IMG/VR virus record: IMGVR_UViG_3300044846_001307
Location: 1 to 64,000 of that record
DNA from: a virus
Direction: 5' to 3' (one strand)
Length of the DNA: 64,000 nucleotides
The translations under genes were made by a program, and so were the position numbers. Numbering within the stretch: position 1 is the stretch's first letter; the number at the start of each line of letters is the position of its first letter. Of this stretch, positions 1 through 64,000 are shown one piece after another. The notes beneath the pieces are model-generated. The model was not told where the DNA came from. It saw nothing but the letters and a program-made list of their open reading frames with translations, and did not search any database.

Positions 1-14
1 AAATAAATGATATT

Positions 15-38
15 GGAGGGGATTTAACCCCTCCTTTT
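15..38 (+). terminator. intrinsic terminator
   Basis: GGAGGGG-ATTTAA-CCCCTCC hairpin followed by TTTT. Confidence 0.75.
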
Positions 39-136
39 CATTGTTAGCTATATATTACTGATTTTTATTACTGTATGTATTATGCATTCATTTATATGTT
101 TTATATTTATCAGCATATTTATCTATATGCATTTAA

Positions 137-406
137 ATGTTGTATCAATTACCGAACGGAAAAGTAGTACATCTATCTATTGAAGAATATCTTGATCTAA
201 CTGATGAAGACGTACAGTACTTGATGTCACTTGACTTTGGTGAGCATATACAAAATCCTTTTACAGGTTCTGCTGTAGATAAAAATATCAAAGAAAAATA
301 TTATGACTTCGAATTCCTTCCCGAGGATGATGAAGAAATAAATAATATAATATCAGATGATGTTCCATTTGATGATATTATAGACTTATCAAGTCCCACA
401 GAGTAA
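137..406 (+). CDS. hypothetical protein, acidic C-terminus
   Basis: 89-aa ORF with ATG start in an A-rich context, co-oriented with the left arm. Confidence 0.75.
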   Translation: MLYQLPNGKVVHLSIEEYLDLTDEDVQYLMSLDFGEHIQNPFTGSAVDKNIKEKYYDFEFLPEDDEEINNIISDDVPFDDIIDLSSPTE

Positions 407-521
407 ATATCTTATATTACTATCCGTAATATAAACCACTTATTACAGTTTGAGTAGCTGTGATATAGTATCCACTCACAAAAATCTATTTATTTATTTA
501 TTAATTTTTAAAACTGAGATT

Positions 522-1001
522 ATGAACTCAAAAGTGATTGTATTAGCTGAAGAAACAACTGGAGCTGTTGTTAATGTTTCTCAAAACAATTCTGATTACG
601 GGTACATCCGTGTACAACAAGTAAGAACAATGATTGATGACAATGGTTTCTTACGTAGAAAACCAGTATCAGCATTAATCCCTGGATCTGTTTCTGAATT
701 ACAAGAAACTGGATTCTTTGCAGGACAACAATTAGATGGTAAAATTATTGTAGAGGAATCTCTTGAACCATTTAATGACAAAACACCAGAACGTGATCTT
801 AAGATTGCAGGTGAAACAGGTGTAGTATGTACATTAGGAGGATTACCTATCTACCGCAGAACTAAATTTAGTTTTGATTCTAATGGTGCAGACACATTGA
901 TTAAACATGATAATGTAGAGCAATTACGTGCAGCATATTCAGCACAGAATGCTAAGTCTACAGCTATCCAACCAAATGATGATTTTTCAATTGGTGGATA
1001 A
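522..1001 (+). CDS. hypothetical protein, possibly ssDNA-binding
   Basis: ATG at 522 after an A-rich leader is preferred over TTG at 450; beta-rich sequence with a DDF tail; followed by a terminator. Confidence 0.7.
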   Translation: MNSKVIVLAEETTGAVVNVSQNNSDYGYIRVQQVRTMIDDNGFLRRKPVSALIPGSVSELQETGFFAGQQLDGKIIVEESLEPFNDKTPERDLKIAGETGVVCTLGGLPIYRRTKFSFDSNGADTLIKHDNVEQLRAAYSAQNAKSTAIQPNDDFSIGG

Positions 1002-1023
1002 TTAACAATAGTTAACTAACAAA

Positions 1024-1053
1024 GAGGGGAGGCAAGTAAGTCTCCCCTTTTTT
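1024..1053 (+). terminator. intrinsic terminator
   Basis: AGGGGAGG...TCTCCCCT hairpin plus T-tract. Confidence 0.8.
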
Positions 1054-1057
1054 ATTT

Positions 1058-1564
1058 ATGAATTCAAATTGTATGATTAAAATGGAAAAGTTAAAACAAG
1101 ATGTAAGTCATTATCAATTGTATGCAGGTAAAACCTACATGCAGTATGAACAAGATAAATACTCAATTTATCAAAATTACTTATACAAAAGAGCACTCTA
1201 TGGATTAGAGTCTCTTACAGAGAAAGAACTTGCTACAATATGTAGTAAGAAAAAACAAAGAATAAACAATGTGTATAAACGTGCACAAACTGTGTTAAAC
1301 ACACTGAAACAAAAACTTACTATTAAATATAGTAATGATATATTTCAGCGTTTTTTCCCTAATTCTAAAATGACACAGGATATATTGAACTATTCAGAAA
1401 TTGATGAAAAGTATAAAAATACTTTAACTTTTAAAGATTTAAAGGTCTCAAAAGATGATATAATTCGTATATTTATAGCTGAAGGTATACTTCCTAAAAA
1501 CTTTTTAAGTTTAGAGAATGCACCTATTAGTTTACCAAGTCTAAAGAATGAAAGTAAAGCTTAA
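1058..1564 (+). CDS. hypothetical protein
   Basis: 168-aa ORF overlapping the next gene; start may be 1073 or 1082. Confidence 0.7.
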   Translation: MNSNCMIKMEKLKQDVSHYQLYAGKTYMQYEQDKYSIYQNYLYKRALYGLESLTEKELATICSKKKQRINNVYKRAQTVLNTLKQKLTIKYSNDIFQRFFPNSKMTQDILNYSEIDEKYKNTLTFKDLKVSKDDIIRIFIAEGILPKNFLSLENAPISLPSLKNESKA

Positions 1565-1958
1565 AGAATGTGATGGATGTAATAAACCATCTGTCATATG
1601 GAAGAACCATGAGGGATTCAAGTATTGCAAGTATTGTTGGAGTTGCCAAAAAGCCATTGATACAGACAGTTCACAGAAACCAACTGATTATAAAATCCCT
1701 CAGGTTTCTTCTAAAAAGAAAAAGAAAGATGCAGAGTATCTCAAGTTGAGAGAAAGGTTTCTTACTGAAAATCCAATATGTCAGGTCTCTGTAGCCGGTT
1801 GTATGCATGGTAGTACTGATGTACATCATACATATGCTGGCTCTAACAGAGATGCATTCTATTTAGTACAATCTACATGGAAATCAGTTTGTAGAAACTG
1901 TCACAACTATATCCATGAGCATCCTGAAGATGCAAGAACAATGGGTTGGTTGAAATAA
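1548..1958 (+). CDS. Zn-finger/HNH endonuclease
   Basis: CDGC and CKYC, then CQVSVAGC...DVHH...CRNCHNYIH. Confidence 0.8.
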   Translation: MKVKLKECDGCNKPSVIWKNHEGFKYCKYCWSCQKAIDTDSSQKPTDYKIPQVSSKKKKKDAEYLKLRERFLTENPICQVSVAGCMHGSTDVHHTYAGSNRDAFYLVQSTWKSVCRNCHNYIHEHPEDARTMGWLK

Positions 1959-3067
1959 CTTATAATATACTTATGACAAAAGATCAAGTTCAATTAGAAG
2001 CGTTAGAAGCAACTAAGAATAAACAAAAATGCACAATAGTTTTGGGTACTGGTGTAGGGAAGACTCTTGTGGGTTTGACTCATATTGATTCCAATACTAA
2101 TGGATTGATGAGAGTTCTTATTGTTGCACCCAAGAAATCAATCTTTCAATCATGGAAGGATGATGCTGTAAAGTTTGGGAAAGAAGAATTATTAGGTAGA
2201 ATGGTATTTACTACTTATCTAAGTTTGAATAAACAAAATCCTAATGATTATGATGCAGTCTATTTAGATGAATGTCATAGTTTATTGGATAGTCACCGAG
2301 GATTCTTACAACTGTATAAGGGTAAAATACTTGGTTTGACTGGTACACCACCTAAAGTTAACTATTCAGAGAAAGGTAAGTTGATAAATGAATTCTGTCC
2401 TGTAGTGTACACATTCAAAGCAGATGATGCTGTAGAGAATGGAATACTAAATGATTATCAAATCGTGGTACACCAGATTAATTTATCTACAGAAAAAGAT
2501 TATTTGGTTAAAATGTCAAATAAGCAATTCATGACTGATGAAGATTCTAACTATGTGTATTGGTCAAGAAGGATTGATGTTGGTTCTGGTAACATGCACA
2601 TGCTCAGAGTTATGAGAATGAAAGCTATGATGGAGTATCCAAGCAAAGAAAGGTATGCAAAAAAGTTAATGAACAGTATTGACAATAAATGTATCTTGTT
2701 TGCAAATACTCAAGCTCAAGCTGATAAGTTGTGTCCATATAGTTATCATAGTAATAACAAAGATTCTGAAGAAAATCTGCAGATGTTTAAAGATGGTGAG
2801 ATTACAAAGTTATCTACTGTATTACAGTTGAATGAAGGTGTAAATATCCCTAATCTTAAACAGGGTATAATCATGCATGCTTATGGGAATGAAAGAAAAG
2901 CAAGTCAAAGAATTGGTAGGTTACTCCGTCTTAATCCTGATGATAAAGCTATTGTACATATACTTTGTTATGTAGGTACTGTAGATGAAAAATGGGTAAC
3001 TGAAGCCTTAGAAGGATTTGATCAAACTAAAATTGTATGGAAAGATTTCGGGGTTAATTTAAGTTAA
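1946..3067 (+). CDS. superfamily 2 DExH helicase (UvsW/ResIII-like)
   Basis: GTGVGKT, LDECH, LTGT, EGVNIP and QRIGRLLR motifs; start may be 1973. Confidence 0.9.
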   Translation: MVEITYNILMTKDQVQLEALEATKNKQKCTIVLGTGVGKTLVGLTHIDSNTNGLMRVLIVAPKKSIFQSWKDDAVKFGKEELLGRMVFTTYLSLNKQNPNDYDAVYLDECHSLLDSHRGFLQLYKGKILGLTGTPPKVNYSEKGKLINEFCPVVYTFKADDAVENGILNDYQIVVHQINLSTEKDYLVKMSNKQFMTDEDSNYVYWSRRIDVGSGNMHMLRVMRMKAMMEYPSKERYAKKLMNSIDNKCILFANTQAQADKLCPYSYHSNNKDSEENLQMFKDGEITKLSTVLQLNEGVNIPNLKQGIIMHAYGNERKASQRIGRLLRLNPDDKAIVHILCYVGTVDEKWVTEALEGFDQTKIVWKDFGVNLS

Positions 3068-3080
3068 TCCTGAAATTTTC
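3046..3080 (+). terminator. hairpin, probable terminator
   Basis: TTTCGGGGTTAA-TTTAAG-TTAATCCTGAAA with G-U pairs, followed by TTTT, overlapping the helicase stop. Confidence 0.5.
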
Positions 3081-3095
3081 TTATATTAGAGTAAT

Positions 3096-3350
3096 ATGGA
3101 GGACACAAAAACACATAAATTAGTTTTGTATAATGATTCAGTCAATGACTATGCATACATTATGGCATGCTTGATCAGATTCTGTAAACATGAACCAATA
3201 CAAGCTGAACAGTGTGCTATAATTGCTCATAATGTAGGTAAATGTTCTGTTAAATCTGGTGATTATTTAGAGATGTTAGAAATAAAATCTACTTTTGAAT
3301 CCTTACAGATTAAATCAGAAATAGAAATTTATGAAAGTTATATGCATTGA
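3096..3350 (+). CDS. clpS: ATP-dependent Clp protease adaptor ClpS (Bacteroidota type)
   Basis: LVLYNDSVN...LIRFCKH...QAEQCAIIAHNVGKCSVKSG matches the ClpS core. Confidence 0.85.
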   Translation: MEDTKTHKLVLYNDSVNDYAYIMACLIRFCKHEPIQAEQCAIIAHNVGKCSVKSGDYLEMLEIKSTFESLQIKSEIEIYESYMH

Positions 3351-3603
3351 TGCAAGTAACAAACCCAGCAAGATATCAACAGATGAATGGATAAAAGAAG
3401 GTGTAGTTTACACTGTTATCCATGCTGTTAATATGGGTTTGCAAGCTGGTAAAGTTGGTTTAAAATTAAAAGAAGTTCAGTTAACTGAAAAATCATTTCC
3501 TTATGAATTCTATGATGCTAACAGATTCCTTCCTATAGAAGGATTAATGGCTGATGCAAAAGTAGAAGAGGAAGAGATGGAATTAGAATTAGATATTATT
3601 TAA
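3331..3603 (+). CDS. hypothetical protein
   Basis: 90-aa ORF (KVICID...GVVYTV...RF pattern), overlaps clpS. Confidence 0.75.
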   Translation: MKVICIDASNKPSKISTDEWIKEGVVYTVIHAVNMGLQAGKVGLKLKEVQLTEKSFPYEFYDANRFLPIEGLMADAKVEEEEMELELDII

Positions 3604-3604
3604 T

Positions 3605-4039
3605 ATGGAAGATTACACTAAAGAAGATGTTATAAATGAACTGATTCTTTTGGACCGTGATTCTCGTAAAAGACATCTTGTTGATCAAAGAAGTTATCTC
3701 ATAGCAATATTAGCATATAAGTTTGCAATGACTGAGCATGGGATTGCTAAAATTATAAACTTTAGAAGAGATAAAGTGCATTATAATAAGAAATTAGCTC
3801 TTCAATTTCATTCTGACAAGTCTTATAAACAAAACATATATGTTTATTCAGTTATGTTTCCTTTTGATCTTGATATTGTTGAAGTAACAAGAATACATAG
3901 ATCACAAAGAATTGAGTTAGATCTGGATCCTAAACTTTATAAAAAACTGAGAGCAGTAAGAGCTATTTTGGGTCACAAAGATATTAGAACAACTATTAAA
4001 TTATTTCTTGAAAAAAGTTTAAAATTATGGGAAGAATGA
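3605..4039 (+). CDS. putative DNA-binding protein (DnaA C-terminal-like HTH)
   Basis: SRKRHLVDQR...TEHGIAKIINFRRDKVHY resembles DnaA domain IV. Confidence 0.5.
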   Translation: MEDYTKEDVINELILLDRDSRKRHLVDQRSYLIAILAYKFAMTEHGIAKIINFRRDKVHYNKKLALQFHSDKSYKQNIYVYSVMFPFDLDIVEVTRIHRSQRIELDLDPKLYKKLRAVRAILGHKDIRTTIKLFLEKSLKLWEE

Positions 4040-4281
4040 AAGAAGTTTGCATTCAAATTATGAATGCAAATGAAGGTATACCAGAAGGTATGACTATAGG
4101 AGATGTAGTTAGAATGAAAGATTTAGAAATTTATAATTGGGAAGAATATGAAAGAGAAGCGGAAAGACGGAGGGTCAAGTTTATTGAATCAGAGAATTCA
4201 ACAGAACTTAAGAAAGTTGACAATTGTAACAAAAAATTCTCTTCGTTTTATGGGGAAGCAAGAGAAGAAAAAAGGGATTAA
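4027..4281 (+). CDS. hypothetical protein
   Basis: 84-aa ORF with MGRMKE start, overlapping the upstream gene. Confidence 0.65.
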   Translation: MGRMKEVCIQIMNANEGIPEGMTIGDVVRMKDLEIYNWEEYEREAERRRVKFIESENSTELKKVDNCNKKFSSFYGEAREEKRD

Positions 4282-4283
4282 CA

Positions 4284-4493
4284 ATGAAGAAGGAGATTAA
4301 ATTATATATGTATTATACTAGTTTGTTTATTGTAGGTATGATGTTTACTTTATCAGTAAACAAAACTGATAAGAGTTTAAAACATACTTCTAATACAAAT
4401 ACTTTTCATTCTAATCCTGTAAAAGATTGGAGTAATGTAAATAATCCAAAGAAGAAAGAGTATTTGGAGCATCTTTACAATACCAGCAAATAA
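4284..4493 (+). CDS. small protein with N-terminal hydrophobic helix
   Basis: LYMYYTSLFIVGMMFTLSV. Confidence 0.6.
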   Translation: MKKEIKLYMYYTSLFIVGMMFTLSVNKTDKSLKHTSNTNTFHSNPVKDWSNVNNPKKKEYLEHLYNTSK

Positions 4494-4505
4494 TCTTATA
4501 GAAAG

Positions 4506-4700
4506 ATGAAACACTTTATTAAGTATACATTGGTATGGATAAGCCAAAACTTGTCCATACCATTTTGGATGGTGGGTCATGTACACCTGATGACTTCAGT
4601 GTATGCTGATCTACATGAAATAATTATGTCCTTTGGTATGAATATCATTGTGGCAGTAGGATTTATTATTGATTACATAGATACAAGAAAGAATGAATAA
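4506..4700 (+). CDS. small membrane protein
   Basis: two hydrophobic segments in 64 aa. Confidence 0.7.
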   Translation: MKHFIKYTLVWISQNLSIPFWMVGHVHLMTSVYADLHEIIMSFGMNIIVAVGFIIDYIDTRKNE

Positions 4701-5097
4701 GTATTTTAATTTTCCAGATCAAAAAATAAAGAATCTGATTAACGACATATGTCAAGAACATTGGGATGCCTCTAAAGCAGAAGATACCAACATGGGTTAT
4801 TTATGGTACATGTATGCAACTGGTCATAAAAAAGGAGACTTTAGACCTTTCATCTTTCATTCAGAAATGAATCTTTTGATGAAGACTGAATACATAACTG
4901 AAGATGAAAAAGAAAACATGTTAAAAATGTTACTTAGTGAAGATAAAGAGAATGCTGATATTCTTGCATACTCTTTATTAACATTAAGAAATCTAAGAAT
5001 AAAAGAAAAAGGAAAATGGCTTGGAGATAATGATAATTATAAACATTTGAATTATACATCTGATATCATAAACCCTGAATTTTTTACTAAACAATAA
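4693..5097 (+). CDS. hypothetical protein with MLLSEDKEN motif
   Basis: 134-aa ORF coupled to the upstream gene. Confidence 0.7.
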   Translation: MNKYFNFPDQKIKNLINDICQEHWDASKAEDTNMGYLWYMYATGHKKGDFRPFIFHSEMNLLMKTEYITEDEKENMLKMLLSEDKENADILAYSLLTLRNLRIKEKGKWLGDNDNYKHLNYTSDIINPEFFTKQ

Positions 5098-5102
5098 TAA
5101 TT

Positions 5103-5189
5103 ATGGAAAATTATCCTAAGTGGTTAAATAACCTTGTTTACTTTTTAGCCGGAATTGGCTTTTACGGAGTTTTAATTTATTTTTTATAG
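5103..5189 (+). CDS. 28-aa single-pass membrane microprotein (not in ORF track)
   Basis: MENYPKWLNNLVYFLAGIGFYGVLIYFL* fills the gap between 5097 and 5193. Confidence 0.6.
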   Translation: MENYPKWLNNLVYFLAGIGFYGVLIYFL

Positions 5190-5192
5190 ATA

Positions 5193-5381
5193 ATGAAATG
5201 TATTAAATGCAATTCAGAAGCAACTATAGTTTGTTCACCTGATCTAGACGTTAAAGGTATTGGTATGTGTGCTGAACATGAAGAAGAAGTAAAAATGGAT
5301 TTACTTATAACACAGTTTGATCCTAAAGGATGGGATAAATTTGAAAAAAAATACAACAATGACAGAAAATCAACTAGTTGA
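5193..5381 (+). CDS. small Zn-binding protein
   Basis: CIKC...CAEH. Confidence 0.65.
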   Translation: MKCIKCNSEATIVCSPDLDVKGIGMCAEHEEEVKMDLLITQFDPKGWDKFEKKYNNDRKSTS

Positions 5382-5622
5382 ACATGGTTTTCAAAAACAA
5401 GTGTGTTCTGATTTAGAGAGTAACAATGGTTATGATTATTACTACTATATTTTAGAGCTTTGTGAAGGTGTTTGTCTTGTTTCTGAAGACAGTGATCATA
5501 TTAAAGATGATAACTGGTCAGTTGTTTCTTTTGACATCCCGGCATTGAAAATTGTGACTGAAGATAATTTAATTAATTTTCTTCAAGTAATGGAAACAGT
5601 AATAACTTGTGAAGATGTTTAG
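5359..5622 (+). CDS. hypothetical protein
   Basis: ATG at 5359 (MTENQL...) preferred over TTG at 5317. Confidence 0.65.
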   Translation: MTENQLVEHGFQKQVCSDLESNNGYDYYYYILELCEGVCLVSEDSDHIKDDNWSVVSFDIPALKIVTEDNLINFLQVMETVITCEDV

Positions 5623-5968
5623 TGGAAAGTTTATTAAAAAAGATGGCAAACTTGTATTTGCCCATCCACAAGATAAACTGGCTTATGAAATCTTCCTAGA
5701 GAAGATTCCAGAGGGTCAGAAAGTGGATATGTATTTAGATCTGGCTGATGCAGATCATAGTAAAGCACAACTTGCAAAAGTACATGCTTGTATTAGAGAA
5801 ATAGCAAAAGAATCTGGATATACCTTTGATGAAATGAAATGTGTCATTAAAGATGCATCAGGTATTGCAGATAAGTCTTTTGCTGACTGTAGTAAAGATG
5901 AATTGATGTTGGCTATTGAAGCTTGTATACAAATAGGAAGAGAACAGTTTAATATTAATCTAGCTTAG
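5609..5968 (+). CDS. NinB/Orf-like protein (tentative)
   Basis: SKAQLAKVHACIREIAKESG...KSFADCSKDELMLAIE. Confidence 0.5.
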   Translation: MKMFSGKFIKKDGKLVFAHPQDKLAYEIFLEKIPEGQKVDMYLDLADADHSKAQLAKVHACIREIAKESGYTFDEMKCVIKDASGIADKSFADCSKDELMLAIEACIQIGREQFNINLA

Positions 5969-6266
5969 GTGCAACATAACCTTCGTCTCCTGGTTCAGGA
6001 ATTTCTTTTTCTGTAAACAAGTTATTTTTAGTAGCTTGAGTTTCTATTTCAGCAAGAAGAAGTGCTAAAGTATAAAAAGCTCTTTGTTGTTCATCAAGAT
6101 CATTGTACTGTTTGTTCATGATATCTTTAAAGTATGCATCTCCTTTTTCAGGAATGTTCATACTTTGTAAAAGTACAAATGAAGCAGCTTTAGTCATTAA
6201 GTAGAAGCTTTTGTTTACTTGAATGTTTACAATAACATCATCTTTAAGCTCTTTAACCTTTATCAT
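5955..6266 (-). CDS. hypothetical protein, inverted orientation
   Basis: MIKVKELKDD... 103 aa fills the gap between 5968 and 6298; the longer ORF-track start overlaps UDG. Confidence 0.7.
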   Translation of the reverse strand: MIKVKELKDDVIVNIQVNKSFYLMTKAASFVLLQSMNIPEKGDAYFKDIMNKQYNDLDEQQRAFYTLALLLAEIETQATKNNLFTEKEIPEPGDEGYVAPKLD

Positions 6267-6297
6267 ATTTATAATTTTTATCAAAAATAACAAAAAA

Positions 6298-6990
6298 ATG
6301 GATTTAGAAGAAATTAAACAAAAAATGTTTGAGAAATTAAAACCAAATGGTTGGGATAGAATTCTTAAATCTTTTATATTTAGTTCTGAGTTTGATGATA
6401 TTCTCAACAAACTTCGGAGTCTAAGTGAATCAGACAAAAGATTTACTCCACCACTTAAACAAGTCTTTAGAGCATTTGAAGAATGTCCGTATGATGAACT
6501 TAAAATTGTGATGATTGGTCAAGACCCATATCCTCAGTTAGGTGTTGCTGATGGTATTGCATTCAGTTGTGGTAACACTTTAACAGAACAGCCTTCATTA
6601 AGATTTTTATTTAATGGAGTAGAGGAGGATTATCCTCACAGATATGAAAGAAATTGTGATCTGACTAGATGGTCAAATCAAGGTATTTTGATGCTTAATA
6701 CAGCTCTTACAACTGAAGTAGGTCAAATAGGTGGTCATTATGATATCTGGAAACCGTTTACTGCATACTTGTTAGATACTTTAAATAATCATAATAACGG
6801 ATTGATATATGTGTACATGGGTAAAAAAGCTGAAGAGTGGTCTAATCTTACCAATGATAATAATTATAGGTTTTATGTTAAACATCCTGCTTCTGCTGCT
6901 TATAATGGCTCTAAATGGGACTGTGATGATATATTTAAAAAAATATCTGTTCTAGTTAAAGAGAATTATGATCAAACAATAACTTGGTGA
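6298..6990 (+). CDS. ung: uracil-DNA glycosylase, family 1-like
   Basis: VFRAF, GQDPYP, ADGIAFS, QGILMLNTALT and HPAS motifs; ATG at 6298 after an A-run. Confidence 0.92.
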   Translation: MDLEEIKQKMFEKLKPNGWDRILKSFIFSSEFDDILNKLRSLSESDKRFTPPLKQVFRAFEECPYDELKIVMIGQDPYPQLGVADGIAFSCGNTLTEQPSLRFLFNGVEEDYPHRYERNCDLTRWSNQGILMLNTALTTEVGQIGGHYDIWKPFTAYLLDTLNNHNNGLIYVYMGKKAEEWSNLTNDNNYRFYVKHPASAAYNGSKWDCDDIFKKISVLVKENYDQTITW

Positions 6991-6991
6991 T

Positions 6992-7579
6992 ATGAAAGAA
7001 ATCTTTAAAAAACTGGCTGACAATGGAATTACTCCTAATGCATTTTATATACTAGACTGCATAAAAGAGGGTATTGTTCCAAATACTTATGTTAAAGCTA
7101 GTCTTGAGGTAACTAGGTTGATTAGAGATAATTGGCTTACACAAGATTTGGAATTAACAGACAAAAGTATTATCTTTACTACGGAGATTGATGGTTATTT
7201 CAAAAAATCCAAGAAAAAAACTTCTACAGATTTACTAGGGCATAATTTTATGCAAAACATAGAGGCATATGTTCATATATTTCCTAATAAGAAGTTGTCT
7301 TCTGGAAAATATGCTAGAGTACCTGCTAAGAACTTAGAAAGTGGATTTAGATGGTTTTTTGAAAACTATGATTACGATTGGGAAACTATCTTTCAAGCTA
7401 CACAAAAGTATGTTGGTGAATATGAATCTAAAAACTATGAATACATGAGAACTGCTCAATATTTTTTGAGAAAGCAAAATGTAGACAAGAGTTGGGATTC
7501 TGATTTGGCAACTTATTGTGAATACTTAAAAGATAATCCTGACGATGAACAAGTATATTTTGGTGAGTTAATTGTATAA
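6992..7579 (+). CDS. hypothetical replication protein (possible helicase loader or initiator)
   Basis: 195 aa directly upstream of the DnaB-like gene; function inferred from position only. Confidence 0.55.
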   Translation: MKEIFKKLADNGITPNAFYILDCIKEGIVPNTYVKASLEVTRLIRDNWLTQDLELTDKSIIFTTEIDGYFKKSKKKTSTDLLGHNFMQNIEAYVHIFPNKKLSSGKYARVPAKNLESGFRWFFENYDYDWETIFQATQKYVGEYESKNYEYMRTAQYFLRKQNVDKSWDSDLATYCEYLKDNPDDEQVYFGELIV

Positions 7580-7597
7580 TTTAAATTTTAAAAATCT

Positions 7598-8605
7598 ATG
7601 GCTAATTTATTTAATGGTGCCCGTCATTTATTACCAGTCAGTGAAAGAGACAGTTTAGAAAAGGGTCTCATTAAAATGAAAGCTAGGAGAGAAGGTAAGT
7701 TACCATCTCTTGTTAGTGCATGGCCCAAATTTAATGATGCCTTTTGTGATGGATTAGAATGGAAAACTATTACTGTAGTTGGTGCTCGACCAGGAACTGG
7801 AAAGACTCTTTTTATGGAACAACTGATATCTGATATCATTGATCTAAATAAAGCTCAAGACTTCCGTGTTCTTAAATTCCAAATGGAAATGGTTGATGAA
7901 ACAAGTGCAATAAGAAAGTTTGGTCTGAAAACAGGTGCTGATTACAATACATTAATGAGTAAGGACGGTAAATTAGTTGACAAAAGAATATTTCAGAAGT
8001 GCGTTGATTTTTATCATGAAAGTGCACAGACGGATGTTGTTAATGTTGTCTATGATGTATGTACTGTCAATGAAATGTGTGCTACTATCCATCATGAATT
8101 GGAAAGACACAGAAGAGAAGATGGTTCTTACAGAAACATGCTTGTTGCAATAGATCATTCAGCTTTATTTAAGAATGATGTAGGACAGAAAGATAAATTT
8201 GAAATGCTGGGAGCATTGGGTGAGGCCTTGACTCAAATGAAGAAGAAATATCCAGTTGCATTTATTGTCCTAAGTCAGTTAAATAGAAACATTGATGATG
8301 TTAAAAGACAAGTAGAAGGTAATTACGGTAATTATGTATTAGATTCTGATATCTATGGTTCTGATGCTTTGTTACAGCATGCAGATGTAGTAATGGGTAT
8401 TAATAAACCCTCTATAAGAAAAATTAAACAATATGGTCCTGAGAAGTTTCTGATTGAAGACCCGGATACATTAGTGTTTCATTTTTTGAAGTCCAGGAAT
8501 GGCACAACAAGAATAAGTTTCTTTAAACTTGATAGGGTAACTATGAGGATTATAGAAATGAATACCCCTGCTAGAGCTGTAGCACAAAAAATCCAAGTAA
8601 ATTAA
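7598..8605 (+). CDS. dnaB: DnaB-like replicative helicase (C-terminal ATPase domain)
   Basis: GARPGTGKT, FQMEM, IDH, LSQLNR, QHADVV and KSRNG motifs. Confidence 0.92.
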   Translation: MANLFNGARHLLPVSERDSLEKGLIKMKARREGKLPSLVSAWPKFNDAFCDGLEWKTITVVGARPGTGKTLFMEQLISDIIDLNKAQDFRVLKFQMEMVDETSAIRKFGLKTGADYNTLMSKDGKLVDKRIFQKCVDFYHESAQTDVVNVVYDVCTVNEMCATIHHELERHRREDGSYRNMLVAIDHSALFKNDVGQKDKFEMLGALGEALTQMKKKYPVAFIVLSQLNRNIDDVKRQVEGNYGNYVLDSDIYGSDALLQHADVVMGINKPSIRKIKQYGPEKFLIEDPDTLVFHFLKSRNGTTRISFFKLDRVTMRIIEMNTPARAVAQKIQVN

Positions 8606-8610
8606 TAAAT

Positions 8611-9213
8611 ATGAGTAGTAATTTAAGAAAAGAAAAAGAAAGAGAGTTCTATATGCAACATATGGATGCTTTCAAAGCAATTGGTATTGCTGATCCTTTT
8701 TTCACAATTAAAACTGCATTCTTCAAGAAAGGAAAGTTTGGAAGACAATGTCAGTTTTTTGAGTGGGAATTGAAGAAAGGTGAAGATATCTACATTGAGT
8801 TTTATGACAATGCCTATGATGGTAATGGTAGAACTATTGATATCGTACCAATGAATGAAGACAGAGCACTCTTTAAACTCAAATTCAATCCTTATTTTCA
8901 AGAGGAGTATGATGTGATTGAAGGAGTAGACAGTGAAGGAAAACCAGATAGAAAATATCTTATTCCTGTTAATGAGATGATGGTTGTATTATCTAGTGGT
9001 CAAGAGATTAGTCATTCTCTTTATGATAAGAGAAAAGAAGATGCTAAAAATGATTTGCCAGAATTACAAAAATCATTAAGTTTGTTTCCCGATTTTGAAA
9101 AAGAATACTCTCCTAAAGTAGAGGAAGTTTCTTTGAATGATGGAGATGAATCCGTTTCTGATATTTTAATGAGAATAAGTGTAGAATTTCAAAAATTAGC
9201 AAAAAGGTTATGA
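8611..9213 (+). CDS. hypothetical protein
   Basis: 200-aa ORF in the replication operon. Confidence 0.75.
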   Translation: MSSNLRKEKEREFYMQHMDAFKAIGIADPFFTIKTAFFKKGKFGRQCQFFEWELKKGEDIYIEFYDNAYDGNGRTIDIVPMNEDRALFKLKFNPYFQEEYDVIEGVDSEGKPDRKYLIPVNEMMVVLSSGQEISHSLYDKRKEDAKNDLPELQKSLSLFPDFEKEYSPKVEEVSLNDGDESVSDILMRISVEFQKLAKRL

Positions 9214-9932
9214 GTATTGTACTTCCAACTAAAAAAGTTAAAGCAGAAAGAACTAATCCTAAGAGACTGATTATTTATTCTAAACCAAAGACTGGTAAGA
9301 CCAGTGCATTTGCAGGATTAGATGATAATCTTATCATAGATTTAGAAAATGGTGCTGATTATGTAGAAGCTCTGAAGATTAAAGTTACTTCTCTTCAGGA
9401 GTTATTAGAAGCAGGTAAAGCTATCAAAGAAGCTGGTAAACCATACAAGTATGTAACAGTAGATACTGTGACTGCATTAGAAGATATGGTTATGCCTCTT
9501 GCAATCAAATTGTATAAACAAACTAGTATGGGTAAGAATTATGATGGAGACAATGTCTTGTCATTACCTAACGGTGCAGGTTATTTATATTTGAGACAAG
9601 CTTTCTTTCAAGTTTTAGATTTTATTGATACTTTAGCTCCCCACATTATTTTATCTGGTCACATTAAGGACAAACAGGTAGATGATAAAGGTGAAATGGT
9701 ATTAGCTGCCAATATTGATTTGACAGGTAAAATCAAATCTTTGATCTGTGCAAATGCAGATGCAATTGGTTATATGTTTAGAAAAGGTAATAAGACTGTT
9801 CTATCATTTAAAACTAGTGAAGAAGTGACTTGTGGTGCAAGACCAGAGCACTTAAGAAATGAAGAAATAGTAGTTTCTGAGATGAATGAAAAAGGTGAAC
9901 TAGAGTTTCACTGGGATAAAATTTATGTGTAA
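9210..9932 (+). CDS. AAA_24 / Sak4-like ATPase (annealing protein)
   Basis: YSKPKTGKTS, IDLENG, VDTVT and ADAIGYM motifs. Confidence 0.8.
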   Translation: MSIVLPTKKVKAERTNPKRLIIYSKPKTGKTSAFAGLDDNLIIDLENGADYVEALKIKVTSLQELLEAGKAIKEAGKPYKYVTVDTVTALEDMVMPLAIKLYKQTSMGKNYDGDNVLSLPNGAGYLYLRQAFFQVLDFIDTLAPHIILSGHIKDKQVDDKGEMVLAANIDLTGKIKSLICANADAIGYMFRKGNKTVLSFKTSEEVTCGARPEHLRNEEIVVSEMNEKGELEFHWDKIYV

Positions 9933-9952
9933 TAATTAAAAAGTAAAATAAA

Positions 9953-10633
9953 ATGGCGTTAAGTACAGATGATTTAGGTAACGGTGGATCCGGTTTACCA
10001 AAGACAATTAGTCCAGGAAACAAAGTGTTGAAAATCAACAATGTTGAATTAGAACAGTTTAAATTTATTGACAATGCATTTCATTTGATATTGCATGTTG
10101 AAACCGAACCTATTGAAGGTTTTGAAGGATTTGCTTTAGATAAAGACAATCCTGACAGAGGTCACTTCAAAGGTCAAATTGGTAGAGTTAAAGCAAGCCA
10201 GTATGCATTTGCAGATGGTGAGACCAAAACTGGTATCAAAATACAAAGAGATAGATCAATTTTAATGTTCTTACAGAATCTTTGTAAAACAATGGGAATC
10301 AATGATTGGATGTCAGCACAACATAACAAGCATGATACTATTGAAGCTTTTGTTGAAGAATTTAATAAAACTGCACCAATTAAAGATAGATATCTTGAAT
10401 TCTGTGTTGCAGGTAAAGAGTATGTTGGTAGAACTGGTTATACCAATTACGATATGTGGTTACCAAAAGCAGAAAGTGGAAAGTATGCATTTGGTGAAGT
10501 TGAAGAAGGTAAAGTTATTAGATATGATGAATCTAAACATTTGAAAAAACTTGAAGTAAACAATGTTGAAAGTTTTGGAGATGATGATTTAAACATGCCA
10601 AACAAACCTTCTACTGATTTCTCTCTAGACTAA
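9953..10633 (+). CDS. putative ssDNA-binding protein
   Basis: follows the Sak4-like gene, beta-rich, acidic/aromatic tail (DDD...DFSLD). Confidence 0.5.
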   Translation: MALSTDDLGNGGSGLPKTISPGNKVLKINNVELEQFKFIDNAFHLILHVETEPIEGFEGFALDKDNPDRGHFKGQIGRVKASQYAFADGETKTGIKIQRDRSILMFLQNLCKTMGINDWMSAQHNKHDTIEAFVEEFNKTAPIKDRYLEFCVAGKEYVGRTGYTNYDMWLPKAESGKYAFGEVEEGKVIRYDESKHLKKLEVNNVESFGDDDLNMPNKPSTDFSLD

Positions 10634-10638
10634 TATAG

Positions 10639-10670
10639 TTAGGGGGAGTCAGTGATTCCCCCTAATTTTT
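10639..10670 (+). terminator. intrinsic terminator
   Basis: TTAGGGGGAGTC-AGT-GATTCCCCCTAA followed by TTTTT. Confidence 0.8.
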
Positions 10671-10682
10671 AAATTTTGGTAT

Positions 10683-11660
10683 ATGATTTCTACACAAACA
10701 ATAATTTCTGATTTAAATGAAGTACCTAGAGAATGGGTATTTGAGTATTATTTAAACCTCACTGAAAGACTTTGTGGTCAAAGTTTAAAAATAAAATCTG
10801 CATTCAATCCTACTGATAAAGTTCCTTCTATGTGTATATACACAGATAACAAAGGATTTTATAAGTTCAAAGATTTCTCATCTGGATTTGGTGGTGATGG
10901 TTTAAATCTAGTTATGCATTTGTATAATCTAGATGGAAGAGGTAAAGCTTCTTTTAAAATCATGGCTGATTATGATGCATACATTTCTAATAACACATAC
11001 GTTCCACTAGATTATGTTCCACAAAGTAAATACACTGTCTCAGATTATGAAATCAGACACTGGAACACTTTAGATCAATCATATTGGAAAGGTTTTAAAT
11101 TAAGTTCTAGTATATTAGAGCATTATAATGTGCATCCTTTAGAGTTTTATAACATGGTTAAGGAAGACGATGGTCAAATTCTTGATACTGTTAATATAAA
11201 AGGTAATTTTATTTATGGCTTCTTTAGGGAAGATGGTAGTTTGTATAAAATATATACACCAAAAGTAAAAGATAACAAGTTTATTAAAGTAAAAGATTAC
11301 ATCCAGGGTTCTGATCAACTTGAGTTTAAATCTAAATATTTGATTATTACTTCTTCTTTAAAAGACTTAATGTGTTTTAAGAAGTTAGGAATAAATGGTA
11401 TTGAAAGTATTGCTCCAGACAGTGAGAACAGTGTTATTCCGGAAAACTTCATGCAACCTCTTCTAAGTAAGTATCAAAAGATACTTGTACTGTTTGATAA
11501 TGATGATCCTGGTCTTAAATCTGCTCAGAGATACAAAGAAAAGTATGGTTTTAATTTTGTAGTACTTGAAATGTCTAAAGATCTTTCTGATTCTGTAAGA
11601 GATCATGGTGTTGAAGCTGTGAGAGATGTATTGTTTCCATTATTAAAACAAGCATTATGA
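10683..11660 (+). CDS. DNA primase (TOPRIM)
   Basis: degenerate N-terminal Zn-ribbon region (DKVPS...FKDFSSG), IITSSLKD, LFDNDDPG and KDLSD motifs. Confidence 0.85.
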   Translation: MISTQTIISDLNEVPREWVFEYYLNLTERLCGQSLKIKSAFNPTDKVPSMCIYTDNKGFYKFKDFSSGFGGDGLNLVMHLYNLDGRGKASFKIMADYDAYISNNTYVPLDYVPQSKYTVSDYEIRHWNTLDQSYWKGFKLSSSILEHYNVHPLEFYNMVKEDDGQILDTVNIKGNFIYGFFREDGSLYKIYTPKVKDNKFIKVKDYIQGSDQLEFKSKYLIITSSLKDLMCFKKLGINGIESIAPDSENSVIPENFMQPLLSKYQKILVLFDNDDPGLKSAQRYKEKYGFNFVVLEMSKDLSDSVRDHGVEAVRDVLFPLLKQAL

Positions 11661-12082
11661 GTTGGATATATAAAGGAAAAGAGTTTGATGAATTGTGTAT
11701 CCCAGAAGGTGCTGTTGGATTTATCTACAATATGACTGCTATTATAGATGGCAAGTCTGTTGCATATATTGGTAAGAAGAACTTCTTTGCTAATATAAAG
11801 AAACCTATGGGTAAGAAAGCTTTGGCTATGTCTACAGACAAAAGGTTAAAGAAATATACCCGGGAGCTTAAACCTGACTTTATGAGATACTATAGTAGTA
11901 ACAAGACTCTTAAAGAAGCTCACAAAGCAGGTGTTGTAATTAAAAGGGAAATTCTAATGATTTGCTACTCAGCAATGGAATTGACTTATCAAGAAGTAAA
12001 GCATCAGTTTAAATATGAGGTGCTTGAAAAAGAAGAATATTTGAATGCCAACATTCTTGGCAGGTTTTACAAAACAAAATAG
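11657..12082 (+). CDS. GIY-YIG endonuclease (T4 EndoII/Seg-like)
   Basis: GFIY...YIGKK...YYSS...REIL...TYQE...LNANILG. Confidence 0.8.
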   Translation: MSWIYKGKEFDELCIPEGAVGFIYNMTAIIDGKSVAYIGKKNFFANIKKPMGKKALAMSTDKRLKKYTRELKPDFMRYYSSNKTLKEAHKAGVVIKREILMICYSAMELTYQEVKHQFKYEVLEKEEYLNANILGRFYKTK

Positions 12083-12084
12083 TT

Positions 12085-12507
12085 ATGACAGAAAATGATA
12101 TGACAGGCCTTCTTTTACAGTTGGCTGACCGTGGTGTGACCGGAATTAGAGTACACTACGCAGGTGGTGGAGACAGTGGTTGTATTGAAGATATTAATTA
12201 TACTACTCAAACTTTAAGTAAAGATGAAGAAGCTGCATTTGAGTATATTTCACTATTATCTACTTATGGACATGAGGCAGCCCCAAATTTAAAAGATCTA
12301 GATAGCGGAATCTATTCTGATATTGAAGACTTTGCTAATGATAGAATTCTTAATGATATTGAGGATTGGTGGAATAATGATGGAGGTTATGGTGTACTGT
12401 GTATTATGGTTCCTTCTGGTAAATATAAAATTGATAACACAATTTATATTACTAATACAGAAGAGTATACACATGAAGGGAGTTTAATTGATGAAGCTTT
12501 AAACTAA
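12085..12507 (+). CDS. DUF6878-like protein
   Basis: YAGGGDSGCIE and WWNNDGGYG motifs. Confidence 0.6.
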   Translation: MTENDMTGLLLQLADRGVTGIRVHYAGGGDSGCIEDINYTTQTLSKDEEAAFEYISLLSTYGHEAAPNLKDLDSGIYSDIEDFANDRILNDIEDWWNNDGGYGVLCIMVPSGKYKIDNTIYITNTEEYTHEGSLIDEALN

Positions 12508-12770
12508 TGGAAGAAAAACACTTTAATGAAGCTAACCATATAAAAGACATGATTGAAAAGCTTCGTACTAGATCTCTTAAACTTAATGAAGCACTATCAG
12601 GAACCATGACAAAAATAACTGTAGATTATTTTAGTGGTGAAGAAAGATTTAGAAGACCTGGAGAAATTTACTTAAATGATGTTGCAGGTATTAAAGATCT
12701 TATGCAAAAAGAATATGCCGAGATAAAGCTTGAGTTAGAGCAATTAACAGAAAAATTTAAAAATCTGTAA
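12507..12770 (+). CDS. hypothetical coiled-coil protein
   Basis: 87 aa, TAATG-coupled to the upstream gene. Confidence 0.7.
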   Translation: MEEKHFNEANHIKDMIEKLRTRSLKLNEALSGTMTKITVDYFSGEERFRRPGEIYLNDVAGIKDLMQKEYAEIKLELEQLTEKFKNL

Positions 12771-12771
12771 C

Positions 12772-13113
12772 ATGTCACATCCATATGAACATAGTAAAAG
12801 CAGTGCCCGTAAATGGGGAGGAGAACCATCAGAATATATGCATATTCATGAATGGTTTGATGCTACAAAAGCCTGGATAGGACATAGTAAACATAGAATG
12901 TTCCGTCACCACAGTGAAGGTATATTTGAATGTGAAGTACATTTTGGTACTTACTTTGTTAATTCTGTAGGAAAAAGAGTGTATATAAGATATGTTGGGG
13001 AACAACATGTCAAAGAAGATTGCAATGGCTATATTCCAAGTGCAAAAGAGTGGGTGGATAATATTAATACACCCACAGAATGGATGATTAAAACACTTAA
13101 AATTGAAGACTAA
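12772..13113 (+). CDS. DUF6915-like His-rich protein
   Basis: HPYEHSKSSARKWGG...IHEWFD...HRMFRHHSEGIF...GEQHVKED. Confidence 0.7.
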   Translation: MSHPYEHSKSSARKWGGEPSEYMHIHEWFDATKAWIGHSKHRMFRHHSEGIFECEVHFGTYFVNSVGKRVYIRYVGEQHVKEDCNGYIPSAKEWVDNINTPTEWMIKTLKIED

Positions 13114-13114
13114 T

Positions 13115-13540
13115 ATGATTTTTGACAAAGAAGAAACGAAGAATTTGTTGAACATGCTACGTTCTACAGATACTGAAAATGCTATCATAGCATTTGAAGC
13201 TCTTAAAGGAGTTGAAATACAAAAATATTTAGGGGAACTAATTGTATTATATAAGTTTGGTAAACAACCTATTAAAGCATGGGATGATAACTGTAATAAT
13301 TGTTCTGTAGCACTTAGAACAGCTTTACATCCTTATACTAAAGAAGATGGTGCTGAGTTAAGCACTGGGTCTTGTTTATCAGCAATGATAAGTAGTAAAG
13401 CAAGTCATCAAGCAGTTGAACTTTTTATGGAGTACTTTACTGTAAATATGATTGGCTTCCTAGGTCAGATGGGTTACCCCGCTGACAAATTTGAAATTAA
13501 TGTAAAACTAAAAGATGATGGACAAACAACAGAGTCTTAG
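13115..13540 (+). CDS. hypothetical protein with MLRSTDTEN motif
   Basis: ATG at 13115, two nt after the upstream stop. Confidence 0.7.
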   Translation: MIFDKEETKNLLNMLRSTDTENAIIAFEALKGVEIQKYLGELIVLYKFGKQPIKAWDDNCNNCSVALRTALHPYTKEDGAELSTGSCLSAMISSKASHQAVELFMEYFTVNMIGFLGQMGYPADKFEINVKLKDDGQTTES

Positions 13541-14828
13541 TAAAACAGCCAAAGATTTAATGTTGAAAGAGCCCTATTACGGGTTCTTTCTTATTATGTT
13601 GAATAAGCTTTGGAATAAAAGAGTACCTACTGCAGGTGTTAGTAAGAATGGAATCAATTATCAGTTAGTGATAAATGAAGAGTTCTGGACAAGTTTAACT
13701 GAATTAGAAAGGTTAGGTTTACTCAAGCATGAATTATTACATATTGCATTTGGACATCTTACTACTGTATTTAAGTTCAGTGATAGAAAGTTAGCAAATG
13801 TGGCTATGGATATGGAAATCAATCAGTATATTGATGCTTCCTGGCTTCCAGGTGGAGAATTATCTTCAGACCAATTTAAACAACTTAAAGAATCTGTTAA
13901 AGCTGAATTAGAAACAGCTAAAGAGAATGGTGCATCTGTTGAAGATCTTCTTGCTATTAGTAAGAAACTTCCTGCAAGAGGTATCATGATTGATGATTAT
14001 GCTGAACTTAATTTAGATAGAAAAGCAGGTGCTAGATACTATTATGATAAACTTAAAGAAGCAAAAGATAAGAAAGACCAGACTGGTACAAGTGGCTCTC
14101 CAAGCTTTGATGATCTTTGTGATCAAATGGATTCTGGTGACGGTGATGGTTTGCCTGACCATGCTACTTGGGATGACTTTGAAGATCTTAGTGAAGCTGA
14201 ACAAAAGTTAATTGATAAACAATTACAAAAAGTTCTATCTGATGCCAAGGAACAGACTGTTAAGAAAAGAGGGACTGTACCTGGTGAAATTGAAGGAGTT
14301 ATTGTAATAGAGGAAATAGTACCACCTAAGTTTGATTGGCGTGGATACATTAGAAGATTCACAGGAATCAGTACTAAAGTCTTTACTAAAAAGATTAGAC
14401 GTAAAGAAAACCGAAGATTTGAAGCTAATCCAGGATTAAAAGTAAAAATGAGACAACATATGTTGTTGGCCATTGATACTTCAGGTTCTGTAAGTGATTC
14501 TGAATTAAAAGAGTTTATGGTAGAAATGCATCATATTTTTAAATGTGGTGTAGATATTACTATTATTCAGTGTGATACAAGAATCAGGTCTGTTGAACCT
14601 TACAAAGGTAAACACGAACTAAGTGTACAAGGAAGAGGAGGAACAGAATTTGATCCTGTCTTAGAGTATTTTAATGAGAATTTAGGTAAATATACTAGTC
14701 TAGTATATTTTACTGATGGAGAATGTAATGCAGATGTAAAACCTAGAGGTAATGTCCTATGGGTTTTGTCAGAAAGATCAAGTATGAATGATAGCCTTCC
14801 AGGAAAGGTAATTAAGTTAGAATTATAA
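13515..14828 (+). CDS. DUF2201-type metallopeptidase-like domain plus VWA domain
   Basis: HELLH, NVAMDMEIN, MIDAS DTSGS, GRGGTEFDP and YFTDG motifs. Confidence 0.88.
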   Translation: MMDKQQSLSKTAKDLMLKEPYYGFFLIMLNKLWNKRVPTAGVSKNGINYQLVINEEFWTSLTELERLGLLKHELLHIAFGHLTTVFKFSDRKLANVAMDMEINQYIDASWLPGGELSSDQFKQLKESVKAELETAKENGASVEDLLAISKKLPARGIMIDDYAELNLDRKAGARYYYDKLKEAKDKKDQTGTSGSPSFDDLCDQMDSGDGDGLPDHATWDDFEDLSEAEQKLIDKQLQKVLSDAKEQTVKKRGTVPGEIEGVIVIEEIVPPKFDWRGYIRRFTGISTKVFTKKIRRKENRRFEANPGLKVKMRQHMLLAIDTSGSVSDSELKEFMVEMHHIFKCGVDITIIQCDTRIRSVEPYKGKHELSVQGRGGTEFDPVLEYFNENLGKYTSLVYFTDGECNADVKPRGNVLWVLSERSSMNDSLPGKVIKLEL

Positions 14829-14839
14829 AAATTAAAGTT

Positions 14840-16009
14840 ATGAGTCAAGTTCAATTAAACGTAGATGAATTAAAAAGTTTTATTAAACACATGGTTGGAA
14901 ATAACCAACACATTCAGTCTGAAGGAAAAGTTCCTGTGGCAATTAATATAGAAGGTGATGCTGGTTTAGGTAAAACTTCTGCTATTATGCAGTTGGGTAA
15001 AGAAATGAACATGCAAGTAGTAAAACTTAATTTATCTCAGTTAGAAGAATTAGGTGATTTAGTAGGTTTTCCTGTGAAAGAATTTCAAATTCAAAATGCT
15101 GAAGGTAAGACTACATGGATTAATGAGTCTCAGATATCTGCAGCAAGTGCAAAAGGTTATAAAGTTGTAGATAAAAGAATGTCACATGCTGCTCCTGAAT
15201 GGATTCAGGGTAAAGGAGAAGGTGGATTCTTAATCTTAGATGATTATACTCGTGCTGATCAAAGATTCATGCAAGCAACTATGGAAATATTAGATAGACA
15301 AGAATATGTTTCTTGGAAGTTACCTAAGAACTGGCATGTTATCTTAACTACTAATCCAGACAACGGTGATTATAATGTCACAAGTCTAGATGTAGCTCAG
15401 AAGACTAGATTTATCTCTGTTGAGTTAAAGTATGATTCTGAAGTATGGGCTAAGTGGGCAGAGAGTGCAAACATTGATGGTAGATGTATTAACTTCATGT
15501 TGATGCACCCGGAATTGGTAACTCAAAGAATTAATCCAAGAGCTATCACTACGTTCTTTAATGCTATCAGTTCTATTCCTAAGTTTGAAAGTGATTTACC
15601 TCTAATTCAGATGATTGGTGAGGGTTCTGTTGGTGTTGACTTTAGTTCTATGTTTACTATGTTTATTAATAACAAGTTGGATAGAATTATTAGTCCTGCA
15701 GATATCTTAACTAAAGATGAAACATATGTATTAGGGTCTTTAACTTCTGCAGTAGGGGAGGAAGGGGATTTCCGTGCTGATATATCTAGTGTAATTGCAA
15801 CCAGAATTATTAATTATTCTCTTGCTTTAGCAGATAAAACAAGCATTGGTAAACCTATTATTGATAGAATTGCTAAATTAACTACAGACTGTAAAGCATT
15901 CACAGATGATTTAAGATATTACATGGTGAAGGAGATAGTTAACGGTAATAAAATTAAGTTCTCACAATTGATGATGAATCAGAACGTGGTGAAGATGGCT
16001 GTAAAGTAA
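14840..16009 (+). CDS. MoxR-like AAA+ ATPase
   Basis: GDAGLGKT, GDLVGFP, LILDDYTRA, TTNP, KTRF and NPRA motifs; adjacent to the VWA gene. Confidence 0.88.
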   Translation: MSQVQLNVDELKSFIKHMVGNNQHIQSEGKVPVAINIEGDAGLGKTSAIMQLGKEMNMQVVKLNLSQLEELGDLVGFPVKEFQIQNAEGKTTWINESQISAASAKGYKVVDKRMSHAAPEWIQGKGEGGFLILDDYTRADQRFMQATMEILDRQEYVSWKLPKNWHVILTTNPDNGDYNVTSLDVAQKTRFISVELKYDSEVWAKWAESANIDGRCINFMLMHPELVTQRINPRAITTFFNAISSIPKFESDLPLIQMIGEGSVGVDFSSMFTMFINNKLDRIISPADILTKDETYVLGSLTSAVGEEGDFRADISSVIATRIINYSLALADKTSIGKPIIDRIAKLTTDCKAFTDDLRYYMVKEIVNGNKIKFSQLMMNQNVVKMAVK

Positions 16010-16066
16010 ATCTAACGTAGAAGGTTTCCACTTTAAAAACCCATTATTTTAATTAAATACAAACAT

Positions 16067-16092
16067 AGGGAGAGGTAATACTCTCCCTTTTT
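16067..16092 (+). terminator. intrinsic terminator
   Basis: AGGGAGAG-GTAATA-CTCTCCCT followed by TTTT. Confidence 0.8.
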
Positions 16093-16098
16093 AATATT

Positions 16099-17463
16099 TT
16101 GAACATGAATATTATAAAAATAACATCAGATATTCCAAGACACAGTGAAAACTATAATCGTCTTCCAGATGCAACATTTGACATTAATATCCTAACAGGA
16201 GGTTTTGATACGGAAGTTATTGATTCATTTAACTTGATTAAAACACCGTATACCCCTAATAAAGGAGATAAAATCTATTTTTTACCCGGTGTAAATGTAC
16301 CTAGAGTAAAATTTAAAAATGTATGTGTAGAACATGGCATTAAAACTATACGAGATGTAGAACAAGCAACTGTTATATTTGCTTCTAAGAAAAGTATAAG
16401 TGATCTTACTACATCTCATTGGGCATACAAATGTAATACTCAGGAGTTCAAAGATTTTATTAAACATTACGAGTCTGATATAGATAATCACGATCTTGAT
16501 AAAATAGAAACTGCATTAGAGTTTTATAATCAAGAGTTTATTGCAGTAGATTATAATCTATTTGATTGGATTGTAAACACAATCCCTGCAACAAATTCTA
16601 GTAGATACAGTGAAAGATTATCTATGATTAAAGATGAGTATGTTGATTTATTTAATTCAATTCAAGGTAAAGAAATTCTTGATGAATCAAGTGTAATCAA
16701 TGTATTGAATGGTGAAGATGCTGCTGAGATTGATAAAAGTATGTTTGAACATCTTTCAGATATGTTTGAGAGTTCAGATACAGATAATCATGTTCTGGCT
16801 ATGGAAATCATGGCCAACTCTAAGTATGTAGAAAGTTTGATTTATTTAGAACTTTTATTCTATAAATACTCTCATAAGATATATGATAGACATACTAAGA
16901 ATCATGTTAATTTTAAATCTTTAATTAGTTATTTAGGTAAAGATAAAAGTTATCTTAATACTGATATTGATGGTATTGCTCATAGTTTAGTTAATAAAGA
17001 TCAGTTTACTACAGATAAATTAGAAATTATCATGGAGTATTTAAGTAATGATATCCAACGCACTGGAGACAGCCAATATTTTACTGTAAAAACTATAACT
17101 GTGCATCCTGATCATATTGCAAAACTAAATTCTAATTATACTTATGAGGTGCAAAAAGATTATATTCCTACAGTAGAGGAAATTGCTGAAGTAGAAGAGT
17201 TACCAGCTTACGAGGGGTCAGAGGGACCGATAGGACCACAAGGACATGCTGATCCAGTAGGAGAACTTGGAGCCCCAGGAGTAGATGGAATTGAATCTGT
17301 AGAGTCTGAATTTGCAGTTGAAGATAACTTTGATATCTCAACTGAAGAAGATGAAGATGACACAGATGTATTAGAGCCAGAACCTATTTCAGAAGTTTCC
17401 GAATCCCAATCAAATAACAATCAAATAGAAACAAATGACACTAATGACTTTGAATGGTTCTGA
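16099..17463 (+). CDS. hypothetical protein with acidic tail and short collagen-like stretch
   Basis: 454-aa ORF (start probably ATG 16105); G-X-Y triplets at 17215-17289. Confidence 0.75.
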   Translation: MNMNIIKITSDIPRHSENYNRLPDATFDINILTGGFDTEVIDSFNLIKTPYTPNKGDKIYFLPGVNVPRVKFKNVCVEHGIKTIRDVEQATVIFASKKSISDLTTSHWAYKCNTQEFKDFIKHYESDIDNHDLDKIETALEFYNQEFIAVDYNLFDWIVNTIPATNSSRYSERLSMIKDEYVDLFNSIQGKEILDESSVINVLNGEDAAEIDKSMFEHLSDMFESSDTDNHVLAMEIMANSKYVESLIYLELLFYKYSHKIYDRHTKNHVNFKSLISYLGKDKSYLNTDIDGIAHSLVNKDQFTTDKLEIIMEYLSNDIQRTGDSQYFTVKTITVHPDHIAKLNSNYTYEVQKDYIPTVEEIAEVEELPAYEGSEGPIGPQGHADPVGELGAPGVDGIESVESEFAVEDNFDISTEEDEDDTDVLEPEPISEVSESQSNNNQIETNDTNDFEWF

Positions 17464-18442
17464 TGAACTTGAGCTTTTCTACAAGAAGAAGTTCTATTTT
17501 AGTTACAGTGGGATCAATAAGCTATTGTTTTCTCCTGTAATGTTTTACAATCATTATGTGCTCAACCAAAGAGAAGACAGTACAGACACGCACCTGGTAT
17601 CAGGTCGTGTCTTACACTGTCTCCTATTGGAGGAGGACAACTTTGATAAACAATTTTTAATATTACCTGGCAAATTACCAACAGAGAGCCAGAAGAAAAT
17701 TATTGACAATATTTTCAAATATCACTTGACATTAGGAAATAATTCCTTAAATTTGTCTGATTACTCTCAGGAAATACTCACACAATTACTTACAGTTAAC
17801 TTATATCAGAATCTCAAGACTGATCAACAAAGAATTGACAAGCTTTTAACTCAGGAGAACCTTGATTATTTTGAATTCCTCAAATCTAGTTTAGATAAAA
17901 CAGTAGTTGATGAGCCTACATTAGCAGCATGTAGAATGTCTGTAGATGTTCTTAGAGCTAATCAGGATGTAAGAGCACTGTTACAATTAGACAAAGATGA
18001 AGATGACAAAACTATTGAGGTTTACAATGAGTTATTTATTAAAGCCGAACCAAGTGAACAAACATTTGGCTTTCATGGAATGCTTGACAATATTGTTATA
18101 GATCACAATACAAAAACTATCTTTATTAATGACTTAAAGACTCTTGGTAAGTCTATACAAGATTTTCCGGATTCTGTGGAGTATTATAGGTATTGGATTC
18201 AAGCCATTATTTATATACAATTAGCAAAGCATTATTTCACAGCATTTGCAGATTATAATTTTCAGATTACATTTATTGTAATTGACAAGTATAATCAAGT
18301 ATATCCTTATCAAGTATCTTCAGAAACACTAACTAAATGGAAATCTGATTTTGATACTGTAATAACCAAAGTTGCTTGGCATTATAATAACAAAAAATAT
18401 GATCTTCCATATGAGTTAGCATTAGGTAATGTAAAACTGTAA
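17435..18442 (+). CDS. PD-(D/E)xK exonuclease (RecE/ExoVIII-like)
   Basis: FSYSGINK, GRVLHC, YNE, GMLDNIVID, NDLKT and YWIQAIIY motifs. Confidence 0.8.
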   Translation: MTLMTLNGSDELELFYKKKFYFSYSGINKLLFSPVMFYNHYVLNQREDSTDTHLVSGRVLHCLLLEEDNFDKQFLILPGKLPTESQKKIIDNIFKYHLTLGNNSLNLSDYSQEILTQLLTVNLYQNLKTDQQRIDKLLTQENLDYFEFLKSSLDKTVVDEPTLAACRMSVDVLRANQDVRALLQLDKDEDDKTIEVYNELFIKAEPSEQTFGFHGMLDNIVIDHNTKTIFINDLKTLGKSIQDFPDSVEYYRYWIQAIIYIQLAKHYFTAFADYNFQITFIVIDKYNQVYPYQVSSETLTKWKSDFDTVITKVAWHYNNKKYDLPYELALGNVKL

Positions 18443-18447
18443 AGATT

Positions 18448-19029
18448 ATGGCTTTAAATTCTGTTTATAAGAAGTATTTTCAAAAATCCAAGGTGTTTTT
18501 ATATCCGCTCCTTGGAATAAAAAGAGGTGTAAGTGTTGTTCCAGTTGAAACTTATTTCAGTTGGGAGGGTTACTATAACTCTGAGGATATGAAATTGATA
18601 TGTGTATATGATATAAGAACAGATGAAGAGTACGTTTTATTTGAGAAAAATACTTTGTTGAAACACAATAGACTTTGTGATTATATAAAAGTAAACTCTC
18701 AAGCTATATTTACATTTGATTTTTCCGACATGGAAGATGATTGGTTCCATTTAATTAATGGAAGATATAGTAAAATACGTTTAGAATTAAAGCAAAAAAT
18801 CCTTGGCTTTTTTGATAAATACAGTGGCAATTATGCATACATACATAGTTATTTGATACCTGAAAAGTATTTTAGTAACTATGCTGAACTTTTAGATGTT
18901 GAGCCTGAGATGTTGATAAAAGTTGGAGAACTATGCAGCAAACCAGATACTGCTAAAGAAACTTTAGTAATTGAAATAGCAGATTTGGATAATATAAATG
19001 AAAAATTGTTAAATTTGTCAAAACCATAA
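18448..19029 (+). CDS. hypothetical protein
   Basis: 193-aa ORF (FLYPLLGI...GRYSK). Confidence 0.75.
   Translation: MALNSVYKKYFQKSKVFLYPLLGIKRGVSVVPVETYFSWEGYYNSEDMKLICVYDIRTDEEYVLFEKNTLLKHNRLCDYIKVNSQAIFTFDFSDMEDDWFHLINGRYSKIRLELKQKILGFFDKYSGNYAYIHSYLIPEKYFSNYAELLDVEPEMLIKVGELCSKPDTAKETLVIEIADLDNINEKLLNLSKP
18984..19017 (+). promoter_or_regulatory. Bacteroidota sigma-70-type promoter
   Basis: TTTG-N22-TAAATTTG, 15 nt upstream of ATG 19033. Confidence 0.55.
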
Positions 19030-19032
19030 GAA

Positions 19033-19389
19033 ATGAATAAATCAATGATGCTTGTACAAGCAACTTGGCAAGAAAGCCAAACTTTTAGAATGATTCCTAC
19101 TAGCACAGACTGTCCATATGTAGAATGTATCTTTGACCCTACTAGTAATGTATTTGTAGTGATCTCTAATATTAAGAAAACAACATTACACATGTTGCCA
19201 AAATTAGATGAATACGGTCAACCTTCTACAGGAAGTAAAGGAATGAAACAAGAAAGACATAAATTGGAAGTTTTTCAAGAATTCTATGTTGAAGATAAAA
19301 AAGCAACAGAAGAATTAATTAAAGGATTTGCAATTAATGCAGATAGTTTTGATTACAAGAAGTTTATGAAAGAAGCTAAAAAAGCATAA
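19033..19389 (+). CDS. hypothetical protein
   Basis: 118-aa ORF between a candidate promoter and a terminator. Confidence 0.75.
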   Translation: MNKSMMLVQATWQESQTFRMIPTSTDCPYVECIFDPTSNVFVVISNIKKTTLHMLPKLDEYGQPSTGSKGMKQERHKLEVFQEFYVEDKKATEELIKGFAINADSFDYKKFMKEAKKA

Positions 19390-19406
19390 ATTAATTATCA
19401 CTTGAG

Positions 19407-19435
19407 AAGGGTGAGTATATGCTCACCCTTTTTTT
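19407..19435 (+). terminator. intrinsic terminator
   Basis: AAGGGTGAGT-ATAT-GCTCACCCTT followed by TTTTT. Confidence 0.85.
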
Positions 19436-19473
19436 ATTTACTAAAAGGGGGAACAGCTTAACTGAACTAGCCT

Positions 19474-21378
19474 ATGAGAACACATTGGGTAATGGATTAT
19501 GAAACTCTTAGAAATTGTTTCATAGGGGTGTTTGAAGATGTAAAATCTGAACACCAAGAAGTGTTTGTATGTCACAAGTCTCAAAATGACATTGTGGACT
19601 TAATACACTTTCTAAAAAGAAATCAAAATTTAAATGAATGGCATATATCCTTTAATGGATTAGCATTTGACAGTCAAATAACTGAACACATTCTTCGTAA
19701 TGAAGATCAGTTAATTTATGGTTATGGGGATGGTGAAGAAATTGCAAGATGGATTTATGGTAAAGCACAAGAAGCTATCCAGAAAAGTAATGATAGGGAG
19801 TTTGCTACATTTAGTCCTAAAGATTTAAGCATTAGACAAATTGATGTCTTTAAACTTAACCATTGGGATAATCCTGCTAAGAGAAGTTCATTAAAGTGGA
19901 TTCAGTATACAATGGATTGGAAGAACATTATGGACATGCCAATACATCACACTACTGAAGTAGAGAGTTCTCAGATTCCTGAAATTATCAAGTATTGTAT
20001 TAATGATGTTAAGTCTACTAAGAAGATTATGCACTTAAGTAAAGAGCAAATTAATCTTAGGAAAGCATTAACAGAAGAATATGATATAGATTTGTTTTCA
20101 GCTTCAGAGCCTCGTATATCTAAAGAATTGTTTTTACATTTCTTAAGTAAAGAAACTGGTATAAAGAAGTATGATCTAAAACAGATGCGAACACAAAGGG
20201 ATCAGATTGTCTTTAAAGATATTATATTACCTTATATTGAATTTAAGACAGCTACGTTTCAAAATCTCCTAAAGAAGTTTCAAGAAGTGGTTTTATATCC
20301 CGGAGAAACTAAAGGAGGTTTTAAATATTCTGTCCAGTATAAAGGTGTAAAGACTGATTATGGTCTTGGTGGTATTCATGGTGCAAGGTCTAGTAAAGTT
20401 TACAACTCAACTGATGATATGATTATTATGAGCTCAGACGTTGTAAGTTTCTATCCTAATTTAGCAATTAGAAACAATTGGGCACCAGCACATTTACCAA
20501 AACAAGAATTTTCTCAACTGTATGAGTGGTTCTTTGAAGAAAGAAAAAAGATTCCAAAGTCTGATCCTAAAAATTATGTATACAAAATTATCTTAAACTC
20601 AACCTATGGGTTAAGTAATGATGAGAATAGTTTCCTGTATGATCCTCAATTTACAATGAGTATCACTATAAATGGTCAACTAAGTCTTAGCATGCTGTAT
20701 GAGATGATTTGTGAAGAGATTCCAGGTGCAGTTCCACTGATGCAGAATACAGATGGTCTTGAGACTATGATTCCTAGAGAATATGAAGCACAGTATATGG
20801 AGATTTGTGCAAGATGGGAAAAGATGACTAATCTTTTATTAGAACATGATAAGTATTCTAAGATTGTTCTGGGTGATGTCAACAATTATATTGCAGTAAA
20901 TGAAGCTGGTAAATCTAAATGTAAAGGTAGATTTGAGTATAAAGATCTTGCTCTTCATAAGAATAAAAGTTTTCTAGTAATACCTAAAGCATTGCATGCA
21001 TATTTTGTAGAAGGTGTTAAACCTGAAATATTTATAAAAGAAAATCTAAACATTTTTGATTTTTGTGGTGGAGTAAAAATTAAAGGAGATTGGAAGTTTG
21101 TTGAACGTAAAGTGACAAATGGTCTCTATGAAGAACAATCTTTACAACACACAATAAGATATTATATCTCTAAAACAGGGTCTAAAGTTATTAAAAAGAA
21201 TAACTCAGATCGTAGAGAAATCCAGGTAGAAGCTGGGAAATGGATGCAGAGTCTAATGATTGACTATGTAGAAAAACCATTTGAAGAATATGATATTAAC
21301 TATGATTACTATCTAGAGAAGATAAGAAAAGAAATAAATTCTCTAGAACCATTTTCAAACCAATTAAGTTTATTTTAA
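19474..21378 (+). CDS. polB: DNA polymerase family B with 3'-5' exonuclease
   Basis: Exo motifs DYE, FNGLAFD and YCINDV; polymerase motifs DVVSFYP, KIILNSTYG and NTDG. Confidence 0.93.
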   Translation: MRTHWVMDYETLRNCFIGVFEDVKSEHQEVFVCHKSQNDIVDLIHFLKRNQNLNEWHISFNGLAFDSQITEHILRNEDQLIYGYGDGEEIARWIYGKAQEAIQKSNDREFATFSPKDLSIRQIDVFKLNHWDNPAKRSSLKWIQYTMDWKNIMDMPIHHTTEVESSQIPEIIKYCINDVKSTKKIMHLSKEQINLRKALTEEYDIDLFSASEPRISKELFLHFLSKETGIKKYDLKQMRTQRDQIVFKDIILPYIEFKTATFQNLLKKFQEVVLYPGETKGGFKYSVQYKGVKTDYGLGGIHGARSSKVYNSTDDMIIMSSDVVSFYPNLAIRNNWAPAHLPKQEFSQLYEWFFEERKKIPKSDPKNYVYKIILNSTYGLSNDENSFLYDPQFTMSITINGQLSLSMLYEMICEEIPGAVPLMQNTDGLETMIPREYEAQYMEICARWEKMTNLLLEHDKYSKIVLGDVNNYIAVNEAGKSKCKGRFEYKDLALHKNKSFLVIPKALHAYFVEGVKPEIFIKENLNIFDFCGGVKIKGDWKFVERKVTNGLYEEQSLQHTIRYYISKTGSKVIKKNNSDRREIQVEAGKWMQSLMIDYVEKPFEEYDINYDYYLEKIRKEINSLEPFSNQLSLF

Positions 21379-21380
21379 TT

Positions 21381-22559
21381 ATGCCAAAGAAAATTCAACA
21401 CACAACAAAAGCAAATTTATTATCTATTGATTTGCCACAACATGGAGCTAGTTACACTGTAATTAGTCATGAATTTATTATTGATTATGCACACCAAGCC
21501 CTGTCTTCTGCAGGGTTTATAGTATTAGATGAGGAGTACAGATGTACTGCTGATGGACAAATTGCTCAAGGGATTTATAAACTAAACTATAATAATGATC
21601 CTGATTTAGCTATGATGTTTGCATGGACAAACAGTTATAATAAACAAGTAAAGTTTAAATGTGTAATTGGTGCTTATGTAAATAACACTGGTTCAGTTAT
21701 GATTTCTGGAGATATTGGTAGCTGGGTTAGAAAACATACAGGAACTGCAGATACAGAAACACAAGAGACAATAGATTCTTACATTTCTAATGCACACATG
21801 TACTACAATCAATTATGTAGTGACAAAGCTTCCATGGAAACAATCTCCCTAAATAAGAGAAAACAATCACAGCTATTGGGTGTACTATTTGCAGAGTATG
21901 AAATTCTAACAACTGAGCAAGCTAGTATGGTTAGAGATCAAATGAAGAAACCTTATCATGTATTTACTAATACAGATAGTTTATGGGCCTTTTACAACTA
22001 CATAACTATAGCTCTTCAGACATCACATCCTAAAACATGGATGGAGGATCAAAGAATATTACACTACTTTATTTCTAGTATTAATAACTTTGCACAGGCT
22101 CCAGCAGTTGTTGTTGTTCCTGTAGTAGAAGAGGTAGTTGTACCGGTTGTCTATTCAGATCCTAATCAAACAAACTTGTTAGATCAGATTGCTGATATGG
22201 AAGCTGATATCATAGATGAAGATATCAGATATGCTGCAAATGATGAAGAAGAAGTCATTGATCGTAATATTACGATAGATGAAGTAATTGATGAAGAAGT
22301 ACAGGAGTATGAATTCAAGGAAGAACAGGAAGACAAGGTATGTGATGAAACCATTATTTACACTGATCCAATGGGTAATACATTTGAGACAACTTCAATT
22401 GCTCCTTGTGCAGGACATGATACTGAAACAGAAAAAGAAATTGAAAAAGAAACTATTAAAGAAGTCACTGAAGATGAATTTGCAGCAGCAGATAATTTTG
22501 ATTTAGACTTCAATGAAGAAACTAATGAAGACCCGGATAGCATCCCGGACTTCTTTTAG
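21381..22559 (+). CDS. DUF932-like protein with long acidic C-terminal tail
   Basis: YTVISH, NSYNK, RKHTG and LWAFYNYIT motifs, then about 140 aa rich in D/E. Confidence 0.6.
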   Translation: MPKKIQHTTKANLLSIDLPQHGASYTVISHEFIIDYAHQALSSAGFIVLDEEYRCTADGQIAQGIYKLNYNNDPDLAMMFAWTNSYNKQVKFKCVIGAYVNNTGSVMISGDIGSWVRKHTGTADTETQETIDSYISNAHMYYNQLCSDKASMETISLNKRKQSQLLGVLFAEYEILTTEQASMVRDQMKKPYHVFTNTDSLWAFYNYITIALQTSHPKTWMEDQRILHYFISSINNFAQAPAVVVVPVVEEVVVPVVYSDPNQTNLLDQIADMEADIIDEDIRYAANDEEEVIDRNITIDEVIDEEVQEYEFKEEQEDKVCDETIIYTDPMGNTFETTSIAPCAGHDTETEKEIEKETIKEVTEDEFAAADNFDLDFNEETNEDPDSIPDFF

Positions 22560-22579
22560 TAATGAATAATTTATCAATT

Positions 22580-22608
22580 AAGGGGTGGTGGAAACTGCCC
22601 CTTTTTTT
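22580..22608 (+). terminator. intrinsic terminator
   Basis: AGGGGTGG-TGGAAA-CTGCCCCT plus T-tract. Confidence 0.8.
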
Positions 22609-22615
22609 AACTTTG
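22608..22615 (+). promoter_or_regulatory. Bacteroidota -7 box
   Basis: TAACTTTG 4 nt before ATG 22620. Confidence 0.55.
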
Positions 22616-22619
22616 TAAC

Positions 22620-23006
22620 ATGAAAAAACAACTAGAAGCAGTAGAAAAGTTCCATAATGCATTTGGACAAGAGAACGGTAAATATCCAAGACCTATTAGT
22701 AAAGATGACTATGATCTTAGATATAAGTTAATGGCTGAAGAAAACTATGAGTATCTTGAGGGATGTGAAGCTAATTCATTAGTAGAGATTGCTGATGCAT
22801 TGGGAGACCAACTATATATTCTTTGTGGGACAATTCTAAAACATGGTATGCAACATATCATACAAGATGTGTTTGATGAGATTCAAGCAAGTAACATGAG
22901 CAAGTTAGGAGAAGATGGTAAACCTGTTCTTAGAGACGATGGTAAAATTTTAAAAGGACCTGAGTACTTTAAACCAGACTTGACAAAATTTATTAAAGAA
23001 GACTGA
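22620..23006 (+). CDS. MazG-like/PRA-PH-like NTP pyrophosphohydrolase
   Basis: EENYEY, EIADALGDQLY, SNMSKL and DGKILK motifs. Confidence 0.88.
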   Translation: MKKQLEAVEKFHNAFGQENGKYPRPISKDDYDLRYKLMAEENYEYLEGCEANSLVEIADALGDQLYILCGTILKHGMQHIIQDVFDEIQASNMSKLGEDGKPVLRDDGKILKGPEYFKPDLTKFIKED

Positions 23007-23617
23007 TGTTTAGTATAAACCCAAATCAAAATAAAAGATTCTTTGTAGTAGATGACTTCTATGAAGATCCTATGGCAGTAAGAGAGCATGCATTAGCTCA
23101 AACATACTTTCCTGGAGAAGGTGCTGTTGGTGAAAGAACCCGTGATCAATTCTTATTTGAAGGTCTTAAGGAAAAGTTTGAAGAAATCATGCAAGTTAAA
23201 ATAGCTGATTTAACTGAAGACGGTTTTGGTTGGTATAATGTAGGGATTAATGGTAGATTCCAATCTTGTATTGGTGGTGTACCTCAAGTATTTCACTGTG
23301 ATGCACAGAAATGGGCAGGTGTAATATTTTTGACCCCAGATGCTCCTCCTCAATCAGGTACTAGCTTCTATAGAAACAAACAATCTAAAGTGTATCATAA
23401 TGAGCAAATTGATTGGACTGTAGGTGAGAATGGTAATGCATTTTCTAAGCATACATTTCTAGATCCTACTCCATTTGAGAGACAGGATACTGTAGGTAAT
23501 GTATTTAATAGACTAGTTATATTTGACGGAGGATTAATCCATTCAGGTAATGATTACTTTGGTCACAGTAGAGAAACTGGTAGATTATTCCAGATTTTCT
23601 TTTTTAATGAAATATGA
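23006..23617 (+). CDS. 2OG-Fe(II) oxygenase-like protein (DUF6445-like)
   Basis: VVDDFYEDP, HxD (HCD), GTSFY, NRLVIF...HS and terminal RLFQIFF. Confidence 0.75.
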   Translation: MFSINPNQNKRFFVVDDFYEDPMAVREHALAQTYFPGEGAVGERTRDQFLFEGLKEKFEEIMQVKIADLTEDGFGWYNVGINGRFQSCIGGVPQVFHCDAQKWAGVIFLTPDAPPQSGTSFYRNKQSKVYHNEQIDWTVGENGNAFSKHTFLDPTPFERQDTVGNVFNRLVIFDGGLIHSGNDYFGHSRETGRLFQIFFFNEI

Positions 23618-23985
23618 TGGAAGATAATACAGAAATATCTCAAGAGTTAATTACGTATATTACTTTATTATCTGCAATGCAGGTTGTACAGAATTGTACT
23701 CTTGAATTACAAGGTACAATTTATGACCAAGGAAAAGTAAAAATAAAAACTAGGGAAGCTCTTAATGCTATGACCCAACTGAATGATAAAAGAAAAAGAC
23801 AAATGTGGGATAATGATCCAATTATGGCACCTACATTTATGCAAGCTATTCATATCATAGGGGAGCAATTAGCAAAAGGTGATGGTACTGCATTAGCAAA
23901 CATCACAGCTCTGACAAGACAAGGTATTGATTTATCTAAATACAAACTGGTAGAAATAGAAGAAGATGAACAAAGCAATGATTAA
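23614..23985 (+). CDS. hypothetical protein
   Basis: 123 aa, ATGA-coupled to the upstream gene. Confidence 0.7.
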   Translation: MMEDNTEISQELITYITLLSAMQVVQNCTLELQGTIYDQGKVKIKTREALNAMTQLNDKRKRQMWDNDPIMAPTFMQAIHIIGEQLAKGDGTALANITALTRQGIDLSKYKLVEIEEDEQSND

Positions 23986-24151
23986 AAAGCTTATTATTGA
24001 AGCTTATCTCTCTGGTGCAGAATCTATGTACTGTGGATGTTATGAAAGACCAACAAAAGCTGAGGCTAGAGATTGGTATGATCAAGAATATGGTGTAGAA
24101 GATGCAGAAATCACGGAAGATTGTGATTGTTGTGAAGAAGAAGAAGATTAA
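23966..24151 (+). CDS. small acidic Cys-containing protein
   Basis: CGC...CDCC with acidic end. Confidence 0.6.
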   Translation: MNKAMIKKLIIEAYLSGAESMYCGCYERPTKAEARDWYDQEYGVEDAEITEDCDCCEEEED

Positions 24152-24153
24152 CT

Positions 24154-24510
24154 ATGATTTGGTACATAACTGAATGGAAAACCAATAAGAAGATAACTCT
24201 TCCTACTGGAACACTTCTTGATCTTACATTTATGGAAAAAGGTTGGGGTAATGGTTATGTTGCTATTCCTCCTACACATCCTGCATACAAAATGGATTGG
24301 GATACTATGTTATATGCCATAGATGTACATGGTGGAATTACATATAATGATTTTGGAGATGGTATAAGAGCACCAAAAGATTGGTGGGTTATTGGTTTTG
24401 ATACATCTCACTATGGAGACACTATGGAAAGATGGCCAAAAGAAGCTGTAGAAGCTGAAACAAAAAGATTATTTTGTCAATTACTTGACATAGAATTAGG
24501 GGGACTGTAA
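24154..24510 (+). CDS. phage hypothetical protein
   Basis: WGNGYVAIP..HP...DVHGGITY...WVIGFDTSH pattern. Confidence 0.75.
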   Translation: MIWYITEWKTNKKITLPTGTLLDLTFMEKGWGNGYVAIPPTHPAYKMDWDTMLYAIDVHGGITYNDFGDGIRAPKDWWVIGFDTSHYGDTMERWPKEAVEAETKRLFCQLLDIELGGL

Positions 24511-24528
24511 TGGTCCCCCTTTTTTTTT
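24498..24528 (+). terminator. terminator at the convergence of the two arms
   Basis: AGGGGGACT-GTAAT-GGTCCCCCT followed by a long T-run. Confidence 0.85.
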
Positions 24529-24533
24529 CCTTG

Positions 24534-24674
24534 TTACCTTCCTTGAGAATTATACTTCTTTTTATAATTCTTGGAGCTTTTAAGTTTTGATGACTTAGTT
24601 TTTGAATGTATCCCAGGACGTGATACCTTTACTTTATCATACGTTTTTGCTGATCCTGTTGTTGTTTTTGCCAT
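24534..24674 (-). CDS. 46-aa Lys/Ser-rich basic protein (not in ORF track)
   Basis: MAKTTTGSAKTYDKVKVSRPGIHSKTKSSKLKSSKNYKKKYNSQGR*; starts 2 nt after the stop of the 1978-aa gene. Confidence 0.75.
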   Translation of the reverse strand: MAKTTTGSAKTYDKVKVSRPGIHSKTKSSKLKSSKNYKKKYNSQGR

Positions 24675-24676
24675 TT

Positions 24677-27600
24677 TTAACTTCCTCTTTTAGAACTGTT
24701 TTTAACCATATTTTCAAATTGTGTAACTGGATCCCCAGTACCTCCGGATAAACCAAATATCTTACCTAATTTACTCCAAATCTTTAGTTCCCCTTCTTGT
24801 TTCCAAGAATAAGGTCCAGTATCTCTTTTATATCTATCCATTTCTGAAAATGTTACAAAGTCTAACACGTCTCCAAATATATCAATATAAAGTACAACTG
24901 TGTTATACCACGATGTTGTTGTTTGTGTAATCATCTTAACGTAGTCATCTGAACCAAAGTTAATTCCTTTTACATTAGGTAGTGGAACAAATGCACTAGA
25001 CTCTGCTTGTACCCCCATTGCTAATAACAACATGTGATTAGCTAAGAATCCGTATGTATTGAAACTATCTTCATTGATTGCACCAGACTTAGCTCTTAGT
25101 TTTTTCCATTTCTCATCATCTTCTGGATCAAATCCAAACAACATTAATGATAATAGAGCAAGACCAATAGCAAAGAATCCTTCACCGGCCATTTTTCTTA
25201 CAGCACCTTTTTCCTGGTCTGTTAAATAACTGTAGTTTTTAAAACCAGACTTCATAGTTTTAAGCATGGTTTGAAATGCAGTTATGTAAAAACCTTTACC
25301 ATAAGAAGTTGTAGCCCAATCATATCTGTCACCACCACCGGTCCATGAAATAGTTTTAGAATCAAAACCAAATCTATTCATCAACATTGGTGTAAACCAT
25401 TTTCTCATGAAGAAGAACATTCTGTAGAGTAATAACTTATTACCTTCAGGTTGTCCCATCTCATCATATGCACCAAATAACTTTCTAGAAGTTCCCTGGA
25501 TTCTATTCTTAAGTCCCATGAATAACTCTGACTTAGCAATAATAAGCTCTTGACCATCTTCAAGCTGCACTTCAGATTTAATCCTGTTCTTAGCTTTAAG
25601 TTCATCAACACTTATGTAATACTTCTTAGCTATTTCTGCTAAAGTCTCACCTTTAACATACTCATGATAAACTGCAAGATTATTCCATCCTGGGTGTACT
25701 CCTTTTTTAAGTCTGATAATTCCATCTTCATCTTTCTCCCAAGCTTCAATGTATCTTAATGCTTTCTTTGTACCATCACCAAGAATCTGATCTACTTTCT
25801 GACCATACATGAATGCACCAAACAATGAGACTGCAACTTGCATCTCACCAAATTTTCTGTGCATGTACATCCACTCCATGTTGACTAGATCTTTTACTAA
25901 TGATCTCTCAACCTCTCTACCGAATTGATCTTTAGATTTAAAGTTAGGATCAAAGATCTGAATCAACTGTGTAGATATAGCTCCAGGTCCTGTTTGATAG
26001 ATACCTTTTGTTGACCATTCTAACATAGCTTTTTCTGCCCAAGGTCTTGCTAATGCAATATCTTTAAGATTGATAAACTCAGCACCTGCACCTTCAATAA
26101 TTAACTGGACGTAACCACCATACTTGTTTTTCAAATCTGAAGGAATATTAACAGCTAATGAACCCATAGCAGATAAACCTTGAAGTTGATTTATCCATTT
26201 ACCAAAACCAGGGTGAGTTTCCTCAATACCTTCAACCATCTTACCATAGTACTCTCTTTCAATAAGAGATTTTACTTGACCAAGTCTATTGTTAGTAGCA
26301 AACTTTTTCTTTGCATTTGTTAGGGCCCCTTTCAAACTGTAGATGTTCTTATCAAACTTCTCTAATTCTTTAGGAGCATTATCAGGATCCTCTAAAGTGT
26401 CCAAGATACTTTGCACAAGAGGTAAGCTTTCTAAAAGTTTTCCTTGTGTTTGTACAGACAACGCATATCTAAATAAACCTTGGAAGATATCAGCATCTTG
26501 TACTTCAATATCTAAGTTATAGATACCAGATACAGGAACGTATGATATTTGATTTCCATCAAGATCCGTGTTTACTAAGTTGTTTTCAGGATTGTAGTTC
26601 AAGTCATTCTCAGCATCCATTACAGATTTACCTAATGCTTGTTTGTACCACTCCTTTACATTTGCCCCTAATTCAGAGAACCTCTGACCGTAAGCACCTT
26701 TTTGAATAGCTTGGTAGATGTCTCCTTTTTTAAGAGCATATCTAGGCATGTCAAGATACAACTTACTATAACTACTCTGACCTTTCTGATTATCTAAATG
26801 GTATTCCTTAATTGCTTCAAGTAACTTAAATTCATTACTGTTAGCAGCTTGCATTTGAAAGTACTTCTCATTCATGAATCTGTTATCAAGAGCACTGTAT
26901 TTTGAATTTGGTTCATAAAGTCTAGGTAACCATTGATTCTTATTATCAATGTACTTACCTATATACTCTGACTTGTCTGCTCCAAAAGGAATAGTTCTAT
27001 ACTCATCTTTAACCTGATATCTAGAGTGTCTTGCATTTGGTGTACCCATAAGAACAACCTCGTCTCCGTTTCTGTCTAAGATTCTAGTAAACTTGATGTT
27101 ACTTTCATCTTTAGGTACAGACACAGTATTGGCTTTTGTTCTTTTATATCTAGCAATGTAAGCTCTAGATGGTTTATCATACTGTTGTACAACATAGTGA
27201 TTAGTTTCAAACCAACTCTTAAATGCATCATCTGCATCTAGAATTTCTTCAAACTCTTCAGTATTAATAAAGTCATCAATCTCATCAATCTCCAACTCTT
27301 TAATATTTTGCTTAGATAAATTATAGTTTAATGTCTCTAAGTAATATGTAGTAGGTATGTTTACTGATAAGTCAGATAACTCTGAGAAGATATCTTGGAT
27401 TCTAGCGGCATCTTCAGGACTTATTCCCTGGTCATTTAACAAGTCTAATAGATACATATATCTTTTAGATTCTGCAGACCCTGCTTGTAGTAATCCTTTT
27501 CTAGCTTTTTCTGACAGTTCTCTCAACTCTTCAGAGTCTTCTTTAGAGAGACCTGTGGAAGAATCAAATCTGAATTTGAAATCTGCAATAGATTGTTCCA

Positions 27601-30600
27601 AGTCTCTGATTCTCTCAAGTCTTGTTTTACCCATAGCACCACTATCAGGTTCTCCTTGCTCATCCCTGTAACTGTAGATTAGATCATTAATAGTTTTAAA
27701 TGCTTCAGCTACATCAAATTTAGATTTGGTAGCTTCATTCATTCTAGTTTGCAGTTCTCTAAGTTCTGTTATCAATGCATTTCTACTTTCCCAGTACTTA
27801 GGATCGTATTCCATTCTTAGATTCTGTCTTCTCCATTTTTCTAACTCAGCTTTAAAGTCTGCTGAACCAGGGGAGATTCCTTTAGTTTCTAATAAATCTG
27901 CAAACTCATTGTATGCACTTTGTAGTAATCCTTCAATAGGTCTCCACTCATAGAAACCTTTTGTAGCGGCTCTGTGTTCTTGTAAAACTTCAGCAATGCT
28001 TAAGTCATAGATTCCATTCTCCGGATCATCTACTTTAGAAGTACCATCTTCATAAGTAAGAGAATATAATTGTTGAAACTCTCTGAATGCAGCTTGAATA
28101 GTAGAGTATTTTTCAAATCTCTCATACTCATTCTCCATACTGTTTAGTAAGTTGTTGTAAGCTTGTAGCTTTTGCTTTCTAACAAAGTATGCTAATTTAC
28201 CTACCTCAGACTTTTTAAAGATATCATCTTTCTCATAGAATTCTGGCACATATTCTTGCCACATGAAGTCTCTTTTAAACTGTTCAAACTCCATAACTGC
28301 ATCAGCAAGTTTTGTTTGATCTTCAGTTTTCTTTGCTTCTTCAATGTTCCACTCTAATAAATCATAATGGTATCTGTAGTCTTTGTATTTATCAAGATAA
28401 GCATAAACTTCTTTCTCAATAGGTTTACCTGTTTCTTTATCAAAATACATTATCTTATCTTTGAACCCAAGCTTTTCTCTTAACTGAATAGAGTTAAGTT
28501 TGCTGAATCCTACTTTAGGTAGAAGTTCTTCTAGTTTTTTTCTAAACTTCATAGACTGCTCCCAAACAACGTTTTGAACTTGAGTTCTCTCATTCTGAAT
28601 AAACATTGCTAATGGTCCTACTATAACATCATTACTTGAACTATAGCTTTCCAACCATCTATTGAACCAGGTAACATCCTGTGCACCTCCTGTAAGAGCT
28701 GCTCGGATCTTATCCTCATCAACTACTAAGTCTTTGTATTCTTTTAAAAACCCTTTTAAAACATCCGCGGGAATACCTTTCTGTACTAATGCATCCACAT
28801 CAGCATCTGTAAGAGTTTGTTGAACAACTTTATTATATAAGTCATCAACTTCTTTCTCTAACTGATCTGCAGAGAAAGTTTGTTTTAATGCAATACCAAG
28901 GTTTCCTTTAAGTCTATCTTGAATATACTTAGACATGTATCCAGTAATCTCCACATAGAACTGTACGTTATTGTTCTTAAGGATATTTGCAATATTGGTA
29001 TTGATTCTTGTAATGTTTAATACAATCTCATTCAAGGTTTGATAGAAAGGATTACTACTTTCAATCAATTGACCTTCTGATGAAAGAGATTCATCAATTG
29101 CTTGAATCATTTTCAACCATGCTTTTGAATTTTGTTTGTATAACATTAACAAAGCAATAGTACTTCTATTGTTTATATTGGTATTGCTGATTCTTGAAAC
29201 ATCAAGTAACATGTTTTGGGTCATGCTGTTGATATTATCTAATGTATTTACCAATGCTACTGCTCTTTGAAGATCTACATCTAGGGCCCCTTTGGCAGCA
29301 TCTAATGCATTTTGAATCATCTGATCTTCTGTAAAACTTTCAGTGTCTACATTAAGATTGTCTTTTAGTGTGCTAACCACCTCACGTAGATATCTGTTTG
29401 TTCCCTGTTCAAATAATGAATCCTTTAAGAATTTTCTTGATGCTTTGTCTCCTTTAAAGTTCTCAGCTTCTGTAAGAATTCTTCTATTAGTTTCATATAT
29501 TTCACGGACCACTTTAAGTTGTGACTCAGCATTAGAGAACTTGTTAAGTTCTTTTGCTCGGTCAACAACATTCCGTGAGAACATAACCAGATCTTCTTCT
29601 GTAATATTGTCTGTGTTAAACTCAAACTCTTTATCCAAGAGCATATCAGCTAACTCCTCTAGAGTAGTATCAACATCTAGTTTAGCAACGTTTACTTTAT
29701 TCCCAAACAATTTTCTTAATAGCTGTTTAATAGCAGCCATAAGTTTGTTCATGAAACTTTGGAAACCTTCTGTTTCTATTTCATTGTTTATTCTATTAAG
29801 TGCTTTCAACTGCATTGCGTATGCTAGCACTTCTTCTTTGAATAGATCAGAGTTCTCTTCTAGTTCAGGATAGTTATTTAATACATAGTATTTAATACCT
29901 TGACCTTCTTCTGTAGCTAATGCTTGATCATATAGTTTCTGAAATAGGATGTTGTTTGTCTTTCTCAGGCCTTGGAGAACCGGGTGAGAGAATTCGTGAA
30001 GTACAGTTCTTACATTTACATTATCACCTACTATATAAACAGTACCAGCATAATAAAATGCGGGTTCTCCATTGTATTTAACGGCTCTATTCTTTAAAAT
30101 GTTTGCTGCTTCGTCTTGTGTAATAGTTTCAAATTGTGCACCAATACCTTTAGATAATCTTTGTGCAAGTACTTCAGCAATTTCTCTTGATCTTTCGTTT
30201 TGTAACTCATCAAGTTTTACATCCATAAATAATACACCATTAATCTCTTGTAAAGATTGATCTACTTTAGGATTATCTAAAGCTGGCATATCTTTCATCA
30301 TCATTGCATCATCTGGTCTTGCATTATACAAGTCCTGCAATCTCTCAAAAAGTTTTACATTAGGTTCAGCTCTAAGTACTCTATACTTTGCATCTCTCCA
30401 GTATGTAGATCTTTGTGGATCTACATGCTCAGACATATTAGTACTAAATAACTTAGTACCATCAGTTTTTAGACCATACTTTGTTTCAGCTAATGCTGTT
30501 ATCTGATCATTTAACTTATCAAAAAGATCTTCATTGATGATTCTTCTCACATCATTTGTAGCTCCTTTATCTTGTAAAAACTTTATTGAATTTAATTGTA

Positions 30601-30613
30601 CCTGACAAACCAT
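24677..30613 (-). CDS. giant virion/ejection protein with zincin-like domain, LysM domain and C-terminal hydrophobic helices
   Basis: HEFSH (29984-29998) with downstream EEVLA; LysM at about 25538-25666; GFFAIGLALLSLMLFG. Confidence 0.8.
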   Translation of the reverse strand: MVCQVQLNSIKFLQDKGATNDVRRIINEDLFDKLNDQITALAETKYGLKTDGTKLFSTNMSEHVDPQRSTYWRDAKYRVLRAEPNVKLFERLQDLYNARPDDAMMMKDMPALDNPKVDQSLQEINGVLFMDVKLDELQNERSREIAEVLAQRLSKGIGAQFETITQDEAANILKNRAVKYNGEPAFYYAGTVYIVGDNVNVRTVLHEFSHPVLQGLRKTNNILFQKLYDQALATEEGQGIKYYVLNNYPELEENSDLFKEEVLAYAMQLKALNRINNEIETEGFQSFMNKLMAAIKQLLRKLFGNKVNVAKLDVDTTLEELADMLLDKEFEFNTDNITEEDLVMFSRNVVDRAKELNKFSNAESQLKVVREIYETNRRILTEAENFKGDKASRKFLKDSLFEQGTNRYLREVVSTLKDNLNVDTESFTEDQMIQNALDAAKGALDVDLQRAVALVNTLDNINSMTQNMLLDVSRISNTNINNRSTIALLMLYKQNSKAWLKMIQAIDESLSSEGQLIESSNPFYQTLNEIVLNITRINTNIANILKNNNVQFYVEITGYMSKYIQDRLKGNLGIALKQTFSADQLEKEVDDLYNKVVQQTLTDADVDALVQKGIPADVLKGFLKEYKDLVVDEDKIRAALTGGAQDVTWFNRWLESYSSSNDVIVGPLAMFIQNERTQVQNVVWEQSMKFRKKLEELLPKVGFSKLNSIQLREKLGFKDKIMYFDKETGKPIEKEVYAYLDKYKDYRYHYDLLEWNIEEAKKTEDQTKLADAVMEFEQFKRDFMWQEYVPEFYEKDDIFKKSEVGKLAYFVRKQKLQAYNNLLNSMENEYERFEKYSTIQAAFREFQQLYSLTYEDGTSKVDDPENGIYDLSIAEVLQEHRAATKGFYEWRPIEGLLQSAYNEFADLLETKGISPGSADFKAELEKWRRQNLRMEYDPKYWESRNALITELRELQTRMNEATKSKFDVAEAFKTINDLIYSYRDEQGEPDSGAMGKTRLERIRDLEQSIADFKFRFDSSTGLSKEDSEELRELSEKARKGLLQAGSAESKRYMYLLDLLNDQGISPEDAARIQDIFSELSDLSVNIPTTYYLETLNYNLSKQNIKELEIDEIDDFINTEEFEEILDADDAFKSWFETNHYVVQQYDKPSRAYIARYKRTKANTVSVPKDESNIKFTRILDRNGDEVVLMGTPNARHSRYQVKDEYRTIPFGADKSEYIGKYIDNKNQWLPRLYEPNSKYSALDNRFMNEKYFQMQAANSNEFKLLEAIKEYHLDNQKGQSSYSKLYLDMPRYALKKGDIYQAIQKGAYGQRFSELGANVKEWYKQALGKSVMDAENDLNYNPENNLVNTDLDGNQISYVPVSGIYNLDIEVQDADIFQGLFRYALSVQTQGKLLESLPLVQSILDTLEDPDNAPKELEKFDKNIYSLKGALTNAKKKFATNNRLGQVKSLIEREYYGKMVEGIEETHPGFGKWINQLQGLSAMGSLAVNIPSDLKNKYGGYVQLIIEGAGAEFINLKDIALARPWAEKAMLEWSTKGIYQTGPGAISTQLIQIFDPNFKSKDQFGREVERSLVKDLVNMEWMYMHRKFGEMQVAVSLFGAFMYGQKVDQILGDGTKKALRYIEAWEKDEDGIIRLKKGVHPGWNNLAVYHEYVKGETLAEIAKKYYISVDELKAKNRIKSEVQLEDGQELIIAKSELFMGLKNRIQGTSRKLFGAYDEMGQPEGNKLLLYRMFFFMRKWFTPMLMNRFGFDSKTISWTGGGDRYDWATTSYGKGFYITAFQTMLKTMKSGFKNYSYLTDQEKGAVRKMAGEGFFAIGLALLSLMLFGFDPEDDEKWKKLRAKSGAINEDSFNTYGFLANHMLLLAMGVQAESSAFVPLPNVKGINFGSDDYVKMITQTTTSWYNTVVLYIDIFGDVLDFVTFSEMDRYKRDTGPYSWKQEGELKIWSKLGKIFGLSGGTGDPVTQFENMVKNSSKRGS

Positions 30614-30614
30614 A

Positions 30615-33600
30615 TTATGAACATTTAAACGGATCTTCTTCTAATTCCAATTGTGTTAATATTTCAGCATCTGAAATTCCTTGACTTGCACTCACTAAGT
30701 CTCTCATTTGGTCATACTTAGTAGAACCTGGATTAACATATTGAAACTCTTCAAATAACCTCTTACTTAAATATACAAATAATTCTTGAGGCATGGTATT
30801 AGGATCACCAAATCCATACTCTGGAAATGCAATTTTACCATCTTTATCTTGAATTTGTTTGATTATATTAATTCTCTTTTCCCAAATATTTTTTAGTGTT
30901 TGGTATTGGTCAGGACTAAGCTCAACTTGTTTACCATTAACAACACTTGCAAATAAATTAGTTGGGAAATTAATAGACATGCTAGGTATTTCTGACATAA
31001 AGTTAGATGCACCACCTAGATTAGTACCTTTTGCAATTTGCTCAGGTTTAATCTCATAGACACTTGTGTTGTGTACAAAGACTACGTCCGGATTATTTTT
31101 ACCTATGTTAGTGTAATAGTATATATTTTTAGCATTGCTATCATTATACATAAATACTCCTTCTTTATCTGTAGATCTTAAACCAAGTCTTTTTACTTCA
31201 GCTGTAGTATCTAGATTTGTAGAATCTTCTTCAGCTACTTGCTCACCTCTTTGTGGTGTAGGTGCAACTGTAGGACTAATTCTTTCAGGATTAGCATAAT
31301 CCATATTAGACAAGTAGTCTTTAAATCTATTTTTGTTTAGATTAGTAACTGAGTTCTGTCTGATAAACTGATCATAGAAGTTATCCAACACTGTAAATCC
31401 TTTTTTATTCAAAGCATCCATAAACTCACCAACCTCATCTTCTACAACAGCTAAGAAATCTGTGTAGTCAACAACATTTGTAAAGCTTAATTTAGTTTTG
31501 TTTAGACCTGTTTGCAAGAAAGCAAATGTGTTTAAGTATTTAAACATATCACTGATTCTAGCATTCTCTTGTGGATCACTAACTTTTTGTACAGTTGGAT
31601 CTGCTAATCTTTTAAGATCATTACTATAAAGATTGGCCTTATCATTATCAAAACTCTTCTCAGCTAACAAGATGTTAAATGCAGTCTCAGTTTTATCTGA
31701 ATCAAGTTTTAATCTACCCAATACTGGATAGTCTTTTGCAAGCTCTGGATTGTTTTGTAACAACTTAGACATTCTTACAGCAAAAGCATTATCACTATCT
31801 TGGAATAAGTGGAAGAAGTTGTATGAATTATCTAAAGCTTTGACAGCTAATAGTTTTTCATATGTATATCTTGCAGCTTTTTCACTTGATAAATCTGGGA
31901 ACAGTTCTTTTGTAGTTTTTAGTTCTTCTTGGAATTCTACTGAAGTAGAGAAGTCTGTTGTAAGAGGGTATACTGATCTCAAGTACTCACGTTCTGAAAC
32001 AAATTTCTGATATTCATTGAAGTTTGTTTCTTCATTATTCATGAATGTTGATGGATGTAATGGGTATAAACCTCTATCCTCGTAACTATTCTCTACATCT
32101 GATCCTTCTACCCAAGCCTGTGCTTTGAATTCTTTCTGTAATTGTTTAACATCTACATATAAAGTACCACCTTTAACAAATGCACCTCTCTTAAGTTCTT
32201 TTACAAGTGCAGTAGGAATTTTAGTCTCCATGTTTAAAGACATAAATCCTTCTTCAGCTTTATATTTTCTTAGAGCATTCTGAAGAATAAAACTTACAAT
32301 ATCATTTCTAAATACATTGCTGAACATTTCAACATTCTTACCTGGAAAAGTAGTTTCAAGATCATTTCTGATTTGATTCTTTCTTGCAATTAAGTAATCA
32401 CTAATCTGTTTGTGGTATCTTAATTTAAATAAAGGTCTACTTACAGCTAAAGCCATAGGTCCATTAAAGAAAGAACTAATTACAGAGTCATTCATCATTC
32501 TATCCAAAATTTCTCTTGGAATTCTTTCATCATACTGTAATTCATCAATGTTAGCTTCACTTTGCTCTACATCAGATAAAGTAGACTTAGTAGCTGTATC
32601 TGGATTAGAACTCATTTTAAGTGCTGTATATCCAGAAATTTGTTGTTCTAATTCAAGGTAATGTAGGAACATAGCTTTTGCAATATCACTATCTGCATCA
32701 TTATCCATGATAAGTTTTTCCATCTCCTTTTCAGTAAATGTTTGTTCTTTTCTACCATTGAAATGAGCATCCAATAATTCTTGGCCTTTTAAATATCTAG
32801 CATCATTACTAGAATTTTTAGCTAACTCAGCTTTGTCAAAATGTTTTCTAATAACTTCAGATGCAGCTTTGTATTTTGCTAATCCTGGACTATCTGGTTT
32901 CTTGTTAAGTACATCAGCAAAAGTAGATTTAGCAAGACGTTGTTCATCCACATACTCTCTCACCAATGGGTTAGATACAAAATAGATTGCTTCTTGAACA
33001 GGTACACCAGCTTTAACTAGATAAAGTAAAGTTGGAGCTACCTCATAGTTACCTTGGATAAAGAAGATCCATGCATCTTTCTCAACATCCACCCAACCAT
33101 TCATCATCTGAGAAATAACATCAGCTACTTTATTGACACCATCAACATCATATAAATTTGACATAGAGATGACTTCTTTACCGTCCACAATCATTTTATT
33201 GTTTCTCAACCTCATGTTGCTCTTTCTCAATTCTTTCTTGATAGTATATTCATCCGGCATATAAGCACCAATTGAATTCATAATAACATTGAAAGTATTT
33301 TCAATAGCACCGAGACCTAAAGTTTTCTTACCTACAATATTAGATTCATGTTTGTATATGTTATACATTGCTTCTAATACTCTTGTAGGACTAATTTCTC
33401 CAGTATTGTCAGTCATTTTATTATTCTTAGGATTGTACTCCGAAACATACTCTGATAATTTTTCAGCAATGTCTTTAAGAATAAACGTACCATTTGGCAT
33501 AATAAGAGATGCATAGTTATCAGGAAGCTCAAGAATGTTTCTGATATCTTCTATAAGTTCATTTTCTAATGCAGCTTTTTGTTCTTTAACAGCTTTGGTA

Positions 33601-36600
33601 AAATTATCACCACCTCTAAGATTTTTTATAGCTTCATTATCTTTATAACTACGTTTGATTATATTACCGTTTTCATCAATTGTATTCATGAAAATTGTAA
33701 GTTTATCAATATCAAAGTCACCCCCTGACTTAGCAACGATCTCTGCCGGTGGAATAATTATATTACCAGCTTGTGGAGGAAGGAATTCAAATACCTCAGC
33801 AAACTCCATAGAGTTAAGACCTTGTACAGGAATACGTACACCCACTATAGTAATAGCTTTTCTGATTGCACCATCATTAGCATCTAACCAAGAGTCATCT
33901 TTGATTTTTTCATTTAATCTAGCTAATGATTTATCCATATCAAGTGTACCATCTTCAAGATAAACACCTACAGTTTCTTCATTAGCATATTCTAAATTGA
34001 ATAGGTTATAATATGAGCCCTGCATAGCTATCATAACTTTAGCAGCAGCAGTATAACCATTAGATTTTTTATGATAAGTAGGTAACAAGTATGTTGTAGA
34101 GGCCCATTTTTTGATCTCATCTTTACTTGCTTTTCTTAAATCAGGCTCTGTAAATTGATTTGCATACAAACCAACAGATACTTGAATTAATGGCTCACCT
34201 GTAACTTTTTGTTTGATTACTCTCTTATTAATCATAGAAAGTAATAACTTCTCTATTTTAGCAGCTTCCGGGTGGAAAGAAAGATCATGGACTAAGTCTC
34301 CATTATTATCAAATACATCAATAAACTCAATAAGATCATCACTCAAAACTTCTTCTCTTTCAAGATTTGTTCTGATCATGTTTACAAGTTTAGCAATGCT
34401 TGACTTATCTTTAGCTTTGTATTCTCCAGGAGTAGTTTCTTCATACCCCATCTCTTCAAGAAGTTCTATCTTAAGTAGGTTAGTATACTCTTCAACGTGA
34501 TCTAGATATTTTTTTACTCTAGTGTTAGTAATGTCTTGATATTTTGTAGACTTGATTACACCTTGCTCATATAGACCCTCAAGAATTAACTTTCTCAACT
34601 GTGTAGAGAAGATTGATTTACCTTTGTAAGTTGCATTAACCTCTGTTTGGTTCTTCAAATACTCAGCATAAATAGTGTTAATTGTAAATTCTGAGTTTTT
34701 ATTGAATGTTCCATCAGGGTTTAAAACAACATCTCCGTTTCCAATATGACCTACTTTGGAACCAGACTCAAATAAAACGTAGTCTATTTGGTCTTTCATC
34801 ATTTTCTCATGCAAGTCAAATAACGGAGTACCCTCTCTTCCTACTCCAGGAATAATAGGAGCAAGAGAGAACTTGTGGAAAGAGTTAACAGGAAGACCTG
34901 TTGATTCTATATTACCAAAGTACTGTAATTTATATGGAGGGAAGAACTCTACTACATCCTCTACAGTGATATTCTCACCCATAGCAACTTTTCTGTATAG
35001 TAATTCTTGTTGATCACCCCAGTTACCTTCTAGATGTTTTAATCTTCTATAAGTCTCAAAGGATACAATACCCTGACCATCAGCAATCTTCATCTGTGCT
35101 TTGTCAGCTGAGAAGTATTCAGATGCTGCTTTGTCTGCAATTTCTTTTGCTTTCTTCTTGTCTTTAGTTCTTTCATATGCAGCTGCTTCAATCTCATCTC
35201 TGTACTCTTTGTACATAACAGAATTGAACTGCATTTCTTTTATAATAGCTGTTTGTAAAGTACCATCATAGTTTCTAACTTCATAACCTCTTCTATCAGC
35301 ATAGTAGTTTTTCAAAGAACTAACATAGATTTGTGCTCTTTTGTCTGCTCTAAATCCTTTACCACCAGATGCTAGACCTGCATTACGTTTGTGGAATTCT
35401 TCTTTAGCATGATTATATTGTACTAAATCTCCATATGCAATGATAACAGTCTCCATCTTATGGATGAAAGAGTTATATGTGTAAGCTTTTACTAATGCAG
35501 TTTCTATGTCTTTTTCAGTAAGATCTTCATTAGTAACTCTGATTCTTTCAATAAGACCTTTGTCTACATACTTAGCTTTTTGAAGTCTACCATAGTTAGC
35601 AGCAGTATCAATATCAAAATAATCTTCAACATCTTTTCTAATTTGATCTCTTAACTCCGGGTTATTATCTAACTCAGTCATTAAATCAAAATCAGAAAGA
35701 CTATTGTCTGAAGCTTTATCAATTATAGCATACAAACTTTTTTGTGTGGTTGCTCTAAGGACATCATCAAATGCAGTAAAGGCTTGTCCAGCCATAACTG
35801 CAGTTTTTTGACCATCTTTTCTTTTTACTTTTCTATTATAGCCAGCATAATTCTTGAACTTATCTTTATCCTGTTGGAATCTAAAGATTCTATTACCCTC
35901 ACCAACAAGATATCCTTCAATGATATCATATGATTTTAGTGTACCATCAGCATAAGGTAAGAAAGACTCCATATCTACATAAAGTTTAGAAGCTTTTTTA
36001 CCATTATAAGTCTTGATATCACCATCAAGAGTCATACCCATTGCAGTGTTTTTAGAAGCATGTCTCATGAATTCCTCAACACCACTCAATAACATCGTGT
36101 GAAACTCTTGTAGGTATTTACTAGTAGCATCCATTGATGCTGTAGAAGTACCTCCTTCATTTCTACGACTTACCATCTGAGTACCAGCAACATTTTGCAA
36201 TACAATTTTTGTATCTGAAATTTTTTGACCATATGTTTGAGACATAGGATCAAGATCAAATATTGAAGTTAAAAGTTTTGAGAAAGGACTGAATGTATTA
36301 TTTGATTCATTCAACCATCTCATATGTTTAAATCTACCATTTGGATCAGCTTCAGCTGTTGTAAGTTGTTGCCAATTGTCAGCATAATTAATAGCTGCAA
36401 TAATTCTTGTGATAGTATTATCAACCATGTGTTCCCATACTCTGTTTCCTTCAGGGGTTTGTACACTAAAGTTTGAATAACTATCAGAGAATGCATTTTG
36501 AATTCCTGCTAATGCTCTGATTCTACCTCTTACTTCATCACTTTGTGCTTGGTTATCTCTAAGTGATTCAGGAAGACCATTAAGTAAGTATGTAAGTGGG

Positions 36601-39600
36601 TCTTTCTTAAATAAGAATGCGTCAGAAGATGCACTTTTATTTACTTTTTTGATAACCTCATACATTCTATCAACACCAAATGTTGTACTGAATGGCGTAG
36701 TTCTGTTGTTAATCATCTCTTTGATTGCAGAACTAGATTGATCTAACACAACACCAATAGCTTGTAAGAACTCATTAGCTTTACGGTAGTTAAATCTACC
36801 ATCAGTACCAAAGTCTTTTACAATTTTAGCTGTGTTCAATATATTATTACCATACTTATCTTTTGATACATATGGGTTAATTGTACTATCTGCAGTAACA
36901 AAGTTAGATTTCCAATCTTGAATTACCTGGTATACATCAAAGTTAGCTTTAGCAACACGGGCTTCAAAAGATTTATTTATACCTTCCTCAGTTCTAGCTT
37001 CTTCTTTGTTTAAGTTAAGCTGAACATATGGGATTCTTGGTTTCTTAAAGTCTTGCCAGAAATTTGTTTCTGATGCAAACTCCATTGAAGTATACTCCCC
37101 TAGAGCAGTCTTCTCATTAAAGAATGGATTAGGTAGTAACGTTTGTAGTTGTTCAAGCTCAGGATAATTCTCAGAATTTTCAAAGATTCTTGAGTACATA
37201 TCCATTTCATCAAATGAACCTTCTAAGATTTTAGCAAGTCTATTCCAAGTAATGTCAATGTCCTGTAATACAGGAAGACCAAAAAGACCTTCTCTACTAG
37301 TTACAATCTCTCCATTTTCTTTGGATACTTTGAAGATACTAGCTAATAACATCATAGTGTCTTCACTAGCAAGTTCTTTTGAAGAAATAGTGTTACCGTC
37401 ATTTAACTTAAACAAGTTACTCTTCTCAATATTGCTTGGATCTTCAATCTCTATATATTCATCTCTTAGTACACGGAATCTAGACTTCTCAAGATGATAT
37501 GCTATAACATTGTTTTTTTCTTTACCATCAAGACTATCTGTTAGATTACCAAAATTAGCTGTGATCTTATCTAACAATTCTAATTCTTCAATGAATTTAG
37601 GATCAGTTAATAACTCATCATCAGCCTCTAGATCAGTAACATAAGCAATTCTTAATCTTTCAAATCTGTCATAGATATCTCTGTAAAGATCTTTTTTGTT
37701 TTCTGGATCTTTAAGAAGTTTTAATGCAGCAGCTGTTGTATTGAAGTCTCTGTTGTGAGCTTGAAATATAACAGACATCATGCTGTCCATTGCATCAGCA
37801 ATTTTCTTAGACTCTTCTAATGTAAAGTTATCATTGATGATCTTACTTCTGTTTAGTTTCCCAAACATTACATTATCCATAGAAGGTTTTAAGCTAGATA
37901 GAATACTTGGATTCTCTGAAGCTCTGTATAATTTGTCAAACAATTCTTTTACAGACTCAACATCTTGCAAGCTTGTAGCAGCTTGTTTCTTACTAACTTT
38001 ACCAAATAGCTTTTGGATAAACTGGTAGATCTTGTCAAACAGTCTACCTAAAAGACCTTTAACTTCTTTCTTACCTTTTGATTTAGCATATGATCTAAAT
38101 TCTTCAGCCAAAGATTCCTCTATATCAAAGAAACTTTTGCCTTTGTATTTAGGTAACGATTGTATTTCTTCATAAAGTTTGATCTTCTCATCCTTAGTTA
38201 AAAGTAATTGAGAGAAACCGTGCCATGCTTCATGATAAACATCAACCATGGTACCACCATCAGCTTCATAAAGAGTAATACCATAACCAGACCAGGTAGC
38301 AAATGCATCTGAGTTTACAATTTCTGTTACTCTCTCAAGACTAATGAACTTACTCAAAGGTGAATTGTTCCACCATGTCTCTGCTTTTTGTCTGTCAGAT
38401 TTAGAAGTAAAGACTTTGTCTAAGAATCTATCACGCAGTTTACTTCTGTCTAATCCTTTCTTTTTATATAAAGCACTGTTTGATGAACCATTAATGATAT
38501 CATCTAATAGAGATACTCTAGTTGATGGATTGTTCTTAATGTTTGTTTCTTTAGCTTCAGCTTCTGTTTTAGAAGGAGTTTCTTTTGCAGTTACTGGCTT
38601 GGTACGGATCTGTTTTTTAGGAGCAGCTTTTGGTGCTTCTTTATCAACCTTAGTTTTAGCAACAGGTGTTGATTGAGTAGGTTTTGGTCTACCAACAGGA
38701 ATGATTCCATCAAACTCAACAGTACCTTCAGGTATTGCATAAGTCAGATAAGCATTCATACCATTCTCATATGCATTAGTCTCAGCTGTATATGTAATTT
38801 TGATAAATGGTTTAATTACTTCAAAATAATTCTTAGAGACTTCAGTAATTTTATCTCCTTCAATATTATAATCAGTAATAGTTTTACCCTTATACTTATT
38901 ATTGTATTGCACATTAGCTGGCCAAAACTGATCTTTAACTTTGTCTTTTGGTCTAGCATTTAATAAATGATCTATAATAAGTTTTTTACCTTCTTCAGTA
39001 TAAAGAACATCTTGAGGTATCTCTTTACCATTGATCTCTACAAAGAATGTTTTCTCATTATTTACAATAAGAACCTTTGCTCTAATTCTATCTCTGTTAT
39101 ATGGAAGATTTGTTTTGTATCCTGTTTTAGGATCTTTCATCAAAGCATTATTGATAAAGATTTCAAAGTATGCTTTTCTTTCATCCGGTGTCAACTCTCT
39201 ACCTTTTAACTTTGCTGTAGTAGTTAATACTGTTGCAAGTTGTTCAGCCAAAGACTGATCAATGTCTGATCTTTGTAAAAATACTTCTTGGTCAACATTT
39301 AATCCTCCAGCTTTAGTTTTCTGAATAATAACATATTGTTTACCACTATCTTTACCAGTTGTGATACCAGTATAATTTTTGATATCTGCTTCAGTAAGAC
39401 CAGCTTCTTCCAAAGTCATAGTCTTAATTGCTGTTCTTGGAATACCAAATGTTCCTCCTAAAATTGGAAGAATGATTTGTAACTCACCATTAGACTCTTC
39501 AATTAATTTTCTTAATTGATAAAGCTCATTCATTTCTCTGTCTTGACGATCTTTGATAGTTTTAACAAGTTGTTTGAATTGAGCTTCGGTTACTTTAACC

Positions 39601-40562
39601 TTACCATTACTCTCTTCTTCAATCAAAGCTTTCTGTCTACCAGCAATTACTTCTGGTTGAACAAGATTATAATGACGATTACTTCTGTTAGATAATAATA
39701 ACTTACCATCTACAAGGTTTACTTTTCTAAGATATTGGTAAACTATTCTACCCTCTTGAGGATTGTCTGTAATTGTACCGTCTTCTTTAAAATAAACTAG
39801 ATCTCCTTTTGCATCAGTTATAACAGCTGCTATACCATTATCATTAGGATTCTTCTCTAGGAATAATCTATCATCAGTAGTCAATAACTCAGGAGAAATG
39901 TTTCTTGTAAGTTGAGTAGTCAATGCAAGTATTACTCCATTGTATTCAATCTCTTCTGTACCTACTCTTTGTTTAGATATTTCTACTATAGCTTTAACTA
40001 CTTCAGAAAATAGTTTCTTTTCAGGATCTATATTATTTCTGTCAGCCTCAGATAGTGTTTCTGGATTTCCTGCAAATGCCATTTGGATAGAGGTAGCCCA
40101 AGGAGTTGTTACTTTAGCACCATTATCTTCATTAAATGACCAGAACTCCTTCTCGTCTACTTCAGGAACAAAGTCTTTTTTACCTTTGTTTGTATTTTTA
40201 ATCTCAGAATCAATCTGCTGCTTGCTCTTTTTTTTAGTTGCAATATCCTTTCCTACCTCAGTAAGATCAGCATATCTTTTTCTCATTTGTGCAAGAGCAG
40301 TAAAATCAAAACCATTATCAACTAGATAATCATTAGCTTCATTGTCTTGAGTAACTAAATGGAATACATCAGGAATAGCTTGTGCATATAACATAGCTTT
40401 AACTTGATCTCCTGTAGCTTCTTTTACAACATTGTATGTGTCTTGAACAATTTTATTCAAGTCAATTGCAGGTAATTCAGAATTACCTAATCTATCAGTT
40501 ACTTCACCATAAAGTACTTCATATAAATCTAATACCTGCTCTCTATTTAAACTACATGCCAT
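30615..40562 (-). CDS. crAss-like single-chain virion RNA polymerase with zincin-like domain
   Basis: RIP...GGDFDIDKL (33702-33719), ADGQG and K-FSLAP motifs; HEAWH at 38220-38234; 3315 aa. Confidence 0.9.
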   Translation of the reverse strand: MACSLNREQVLDLYEVLYGEVTDRLGNSELPAIDLNKIVQDTYNVVKEATGDQVKAMLYAQAIPDVFHLVTQDNEANDYLVDNGFDFTALAQMRKRYADLTEVGKDIATKKKSKQQIDSEIKNTNKGKKDFVPEVDEKEFWSFNEDNGAKVTTPWATSIQMAFAGNPETLSEADRNNIDPEKKLFSEVVKAIVEISKQRVGTEEIEYNGVILALTTQLTRNISPELLTTDDRLFLEKNPNDNGIAAVITDAKGDLVYFKEDGTITDNPQEGRIVYQYLRKVNLVDGKLLLSNRSNRHYNLVQPEVIAGRQKALIEEESNGKVKVTEAQFKQLVKTIKDRQDREMNELYQLRKLIEESNGELQIILPILGGTFGIPRTAIKTMTLEEAGLTEADIKNYTGITTGKDSGKQYVIIQKTKAGGLNVDQEVFLQRSDIDQSLAEQLATVLTTTAKLKGRELTPDERKAYFEIFINNALMKDPKTGYKTNLPYNRDRIRAKVLIVNNEKTFFVEINGKEIPQDVLYTEEGKKLIIDHLLNARPKDKVKDQFWPANVQYNNKYKGKTITDYNIEGDKITEVSKNYFEVIKPFIKITYTAETNAYENGMNAYLTYAIPEGTVEFDGIIPVGRPKPTQSTPVAKTKVDKEAPKAAPKKQIRTKPVTAKETPSKTEAEAKETNIKNNPSTRVSLLDDIINGSSNSALYKKKGLDRSKLRDRFLDKVFTSKSDRQKAETWWNNSPLSKFISLERVTEIVNSDAFATWSGYGITLYEADGGTMVDVYHEAWHGFSQLLLTKDEKIKLYEEIQSLPKYKGKSFFDIEESLAEEFRSYAKSKGKKEVKGLLGRLFDKIYQFIQKLFGKVSKKQAATSLQDVESVKELFDKLYRASENPSILSSLKPSMDNVMFGKLNRSKIINDNFTLEESKKIADAMDSMMSVIFQAHNRDFNTTAAALKLLKDPENKKDLYRDIYDRFERLRIAYVTDLEADDELLTDPKFIEELELLDKITANFGNLTDSLDGKEKNNVIAYHLEKSRFRVLRDEYIEIEDPSNIEKSNLFKLNDGNTISSKELASEDTMMLLASIFKVSKENGEIVTSREGLFGLPVLQDIDITWNRLAKILEGSFDEMDMYSRIFENSENYPELEQLQTLLPNPFFNEKTALGEYTSMEFASETNFWQDFKKPRIPYVQLNLNKEEARTEEGINKSFEARVAKANFDVYQVIQDWKSNFVTADSTINPYVSKDKYGNNILNTAKIVKDFGTDGRFNYRKANEFLQAIGVVLDQSSSAIKEMINNRTTPFSTTFGVDRMYEVIKKVNKSASSDAFLFKKDPLTYLLNGLPESLRDNQAQSDEVRGRIRALAGIQNAFSDSYSNFSVQTPEGNRVWEHMVDNTITRIIAAINYADNWQQLTTAEADPNGRFKHMRWLNESNNTFSPFSKLLTSIFDLDPMSQTYGQKISDTKIVLQNVAGTQMVSRRNEGGTSTASMDATSKYLQEFHTMLLSGVEEFMRHASKNTAMGMTLDGDIKTYNGKKASKLYVDMESFLPYADGTLKSYDIIEGYLVGEGNRIFRFQQDKDKFKNYAGYNRKVKRKDGQKTAVMAGQAFTAFDDVLRATTQKSLYAIIDKASDNSLSDFDLMTELDNNPELRDQIRKDVEDYFDIDTAANYGRLQKAKYVDKGLIERIRVTNEDLTEKDIETALVKAYTYNSFIHKMETVIIAYGDLVQYNHAKEEFHKRNAGLASGGKGFRADKRAQIYVSSLKNYYADRRGYEVRNYDGTLQTAIIKEMQFNSVMYKEYRDEIEAAAYERTKDKKKAKEIADKAASEYFSADKAQMKIADGQGIVSFETYRRLKHLEGNWGDQQELLYRKVAMGENITVEDVVEFFPPYKLQYFGNIESTGLPVNSFHKFSLAPIIPGVGREGTPLFDLHEKMMKDQIDYVLFESGSKVGHIGNGDVVLNPDGTFNKNSEFTINTIYAEYLKNQTEVNATYKGKSIFSTQLRKLILEGLYEQGVIKSTKYQDITNTRVKKYLDHVEEYTNLLKIELLEEMGYEETTPGEYKAKDKSSIAKLVNMIRTNLEREEVLSDDLIEFIDVFDNNGDLVHDLSFHPEAAKIEKLLLSMINKRVIKQKVTGEPLIQVSVGLYANQFTEPDLRKASKDEIKKWASTTYLLPTYHKKSNGYTAAAKVMIAMQGSYYNLFNLEYANEETVGVYLEDGTLDMDKSLARLNEKIKDDSWLDANDGAIRKAITIVGVRIPVQGLNSMEFAEVFEFLPPQAGNIIIPPAEIVAKSGGDFDIDKLTIFMNTIDENGNIIKRSYKDNEAIKNLRGGDNFTKAVKEQKAALENELIEDIRNILELPDNYASLIMPNGTFILKDIAEKLSEYVSEYNPKNNKMTDNTGEISPTRVLEAMYNIYKHESNIVGKKTLGLGAIENTFNVIMNSIGAYMPDEYTIKKELRKSNMRLRNNKMIVDGKEVISMSNLYDVDGVNKVADVISQMMNGWVDVEKDAWIFFIQGNYEVAPTLLYLVKAGVPVQEAIYFVSNPLVREYVDEQRLAKSTFADVLNKKPDSPGLAKYKAASEVIRKHFDKAELAKNSSNDARYLKGQELLDAHFNGRKEQTFTEKEMEKLIMDNDADSDIAKAMFLHYLELEQQISGYTALKMSSNPDTATKSTLSDVEQSEANIDELQYDERIPREILDRMMNDSVISSFFNGPMALAVSRPLFKLRYHKQISDYLIARKNQIRNDLETTFPGKNVEMFSNVFRNDIVSFILQNALRKYKAEEGFMSLNMETKIPTALVKELKRGAFVKGGTLYVDVKQLQKEFKAQAWVEGSDVENSYEDRGLYPLHPSTFMNNEETNFNEYQKFVSEREYLRSVYPLTTDFSTSVEFQEELKTTKELFPDLSSEKAARYTYEKLLAVKALDNSYNFFHLFQDSDNAFAVRMSKLLQNNPELAKDYPVLGRLKLDSDKTETAFNILLAEKSFDNDKANLYSNDLKRLADPTVQKVSDPQENARISDMFKYLNTFAFLQTGLNKTKLSFTNVVDYTDFLAVVEDEVGEFMDALNKKGFTVLDNFYDQFIRQNSVTNLNKNRFKDYLSNMDYANPERISPTVAPTPQRGEQVAEEDSTNLDTTAEVKRLGLRSTDKEGVFMYNDSNAKNIYYYTNIGKNNPDVVFVHNTSVYEIKPEQIAKGTNLGGASNFMSEIPSMSINFPTNLFASVVNGKQVELSPDQYQTLKNIWEKRINIIKQIQDKDGKIAFPEYGFGDPNTMPQELFVYLSKRLFEEFQYVNPGSTKYDQMRDLVSASQGISDAEILTQLELEEDPFKCS

Positions 40563-40563
40563 T

Positions 40564-43500
40564 TTAACAAGTTTTTGAATTTTCAGCTAATTTATCTAAT
40601 CTTGATTTTTTATCAGATGCTTTTGATTTTTCTTTTGCTTCAGCAAGTGCTGCTGCATCATTTTGAATATCCTTGATAGTATCTTTTGATTCATTAGAAT
40701 CTTCGATATCTACAGGAGTTATTTCTACATTTGCTTCAGGTTGTGTTGCTTCCATAGTTGTTTTTTCAAAATTTTCTATAAGTTCTGCTTCAGTAAAATC
40801 TCTTGATTCTTCAGTTTTAATATTTTTTAATTTAACTGAATCTTTACCTTTTTTCACCACGATTACTTCTTCACCAGCGAAGTCTGTAAAGATAGGATTT
40901 TTACTTATAAGATACTCATCCACAGCAATGTTTTGAATAGAAACTATTGTTTTTAATTCCTGTAATCTATTAGCATAAGCTTCTCTTATTGCAGCTGTAT
41001 TCTGATCATTTTTCACAGCATCCAAGAATGCTTTTTCATATACAGTTTCAATAGTATCTAACGTAGCATTATTTATTTCTTCTACAGAATCTAACACTTC
41101 TTCAAACTCTACTGGCTCTTCAAAAGTTTCACTTAAACCTTCTTGTCTTGCTTGTTTGACAAGGTCTTCAAGTTCCGTTCTTGTAGCTGGTCTAGAAACT
41201 CCTTCTGCTGGTTTTCTGCTAGACCTTTCATCCGTAGGTACACTAGTCCCTTTCTGTACTTCTGTTGATCCTGGCCCGAAGACTTGGTCTGCTGCTTCTT
41301 GTTTTTTGCTGATTCTTCCATTCTTAGTTAAATTAATTAATTGCATGTCATTAAGTAAATCATTCAATGCATTAATTTGATTAGTAATATCATCTACTAT
41401 GTCTCCACGGTTGATTACACTGTAACCTAATGACTCTAATTTTTTAATAGTGTTTTGAGCCCATTTTGTAATAGTGTTGAGATCTGATTTCTTTAAAGCT
41501 TGAACACCACTCTCTATCAAAGTATCTAATACTTCAGGGTACTCAGCACTCATTATTTCTGTAATTGCTGTACCAATGCTACGTGATAAAGATAAGTTAT
41601 CTATTGCTTTTAAGTCTTGTGTTTCATTTGCTTTTGTAGCATTTCTAGTAGCTCTTTGGAAACTATTAGGTAATCTGTTAAGAGCAAAAATAAAAGTATC
41701 TGCATTCTCTCCATAGACAAACATTTTTTTGTTTGATTCTGCAAGAGAAACTCTCTTATTACCTAGTTGTTTAATTTGATCTTGTAGTTTTGCTATTTTA
41801 GTAATTAAAGCATCTCTTTTATCAGAATCTACATCTTCTGTAGAGACAATGTTACGGAGGTCTCCTATTCTTTGAGACAGTACACCAATTTGTTTATCAA
41901 TCTTACTGATTGTTTCATCATTAGACATATAACTTAACACAGTTATAGTTCCAGTTGAATCTCTCAATACATCATATCTTACACCGTTAATGGTTGCAAC
42001 AGTATCATCATTGTTTGAGAAGGCTGCATTAATTACTTGACCATTTACAGTTGATACTTGACCAACGTTTTGTGTTTCTATTACTAAACTTGCACCAGCA
42101 TCACTTAAAGTCAGCTCACCATTGTATACATTTCTGCTATCTTTTTGTAATGGATATACTTCAGTAAACCCTTCTGCTGAATTTATTGCATCAGATATTC
42201 TTTTAATATCATTCTTTAATGCTTGAAGAGTTTCTTCAGTACCATATTCTTTCTCTACTGACAAGTTAGCTTCTAAAGTATCTAATGTAAGCTGTAGTGT
42301 TGAGATATCATTATTTACAGTTACCTCTATACCAAAAGCCCCATCAGGCATTGTTACTAGTTTACCAATACGACCATTCAAAACAATTGGTTTATTGATA
42401 TTATCAATAAGTTTGTTTTTAGCTGGATCAGATTCTTGTATACCTGGATTTGTAGTACTTTCTTTAGCTGCCTCTTTTTTAATAGGTGCTTTAATTTCAG
42501 GCGTTGTTTTAGTAATACCGTAGTTTTCAATTTCCGGTAAGTATTCTAAATCAATTGTGTCTTTTCCATCCTCTACAATAGAAGCAAGCTCAATATCATT
42601 GATATAACCATCAATAGTTACATCAATTTCAAACGGCATTAACTTCAAGTCAGGTGTAATAGCTGTATTGTTATGGAACATGTATCCATATATAGACTGT
42701 TGAGCACGGAAATATGTAGACTTATCTTTAAGTTTACCTGTTCCAAATGCTGCCCACTTGTCTTTACCTGCAGTTTTAATATCCACAATAGCAACGGATC
42801 CATCTTCTCTTACTAAAAGTAAGTCAAGCTCTCCTGTTACACCATTTCCGTCTCGTAAATTTCTATCAAATAGTTTTACGTTCTCTGATAAAATAGTATA
42901 TGTACCATCAACTATACCTAGTCTAAATTTAGTAACTATACCACCTGGGCTGCTAGAAGTAACCGGTGCAAAAAGTTTATCAAAAACTTTTCTGGCCATT
43001 ACATCTGAGATCTTAACCATTTTACCTTTTATCTCTACTGTAGAATCATAATCAAATTCTGAAAAGTTTGATTTAGTTCCTGCATTAGGAGTAAGGAATA
43101 CTCTGATTAAGTTATCCACCACGTCACCAGCATCTGCAAATTCTCTGAATGCTGTTCTTGAAACAACATTTTTTAAATTTTCATATGTAGGTTTAGTACC
43201 TAAGGCATCCTCAATAGTTTTTAATTTATTCTCAGATCTAAATACTTTCCATCCACCTTGTGATTGGTAAACTTTTCTTTTAAAAGCTTCCATGAACAAA
43301 CGTACTCTGTCTTCAGGTACTATATCTGGATCATTAAAGAACTGATTAAATAAATTTTCAAGAGGAGCAGCAGTAACATTACCGTCTGCATCAACTCCTG
43401 GTTTTAATGGGTTGTATATAAATGGATCTTTACCTAACAAGTTTGTTTCAACTTCTTCAGCAACTTGAGTAGAACGAGCTGGCATAGGATCATTAGGACC

Positions 43501-46500
43501 TCTATCAGCAAAAGTTCTACCAATTACATTACCATCTTCATCTACTACATCAACAAGTTCCTCTTGTTTGTTAATAACATACTCTTGTATGATATTAATA
43601 GTCTGTTCTGCAATGTTTCTGGGCTCTGCAGCAGTTACTCTTGCATTAAGATATCCTGTTAAACCTTCTATATCATCTTTTATATTAGAAATGTCTTCTG
43701 GAGTCAACTGTATAAACTCACCTTTCTTTTTTACATTTGGATACTGACCATCTTCTAAAAACTTTTGGAATCTTTTGATGATGCTAGATATAGTGTACGT
43801 AGTTGTTTGAGCATTTATCTTTGTAGAAATAAATTTAAGAACAGGTGGTTGAGCTAATCTCTGAGCTTTAACCAATGCATTCTGTTTTGATTGCTCATTA
43901 AAAGAATCAATCAAAGCAGCTTGTGTTTCCAACCAGTTACTTCTAAGTCTATCATATTCAATAGGGTTGTTTGTCTTAATGTCTAATGGTTCCATTAAAA
44001 CATTAACCAAATACTCATCAAATAAGGTAGTTATCTCATCTTGAAACTCTACATCAAAATCTTCAAATTGAGTTTTAGTTGTATAGTTATCAGGAGTATT
44101 CTCATCTATACCTTTCTTTTTAAAATCATTTTTTACTTCAGCAATAAGTTCATCATATCTGTCATTAATAGCATCTATAGCTTCTTGATAAGCTAAAAAC
44201 TCTTTTGTTTTTTCTACATCAATAGTTGGAGCTGCCGGTTTTTTACTTAACTCAGTTTCAATTTCTGCAAGTCTTCCTGCAGCATATTCACCATAGATAG
44301 TAGATTTAAGAGCAGCATCTATTCTTGTATTAAATGCTTCTTGTTGATCATCTATATCAGAAGTATCATACTTTTGAGACAAGTTAAAAATATTTCTATT
44401 TTTATCTTTATCATTCTTTTGTATTTCTTCTTGCTGACTAAAAAATTCTTGAGCATTAAGACCTTGTTTTTCTAAAACTTCTGTAGCAAGAACTTCAGCA
44501 GCTGCTTGAACATCTACATAATTATCAGAAGCTAATTTATCAATAGCTTTTGTAACTAATTCTTTTTCTTGCTCAAGTGCTTTACGTTCTTCCTCTGTAA
44601 GTTCCTCACTAGCAATACGTTCTGATTCTTGTTGTAAGTATTCTTCTTCAGTTAAACCGTATTTTTCTTTAAACTTATTATCGTATTTAGAACGTTCAGC
44701 ATTTAATAACTCACCTCTTTCATTTTCAAGAGTTTGAATTCTTTTATCAAGTACTTGTTTTTGTGTAAGAGGATCACCAGCAGGTTTCTTTTCTGCAAGT
44801 TCTGCAGCTTTTATAAATATTCCAATGTAATCTTCATACAAGATAGAACCTTTGTTAATCATTCTGTTATTTGTAACATCAATGAAGTATTCCGGTAAAT
44901 ATCTTGGATCTTGTGACCACTTAGAAAATTCTTCTAGATCAACAAATATTCCTTGATCAGCTAACGTATTTAATAAAGTATTTTTTTCAATAGCTGATAT
45001 CTCTTGATTTACAATATCTCTAACAATTTCTTCTCTGTTATTATATAGATCCTTCATGAATTTGAAGTTTCTCATAATGTGTTCATAGAAGTCTCTTGGA
45101 TTAGACAGTAAATTTACATGTTCAGCAAGTCTTGCTGACTCATTTTTTAATATATGTGTATCAAGTAAACTATCAAATAAATCATCAATACCACCAATGT
45201 TCTGCAACTCTTGTTCTAATTGCATTCTTTTTTCATTACTACCAGCTAGACCATTTAACAAATCAGAAAATGCTTCTTTGTAGTCTAAAAACTCATTGCT
45301 TTCTCCATTGTCGTATTGTTTAACAATTTGATCTATGCTTGCTAAAGAAGCATCAGTATCAGACATGTCTGGATTCTCTCTTAATATCTCATTTTTAATA
45401 TTTTCAAGTAAAGTTTTATTGACAAATAAGTCTACAAGACTTTCTTGTCTCTCTTGGAAGTTGGAATATAACTCAAGAAGTTCTCTTTTTCTAGAAGCTT
45501 CTGCAATTGATTCTGAAGTATTAAAACCTTCTAAGTTTTCTATTTCAGTTTTCAACATCTCAACCTCTCGTTGTAATTTGTTAGGCTCAGTTAATGTTGT
45601 AAAGTCAGTAAAATTAGATTCTTTTATAGCAGATAAAGAAGCTAGGGTTTCATATAATTTCTTTTCTCTTTTAACATTGTTATCAAATGACTCATGTAAG
45701 AAAACATAGTTATACAAAGCTTGATTATATGCTTTATTATAAATCTCAGCCATTCTATATTGCTCAGTATCCTTTTCATAGTCATCTAAGTTGGCCATAA
45801 ATTTCATTTTGGACTTAGCATTATCCCATCTAGTAGCAATTTTCTTAGCATTTTCCAATGACTGATCAAATCTTTCTAGTGCTTTAACACCTTGACCTGG
45901 AGCTAAACTCCATGCTTCTTCAAGATCAGTTGGAGAAGCTTGTTTATAACCTTCGTAATGTTTTAAGAAAGAGTTAAAGGTTCCGTTTTGTAATGAACCT
46001 AATACTGCAGATTGAAATGCAGCAAACTCAGTATCTCTAATTTCTTTTGTTGTATGATTTTCTGGATCATCTATTACTTTACCTAACAGAGATTGATTAA
46101 CATAGTTGTTGATTCTATTGTCAAAGAAATACTGTGGATTTTTATACATAGTATTTAATTGATCTACAACTGTATCAGCTAATTCTTCTCTGCTATCTAA
46201 GTACTCTTTATATGAAGCATCTTTTTTAAGATAATCATTGTAACCAACCGTTGCATATTTTTTAATATGACCCGGAGCCTGTAAGATAGAGCCCATTAAA
46301 AACCCTGATAAAAATGTCTCAAGACCTTGAGAACTAAATTGTTTTTTAACTGAGTCTCCTAATAAAGCAGCACCGTATCTAAAACTTCTTGCATCAGGAT
46401 TATTATAAGTATCTACATAATAATTTTGTGTAGCTTCTTGTAAAACATCTTGAGCTAACTCTTGACCACCTTCTACTACGTTTGCTTTAAAATAATTTAA

Positions 46501-47955
46501 ACCAACTTTACCATATGTAGCAGGTTTAGCTAAAGACTTTATTGCATTAGCTAAGTTTACTCTTTGTTTAACAAAAGCTCCTTCTAATGCAGTTTTTCCT
46601 GGTTGAAAAAGAATTTGAAAATCTTTCCCTACATTAGTAACTACTTTACCAAAAGCAAACTTTGGTGCACCTTTTAAGAAACTAGCATTTGTAATTGAAG
46701 GAAACACAAGTTTATTAGAAAGAAATATAAGAGCAGAGTTAGAAGCTGTATTTAAAAAAGCACCTTCAGATGCTTGTCTCATCATACTTTCTTGTTCTTC
46801 TAAACTTGGCCCTTGACCATTATGATCTTGAACAAATTTATTGTACAATCTATCATATGTCTGATATCTTGTAAAACCTCCTTCAAGTTTACCTTCAGAA
46901 AGAGCCATGTTTAAGTTCATCATATCATGCCACAAAGCACCTGCCGTTGTTGCACTTCTTGCTATGTTAGTTATGTTGTCTGTATTCTTTAACTGATTGT
47001 ATGCTTGTAATGTATTCTGTAAAGGATTAATAAAATTACCAAAATGTTTAGCAGAAGATCCAAACAACTCTTTAGCTTTACTTAAGTTGGAATAGTTCTT
47101 TACACTTGCTAATAGTTCTTTTGTTCCTTTAGTTGCTTCTACTAATGATTTAGGGAGGCTCCCTAATTTGTTTAAGAATGTAGTACCACCTTCAACAGCT
47201 CCTGTAGCAGCATTTCCACCACTAAATAAACTACCTATCAAAGCTCCTTCTACAGCACCTTCCATTAGGATACCCATGGAATAAGCTGCTGAGTTAAATA
47301 AGTTTACTGTAAACCCACCTAAACCACCTTTTGAGGATGCTCCAATAGCATTATAGTATTCATAGTCTCTTGCACTTTCAGGATCTGCATCAAATAAACC
47401 ATTACCTTGTACTATACTTTGGTAAGATTTAATAGGATCCATGAAACCTTTAGTCAACATTGGCCATGCAGAATGTGTTGCCCATCTAGTCAAGTCATCT
47501 CCAAATGTTGTGTTTTGATTGAAAAGAGCTTCATTATCAATAAGTGGATGAAATCCAATCTTATTAAATGTTTCTTGACCATAACCTTTATACCTTGCTC
47601 TGAATGTACCTTTAGGAGATGCATCAAAAGCATAAGGTTCAGCATAATTACTTACATCTGAAACACTGTTTATACCAGCCATACCTTTGTCAAGCATAGC
47701 TCCAAAACCACCTTGACTAACACCATTTACTGAAGATGCTTTAACAGATGATGGATAATAATCAGGAGATACACCTGATGTATTATCTTTAATGTAGTTT
47801 GTAGGATTAGCAAAATTATCTTTCCAATTTACTTTTGGAGCAAGTGGTTGATCTACTGATGCTGGATTTAAGAAATCACTTTCAGCCATCAACTGATTAA
47901 AAGCAGATGGTTGATTGTTTAAATTCTCTACAGTATTTAAGGTTTCTTCAGCCAT
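40564..47955 (-). CDS. giant virion/ejection protein with hydrophobic N-terminal region and PD-(D/E)xK nuclease-like domain
   Basis: Gly/Ala-rich hydrophobic helices; SE...GELDLL...VDIKT...QQSIY at about 42640-42900. Confidence 0.75.
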   Translation of the reverse strand: MAEETLNTVENLNNQPSAFNQLMAESDFLNPASVDQPLAPKVNWKDNFANPTNYIKDNTSGVSPDYYPSSVKASSVNGVSQGGFGAMLDKGMAGINSVSDVSNYAEPYAFDASPKGTFRARYKGYGQETFNKIGFHPLIDNEALFNQNTTFGDDLTRWATHSAWPMLTKGFMDPIKSYQSIVQGNGLFDADPESARDYEYYNAIGASSKGGLGGFTVNLFNSAAYSMGILMEGAVEGALIGSLFSGGNAATGAVEGGTTFLNKLGSLPKSLVEATKGTKELLASVKNYSNLSKAKELFGSSAKHFGNFINPLQNTLQAYNQLKNTDNITNIARSATTAGALWHDMMNLNMALSEGKLEGGFTRYQTYDRLYNKFVQDHNGQGPSLEEQESMMRQASEGAFLNTASNSALIFLSNKLVFPSITNASFLKGAPKFAFGKVVTNVGKDFQILFQPGKTALEGAFVKQRVNLANAIKSLAKPATYGKVGLNYFKANVVEGGQELAQDVLQEATQNYYVDTYNNPDARSFRYGAALLGDSVKKQFSSQGLETFLSGFLMGSILQAPGHIKKYATVGYNDYLKKDASYKEYLDSREELADTVVDQLNTMYKNPQYFFDNRINNYVNQSLLGKVIDDPENHTTKEIRDTEFAAFQSAVLGSLQNGTFNSFLKHYEGYKQASPTDLEEAWSLAPGQGVKALERFDQSLENAKKIATRWDNAKSKMKFMANLDDYEKDTEQYRMAEIYNKAYNQALYNYVFLHESFDNNVKREKKLYETLASLSAIKESNFTDFTTLTEPNKLQREVEMLKTEIENLEGFNTSESIAEASRKRELLELYSNFQERQESLVDLFVNKTLLENIKNEILRENPDMSDTDASLASIDQIVKQYDNGESNEFLDYKEAFSDLLNGLAGSNEKRMQLEQELQNIGGIDDLFDSLLDTHILKNESARLAEHVNLLSNPRDFYEHIMRNFKFMKDLYNNREEIVRDIVNQEISAIEKNTLLNTLADQGIFVDLEEFSKWSQDPRYLPEYFIDVTNNRMINKGSILYEDYIGIFIKAAELAEKKPAGDPLTQKQVLDKRIQTLENERGELLNAERSKYDNKFKEKYGLTEEEYLQQESERIASEELTEEERKALEQEKELVTKAIDKLASDNYVDVQAAAEVLATEVLEKQGLNAQEFFSQQEEIQKNDKDKNRNIFNLSQKYDTSDIDDQQEAFNTRIDAALKSTIYGEYAAGRLAEIETELSKKPAAPTIDVEKTKEFLAYQEAIDAINDRYDELIAEVKNDFKKKGIDENTPDNYTTKTQFEDFDVEFQDEITTLFDEYLVNVLMEPLDIKTNNPIEYDRLRSNWLETQAALIDSFNEQSKQNALVKAQRLAQPPVLKFISTKINAQTTTYTISSIIKRFQKFLEDGQYPNVKKKGEFIQLTPEDISNIKDDIEGLTGYLNARVTAAEPRNIAEQTINIIQEYVINKQEELVDVVDEDGNVIGRTFADRGPNDPMPARSTQVAEEVETNLLGKDPFIYNPLKPGVDADGNVTAAPLENLFNQFFNDPDIVPEDRVRLFMEAFKRKVYQSQGGWKVFRSENKLKTIEDALGTKPTYENLKNVVSRTAFREFADAGDVVDNLIRVFLTPNAGTKSNFSEFDYDSTVEIKGKMVKISDVMARKVFDKLFAPVTSSSPGGIVTKFRLGIVDGTYTILSENVKLFDRNLRDGNGVTGELDLLLVREDGSVAIVDIKTAGKDKWAAFGTGKLKDKSTYFRAQQSIYGYMFHNNTAITPDLKLMPFEIDVTIDGYINDIELASIVEDGKDTIDLEYLPEIENYGITKTTPEIKAPIKKEAAKESTTNPGIQESDPAKNKLIDNINKPIVLNGRIGKLVTMPDGAFGIEVTVNNDISTLQLTLDTLEANLSVEKEYGTEETLQALKNDIKRISDAINSAEGFTEVYPLQKDSRNVYNGELTLSDAGASLVIETQNVGQVSTVNGQVINAAFSNNDDTVATINGVRYDVLRDSTGTITVLSYMSNDETISKIDKQIGVLSQRIGDLRNIVSTEDVDSDKRDALITKIAKLQDQIKQLGNKRVSLAESNKKMFVYGENADTFIFALNRLPNSFQRATRNATKANETQDLKAIDNLSLSRSIGTAITEIMSAEYPEVLDTLIESGVQALKKSDLNTITKWAQNTIKKLESLGYSVINRGDIVDDITNQINALNDLLNDMQLINLTKNGRISKKQEAADQVFGPGSTEVQKGTSVPTDERSSRKPAEGVSRPATRTELEDLVKQARQEGLSETFEEPVEFEEVLDSVEEINNATLDTIETVYEKAFLDAVKNDQNTAAIREAYANRLQELKTIVSIQNIAVDEYLISKNPIFTDFAGEEVIVVKKGKDSVKLKNIKTEESRDFTEAELIENFEKTTMEATQPEANVEITPVDIEDSNESKDTIKDIQNDAAALAEAKEKSKASDKKSRLDKLAENSKTC

Positions 47956-47960
47956 TTCAA

Positions 47961-50900
47961 TTATTTATTATATTGCCAAAAAGGACTATTAGTTATACCA
48001 CTGAAATTTTGTTGAGCATTTTGAATAGCTTTTTGATCCCCTGCTTGGTGGATTCTTCTAAACATATCAAAGTTCATACTAGCTGCTTGATTTAAAATTG
48101 AATTCATACTTTGTTCTTTTCCTTCAATTTCTCTACCACTTTTAACATCTACACCAAAATATTTGTAATGTGTTTTTTTAGATCCATCAGGCATCATCTC
48201 ATAAAACTCTCCAACACCTGAGTAATCTCCAACACCTGGAGTTTTCTCAATGGTATATTTACCATTACCAGAAGGATCAGTATATTTAATTGGTCCCTGT
48301 CTTAGGAGGACTTCTGTAGGAGTTGGGAACTGTTTTGAAAATAATGGATTGCTATCCCAGATATTTTTTGGTGCAATAAATGTAAGACCATTTTGGTAAA
48401 TAGCATCAATTTTATTTTTAAGAGCTTTTTCATCTCCACCATCTGACATACCTTTAATTACTTTTTCAATTACATCTCTTGGAGCTGTAAGTTTCATAGA
48501 ACCTAACTTTGTGCTTTCCATTGACATAGTTGTAGCATGAACCATAAAAGGTTTCAGTTCAGGATCTGAATTTAATCTTGATTGAAGTTCTCTTACAATA
48601 GCTGTTGCTTCATTTTGTGTAACACCAGTATTATCCCATTCTTCATCTGAACCAGGTAATTTGTTTCCATTAATGGAAATTCTAAATTTATTTTTATCTT
48701 GATTCCAGTTTGTACTTAAAATAGTACTAAACATTTGAGAGGCTGATTGATTTCCTGGATCCCAAGCAATACCTGGAGCAACTATCATAGTACCAGTCTC
48801 TGCAGCTAAAGCCACTTTATTACCAGATCTTTGAGTTCCACTAATAGGATATATTTGTAAACCTGTTTCAGGATTCATGTCTTTTGCAAGTTCTTCAAAT
48901 GATTGATCAAATACATCAGATACCCAAGAAGCTTTGTCTTTTACATTTTCTCTACCATCACCAATCATTCTAGGTAATGCTGTTAATGGAACAACATAAT
49001 TGTACCATTTTGATTCAGCTTTTTGATTTGTAGATTTACCAATACTAAAACCAAGAATAGCTGATATTTGTGCATCTACTTCAGGAGCCATAGCTTTAAA
49101 CTCATCTGTATTACCATGACTATCTAAAGCATATTTAGACATCATTAAGTTTACAGCTTGTTGAATTTTAGCATCATTTATATTTCTATATGTTTCTGGA
49201 TCTTTACTTTTTACATTCTGTACAATATAATTTATATCCTGTGTAAATTTAGTTCTGATTTTATCATAGTTATTATTTCTAACAACATTCAATGCATCAT
49301 CAGTTCTAGCAAGTTGATCTAGTTTGATCATTGATTGATCTCTGAAATACTCTTGTGCTAAACCACTTCCAGAGTGTGTAGCAGTCCAACTTTGCATCAA
49401 GTTATTTACGTTATAAATTTGACCAGAGTTAACTGTTCTAGCTGTAAAACCATTAGGATCAGATTTATATCCACTCCAAATTTGATTCCATACTTTTACA
49501 ATATCTGGTTTGTAATTCTTACTTCCTTCTTTTAGAATTCTTTTTGCAGTTGGTTCACTTGGATTTAATTTCAATACAAATTGAGCTAACTGAGCAGCAG
49601 TAAATGAATCACTAGTTACACCATTATTAATAAACTTCATTAAGTTATTCACTGGTTCAGTAGCATTCTGACTGATCATTTGATCTCTCATGTATTTATT
49701 TGCTGCATCAAGAGACATTTCTTCAGCTGTAGTTCCATCTGGTGTAACCATATTGATGTTAAAGCCTTGACTTTGAGGATTGGTATTTAATTGACCATCT
49801 TTAGTAAAGCCCCAGTATCCTTTTTTAACATTATAGTCAACAGCTTTTTGATACATTTTTGCTTGATTTGCTCTGTCTATTTCAGACTCTCTATCAAGAT
49901 GTGCTTGTTGTTGTCTTGCTCTAGCATGTTTATCTCTTAAAAATTCTAGACCTACAGGATTAGCTTTGTATTCAATCTCTTGATTAATTGTTGCATAATC
50001 ATTGGATGCTCTCATTATATCTTGCTCTGCATTAACAGAAGCAAATCCAGCATCTACTTTTAATCTAGCTAACTCAATATCACTTAAAATATCTTCATCA
50101 TAACCTTGAGTTGTACCAGTAGATTGTTTGTCATTAATTTGATCATTTAATTTTTTTGCATCATCTGCTACAGCAGTATTTACTTTTAATGCTTGATTAA
50201 GTCTATCAGCATATGATAATTGTTGAGGATTAACATTACCATTGTTTACATCTTTTTCAAGATTACCTTGTAAACTTTTAGTAGTACTTAAATCATCTTG
50301 AGCTTTAACATTTTTATCAGAAGCATAATTTTTTAACCAATCATATTTTTCTTTAATGTATTGTTTCTCTGCTTCTAATTTATTACCACCAAACTTTTCT
50401 GCATTTTGATTAGCATAAGTCATTCTTTCTACAAATGCTTTTTCTCTATACATATCTTGAATATCCGGTCTATTTGTATATTCAGCTAAAAACATATTTT
50501 GAAGAGTAGGTAAAATCAACTCTCCATTTTTCTTTCTTACTAAATATAAACCTGATTGGTCTGGTACTTGAGATACAGCTCCAACATTATACTTCTTAGC
50601 AAGATCCATATACTCTTGATATGCATTAACAAAAGGAGTATACTGTGCATTAGTCATATTTAAAGTACCCTCTAAATCAGCATCCTTAAACATTTGTCTT
50701 CTTAACTCTAAACCTTGGATACCAAGAGGCCACCATTGTTTTCTTTGTTTATCATCTTGTGAGGTTTTCAATGCATTAGCTGAGTTGTAAGTATTCTTCC
50801 AATTTTTAGTCCAAGCCATATCTTTCATTAAGTACTTGTCTTCATAGAAAGGTTTGAATACTTGCATAGCTTGATTTACATTCTGCTCTAGAGAAAGGTC

Positions 50901-51143
50901 AAGTCCGGATACTCTTTTTAGATTGAAGTCTATTTGTTTTAATAGTTCATCTTTCTTCTTGATATTTAAATCATGTGTTAAGTCAGCACCATAGAGTTGA
51001 CCATATAGATTATTTAAGGATTGCCAGTTTGTATCATACTGAGTTTGTTTTGTCTGCATGACATTTCCATAGAAATTTAAGTCAGGCTGAAACGGCTGAT
51101 AATCTGGTATATAATCTGTAACCCCTTGTAAATACGTTGCCAT
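47961..51143 (-). CDS. large putative virion protein
   Basis: 1060 aa, helical N-terminus, located in the structural/ejectosome cluster. Confidence 0.7.
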   Translation of the reverse strand: MATYLQGVTDYIPDYQPFQPDLNFYGNVMQTKQTQYDTNWQSLNNLYGQLYGADLTHDLNIKKKDELLKQIDFNLKRVSGLDLSLEQNVNQAMQVFKPFYEDKYLMKDMAWTKNWKNTYNSANALKTSQDDKQRKQWWPLGIQGLELRRQMFKDADLEGTLNMTNAQYTPFVNAYQEYMDLAKKYNVGAVSQVPDQSGLYLVRKKNGELILPTLQNMFLAEYTNRPDIQDMYREKAFVERMTYANQNAEKFGGNKLEAEKQYIKEKYDWLKNYASDKNVKAQDDLSTTKSLQGNLEKDVNNGNVNPQQLSYADRLNQALKVNTAVADDAKKLNDQINDKQSTGTTQGYDEDILSDIELARLKVDAGFASVNAEQDIMRASNDYATINQEIEYKANPVGLEFLRDKHARARQQQAHLDRESEIDRANQAKMYQKAVDYNVKKGYWGFTKDGQLNTNPQSQGFNINMVTPDGTTAEEMSLDAANKYMRDQMISQNATEPVNNLMKFINNGVTSDSFTAAQLAQFVLKLNPSEPTAKRILKEGSKNYKPDIVKVWNQIWSGYKSDPNGFTARTVNSGQIYNVNNLMQSWTATHSGSGLAQEYFRDQSMIKLDQLARTDDALNVVRNNNYDKIRTKFTQDINYIVQNVKSKDPETYRNINDAKIQQAVNLMMSKYALDSHGNTDEFKAMAPEVDAQISAILGFSIGKSTNQKAESKWYNYVVPLTALPRMIGDGRENVKDKASWVSDVFDQSFEELAKDMNPETGLQIYPISGTQRSGNKVALAAETGTMIVAPGIAWDPGNQSASQMFSTILSTNWNQDKNKFRISINGNKLPGSDEEWDNTGVTQNEATAIVRELQSRLNSDPELKPFMVHATTMSMESTKLGSMKLTAPRDVIEKVIKGMSDGGDEKALKNKIDAIYQNGLTFIAPKNIWDSNPLFSKQFPTPTEVLLRQGPIKYTDPSGNGKYTIEKTPGVGDYSGVGEFYEMMPDGSKKTHYKYFGVDVKSGREIEGKEQSMNSILNQAASMNFDMFRRIHQAGDQKAIQNAQQNFSGITNSPFWQYNK

Positions 51144-51157
51144 AATTTATCTTTGTG

Positions 51158-51202
51158 TAAATCTATTAAAATTTTTTAAGTTTACTAAACCTATAAAGTT
51201 TA
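51158..51202 (-). promoter_or_regulatory. conserved 45-nt intergenic element, copy 1 (candidate phage promoter)
   Basis: TAAACTTTATAGGTTTA...TAGATTTA aligns without gaps to 58966-59010. Confidence 0.55.
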
Positions 51203-54200
51203 TAGTAAAAATGGAAGCCATGAACTAATGTCAATATAACCACTGTTTTCACGTACTGAACCACCTTTTTTTGTTGTTTGTTGTGATCCATAAACATTAT
51301 TAATTATGTTTGGATCCGGTGCAGTATTAGTACCACCTCCACTTCCTCCAGTTCTAGCACAGTCTCTTAGTAGTGCTTCACTCATACCTGGATTGTTTGC
51401 TTTACATGCATCATATGCTTTTTGCCAACTACTAGTATTATTACTTCCTTGACCAGTAACTGTTTTATCAGTAGGTCTAAAATCCATACGTCCACCAGAA
51501 GGTGCATTAACAGCATAGTTAGGGTACATCTGGTTTAATGCATCTGTTTTCCATTTATTAGTAATACCCTGTGTATAATAGTTTCTAACATTATTTCTCA
51601 TTGCTAATTTAGCATTGTCAAACTGTTGATTAGCAACTGTATTTTGATCATACAATCTTTGATTAGTTGCTTGATTCAACATACTACTTTGATTTCTAAT
51701 ATCATTTGCTTTTAATTCAAATTGATTAGCAATATTGACATTGGCATTATTATACTTAGCTAGTATATCAGCAGCATTTTTAGCAGCAGCACCTTGAACA
51801 CCTGATGATCTTAAACCTTGAGGACCAGCAAACTGTGCTAAAGCATTTGTCTGAATAGCTGCTTGTTCAGCATTAGTACCAAGTTCTTTTGTAGGATCTT
51901 GAAACACAGGTCTAGGTACACCCATTGATAATGGAGGAGCTGCCGGCATTCTTTTCTTAAGACCCATCAGATCTCCAAATGCACCTGTAGTTTTAATAGT
52001 ATCTTGTAACCACATTCCAGGAGGTTCACCCGGTACAGGAATAGTTGTATCATCTGTACAAGGAGGACAATTACCATTTTGATCAGCAGTCATCTCTAAT
52101 ACAGTACCATCAGCTTTTTGACATGGACATGTTTTAGGTTTTGCTGGTTCACATGTACAGTTGTTTTGAGCATCTTTTGGTTTATAATTTGGTTTATTTG
52201 GATCATCACATTGACATGGACCACCTTCTGGTAGATCTTCAAATTCTAAATTTCTTTTACCAACCATATATTTATGACCAGCTGTTGTATCACCATATGT
52301 AGTATAAGTACCTCTTTTTGAACCATACCAATTTTTATCATTATAATCATATGTATCATCAAGAGGAGAAATTTTATTACCTATTGGACCATATAATGCA
52401 CCCATAGATGTTTCATCTGCTGCTCCTGAATGTACAAGACTAACATTACCTAAAAAATTATCCATTGCATATTTTGCATCAGGATCATTATTATAAGAAC
52501 CACTTTCAAAATCTTTATATGCTTTTGCATAAGCATGCATAGTAGATTGTTGTAATAATCTATCTTTTCCTTTAGGTTCTAATGGTACATTAAGTTTATC
52601 TGACATTGCTGCTACAGTGGTATAACCGGCATCAGTCATACGTTTTGTTTCAGCTTGAGCTTCAGATAATGTATAAGGTTTACCTGTTTTTGGATTTATA
52701 TATTTTTCATCTAAAATTTCTTGAGGAGTATCCAGTCTATTACCTATATCAGAAAACAATTGCGGATCTACTTCATTAGCTTCAAACATTAAATTTCTTT
52801 TCTGATGCATTAAAGCTGCATTTATAACTTCATCATCTGTTGGTAAATCTCCATATTTAACAGACCATTTTCTATTTGGATCTATAGATGTAGAAGTTTT
52901 ACCTTTCCATGCTGCTGGATCATCAACAATTTGTTTTGTATTTTTTATAATCTCAGCTCTAACGGTTGGGTTATTAAGATTATCTTTAATTAACATGTAT
53001 TGAGAAGCTGCCACTCTTCCTGTAGGTGTATCTGGAAAACCATCTAAGCCATCTGCTTTAATATCAGATCCACTAGGAATTGTAAAACCAGAACTTTTTA
53101 ATTTTTGAGTCTTAACTTTTCCATCTTCTCCTTTACGTGTTACTTGTATTTCAGCATTTTTATCTTTATCTTTTGCATTCCATATAGCTCTCTGAAGTTG
53201 ATCTTCAGTCATATTAGTTGCATCAATAATTACAGGTCCACCTTGTGTAGTTGCTATACCATCTCTAGCTTTAACCATACGTGTTATTGGACCTGATGCA
53301 GGAATTCTTTTTGGTCTACCTTGATAGTTTTGAGACATACCTGCACCCATTGACATACCATACTCTGCTTCTGGCATATCATAGAAAGGCATATCATAAC
53401 CACCCATAGACATTCCATAGGCAGCCATTGGTGGTGCCATTTGTTCTTCTTCCATAGGAGGTTGTTGACCCATTGCTTGTTCTTGTCCACCTTGACCTTG
53501 GGACATTACTGATTGAATAAGACCCACAGCCTCTTCTTGAGAAACACCCAATTGAGTAAATACTTGTACTACAGCTTCAGGTGGAAGACCATTCTGTAAT
53601 AAACTCATAACAACTTCAGCAGGTTCAGCACCTCTTTGTAAAGCACCTTGAACCTCTTGCATGATTTCCATCATCTGATCTTGACCACCTTGTGCACCTT
53701 GTGCACCTTGTTGTTCTATCATTGCCATTTCTTCAGGAGATGGTTGTTGCATACCTTCTGCAGCTCTTCTTAATCTTCTCATACCACCACCATACATCAT
53801 CATTTCTTCTTGAGACATTTGTGGTTGTTGAGCTTGTGCAACAGGTTGACCTTGGTTCATTTCCTCAGCTTGCATCATTTGATTCTGATCATACTCTGAT
53901 TCCATTGTCTGATCTGAATTCTCCTGTTGTTTCATTTGTTTTTTCAACTGATCATTTAATGCACTGATTTCTTTAGCAGGTAGAATTTGTTCTTCTGTAA
54001 GACCTCTTGCTTCCATACAAGGTTTAGCTACAGCAGGAATTCCTTGAGGAAAACCTTTCATTGATTCTTGAGCTAATGCTAAACAACCTAACTTAATGAC
54101 ATACTTCTTCATCATCAACTCAGCTGATTTTCTTTCTATAGCATCAGTATCAGGATCTTCTAAGATTTTTCTATACTTCTGTAAGTCATATTGTTTTGCA

Positions 54201-54601
54201 AGTTCTGCAGGAGTGTATGATTTGTTTATACCACCTTTACCAAACATAGCAAGTACAGCTGGATCTTTTATTCTCATACCTCTAGTATCACTAAAAATAA
54301 AAGTATCCTCAGGTAAATTTAATGGTACTCCACCATTATGGTGTCTTGGACCTTTAATGATTTGTTGTTCTGGCATTCCATCACCATTGATGTCTCCATA
54401 TACAGTTTCTCCACCCTCTGCTTCTAAGTTAGCTTCATCTCTTGGTACGGCAGTAATATACTTACTAGCTATAAGTTTAGGCTTCCCTATATAAGCATTA
54501 TAGTCTGCTCCACCCATTGCTGGAACATCATTTACTAAAGCACCTTGGACTTGATATCCTGTTTTTGCTTGAGGTAATTTTTTAATTCTAACTTTTATCA
54601 T
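51200..54601 (-). CDS. modular putative virion cargo protein
   Basis: EAEGGE...GPRHHNGGV...IFSD domain, Gln/Met-rich region, Cys-rich segment and repeated AxxG/xxGG motifs. Confidence 0.75.
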   Translation of the reverse strand: MIKVRIKKLPQAKTGYQVQGALVNDVPAMGGADYNAYIGKPKLIASKYITAVPRDEANLEAEGGETVYGDINGDGMPEQQIIKGPRHHNGGVPLNLPEDTFIFSDTRGMRIKDPAVLAMFGKGGINKSYTPAELAKQYDLQKYRKILEDPDTDAIERKSAELMMKKYVIKLGCLALAQESMKGFPQGIPAVAKPCMEARGLTEEQILPAKEISALNDQLKKQMKQQENSDQTMESEYDQNQMMQAEEMNQGQPVAQAQQPQMSQEEMMMYGGGMRRLRRAAEGMQQPSPEEMAMIEQQGAQGAQGGQDQMMEIMQEVQGALQRGAEPAEVVMSLLQNGLPPEAVVQVFTQLGVSQEEAVGLIQSVMSQGQGGQEQAMGQQPPMEEEQMAPPMAAYGMSMGGYDMPFYDMPEAEYGMSMGAGMSQNYQGRPKRIPASGPITRMVKARDGIATTQGGPVIIDATNMTEDQLQRAIWNAKDKDKNAEIQVTRKGEDGKVKTQKLKSSGFTIPSGSDIKADGLDGFPDTPTGRVAASQYMLIKDNLNNPTVRAEIIKNTKQIVDDPAAWKGKTSTSIDPNRKWSVKYGDLPTDDEVINAALMHQKRNLMFEANEVDPQLFSDIGNRLDTPQEILDEKYINPKTGKPYTLSEAQAETKRMTDAGYTTVAAMSDKLNVPLEPKGKDRLLQQSTMHAYAKAYKDFESGSYNNDPDAKYAMDNFLGNVSLVHSGAADETSMGALYGPIGNKISPLDDTYDYNDKNWYGSKRGTYTTYGDTTAGHKYMVGKRNLEFEDLPEGGPCQCDDPNKPNYKPKDAQNNCTCEPAKPKTCPCQKADGTVLEMTADQNGNCPPCTDDTTIPVPGEPPGMWLQDTIKTTGAFGDLMGLKKRMPAAPPLSMGVPRPVFQDPTKELGTNAEQAAIQTNALAQFAGPQGLRSSGVQGAAAKNAADILAKYNNANVNIANQFELKANDIRNQSSMLNQATNQRLYDQNTVANQQFDNAKLAMRNNVRNYYTQGITNKWKTDALNQMYPNYAVNAPSGGRMDFRPTDKTVTGQGSNNTSSWQKAYDACKANNPGMSEALLRDCARTGGSGGGTNTAPDPNIINNVYGSQQTTKKGGSVRENSGYIDISSWLPFLL

Positions 54602-54609
54602 CGGGTTCT

Positions 54610-57600
54610 TTATAAATATTCAACTTGTCCTCCTGCTGCTAAGAATTGTTCTAATTCTTCTGGAGTCATATATACTTCTTCATCATCCATGTAACCACCA
54701 TCTTGCATGTAACCACCATATTGAGCAGCATTACTGTTTGCATAATTACCAAAGGTTGCTCTACTGTTTCTGTCTGATCCCATTTCATCGTATCTAAACA
54801 TACCAGTTTTACTACCTATATCTCCCCAATCTCCCTTATCAGTTTGATTAGATGCCATTACATTAGCCATTGGATCAAACTTGTCTAACAACATATTGTT
54901 TTCAATTGGATTGTTTTGCATTCTTTCCATAAAACCTAGACCTGCATTAGCCATTGAATTAAATGCATTAACTCCTGCTTCACCATCAAAGTTTCTAGCT
55001 GTTTTACGTTGTCTTTCTACACCAACATACTGATTTGGATTAGGTTGAGGTGCTGGCTCTTGAGGTATAATTTCTTGACCTTGGTTACCTAATGTATGAC
55101 CAGTATTTGCAGTTTCAGCATAAGAACCTGTCCCAGTCTGAGTTATAAAGTTGAATGGGTTTTGTTGTTGTGGCATTTTGTTAGGAGCTTGTGCACCAAA
55201 CAGATCATTTTCAAATTGAGATTGTTGAGAATAAGGATTATATCCTGCTTGATTTTGACCAGCTCCCATACCAAAACCAGTACCTACTTCAAATGCACCA
55301 CCCATTCTTTTAAAAGAAGGATTTTTTATTCTATCAACTAATGTTTTAAGAGTACCATATGCATTCTTTACATTATCAACTGCATCTCTAGCACCATAAT
55401 AAACTTGATCAGTATTGTATCTAGCACCACGTCCTTGTTCATATCTCTCAGCTTGTCTTAGATTTCTTTGACCTCTTCTAGTTTGCTCATCCCACTCTTC
55501 ATCACTAAATTGGAATCTTTCTTTTGCTTGATCTTCTAAACGATCTCTTCTACTTGTCTTTTCAGGCTTGTCATTGTTTTTGTAATTAACCATTGACCAA
55601 CCATCTTGAAGTGCATCTTTTACCATTTTTTTATCAAGACGACCAAGATTAGACTTGTTTCCAGAACCTCTACGGTTATCTAACATACCCTCAAGGTTTT
55701 GTAAATCACCCATAGGAACTCCAGTACCATCACCATCTACTTGATAGATGTCAATCCATTTTTTTCTACCACCTAATAAACCTTTCTTAGTAGTGTAACT
55801 TGCAACAGGTTTGTCTGGTATAAGACCATTATAAGATCTACCATCATTTAAATAATATGGAGAACCTTTTTGTTTAACCCATGATCCTGCAGCACCAAAC
55901 ACTGGATTCCACGGAACTAAGTTACGACCATAACCACCTGGATTTCTAACCTGTGTATACTTATAGTTCATTTTAGCTATTGGAATACACATGTTGTATT
56001 TGTCATTCCAAACTGTACCAGGACCACACTGAGTTTTCTTTGATTGCAAGCTTGCACTTGAATTTGATACACAAGCAGATCCATTCCAAGTATATCCTGC
56101 TGGACACTTCTGAGTACTTCCTTCTTCTTCTTGTTCTTCACCACCTATATTAGTATAATCTTTCAATGCTTCATCATAAAAATTTTGATAATCATCATAT
56201 GTCCTATCATCTAATTTAACATCAACATCATAGTCCCCATCTGGATTAGCAGCTTCCCAATCTTCTCTTTCACTTTTTCTATTTAATATTTCATTATCTG
56301 CCCATTCTTGATAATTCATTTTATCTTGCATACCTCTTAGCTCTCCAGCTTTGTTAGTAATAGTAATACCATCTCTAGCTTGTTCTAAATCATATGGTTC
56401 ATAGTATTCACTCTCATCACCACCATAAATAAATTTAACAAGTGGTTCTTCAGCATTCATATCTACAAATCCACCAAATGCTGCAGTAAAATCTGTATTC
56501 ATTGGTTCTTCTTCAGCAAGATTTTCTTTATAACCATCTTGCGTTAACATGTTTAGAATCTTTGGATTACCCTGAGCATTCTTATAAATATCTTTTGATA
56601 TAGCTTTATTAGAATTAGTTTTTAATGTACTAATGAAAGAGTTTTTCATGTTAGCAACATCATCTGTCAAAGTATCTTTTCTATTACCTTTACCTAATGC
56701 TTCAGTATCACCACCTTCTGCATACATTGAAACCATTTTTTTAATAAATCTGTTTTCAGAAACACCACCTTTTGCAAAATCATCAGGTAATACTTGGTTT
56801 TGTAAATTTGGGTTTACAACATTTGAATCTTGGTATCTATAATAGTTATAGTCACTAGGAGTTTGTCCTTTTAAGAATTTTAAACTATCTGGTGTCCGTA
56901 ATGAATTCGGATCAATAGTACCATCTTCTCTAATAGGAGTAGGGTCTAAAACTCTACTTGGCCCTACATCAGTACCACATGTACATTTACCAAGAGCATT
57001 TTTAGGTTGGAAGTTTGGTAAATTACGATCCTCACATTGACACGGATGTGCTAATGCATCATATGTTTGATAACCTAGATAACCTAAACCACCACCAATA
57101 AGTGTAGTCTTTAAACCTAATCTATACTTATAGTTAATAGCATTCTTAATATCAGATGCTGTTTGTGAATAAGGTATAGCAGCAGGGTCTTGAATGTTTG
57201 GTCCAAGAGCCATGTTTGCATAACCATATACAGGTTGATCAATATTTTCAATTCCTTTTGCACCAGTTCTGAATAATTGGTTTAATCCAGTTGTTCCATA
57301 TGTTTCTAAACCTCTACCAATTTTTCCTCTGTTACTTAAAGTATCCCATGTAGATGGTGGTAGACCTGTTATATCAACTTTGTTTACACCTTTAAAATCA
57401 TCCATGTAATTAGGAAAAGGAGTTGTTCCAAAATCTTTTAATAACAACTCATTCATGCTACCTGTAAATGAAGAACCAATTGGTCTTGTAACTCTTGATT
57501 TTGTTTGAACACCCATTGTTAATGGATTACCTAATGGATCAAATACATTTAATCCACCTGTCTCAGGGTCTTGATTGTAATAAAATCTATTTTTAAATGT

Positions 57601-58950
57601 AACTTCTTTAGCTTTAGGAGGTGTTGTACCAAAAGGTAAATTTTGGTTAGGACCAAAAGTATGTTTAAACTCAAAAAATTTATTACCAGCATCATCTTCA
57701 CCACCAATAACTTTTGTTTGAGGAGGGTAAATACCACTAATCAAACCTTCTTGTTGAGACATGTTACCGTAAAGGTCTTCTAATGTAAAAGGTTCATTAT
57801 TGGTTCTTTCTAATTGCATTATTAAATCTTGAACATCTGCTTGATCTAATACTAACCTATCAGCTTGTAAGCTACCATCAGTTCCACCAGCATATGTCCC
57901 ATTCTGACTAAACACTCCTGTTTTTGGAGTAGCTCCATTAATAACATTCCAAAGCTCAGTTCTATTCTGTGTAAATGGAGTAGCTAATTTTGGAGCAAAC
58001 TTTGCTCCTACATAAGGTAACCTAGTCATTGCATCACCAATACCTGTAAATACAGGTAATGCTTTACGTACTGTAGATAAATTAGATAAAGGATTTGCTT
58101 TGTTAGCATATCCAATAGTTGGAACATACTCAGCTAATTTTTGAAGTGCATTTTTAACAGGAGGTGTATTTAATCCATATTGTGCTCTTGGTAAATAATC
58201 TTGAGGTTGGTAAGAATCAGATGCACTTCTGTAATCACCTAAGTAATAAGATAGATCTGGAGTTGCTGGCATCTGTTGTGCACCTGGTGTCATAGCAATT
58301 AAATCTTCCATAGAGAAAGGTTTTCCTTCAGGTGTTTTCCCCGGTGTACCATACTGATTTATTACAGTTTGTTCTCTACTTGGTTGTTGGTTAGGGTTCA
58401 TATCTTCAAATTCAGGATACTCTCCACCATCATCAAAGTAACCACCATATTTAAAAGCTTGTTCTTCTTCATCCTGTGTCATTTCTAAAGCAGAATTCTG
58501 ATTCATTTGTGCATCTTCCTCATCATATAAACCACCATCAGAAATTGCTAGTTCTTCTTGCTCTGCATCTGAAGCTGCTCTTTCATTATCTTCATCTGTT
58601 TGTTGCTGTGGATTAGCTGGTTCTTCTGTTTGAGTTTTATCTTCAACTAATTCTGGATCAACATAACCTTCTTCTGCAAGTTTACTCATAGCAGATTTAA
58701 TAAGCATTATAGATGTATTCTCATCTAATGCATACTCATTAATAAGTTGATTAAATAACATATCAGGTGTAGCATCATTTTTTAATGATATATAAACCTG
58801 ATCATATATTTGATTTAGTTTAGCCGGATCCATACTTGGAGTTCCTACTTCCATACCCATAGCTGCTTTTTCTAAAAACTTAGCAGTTTTGTTATAGTAC
58901 CCTGGAGTTTCACCTGGAAGTGCTTTTCTAATCCTTACTTGCTTCTTCAT
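54610..58950 (-). CDS. modular putative virion cargo protein
   Basis: 1446 aa with many AxxG/xxGG motifs and three Cys micro-domains. Confidence 0.75.
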   Translation of the reverse strand: MKKQVRIRKALPGETPGYYNKTAKFLEKAAMGMEVGTPSMDPAKLNQIYDQVYISLKNDATPDMLFNQLINEYALDENTSIMLIKSAMSKLAEEGYVDPELVEDKTQTEEPANPQQQTDEDNERAASDAEQEELAISDGGLYDEEDAQMNQNSALEMTQDEEEQAFKYGGYFDDGGEYPEFEDMNPNQQPSREQTVINQYGTPGKTPEGKPFSMEDLIAMTPGAQQMPATPDLSYYLGDYRSASDSYQPQDYLPRAQYGLNTPPVKNALQKLAEYVPTIGYANKANPLSNLSTVRKALPVFTGIGDAMTRLPYVGAKFAPKLATPFTQNRTELWNVINGATPKTGVFSQNGTYAGGTDGSLQADRLVLDQADVQDLIMQLERTNNEPFTLEDLYGNMSQQEGLISGIYPPQTKVIGGEDDAGNKFFEFKHTFGPNQNLPFGTTPPKAKEVTFKNRFYYNQDPETGGLNVFDPLGNPLTMGVQTKSRVTRPIGSSFTGSMNELLLKDFGTTPFPNYMDDFKGVNKVDITGLPPSTWDTLSNRGKIGRGLETYGTTGLNQLFRTGAKGIENIDQPVYGYANMALGPNIQDPAAIPYSQTASDIKNAINYKYRLGLKTTLIGGGLGYLGYQTYDALAHPCQCEDRNLPNFQPKNALGKCTCGTDVGPSRVLDPTPIREDGTIDPNSLRTPDSLKFLKGQTPSDYNYYRYQDSNVVNPNLQNQVLPDDFAKGGVSENRFIKKMVSMYAEGGDTEALGKGNRKDTLTDDVANMKNSFISTLKTNSNKAISKDIYKNAQGNPKILNMLTQDGYKENLAEEEPMNTDFTAAFGGFVDMNAEEPLVKFIYGGDESEYYEPYDLEQARDGITITNKAGELRGMQDKMNYQEWADNEILNRKSEREDWEAANPDGDYDVDVKLDDRTYDDYQNFYDEALKDYTNIGGEEQEEEGSTQKCPAGYTWNGSACVSNSSASLQSKKTQCGPGTVWNDKYNMCIPIAKMNYKYTQVRNPGGYGRNLVPWNPVFGAAGSWVKQKGSPYYLNDGRSYNGLIPDKPVASYTTKKGLLGGRKKWIDIYQVDGDGTGVPMGDLQNLEGMLDNRRGSGNKSNLGRLDKKMVKDALQDGWSMVNYKNNDKPEKTSRRDRLEDQAKERFQFSDEEWDEQTRRGQRNLRQAERYEQGRGARYNTDQVYYGARDAVDNVKNAYGTLKTLVDRIKNPSFKRMGGAFEVGTGFGMGAGQNQAGYNPYSQQSQFENDLFGAQAPNKMPQQQNPFNFITQTGTGSYAETANTGHTLGNQGQEIIPQEPAPQPNPNQYVGVERQRKTARNFDGEAGVNAFNSMANAGLGFMERMQNNPIENNMLLDKFDPMANVMASNQTDKGDWGDIGSKTGMFRYDEMGSDRNSRATFGNYANSNAAQYGGYMQDGGYMDDEEVYMTPEELEQFLAAGGQVEYL

Positions 58951-58965
58951 AACATGTTATATATA

Positions 58966-59010
58966 TAAATATACTAAATTTTAATTTAATCAATACACTT
59001 TAAAAGTTTA
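58966..59010 (-). promoter_or_regulatory. conserved 45-nt intergenic element, copy 2 (candidate phage promoter)
   Basis: TAAACTTTTAAAGTGTA...TATATTTA. Confidence 0.55.
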
Positions 59011-62000
59011 CTCATCCTCAATGATATAACCATCTTTAATATACTGATCTATTTCTTTTTTAGATAACTTGGCTACCATACCACCTTTTTTATTTTTTGG
59101 TTTTACCCACGGGTTAGTTAATAACTCTTCAGCTTTACTATAAACTTTTTTAACAGGCTCTGTAACATATTCATCAAGATATTCTTGAGGTGCAGCCATA
59201 CCCATACCAGCAAGAGCTGCAGCATAAGCAGCACCATAACCATATCGTTCTATTAAACTTTGTAAATTTCCTCCTTGAGTTCTCCAATCAAACTCATCAT
59301 TTCTAAGTTTATCCATGTTAACAGGAATGTATCTATTAGAAAAAGGTAATCTTCTATGGAATGAAAGACCTGGTTCAGATAAAGGAATACTAGGCTTTCT
59401 ATTACCAAGAGCATCTGTAACTAAAACACCATTTCTATTAGACATTTTTTGAAAACTTATATCAGAACCAGGAACATTTCTATTAAATTGAGCACCAAAT
59501 ACTCCTGAATATTGTTCATTAGGTTCATTAAGTTCAGCCCAATTACCTTCAGACATAATTTGATTTTTACCCATTCTTAATAATGGACCAGCTGAAGGAT
59601 TTAATTCTCCAGACATTTTTACATAATCTAATGTATCACCAAATTTTCTAAATGCTGTACCATCCATAGGATTCATTTTTTCTCCATAGAAAGGAAGAGC
59701 ATTTAAAGGACTTCCTGTAAATGGACCCATTTTTTCAATGCTTGTACCAAACAAAGGTATCCTTACTGGATTTATCATTATAGGTGCTATATTTTTAGCT
59801 AATGAATTTACAGTACCTATAGTACCTATGTTAGCCATTCTTGCTGCAGTTTTACCTGATGCACCTAAAGATTGTAATCCTTTAACAATTGCACCAGTTC
59901 TAGCTTTAATTAAACCACCATCTGAATAACCTAACAAATTTGTATTCATTGGTTGTTGAGGTACTCTCCATCCAGGATTAACTTTATTAATATTAAACTC
60001 ACCAAAACCTAAACCTTTACTTAATGTATTAATAGGTTTTGTGATAGATTGAAATTTTGGTTGACCTATACCAGGAATAGCAGTACTTGGATTACCCATA
60101 AATATTCCAGATCCAGGTGTTGCAGCATTATATGTAAATGCATATCTACTTTCCGGACTAAGATTTGCTATCATAGTTCCCGGAGTTTTTAAAGTATTAA
60201 GTGTCTTAAAAGCATTTTTAGCAACTCCTACAGCAGGTAGTGCACCTAAAGCATCTAATGCAGCTGTACCATAGTTTCCTTTCTCAAAGTTATCATATGC
60301 ACTTTCAGCAAAAGCTGGTGCATTTGCATAGTAACTAAGTTGACTAATTGGATTATTAAATACATTAGACATAAGTGGTTTTATCAAATTGGGCTTATAC
60401 CATTTAGCACCTTTTGTAATTGCATTTAATCCTTTGATACCACCATATGTGGATCCAACATCCCATAATTCTTTCCCTACAGCAGGAAGAAACTCTCCTT
60501 TATCATAACCTTCTCTTAGATTGAAACCAATCTTAAATGGATTAAAAGGTTGTAAAAGAAAGTTAAAAGGACTCATTACACTTACAGGCATTGTACCTAA
60601 ATCCTCTCCTGTCTCATCTTCAATCTGTTTTCTTTGAGAATAGGTTAAATTTTTAGGTCCATCCCACATACCTTCTCTCGCATTCATTGCATAGTACATA
60701 CAATCAAAAGGATGTTTTAAACAATCTTTTACTTTAGCTCCAGTATTTTCATCAATATTAAATTGATTTCCTGAAACTTGTTTTATTGTGTCAGGATTTT
60801 TTTCATATAAAAGTCTAGCCTCTATACTGTTATTTAATATATCGGCATATGTTTCTTTTTTATCACCAGTTTTTTGTTCTAATAATTTTTGCATTGCTTG
60901 ACTAGGATCCTCTTGAAATGATTTTAATATTTCAAGTTTACTTTTTTGTGTAGAACCTGCATTATCTAATGCTTGTTTAAGAACTTGTTTAGTAGCATCT
61001 GATTGAAAATTTTGCATGTATGCTAAATAAGCATCATTAAAATCTTTAGCTTTAGCAGTATTTGCAGCAGCTAGTGCATTCTTTTGATTTAAAGTTTGGT
61101 TCAATAATGCATTGTTCTGTCTAACATTAGCCATAGCATCATCTTTTGCAAAAGTAAGTCCATCATACTGACCTGCTTTTCCATACTTATCCATCCAATC
61201 TGAATAAGCTTTCTCACCTCTTTCAGTTTTTTGAGATTGATAATTAATAAAATCTCCTAAGTTATTTGTACCACTATGATATCTCTTTTCCCATGCAGTC
61301 ATTGGGTCATCAGATTCTAAAAATATTTTACGATCCTGATCAACCTTAGCTCTATCAGTTCCGGGTATAGAATCTATATTTGAAACAAGACTTGCATATG
61401 CATCATCTATTATTTTATTTGTAGGTTTTTCAAATGTAGATTTTAAACCTGACTGTGTCCCTATTTTAGGAGAAAGTCCTTTAATAACTTGGTCTACAGG
61501 TTTACCTTGCTCAATGGCTTTTGTAAGTATACTCTTAGTTACTTCAGCTTCATAGTTAGCTTTAGCTGCTCCCATTAAATCTCCAAGTTGTTCTTTAACT
61601 TGTTTAGGATCTAAACCCCAATAGTTTTTAAATTGCTCTGCTTGAAAACCATTTGTAATAATTCTATCTTGAACTATGTTTTTAGGAAACAATTCTATAT
61701 AACCATCTTTCTTATGAACAAGAAAATTATTTTTTAACTCAGCTTCTTCTTCCGGTGAAACATTAGATTCTGGAATTTTTTTCCAAGGTTCAATTTTATC
61801 TTGTTTTTTAGATTTAGCAAATGTCTCACGATATTTATCACTCTCTTCTTTATACCATCTTTTTTGTTGTTCATTTGCTTTAGTACGTATATCATTTATG
61901 TCTTTAGCTAAAGCTGTATTTCTAGCTAATTGTTTAGCTTCAAAGTCTTTTTGTATTTGATTCATTTCTGCTTTAGAAGCAGCAATATATTCTGATTCAG

Positions 62001-62268
62001 GTAAACATTGTCCATTAAACTCATACATACCTGGAGGACATCCTTCACCTCTCATATAACCTGGCAATGATTCATTCCAATATGATGGTTGCTGTACTCC
62101 TTGTACTTCTACCATAGGAGAAGCTGGTGTTTCCCCATCATATGGATCTTGTGATTTATTTGAAGATTTAAATTTACTTTTTTTAAGTCTACTATTTTTA
62201 ATTGTTTTACCAAATCTGGCTTGAGGTAATTCCTGTGGAATACTAGTTATTCTGTACTTTGCCATCAC
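59008..62268 (-). CDS. modular putative virion cargo protein
   Basis: 1086 aa with a CPPG micro-domain, coiled coils, hydrophobic Gly/Ala helices and xxGG motifs. Confidence 0.75.
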   Translation of the reverse strand: MMAKYRITSIPQELPQARFGKTIKNSRLKKSKFKSSNKSQDPYDGETPASPMVEVQGVQQPSYWNESLPGYMRGEGCPPGMYEFNGQCLPESEYIAASKAEMNQIQKDFEAKQLARNTALAKDINDIRTKANEQQKRWYKEESDKYRETFAKSKKQDKIEPWKKIPESNVSPEEEAELKNNFLVHKKDGYIELFPKNIVQDRIITNGFQAEQFKNYWGLDPKQVKEQLGDLMGAAKANYEAEVTKSILTKAIEQGKPVDQVIKGLSPKIGTQSGLKSTFEKPTNKIIDDAYASLVSNIDSIPGTDRAKVDQDRKIFLESDDPMTAWEKRYHSGTNNLGDFINYQSQKTERGEKAYSDWMDKYGKAGQYDGLTFAKDDAMANVRQNNALLNQTLNQKNALAAANTAKAKDFNDAYLAYMQNFQSDATKQVLKQALDNAGSTQKSKLEILKSFQEDPSQAMQKLLEQKTGDKKETYADILNNSIEARLLYEKNPDTIKQVSGNQFNIDENTGAKVKDCLKHPFDCMYYAMNAREGMWDGPKNLTYSQRKQIEDETGEDLGTMPVSVMSPFNFLLQPFNPFKIGFNLREGYDKGEFLPAVGKELWDVGSTYGGIKGLNAITKGAKWYKPNLIKPLMSNVFNNPISQLSYYANAPAFAESAYDNFEKGNYGTAALDALGALPAVGVAKNAFKTLNTLKTPGTMIANLSPESRYAFTYNAATPGSGIFMGNPSTAIPGIGQPKFQSITKPINTLSKGLGFGEFNINKVNPGWRVPQQPMNTNLLGYSDGGLIKARTGAIVKGLQSLGASGKTAARMANIGTIGTVNSLAKNIAPIMINPVRIPLFGTSIEKMGPFTGSPLNALPFYGEKMNPMDGTAFRKFGDTLDYVKMSGELNPSAGPLLRMGKNQIMSEGNWAELNEPNEQYSGVFGAQFNRNVPGSDISFQKMSNRNGVLVTDALGNRKPSIPLSEPGLSFHRRLPFSNRYIPVNMDKLRNDEFDWRTQGGNLQSLIERYGYGAAYAAALAGMGMAAPQEYLDEYVTEPVKKVYSKAEELLTNPWVKPKNKKGGMVAKLSKKEIDQYIKDGYIIEDE

Positions 62269-63998
62269 TATATTTTTTCAAACGTATAACCTAATTTCTT
62301 TAATTGTTGCATAGTAGCTTCATCTATTTCATCTCCAAGTTCATAATCAATAGAACCTCCTTGTTGAGCATATTGCATTTCTTCTTGAGAATCATTTTTT
62401 GCAATATAGTTAAATAGATCTTTTAATCCTTTCTCATCTTTTACAACTTTGAAAAGATTGTATAATGCAGGATCATAATTAGGATTATTTTTATCCAATG
62501 CACCATTTTTCTCTGCTTCAGATTTCCAAGACTTAATATCCTCATCTGTAATAACTTGTGTTGGTTGAAGACCTTTACTTTGTCTTACCTCAAATATTAA
62601 AGACTGTATGTTGTCTTGACTAGGATCTGTAAGATAATCATAATAATCCCTAGCTGCTTTTTTATCTGCACCTTTAAGATCACCCCAACCTTCTTCAAAT
62701 GATTTTAAGTTAGGTTGAATAATAATTTGTTCAGCAGGTAATATTTTATCACCAAATTTATCCCAAAGTCTTGTTCTTTCTTCATGTGCAATAGTTGAAT
62801 TTAATTCTTTTGGATCAGCTTTCAACTTTTCATTTAGTAATATTTTTTCAGCATCACCCTCATCATCATACACTAACTCTCCCATTACATTTGGATCATC
62901 ATTAATTATACTAGCATACTCATAAGGCACAGATTGATTTAATTCATCCAATAGTGGAGATTGCGGATTATAAACTGGTAAGAATTGTTTTAATGTACGT
63001 TCATATGTCTTATTACCTATTTCATCAAAAGGTAATTGTCTATTCCCATACCAGTTACTAAAGTAAGAGTTTGCATCTATTAAATTACTTGAAGGATCAT
63101 TTTCTTCAATAGGTGTATCCATTTGAACAGGAGCTGGGCCACCATTTCTTTTTTGGTTTAAAGCACCTCCATATTTTCTTTCAGCATCTATTAATTTCTG
63201 TTTATTACCAGTTGTTAAATACTCTTCAAATGATTTTACTAATTTTTTTTCAACGTCACTTTGTTGTTCTTGATTTTTTGAAGCAGCATTTAAGTAAGAC
63301 ATTATCAAAGCATCATCAAGATCTTTATATAACTCCTGTTGTTTTATTTTCTTTACATCACTCTCATCAAAAACTGTTATTTCTCTTGGATCAAAAGCAC
63401 CAGTAAAACCTTTATCTCTTAATGCATCTGCAGCTTGAGCTTGACTTGTTCTAATTAAATCTTCATTACCAGTTGGATTAAAACTTGTTCTTAAAGCCTG
63501 TTCATACTCATATCCATTTTGAAAATTTCTTGGATCTACACCATTTATCAAGCCTACTTTTTTTATAAAGTCATTAGTCATTGGTGCATTATAATTTAAA
63601 AAGTTTTGAGGATTTTTAAATAAAGCTTCTGAAACATAAGGTGTAAATGTTTTAGATTGAGGTATTAAACCATAACCACCTAAACTACTACTTCTAGCTG
63701 CACTTGCAGCAAAGTCAGGATGTTGTGTAAAATATGCACCACCTTCTTGATTACCTAAACCACTACCTCTAAAAGATCTATCAAAATTTTCAAATGATGT
63801 TTTATGTCCAGTTAAACCACCTGTTATTATTGGTTGATCACCATCATACATAATTGGATTGTAACCACTATACTGAGTTAAAAAATCACTCTCTAGCATA
63901 GGAACTTTTTCCAATAATTTTTTTGTTTGCTGTAAGTCTAACTTTGGCAATTCAAACTGAGCACCTGGAATAGCAGCTGGAAGATTAATCTGACTAGA
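62268..63998 (-). CDS. 5'-truncated cargo protein with ADP-ribosyltransferase-like (ART-PolyVal-like) and degenerate zincin-like domains
   Basis: frame is open to the window edge (SSQINLPAAIPGAQFELPK...); FENFDRSFRGSGLGNQEGGAYFT...LRDKGFTG...EITVFDESDVK; IAHEERT. Confidence 0.7.
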   Translation of the reverse strand, partial: SSQINLPAAIPGAQFELPKLDLQQTKKLLEKVPMLESDFLTQYSGYNPIMYDGDQPIITGGLTGHKTSFENFDRSFRGSGLGNQEGGAYFTQHPDFAASAARSSSLGGYGLIPQSKTFTPYVSEALFKNPQNFLNYNAPMTNDFIKKVGLINGVDPRNFQNGYEYEQALRTSFNPTGNEDLIRTSQAQAADALRDKGFTGAFDPREITVFDESDVKKIKQQELYKDLDDALIMSYLNAASKNQEQQSDVEKKLVKSFEEYLTTGNKQKLIDAERKYGGALNQKRNGGPAPVQMDTPIEENDPSSNLIDANSYFSNWYGNRQLPFDEIGNKTYERTLKQFLPVYNPQSPLLDELNQSVPYEYASIINDDPNVMGELVYDDEGDAEKILLNEKLKADPKELNSTIAHEERTRLWDKFGDKILPAEQIIIQPNLKSFEEGWGDLKGADKKAARDYYDYLTDPSQDNIQSLIFEVRQSKGLQPTQVITDEDIKSWKSEAEKNGALDKNNPNYDPALYNLFKVVKDEKGLKDLFNYIAKNDSQEEMQYAQQGGSIDYELGDEIDEATMQQLKKLGYTFEKI

Positions 63999-64000
63999 TA

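What the first reader, a model, noticed from the sequence alone, without database searches (positions are those of the whole stretch)
51200..64000. Tandem cargo polyproteins divided by recurrent AxxG / xxGG motifs: candidate protease-processed effector delivery system
Seen: four consecutive, otherwise largely dissimilar proteins carry many copies of a short motif, often in pairs. 62268 has RKYGG..KRNGG and YAQQGG. 59008 has LPQARFG, YSDGGLIKARTG and KNKKGG. 54610 has EKAAMG, FKYGGYFDDGG, LPRAQYG, FAKGG, YAEGG, AAFGG, FIYGG, EQARDG, KRMGG and AQYGGYMQDGG. 51200 has LPQAKTG, MMYGG..RAAEG, MAAYG, PEAEYG, VKARDG and TKKGG. The motifs fall at compositional or domain boundaries; in 62268 the order is ART-like domain, GG pair, zincin-like domain, GG, C-terminal tag. 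I did not notice comparable arrays in the left arm or in the proteins at 24677-51143. Known: adenovirus protease ((M/I/L)xGG-X) and the ASFV polyprotein protease (GG-X) cut at Gly-Gly sites, and phage prohead proteases mature internal head proteins. Inference: these are cleavage sites or capsid-loading signals that turn each gene into a string of separately released modules.
Basis: partly seen in the sequence, partly recalled or inferred. Interest (0 to 1): 0.85.

Follow-up and report, generated by a model that had tools for sequence, protein, structure and literature searches.

The report
Seam peptides in crAss-like cargo proteins
Four neighbouring proteins that this lake-water crAss-like phage most likely packs into its particle and injects are strings of swappable modules whose joints carry one short conserved glycine peptide; the peptide is real and apparently undescribed, but nothing shows that the proteins are cut there, and it looks more like an uncut hinge or docking handle.

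Summary
The window is part of a 76.7-kb crAss-like phage contig. The four genes lie between the muzzle-like gene and the giant RNA-polymerase-type genes, where crAss001 encodes its cargo proteins. The loose pattern "AxxG / xxGG" is close to chance given the Gly content. The specific form is not chance. It is a two-part seam: aromatic/Met/Lys-x-x-G-G, a 0-25 aa spacer, then L-P-x-A-x-x-G. It is 8-25 fold enriched, is confined to the four cargo proteins, and is conserved as islands in variable linkers. It lies in low-confidence AlphaFold linkers at domain edges. It also coincides with the main points where relatives insert, swap, duplicate or move modules such as the SET domain. Three gene boundaries are split seams, each capped by a shared 19-aa C-terminal tag and a basic N-terminal strand. 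One relative encodes two of the proteins as a single chain joined by a bare seam. Capsid proteins lack the motif. In the crAss001 cryo-EM structure one such motif is ordered and continuous with the domain that follows it. Cleavage is therefore unproven and somewhat disfavoured; a hinge or docking role fits best. The scan has reported the same seam in at least eight other crAss-like genomes, and I found no published description.

The parts
62268..64000 (-). Cargo gene A (C-terminal 576 aa lie in the window; the full gene is 62268-66053 on the contig, 1261 aa). Its SET domain, four further seams and the internal C-tag copy are beyond the window edge.
   Evidence: synteny in 9 loci
63339..63809 (-). 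ART-like stretch of A (aa 749-905). Weak: below the Pfam cut-off and not confidently folded.
63138..63176 (-). Seam of A: KYGG...RNGG pair (aa 960-972). It is the commonest homology breakpoint of the family (q965).
62397..63104 (-). Well-folded C-terminal domain of A (aa 984-1219). Weak zincin-like fold; the motif is HEERT, not HExxH.
62271..62369 (-). AQQGG seam plus the 19-aa C-terminal tag of A (aa 1229-1261)
59008..62268 (-). Cargo gene B (1086 aa; relatives start at the ATG one codon inside the GTG)
62209..62268 (-). N-terminal tag of B: basic strand plus LPQARFG
59893..59928 (-). Compact two-part seam of B: YSDGG-LIKARTG (aa 781-792). Homology breakpoints fall at q778-795.
59011..59097 (-). 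KNKKGG seam plus the 19-aa C-terminal tag of B (aa 1058-1086)
54610..58950 (-). Cargo gene C (1446 aa)
58855..58950 (-). N-terminal tag of C (aa 1-19, basic strand plus ALPGETPG) and a second seam-like LEKAAMG (aa 26-32)
58423..58455 (-). FKYGGYFDDGG seam of C (aa 166-176); breakpoint at q170
58174..58194 (-). LPRAQYG seam of C (aa 253-259); breakpoint at q259, followed by a variable gap region
56710..56778 (-). FAKGG and YAEGG seams of C (aa 725-747); breakpoints at q710-729
56368..56487 (-). Composite seam of C: AAFGG-FVDM...FIYGG...YYEPYDLEQARDG (aa 822-861). Relatives insert 135-430 aa modules here (49 HSP ends at about q826).
55297..55311 (-). KRMGG seam of C (aa 1214-1218); the GG is conserved in a variable region
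54613..54726 (-). AQYGGYMQDGG seam plus the 19-aa C-terminal tag of C (aa 1409-1446)
51200..54601 (-). Cargo gene D (1133 aa). Its N-terminal 230-aa domain belongs to a very large family.
54557..54601 (-). N-terminal tag of D: MIKVRIKK strand plus LPQAKTG
53753..53800 (-). MMYGG-GMRRLRR-AAEG seam of D (aa 268-283). It flanks a Q/M-rich module that is tandemly duplicated in one relative and sits in family C in others.
53357..53434 (-). PPMAAYG...GGYDMPFYDMPEAEYG seam cluster of D (aa 390-415)
53258..53275 (-). VKARDG seam of D (aa 443-448). Immediately after it, relatives carry one of two unrelated module versions.
51260..51274 (-). TKKGG seam before the conserved C-terminal end of D (aa 1110-1114)

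Best explanation
These are the cargo (ejection) proteins of a crAss-like podophage, and they are built as strings of exchangeable modules. The joints carry a conserved two-part seam peptide: [F/Y/M/K/A]-x-x-G-G, a spacer of 0-25 residues that sometimes holds a short basic strand, then [L/M/I]-P-x-A-x-x-G.

Shown here: the seams are real and specific to the cargo proteins, they lie between folded modules, and they are where modules are gained, lost, swapped and moved. Three gene boundaries (A|B, B|C, C|D) are seams split by a stop and a start. In each, the upstream protein ends in a shared 19-aa helix-Gly-strand tag and the downstream protein begins with a basic strand plus LPxAxxG.

Inferred: the seams are not cut. 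They act as flexible hinges and short docking handles that hold the modules, and through the end tags the four separate proteins, in one ordered thread. That thread would be anchored at the portal by the N-terminal domain of D, reach into the tail barrel, and be extruded module by module, partly unfolded, ahead of the DNA. This follows the model proposed for crAss001 C1 (gp45). The payload modules (a SET methyltransferase, possibly ART-like and zincin-like domains) would then act in the host while still tethered.
For: Context: Pfam CrAss_Ring_1/2 and PHROG portal and major-head hits in the 90-kb relative; gene order muzzle-like 1846 aa, A, B, C, D, a 1060-aa protein, then three giants.

Motif reality and specificity.

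Conservation islands.

Linker location.

Module exchange at seams:
- Relatives of C carry 100-490 aa inserts bounded by '..AQ[FY]GG' on the left and 'GGFVDMD..' on the right.
- In A, 7 of 17 breakpoint clusters lie within 6 aa of a seam, against 1.6 expected (p<0.001).
- The SET domain sits at aa 58-138 here and at 493-571 or 585-664 in relatives, always flanked by GG.
- Two alternative modules start right after VKARDG in D, and one relative has a tandem module duplication with its seam.
- The compact seam 'Y.KGG.LPKA..G' recurs in B.

Split versus unsplit joints:
- The 19-aa tag ends 172 proteins. Its internal copies (47 distinct sequences listed) are all in relatives retrieved with protein A. 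38 of these 47 are followed directly by S-[VI]-P-x-L-x-x-A-x-x-G; the others are followed by PKAQ-type, GG-type or less similar stretches.
- P0178 (1771 aa) is a natural C+D fusion. Its joint is the bare seam 'YGQSGG-S-IKARTG' without the tag or the basic strand.

Against cutting, and so in favour of this reading: crAss001 gp45 carries A[FYE]GG five times (0.22 expected). Its cryo-EM-resolved pieces 214-245 and 425-552 lie between these motifs, and residue 425 starts the AFGG motif, so the chain is intact across that GG. The authors bridge tail and capsid pieces by the 179 connecting residues and detect peptides from that linker (PMC10172136). The crAss001 giants run at full size on SDS-PAGE (PMC6235969). 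No capsid, portal or ring ORF carries the motif.
Against: There is no experimental datum on this phage. The strict conservation of small residues (A, G, GG), the disordered setting, the fixed leader-like distance of LPxAxxG from three N-termini, and the presence of unrelated enzyme modules would all also fit protease sites. The crAss001 argument covers one site in a very distant relative; BLASTP, hhalign and the PF25725 HMM detect no homology. AlphaFold gave the junction mini-domain low confidence, so its helix-turn-strand fold and any tag-to-strand pairing are unverified. Internal copies of the C-terminal tag show that the tag is not needed only at split joints. For protein C, the seam-breakpoint association is significant only for the largest clusters, not overall (5 of 20 clusters vs 3.1 expected, p 0.17).
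Confidence: 0.55

Rival explanations
1. Polyprotein processing. The seams are cleavage sites, after GG and/or after the G of LPxAxxG, cut in the capsid or after injection by a phage or host protease. This would release SET, ART-like and other modules separately; the N-terminal leaders and C-terminal tags would be loading signals that are then removed.
For: - Invariant small residues sit in disordered linkers.
- LPxAxxG lies 9-20 aa from three N-termini.
- Gene fission occurs exactly inside the seam, as would be neutral for a cleavage site.
- Precedent: processed head-internal and polyvalent proteins such as P1 DarA and DdrB (PMC5512222).
- Candidate peptidases exist in the genome: the zincin-like HExxT domain in A (Z 5-6), HExxH motifs in two co-packaged giants, and a DUF2201_N putative metallopeptidase at 13515-14828.
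Against: - No CE-clan, C39 or prohead protease was found in the proteins scanned.
- The motif is absent from capsid, portal and ring proteins.
- The crAss001 AFGG at 425-428 is ordered and continuous with the following domain, and gp45 is modelled as one threaded chain.
- N4 vRNAP, the polyvalent-protein precedent closest in role, is packaged unprocessed.
- The zincin-like domain of A lacks the second His.
Confidence: 0.25
2. Recombination scars or cassette-exchange sites. The seams persist mainly because they are the points where modules are shuffled, through short DNA similarity between seam-coding stretches. On this reading the peptide has no biochemical role beyond being a tolerated flexible linker.
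For: Seam-coding DNA shares 23-35 nt at about 80% between genes: 54695/58424 (YGGY.xDGG), 53247/56357 (ARDGI) and 51260/59080 (KKGG). Breakpoints pile up at seams.
Against: Specific side chains (L, P, A, aromatic at -3, Q/K at -2) are conserved down to 37% identity and into crAss001 gp45, where DNA similarity is gone. This argues for selection on the peptide itself. The repeats are short and imperfect.
Confidence: 0.12
3. Chance or compositional artefact of Gly-rich, low-complexity linkers.
For: Loose A..G and GG counts are near expectation. Some GGs in these proteins are ordinary structural glycines inside conserved domains, for example aa 30, 63 and 90 of D and aa 355, 416 and 465 of C.
Against: PSSM hits are 8-25 fold above shuffles and confined to four of 54 ORFs. 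There is residue-level conservation and flank preferences, and coincidence with module boundaries.
Confidence: 0.03

Closest known systems
Cargo protein 1 (C1, gp45) and cargo protein 2 (gp46) of Bacteroides phage crAss001 (Bayfield et al. 2023, PMC10172136)
   Same: The gene position is the same, directly after the muzzle/'stabilization' gene and before the RNA-polymerase-associated giants. Both are virion cargo. gp45 carries the GG half of the seam: A[FYE]GG five times, and it is the only one of 10 crAss001 virion proteins hit by my matrix. Its two cryo-EM-resolved pieces lie between seams. The model is a partly unfolded thread from tail barrel through the portal to a portal-bound domain.
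   Different: No sequence homology is detectable by BLASTP, hhalign or the Pfam crAss_CARG1 HMM; there is only a language-model resemblance of 0.93. Here the thread is divided among four genes totalling 4926 aa, against one gene of 842 aa. It has end tags, the LPxAxxG half-motif (absent from gp45) and enzyme modules such as SET. The seam motif itself is not described in the paper.
Polyvalent proteins of phages and conjugative elements (Iyer, Burroughs, Anand, de Souza, Aravind 2017, PMC5512222)
   Same: Large virion-delivered proteins that combine unrelated effector-type domains in variable order. A-family relatives carry SET, ART-PolyVal (Pfam hit on P0145) and lytic transglycosylase (PF01464 on P0139). 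Processing by a zincin-like domain was predicted for that class.
   Different: That work defines the class by domain content and names no conserved linker or cleavage motif. No MPTase HMM matches here, and the zincin-like domain of A is HExxT. The proteins here are the core ejection proteins of a crassvirus rather than accessory head proteins.
Gly-Gly-directed viral or bacterial processing (adenovirus protease, ASFV pS273R, C39 double-glycine leader peptidases)
   Same: A GG preceded by a hydrophobic residue at -3/-4; some tags have an amphipathic helix before the GG, as in double-glycine leaders.
   Different: No cognate cysteine protease was found, capsid proteins lack the sites, there is a second half-motif (LPxAxxG) unknown in those systems, and one site is shown uncut in crAss001.
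T4 internal proteins and Alt with an N-terminal capsid-targeting sequence removed by the gp21 prohead protease
   Same: Injected head-internal proteins, including an ADP-ribosyltransferase, carry a short conserved N-terminal leader.
   Different: No prohead protease or scaffold-core system was found. The motif differs (not L/I-x-E) and is mostly internal and repeated.
T7 gp14/gp15/gp16 and P22 gp7/gp16/gp20 ejection proteins
   Same: Podovirus proteins stored in the head, ejected before the DNA and partly unfolded in transit.
   Different: Those are not modular mosaics with a repeated seam peptide or shared end tags.

Membership tests
Crassvirales virion cargo proteins (crAss001 gp45/gp46 type) | Gene position between the muzzle (stabilization) gene and the RNA-polymerase-associated giant genes in a genome with crass ring, portal and MCP genes | tested here: met
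   CrAss_Ring_1 (1.3e-9), CrAss_Ring_2 (1.7e-22), and PHROG portal and major head hits in the 90-kb relative; same gene order in 9 loci and in crAss001
Crassvirales virion cargo proteins (crAss001 gp45/gp46 type) | [quoted passage not shown] | tested here: not met
   No hit at E<=10 in the whole contig, no Pfam hit on P0001, BLASTP and hhalign to gp45 not significant. The only support is an Atlas feature score of 0.93 to a crAss_CARG1 cluster, which is a lead only.
Crassvirales virion cargo proteins (crAss001 gp45/gp46 type) | Physical presence inside the virion (mass spectrometry or cryo-EM) | not testable with these tools
   Uncultured metagenomic phage
Polyvalent proteins (Iyer et al. 2017) | Two or more unrelated effector or enzyme domains in one virion-associated polypeptide | tested here: inconclusive
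   SET is solid (Pfam 1.8e-5; Foldseek prob 1.0; VIA Z 8.5). ART-PolyVal scores 16.5 bits, below the 31.2 cut-off, and has no confident fold. The other modules have no assignable function.
Polyvalent proteins (Iyer et al. 2017) | Zincin-like MPTase domain able to process the protein | tested here: inconclusive
   aa 984-1219 of A resembles M13 and lethal-factor zincins at Z 5-6 only, has no Pfam hit, and its motif is HEERT, lacking the second His.
GG-X protease-processed polyproteins (adenain / pS273R / C39 type) | A cognate cysteine protease encoded by the element | tested here: inconclusive
   None among the 5 cargo-block proteins, 3 giants and 15 structural ORFs of the relative scanned by Pfam or PHROGs. 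The left arm was not scanned completely and the contig is about 62% complete.
GG-X protease-processed polyproteins (adenain / pS273R / C39 type) | Neo-termini at the Gly residues in mature particles | not testable with these tools
   The only related datum is that the crAss001 gp45 density starts at A425 of AFGG and continues through G428 (PMC10172136). This argues against a cut after that GG.
Prohead-protease maturation with capsid-targeting leaders (T4 gp21 / phiKZ gp175 type) | The same cleavage motif shared by major capsid or scaffold proteins and internal proteins, plus a prohead protease gene | tested here: not met
   No GG-half hit and one LPxAxxG-half hit in 17 structural ORFs of the relative. 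No protease family found in that block.

The most novel reading that the evidence does not exclude
The seams are true processing sites of an injected polyprotein system. A still unidentified peptidase would cut at the seam glycines in the capsid or in the host, releasing SET, ART-like and other modules as separate effectors. Candidates are the HExxT zincin-like domain of A, the HExxH motifs of the co-packaged giants, and the DUF2201_N metallopeptidase. Cuts after GG would often expose Tyr, Phe or Leu. Those residues could link the fragments to the phage's own ClpS N-degron adaptor (3096-3350), timing either their destruction or their protection.
Probability: 0.2. Interest if true: 0.85.

Novelty: new variant of a known kind. 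Interest (0 to 1): 0.6.

Why it matters
Crassviruses are among the most abundant phages known, and how their several megadaltons of cargo protein are loaded, ordered and ejected is an open question. A conserved seam peptide with matching end tags gives that question concrete handles. The seam predicts where modules begin and end in hundreds of uncharacterised cargo proteins; the N-terminal domain of D alone has 1576 representative relatives. It explains how payload modules such as SET are exchanged. It also reaches the cultured phage crAss001, where N-terminomics, intact-mass measurement and seam or tag mutants could decide between an uncut thread and a processed polyprotein. If the tags are docking signals, they could also serve as loading handles for foreign cargo.

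Tried and rejected
- Pfam and PHROGs on the four proteins, the 1060-aa neighbour and the three giants gave nothing useful beyond a weak ART-PolyVal hit and LysM.
- tblastn of P0001 against 50,697 phage records found no match.
- An unbiased gapped-dipeptide enrichment did not rank A..G or GG, so I dropped the loose motif definition.
- BLASTP and hhalign of D against crAss001 gp45, and of the 1060-aa protein against gp46, were not significant. The PF25725 HMM gave no hit on the contig. I therefore do not claim homology to C1.
- Foldseek of the protein C model found no match at E<=0.001. Foldseek of the protein A model found only SET.
- A search for fused forms of C longer than 2532 aa found none; this is weak evidence.
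I took genomic context from the search for related loci instead.
- Sortase LPxTG, prepilin-peptidase, 3C-type and assemblin-type site models were considered from memory and rejected, because spacing or key residues do not fit. These were not tested.
- Covariation between the C-tag and the next protein's N-strand is not usable because both are nearly invariant.
- A literature search for a description of the motif, or of cargo processing in crassviruses, found nothing.

Full report
**What the region is.** The window is bases 1-64000 of a 76,724-bp viral contig (CheckV completeness about 62%). It has a plus-strand arm of small genes up to about 24.5 kb. After that comes a minus-strand run of very large genes. 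A 90-kb relative shares 85-93% protein identity in this block. Upstream of the block it encodes a portal and a major head protein (PHROGs) and Pfam CrAss_Ring_1 and CrAss_Ring_2 proteins. This is therefore a crAss-like podophage. Read in the direction of transcription, the gene order is:
- ring proteins
- an 1846-aa muzzle-like protein
- A (62268-66053 on the contig, 1261 aa; the window holds only its last 576 aa)
- B (59008-62268)
- C (54610-58950)
- D (51200-54601)
- a 1060-aa protein
- three giants of 2463, 3315 and 1978 aa

In crAss001 the same position holds the cargo proteins gp45 and gp46, ahead of the RNA-polymerase-associated giants (PMC10172136). All nine related loci I fetched keep the A-B-C-D order. 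Lengths vary widely: A 952-1535 aa, B 863-2084, C 1369-1683, D 1046-1244.

- A..G occurs 41 times against 33.7 expected.
- GG occurs 50 times against 37 expected.
- A blind scan of all gapped residue pairs does not rank either pattern.

A sharper motif survives.
- Flank statistics over 1798 distinct GG contexts in cargo homologues show F, Y, M or A at -3 (F 4.9-fold), Q or K at -2, and Y at -1 and +1.
- 1265 A..G contexts show L at -3, P at -2, K, Q or R at -1 and Q at +1.
- In family B the two halves sit side by side as one 12-13-residue peptide of the type Y-x-K-G-G-x-L-P-K-A-x-x-G. It recurs once to three times per protein. The window's own copy is YSDGG-LIKARTG.

I built position matrices from such compact seams of relatives only and scanned the 54 ORFs of the contig.
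- The GG half hits 13 times in the four cargo proteins (shuffles 1.6, maximum 5) and once elsewhere.
- The LPxAxxG half hits 7 times (shuffles 0.27) and once elsewhere.
- The same matrices hit no capsid, portal or ring ORF of the relative, apart from one half-2 hit in a 142-aa ORF.
- Among ten crAss001 virion proteins they hit only gp45.

**Conservation and structure.** I aligned 24 full-length homologues of C (37-85% identity), a 40-sequence set of C-family homologues aligned to the first 1200 residues of C, and ten D proteins. In these the seam residues stand out as invariant or near-invariant islands in poorly conserved stretches. The N-terminal 15-19 residues and the C-terminal 20-40 residues of each family are almost invariant.

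AlphaFold2 on C residues 1-1200 gives confident domains at 41-100, 285-617, 780-810, 876-931 and 1133-1170. Every listed motif lies in pLDDT<50 segments between them, whereas unlisted GGs at 355, 416 and 465 lie inside the large domain.

AlphaFold2 on A residues 62-1261 gives domains at 62-153 (SET), 212-286, 455-637, 896-961 and 991-1217. The seams at 155, 208, 394/412, 639, 962/971 and 1232 lie at their edges. Low pLDDT is not proof of disorder, and the alignments are shallow.

**Modules move and seams stay.**
- Homologues of C with partial coverage break at about residues 170, 259, 710-729, 826, 862 and 1410, which are seam positions. Relatives carry extra modules of 100-490 aa there, bounded on the left by '..A-Q-[FY]-G-G' or 'P-x-A-Q-Y-G' and on the right by the 'GGFVDMD...FIYGG...LPxAxxG' element.
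- Counted by clusters, the association is not significant for C (5 of 20 against 3.1 expected, p 0.17), although the four largest clusters fall on or within about 7 residues of seams.
- For A the association is strong: 7 of 17 against 1.6 expected, p<0.001, also against random glycines.
- The SET domain (Pfam 1.8e-5 here; Foldseek prob 1.0; VIA Z 8.5) lies at residues 58-138 of A. In two relatives it lies at 493-571 and 585-664. It is bracketed by GG seams each time.
- In D, the closest relative and the window carry unrelated versions of a roughly 350-aa module that begins right after VKARDG.
- Another relative has a tandem duplicate of the Q/M-rich module together with its 'MM[YFW]GG.RRLRRA..G' seam. 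In distant relatives the same module type sits in family C.

**End tags and split seams.** A, B and C end in one 19-residue pattern: hydrophobic at positions 1, 6 and 9, G at 13, Y or G at 14, hydrophobic at 16, E at 17. B, C and D begin with a basic strand (MAKYRITS, MKKQVRIRK, MIKVRIKK) followed by the LPxAxxG half. An HMM of the tag finds 172 terminal copies. It also lists 47 distinct internal copies, all in relatives retrieved with protein A. 38 of the 47 are followed directly by S-[VI]-P-x-L-x-x-A-x-x-G; the rest by PKAQ-type, GG-type or less similar stretches. In the typical internal copy, then, the tag is an optional insert in the spacer of an ordinary seam.

A phmmer search with the first 230 residues of D against 1.84 billion representatives returns 1576 relatives. 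Of the best 150, 124 have the domain at the N-terminus and 26 have it inside a longer protein. One of these, P0178 (1771 aa), matches C over three stretches, including C's C-terminal region. It then continues directly into the D domain at 72% identity. Its joint is the bare seam 'YGQSGG-S-IKARTG-YQVQG', with neither the tag nor the basic strand. Other fused forms keep an internal 'MKIRITG.P..MAYGG'.

Gene boundaries in this block are therefore seams that were split. In the one fused C+D relative the bare joint lacks the tag and the basic strand that the split boundary carries, although family A also keeps internal tag copies. I read the tags as elements that keep the pieces physically associated. 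A packaging-signal role is equally compatible.

**Cut or uncut?** I found nothing that shows cutting, and several points count against it.
- No adenain-like, ULP-like, C39 or prohead protease appears in the cargo proteins, the giants or the structural block.
- The capsid proteins lack the motif.
- In crAss001 gp45 the pattern A[FYE]GG occurs five times (0.22 expected). The two pieces seen by cryo-EM, 214-245 in the tail barrel and 425-552 on the portal, lie exactly between these motifs.
- Residue 425 is the A of AFGG, so the chain is continuous through that GG in the mature virion.
- The authors bridge the two pieces with the 179 intervening residues, from which peptides were detected.
- The crAss001 giants migrate at 150, 270 and >300 kDa.

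Several points favour cutting.
- The residue pattern is the kind proteases read.
- Candidate metallopeptidases exist. A has a weak zincin-like fold with HEERT (Z 5-6). Two giants carry HExxH motifs. A DUF2201_N protein lies in the other arm.
- Processed head proteins and polyvalent proteins are precedents.

I put the uncut hinge or docking reading at about 0.55 and processing at about 0.25.

**Comparison and novelty.** The proteins work like the crAss001 cargo thread and, in their domain mosaics, like polyvalent proteins. Membership in the Pfam C1 family is not met by HMM. Neither source describes a seam peptide or end tags, and my literature searches found no description. The scan's own notes show the same seam reported in at least eight other crAss-like genomes, with the same open question. 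My analysis was done independently and agrees. It adds the natural C+D fusion, the tag-in-spacer anatomy and the cross-genome matrices.

ART-PolyVal scores 16.5 bits against a cut-off of 31.2 and the region has no confident fold. The zincin-like label rests on fold similarity at Z 5-6 only.

Noticed in passing
window 3096-3350 (+): An 84-aa phage-encoded ClpS N-degron adaptor (Pfam PF02617, 8.4e-12). It would become relevant if seam cleavage exposed Tyr, Phe or Leu N-termini; otherwise it is an unexplained early gene.
   Followed up: partly
window 13515-14828 (+): A 437-aa protein with a DUF2201_N putative metallopeptidase (HELLH), a PhageMetallopep hit and a VWA-like DUF2201 domain. It is the only clear peptidase-family hit in the contig, and it lies in the replication arm.
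   Followed up: partly
contig 65640-65882 (beyond the window; L001 5640-5882, minus strand): SET-domain lysine methyltransferase module at aa 58-138 of cargo protein A (Pfam, Foldseek and VIA agree). It sits at different positions in relatives. The seams carry conserved Lys residues (LPKA, KKGG), so self-methylation is conceivable but untested.
   Followed up: partly
window 52150-52220 and 56976-57046 (-): D (aa 794-817) and C (aa 636-658) share a Cys-rich 'PCQC..P..P.....C.C' module (71 nt at 75% identity). These are almost the only cysteines in the two proteins and they are conserved across relatives. The module could be a zinc knuckle or a disulfide element.
   Followed up: no
window 24677-30613 and 30615-40562 (-): HExxH motifs occur at aa 206 (HEFSH) of the 1978-aa giant, which also has a LysM domain at aa 1654-1692, and at aa 777 (HEAWH) of the 3315-aa giant. 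Neither region has a Pfam peptidase hit.
   Followed up: partly
window 62265-62268: The longest ORF of B starts at a GTG, but all relatives start at the ATG one codon downstream (MAKYRITS...). The A stop and the B start overlap, which suggests translational coupling.
   Followed up: no
window 57050-57130 (-), aa 607-633 of C: A predicted long helix rich in Gly, Leu and Tyr (LIGGGLGYLGY) lies just before the Cys-rich module. It may be the counterpart of the transmembrane helix predicted in crAss001 gp45.
   Followed up: no
L013 14417-18151 (relative): Tandem duplication of the Q/M-rich module of D together with its seam. This looks like a recent module gain inside a cargo gene.
   Followed up: partly

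What the first reader, a model, noticed from the sequence alone, without database searches (positions are those of the whole stretch)
54557..62372. Matched C-terminal and N-terminal tags across three successive gene junctions (head-to-tail docking code?)
Seen: three proteins end, just after a GG motif, in the same helix-Gly-strand pattern: IDEATMQQLKKLGYTFEKI (62268), LSKKEIDQYIKDGYIIEDE (59008) and MTPEELEQFLAAGGQVEYL (54610). In each case the next gene begins with a shared basic strand followed by LP: MAKYRITSIPQELPQARFG, MKKQVRIRKALPG and MIKVRIKKLPQAKTG. The pattern stops cleanly: the 51200 protein lacks the C-tag (it ends WLPFLL) and the next protein (47961) lacks the N-tag. Inference: the acidic C-tag and basic N-tag may pair by beta-strand complementation, linking cargo proteins into an ordered chain for packaging or ejection, analogous to PKS/NRPS docking domains. 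The flanking G/GG sites could release the tags. I know of no description of this in crAss-like phages.
Basis: partly seen in the sequence, partly recalled or inferred. Interest (0 to 1): 0.85.

Follow-up and report, generated by a model that had tools for sequence, protein, structure and literature searches.

The report
Split junction module in crassvirus cargo
Four consecutive virion "cargo" genes of a crAss-like phage are cut apart inside a short repeated protein module, so each gene keeps one half of the junction; the halves may clip the injected proteins into an ordered chain, but binding has not been shown.

Summary
Genes A (62268 to beyond the window), B, C and D lie on the minus strand, just downstream of the crassvirus muzzle gene. 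A, B and C end in the tag; B, C and D begin with the basic leader. Both tags persist in about 60 related IMG/VR loci, with many synonymous changes.

The tags are not two simple partners:
- **C-tag:** one copy of a 25-35 aa module (GG…[LM][TS]xxE[IL]xx[YF]xxxG[GY]x[IV]E..). It matches 1,218 protein clusters and lies between effector domains (SET, lysozyme, VanY, amidase, ART) as often as at C-termini.
- **Internal copies:** they are followed by LPxAQxG or ISVPxLxKAQxG, which is the second half of the N-tag.
- **Basic strand (KVRIKK):** it occurs only at new N-termini. Of 64 distinct N-tag genes, 58 follow a gene ending in the module by HMM, and 4 more do by eye.
- **Subtypes:** they pair strictly (α→B, β→C, γ→D). 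α and γ are never internal.

A-D therefore look like a fragmented polyvalent cargo protein split at homologous junctions that are fused in some relatives. Non-covalent head-to-tail re-association is the best reading (about 0.4). No structural support was obtained. The rivals are autonomous signals and a processing site.

The parts
62268..64000 (-). Gene A, C-terminal 577 codons. The gene continues to contig position 66053 and encodes 1,261 aa. It is a polyvalent cargo protein that starts MYNKKVL and has no N-tag. It carries a SET domain and one internal module, both outside the window.
62271..62372 (-). C-terminal module of A, alpha subtype (...QQGGSIDYELGDEIDEATMQQLKKLGYTFEKI)
   Evidence: Profile hit at 20.4 bits. 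The alpha subtype is only ever terminal and always precedes a B-type N-tag.
62209..62265 (-). N-tag of B (MAKYRITSIPQELPQARFG): a basic strand followed by ...LPQARFG
   Evidence: It resembles the ISVPELTKAQKG stretch that follows internal modules.
59008..62265 (-). Gene B, 1,085 aa, with an N-tag and a C-terminal module
59011..59112 (-). C-terminal module of B, beta subtype (...KKGGMVAKLSKKEIDQYIKDGYIIEDE)
   Evidence: Profile hit at 41.0 bits
58900..58950 (-). N-tag of C (MKKQVRIRKALPGETPG), followed by YYNKTAKFL.KA
54610..58950 (-). Gene C, 1,446 aa, with an N-tag and a C-terminal module
54613..54711 (-). C-terminal module of C, gamma subtype (YGGYMQDGGYMDDEEVYMTPEELEQFLAAGGQVEYL)
   Evidence: Profile hit at 37.4 bits. 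Alignment A1. The gamma subtype is only terminal and always precedes a D-type N-tag.
54557..54601 (-). N-tag of D (MIKVRIKKLPQAKTG)
   Evidence: In alignment A2, V4, I6, P10, A12 and G15 are at least 90% conserved.
51200..54601 (-). Gene D, 1,133 aa, with an N-tag only. It is a conserved core cargo protein (invariant NLEAEGGE at residues 58-65) and occupies the position of crAss001 cargo protein 1.

Best explanation
**Shown**
- A, B, C and D lie between the crassvirus muzzle gene and the virion-RNA-polymerase block. They are polyvalent virion cargo or ejection proteins.
- Their domains are separated by a 25-35 aa module: GG, a short strand, the helix [LM][TS]xxE[IL]xx[YF], then G[GY] and the strand x[IV]E... 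Inside a protein, this module continues into (ISV)PxLxKAQxG, into LPxAQxG, or into a YKxGG linker.
- In this phage three gene boundaries fall inside that unit. The upstream gene keeps the module. The downstream gene keeps LPxAxxG and has gained a basic strand, [KR]V[RK]I[KR]K, which is never seen internally.

**Inferred**
- The basic N-terminal strand adds onto the exposed, acidic, Glu-bearing last strand of the upstream module. This replaces the lost covalent link.
- The subtype pairs (alpha with B, beta with C, gamma with D) set the order A>B>C>D.
- The cargo is therefore packaged and threaded out of the tail as one ordered chain.
For: **Context**
- The gene upstream of A matches PF25731 crAss_MUZ (4.6e-28).
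- F, G and H match crAss001 gp47, gp50 and gp49.
- A has a SET domain. Module-bearing relatives carry lysozyme, VanY, Amidase_2, ART-PolyVal and SET domains.

**Junction statistics**
- Non-redundant junctions: both tags 48, neither 115, one only 12. Nine of those 12 are tags just under threshold.
- Of 64 distinct N-tag genes, 58 follow a terminal module by HMM and 4 more by eye. Two lineages are true exceptions.

**Basic strand**
- The N-tag profile has no internal hit in the loci or in 150 module proteins.

**Fused against split**
- Internal modules are followed by LPKAQFG, LPQAQEG, LPMAQNG or ISVPELTKAQKG.
- L021 and L037 A' proteins end at a beta module directly before a C-type gene, whereas A homologues such as L039 carry the module internally and read on; the alignment does not place these two copies in the same columns.

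**Boundary conditions**
- A lacks the N-tag and D lacks the C-tag. Minimal X|D systems have one of each.

**Cognate subtypes**
- Alpha>B 8 of 8, gamma>D 26 of 26 and beta>C 18 as scored; L018 and L021 also read as beta>C by eye, leaving two beta>D pairs in the single-junction X|D loci L032 and L034. Beta tags sit on either A or B bodies.
- Alpha and gamma are never internal: 0 of 37, against 235 internal beta copies.

**Other**
- The bodies of A-D share no similarity beyond the tags.
- Selection is at the peptide level.
- AlphaFold2 on the internal module gives a confident helix flanked by unpaired extended segments.
Against: - No binding has been measured or modelled.
- The module is common inside proteins, where no basic strand follows it, so it must have a function that does not need the N-tag.
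- Subtype linkage could come from recombination between repeated modules, which carries the 3' half of a module along with the downstream gene, rather than from co-adaptation.
- Two lineages have an N-tag after a gene that lacks the module: L015-17 (ends GGDLSKLNKFIH) and L028/L050.
- In L011/L019 the basic strand sits at the C-terminus of the upstream protein.
- crAss001 gp45 starts with a similar basic leader (MAKKKIKRRGKMPP), yet that genome has no module at all.
- The loci are phylogenetically related, so the junction counts are not independent events.
Confidence: 0.4

Rival explanations
1. The two tags are independent signals that do not touch each other. The module is an autonomous unit carried by every cargo domain, for example to bind the capsid interior, portal, tail lumen or DNA, or a host target after ejection. 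The basic N-terminal leader is a virion-incorporation or ejection leader that every separately translated cargo protein needs, like the T4 capsid-targeting sequence. On this view adjacency is a by-product: genes split at domain boundaries, which are marked by modules, and cassettes are shuffled by recombination between modules.
For: - The module is as frequent internally as terminally, and 127 of 150 module proteins also end in one. This fits 'one module per domain unit'.
- crAss001 gp45 has a basic leader but no module anywhere in its genome.
- There are exceptions with an N-tag after a gene lacking the module.
- In crAss001, short cargo segments bind the tail rings and the muzzle (PMC10172136).
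Against: - A, the first cargo protein, has no basic leader although it is translated separately.
- The break always falls at the same point of the unit, between the x[IV]E.. strand and LPxAxxG, in three junction types with unrelated protein bodies.
- The alpha and gamma subtypes exist only at termini and only before one N-tag type.
Confidence: 0.3
2. The module plus the following AQxG(G) stretch is a proteolytic processing site. Polyvalent cargo proteins would be cut there into single effector domains by a phage peptidase, during maturation or after ejection. Separately encoded genes would simply mimic the processed products, and their terminal remnants would be vestigial or would serve as exosites for the peptidase.
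For: - Polyvalent proteins are proposed to be processed by built-in zincin-like peptidases, and P1 DdrB is processed before packaging (PMC5512222).
- Modules sit exactly at domain boundaries.
- The invariant [IV]-x... [IV]E motif resembles the T4 prohead protease (L/I)xE sites. This is from my own knowledge and was not tested.
Against: - Both halves are strongly conserved at split junctions, where nothing needs cutting.
- The terminal-only alpha and gamma subtypes and the extra basic strand are not explained.
- No peptidase family was detected in A-H by Pfam.
Confidence: 0.15
3. The shared ends are trivial. Either B, C and D are tandem paralogues that inherited both ends, or the similarity reflects composition or RNA-level signals for translational coupling.
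For: The genes are tandem and the genome is AT-rich. MKK starts are common in such genomes.
Against: - The bodies of A-D share no similarity beyond the tags and a short CxC motif.
- Synonymous changes are abundant inside the tags.
- No other gene of the contig has either tag.
- Single-junction systems have one tag on each of two unrelated proteins.
Confidence: 0.03

Closest known systems
Polyvalent proteins of phages and conjugative elements (Iyer, Burroughs, Anand, de Souza, Aravind 2017, PMC5512222)
   Same: Large virion-associated polypeptides that string together unrelated effector domains. Here these are SET, ART-PolyVal, lysozyme, VanY, amidase and a zinc ribbon. They are encoded among late genes and are presumed to be delivered with the DNA.
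   Different: - A regular 25-35 aa punctuation module between the domains was not found under any Pfam or PHROG family here.
- The string is broken into several genes at homologous module sites, with a leader specific to the new N-termini.
- No zincin peptidase was detected.
crAss001 cargo proteins C1 (gp45) and C2 (gp46) and the ejection model of Bayfield et al. 2023 (PMC10172136)
   Same: - Same genomic slot: after the muzzle gene gp44 and before the gp47/gp50/gp49 homologues.
- gp45 has a basic N-terminus and is thought to leave N-terminus first.
- The authors state that the order of extrusion probably depends on interactions among the cargo proteins.
   Different: - No sequence or profile similarity of D to gp45 or of E to gp46. 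There is only a language-model feature match of D to a crAss_CARG1 cluster (0.92).
- crAss001 has no module and no extra cargo genes between the muzzle gene and gp45.
Docking domains of modular polyketide and non-ribosomal peptide synthases
   Same: Short C-terminal and N-terminal elements on successive, separately translated polypeptides. Cognate pairs set the order. The same junction is covalent in some systems and split in others.
   Different: There is no sequence or structural relationship and the biology is different (virion cargo, not an assembly line). Binding is not demonstrated here. The resemblance concerns how it might work, not family membership.
T4 capsid-targeting sequences and T7 gp14/gp15/gp16 ejection proteins
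   Same: Internal virion proteins that are packaged and then ejected ahead of the DNA. T4 internal proteins use a short N-terminal leader. T7 gp16 carries a cell-wall hydrolase domain, as A-type relatives do.
   Different: T4 leaders are cut off and do not pair with another cargo protein. T7 core proteins stack as rings rather than by terminal tags. Neither has the repeated module.

Membership tests
Polyvalent proteins (Iyer et al. 2017) | Two or more unrelated effector or enzymatic domains in one phage-encoded polypeptide | tested here: met
   - A has a SET domain (25.5 bits, cut-off 22.4).
- Module-bearing relatives have Phage_lysozyme, VanY (82.8 bits), Amidase_2, ART-PolyVal (53.5 bits) and SET.
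- No family was detected in B, C or D themselves.
Polyvalent proteins (Iyer et al. 2017) | Late-gene or virion context implying delivery into the host | tested here: inconclusive
   The position between crAss_MUZ and the gp47/gp50/gp49 homologues is shown. Presence in virions was not testable.
Polyvalent proteins (Iyer et al. 2017) | Associated zincin-like metallopeptidase for processing | tested here: not met
   No peptidase family in A-H by Pfam at E<=0.01. This feature is frequent in the family (about 36% of members) but is not obligatory.
Crassvirus cargo protein 1 (PF25725 crAss_CARG1) | Match to the family profile above its cut-off | tested here: not met
   - No match in the contig at E<=10.
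- None of 22 D homologues match.
- hhalign of D against gp45: probability 0.1.
- Only an Atlas feature match to a CARG1 cluster: 0.92, 182 shared features.
Pfam DUF7210 (PF23843, 38 aa) | Match above the 27-bit gathering score | tested here: not met
   The best hits are 22.5-23.2 bits on two relatives' C-termini. There are none on the window's tags or anywhere in the contig.
Docking-domain-type head-to-tail coupling (functional class, not a sequence family) | Element at the C-terminus of the upstream polypeptide and at the N-terminus of the downstream one; the first lacks the N-element and the last lacks the C-element | tested here: met
Docking-domain-type head-to-tail coupling (functional class, not a sequence family) | Distinct cognate pairs at successive junctions | tested here: inconclusive
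   Subtypes associate strictly, and alpha and gamma are terminal only. Physical linkage through recombination could give the same pattern.
Docking-domain-type head-to-tail coupling (functional class, not a sequence family) | Direct, specific binding of the two elements | not testable with these tools
   This needs peptide binding or co-purification experiments; see Tried and rejected for the modelling attempt.
Gene fission of one unit (Rosetta-stone logic) | The two halves occur contiguously in one polypeptide in other genomes | tested here: met
   - Module plus LPxAQxG, or plus ISVPxLxKAQxG, occurs inside A-type proteins.
- A' of L021 and L037 ends in the beta module directly before a C-type gene, while L039 A has the module internally; no alignment places the two copies at the same site.
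- The basic strand itself is absent from the fused forms.

The most novel reading that the evidence does not exclude
All virion cargo of this crass-like lineage, from the polyvalent effectors to the RNA-polymerase giants, would be assembled as one ordered head-to-tail train that fixes the order of ejection.

- A>B>C>D would be joined non-covalently by the split module plus basic-strand junctions.
- F>G>H would be joined by disulfides between their unique terminal cysteines. This cysteine pattern is conserved as far as crAss001 gp47>gp50>gp49, even though those genes are not all adjacent there.
Probability: 0.2. Interest if true: 0.85.

Novelty: new variant of a known kind. Interest (0 to 1): 0.62.

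Why it matters
How podovirus-like phages sort, pack and then eject megadaltons of protein in a defined order is an open question. The crAss001 structure paper could only say that the order probably depends on interactions between the cargo proteins.

This locus offers a concrete, sequence-defined candidate for such interactions. It also provides a natural series of fused and split junctions, so the idea can be tested directly with peptides, tag swaps and virion mass spectrometry.

Whatever its mechanism, the module is a useful annotation handle. It marks domain boundaries in more than a thousand clusters of otherwise unannotated giant phage proteins, and so flags injected effectors such as SET methyltransferases, ADP-ribosyltransferases and cell-wall hydrolases.

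Tried and rejected
**Modelling**
- Complex prediction of the last 80 aa of C (alignment A1) with the first 80 aa of D (A2): no verdict. The score was 0.13 against a mark of 0.32, controls were not run, and the partner's own fold was uncertain. This is neither support nor evidence against.
- AlphaFold2 of a whole C-type protein carrying both tags (L015, 803 aa, 18-row alignment): mean pLDDT 47.6 and N-tag below 50. It cannot tell whether the two ends of one protein meet.
- AlphaFold2 of A's internal module (71 aa): only the helix is confident.

**Family and similarity searches with no result**
- PHROGs and Pfam on A-F gave nothing useful.
- PDB sequence searches with D, E, the muzzle protein and a D profile gave nothing.
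- tblastn of C and D against 50,697 phage records gave no match.
- hhalign of D against gp45 and of E against gp46 gave nothing.
- DUF7210 and crAss_CARG1 are not met.

**Wider genomic context**
- The adjacency test therefore rests on about 60 related IMG/VR loci.
- Ten module proteins looked up by cluster are all metagenomic and named 'hypothetical', except one named GH24 lysozyme.

**Ideas considered and dropped**
- Read-through or frameshift fusion of the genes. The downstream frames are offset by -1 at A|B and C|D, but there is no canonical slippery heptamer, and B|C has a 57-nt spacer.
- Tandem paralogy.
- RNA-level conservation.
- Release of the tags at the flanking GG sites: there is no evidence either way.


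Full report
**1. What is there**

The window is low-GC (31-36%), and its right half is transcribed leftwards. From 64000 down to 24677 there is a run of very large minus-strand genes:
- A (62268 to beyond the window end)
- B (59008-62265)
- C (54610-58950)
- D (51200-54601)
- E (47961-51143)
- F (40564-47955, 2,463 aa)
- G (30615-40562, 3,315 aa)
- H (24677-30613, 1,978 aa)

The whole contig is a 76,724-bp IMG/VR virus record. On it, A is 1,261 aa and starts MYNKKVL, so it has no N-tag. It lies directly after a 1,846-aa protein that matches Pfam crAss_MUZ, the crassvirus muzzle protein, at 4.6e-28. F, G and H are weak but specific relatives of crAss001 gp47, gp50 and gp49 (blastp 1.6e-5, 4.5e-13 and 7e-4 against that small set).

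A-E therefore occupy the slot that in crAss001 holds the cargo proteins gp45 and gp46. D and E show no sequence or profile similarity to gp45 or gp46. The only link is a language-model feature match of D to a crAss_CARG1 cluster, which is a lead and no more.

**2. The tags are real and under selection**

Searching IMG/VR with D, C and A gave about 60 related loci, with D identity down to 33%. The C-tag and N-tag recur in all of them.
- In alignment A1 (last 80 aa of C-type proteins) the final 24 columns are the conserved part. The Gly of GG is invariant and the Glu of x[IV]E is at least 90% conserved.
- In A2 (first 80 aa of D) V4, I6, P10, A12 and G15 are at least 90% conserved.
- Codon comparison shows many synonymous differences inside both tags, so the peptide is what is conserved.
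- In the contig's six frames, the C-tag profile hits only A (internal), A, B and C. The N-tag profile hits only B, C and D.
- Apart from the tags and a short CxC motif, A, B, C and D share no similarity. The tags are therefore portable elements on unrelated bodies, not the inheritance of tandem paralogues.

**3. The C-tag is a repeated module**

The C-tag profile also hits inside A-type proteins. This includes the window phage's own A at residues 369-402 (FIEAELTPKEIQEYAKGGFIIEDISVPELTKANLGK), which lies just beyond the window.

A 36-column profile (A3, 60 sequences) was searched against 1.84 billion representative proteins.
- It found 1,218 clusters at E<=1e-3 and 298 at E<=1e-10.
- The best 150 carry 2-4 copies each. 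Of these, 127 have one at the very C-terminus, and together they hold 221 internal copies.
- The modules flank recognisable domains: Phage_lysozyme, VanY, Amidase_2, ART-PolyVal, SET and a CKKCGW...CHKCGG zinc ribbon.
- These are polyvalent proteins in the sense of Iyer et al. 2017.
- All ten members looked up are metagenomic and essentially unannotated.
- No Pfam family reaches threshold on the module. DUF7210 comes closest, at 22-23 bits against a cut-off of 27, on two relatives only.
- crAss001 has no copy.

**4. The N-tag is half old and half new**

Internal modules are followed by one of three continuations:
- (E/D)ISVPxLxKAQxG
- LP(K/Q/M)AQxG
- a D(D/N)Y(K/Q)xGG linker

LPQAKTG of D and ...SIPQELPQARFG of B are therefore the normal continuation of the module.

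The basic strand ([KR]V[RK]I[KR]K) is different. The N-tag profile has no internal hit in any locus protein or in the 150 module proteins. It appears only where the chain has been broken.

Fused and split forms of the junction both occur:
- The short A' proteins of L021 (363 aa) and L037 (425 aa) end in a beta module and are followed directly by a C-type gene.
- A homologues such as L039 A and the window's own A carry a beta module internally and read on.
- Whether these copies occupy the same site cannot be said: the alignment places them in different columns.

**5. Adjacency**

Among non-redundant same-strand junctions, 48 have both tags, 115 have neither and 12 have one. Nine of those 12 are visible tags that fall just under threshold.

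Counting from the N-tag side, there are 64 distinct N-tag genes.
- 58 follow a gene whose last residues match the module profile.
- 4 more follow obvious alpha or gamma tags.
- Two lineages are true exceptions: L015-17, where the upstream gene ends ...GGDLSKLNKFIH, and L028/L050, where it ends with the helix only.
- One module-ending gene (L033) is separated from D by an inserted GIY-YIG endonuclease gene.

The tags fall into subtypes that pair strictly:
- alpha (LGYTFEKI) comes before B-type leaders, 8 of 8.
- beta (GYI[IV]E..) comes before C-type leaders: 18 by the classifier, plus L018 and L021, which were misfiled and are C-type by eye.
- gamma (GGQVEYL) comes before D-type leaders, 26 of 26.
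- The remaining two beta tags precede D in the minimal X|D loci L032 and L034.

Beta tags precede C whether they sit on a B body or an A body. Alpha and gamma are never internal (0 of 37), whereas beta is internal 235 times and terminal 131 times.

These counts come from related genomes and are not independent events.

**6. Mechanism**

The secure statement is architectural. A-D are a fragmented polyvalent cargo protein whose gene boundaries fall at one precise point of a repeated module-plus-linker unit, and both halves are retained.

The most economical functional reading is as follows.
- The halves still work together.
- The basic leader, present only at split junctions, adds as a strand onto the acidic, Glu-bearing last strand of the upstream module.
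- This restores the connection non-covalently.
- The subtype pairs keep the order.

This fits the boundary conditions (A has no leader, D has no module). It also fits the crAss001 authors' remark that extrusion order should depend on cargo-cargo interactions.

Binding is inferred, not shown. I put this reading at about 0.4. The main rivals are:
- autonomous signals, with adjacency explained by fission at domain boundaries and recombination between modules (0.3);
- a processing site (0.15).

Points against docking:
- the abundance of internal modules with no leader;
- the two exception lineages;
- L011/L019, where the basic strand is attached to the upstream protein;
- the basic leader of crAss001 gp45 in a genome with no module.

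**7. Structural attempts**
- A monomer model of the internal module gives a confident helix (TPKEIQEYA, pLDDT about 86) with extended, unpaired flanks.
- A whole C-type protein is mostly low confidence.
- The single complex job gave no verdict and is reported only as tried.

**8. A parallel seen in passing**

F has a single cysteine and it is the last residue. G has two, at residue 3 and at the penultimate residue. H has one, at residue 3.

In 13 distinct F homologues (1,377-2,050 aa), the only cysteine lies within the last three residues in 12. In all 11 of these where the next protein is present in the locus, its first cysteine lies at residue 3-5.

crAss001 shows the same pattern: gp47 has one Cys at 2339 of 2341, gp50 has Cys at 5, 1334 and 2404 of 2412, and gp49 has one at 5. 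Yet gp47 is on the opposite strand from gp50 and gp49. The structure paper reports disulfides in the tail and portal vertex but none between cargo proteins. This suggests head-to-tail disulfide linkage of the RNA-polymerase giants. It makes a general 'cargo train' idea more plausible, but it is a separate observation. Another first-stage note on this genome had also recorded it.

**9. Verdict**
- The module and the fused/split junction series appear to be undescribed in the literature and libraries available here.
- The finding is best filed as a new variant within polyvalent or ejection cargo proteins, with a testable docking hypothesis.

Noticed in passing
window 40567-40569 (F last codon), 40554-40556 and 30621-30623 (G Cys3 and Cys3314), 30605-30607 (H Cys3): F, G and H have 1, 2 and 1 cysteines in 2,463, 3,315 and 1,978 residues, and all lie at the adjoining termini. 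The same holds in 12 of 13 F homologues and in crAss001 gp47, gp50 and gp49 (apart from one extra Cys in gp50). This suggests head-to-tail disulfide links between the virion RNA-polymerase proteins.
   Followed up: partly
window 51069-51143 (E N-terminus) and 51203-51274 (D C-terminus): E's first 25 residues (MATYLQGVTDYIPDYQPFQPDLNFY) are the most conserved part of the protein across all loci. D ends in a conserved GG..G[YF].Y.....PF[IL][LM]. The D|E junction also looks constrained, as does E|F (…NPFWQYNK / MAEE…).
   Followed up: no
L065 3641-3883 (contig 65640-65882, outside the window): A SET (lysine methyltransferase) domain at residues 58-138 of cargo protein A (Pfam 25.5 bits, cut-off 22.4). 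In some relatives (L050, L058, L026) the first cargo protein starts directly with the SET domain.
   Followed up: partly
L016 13025-13660; L033 9048-9881; L029 12522-13298; L038 7357-8004: ORFs that look like GIY-YIG homing endonucleases by motif (e.g. ...GIYKITN...; not run against Pfam) sit exactly at cargo gene junctions. The L016 ORF begins with E's first six residues (MATYLQ). The L033 ORF ends in a module-like sequence (…EAGIEFEYVDDIIY). The conserved junction DNA seems to serve as a homing target.
   Followed up: no
L016 7480-7541, L019 6220-6276, L047 11880-11940, L054 11800-11861; protein P0150 C-terminus; P0053 N-terminus: A second short motif, GG..(S/P)KL(N/K)KF.(H/R/Q), sits at the C-terminus of some upstream proteins. 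In others it lies near the N-terminus of the downstream one (compare YYNKTAKFL in C of the window). The gene boundary therefore slides relative to conserved linear motifs.
   Followed up: partly
window 56977-57045 (C residues 636-658) and 52151-52219 (D residues 795-817): A shared cysteine-rich CxC…CxC motif is the only similarity between the bodies of C and D (blastp 1.9e-6). It may be a metal-binding knuckle.
   Followed up: no
window 54407-54430: An invariant NLEAEGGE motif (within PR.EANLEAEGGETV.GD.NGDG.PE) lies about 55 residues into D in all 26 homologues aligned. Its function is unknown.
   Followed up: no
window 25538-25654: A LysM peptidoglycan-binding domain lies inside the 1,978-aa gp49-like protein H (Pfam 26.4 bits).
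   Followed up: partly
L008/L009 4600-5165: Gene B appears to be frameshifted. The 863-aa ORF stops early, and the module-bearing end (…KLSKKEIDQYIKDGYIVEDE*) continues in another frame. This is either an assembly error or a real break.
   Followed up: no
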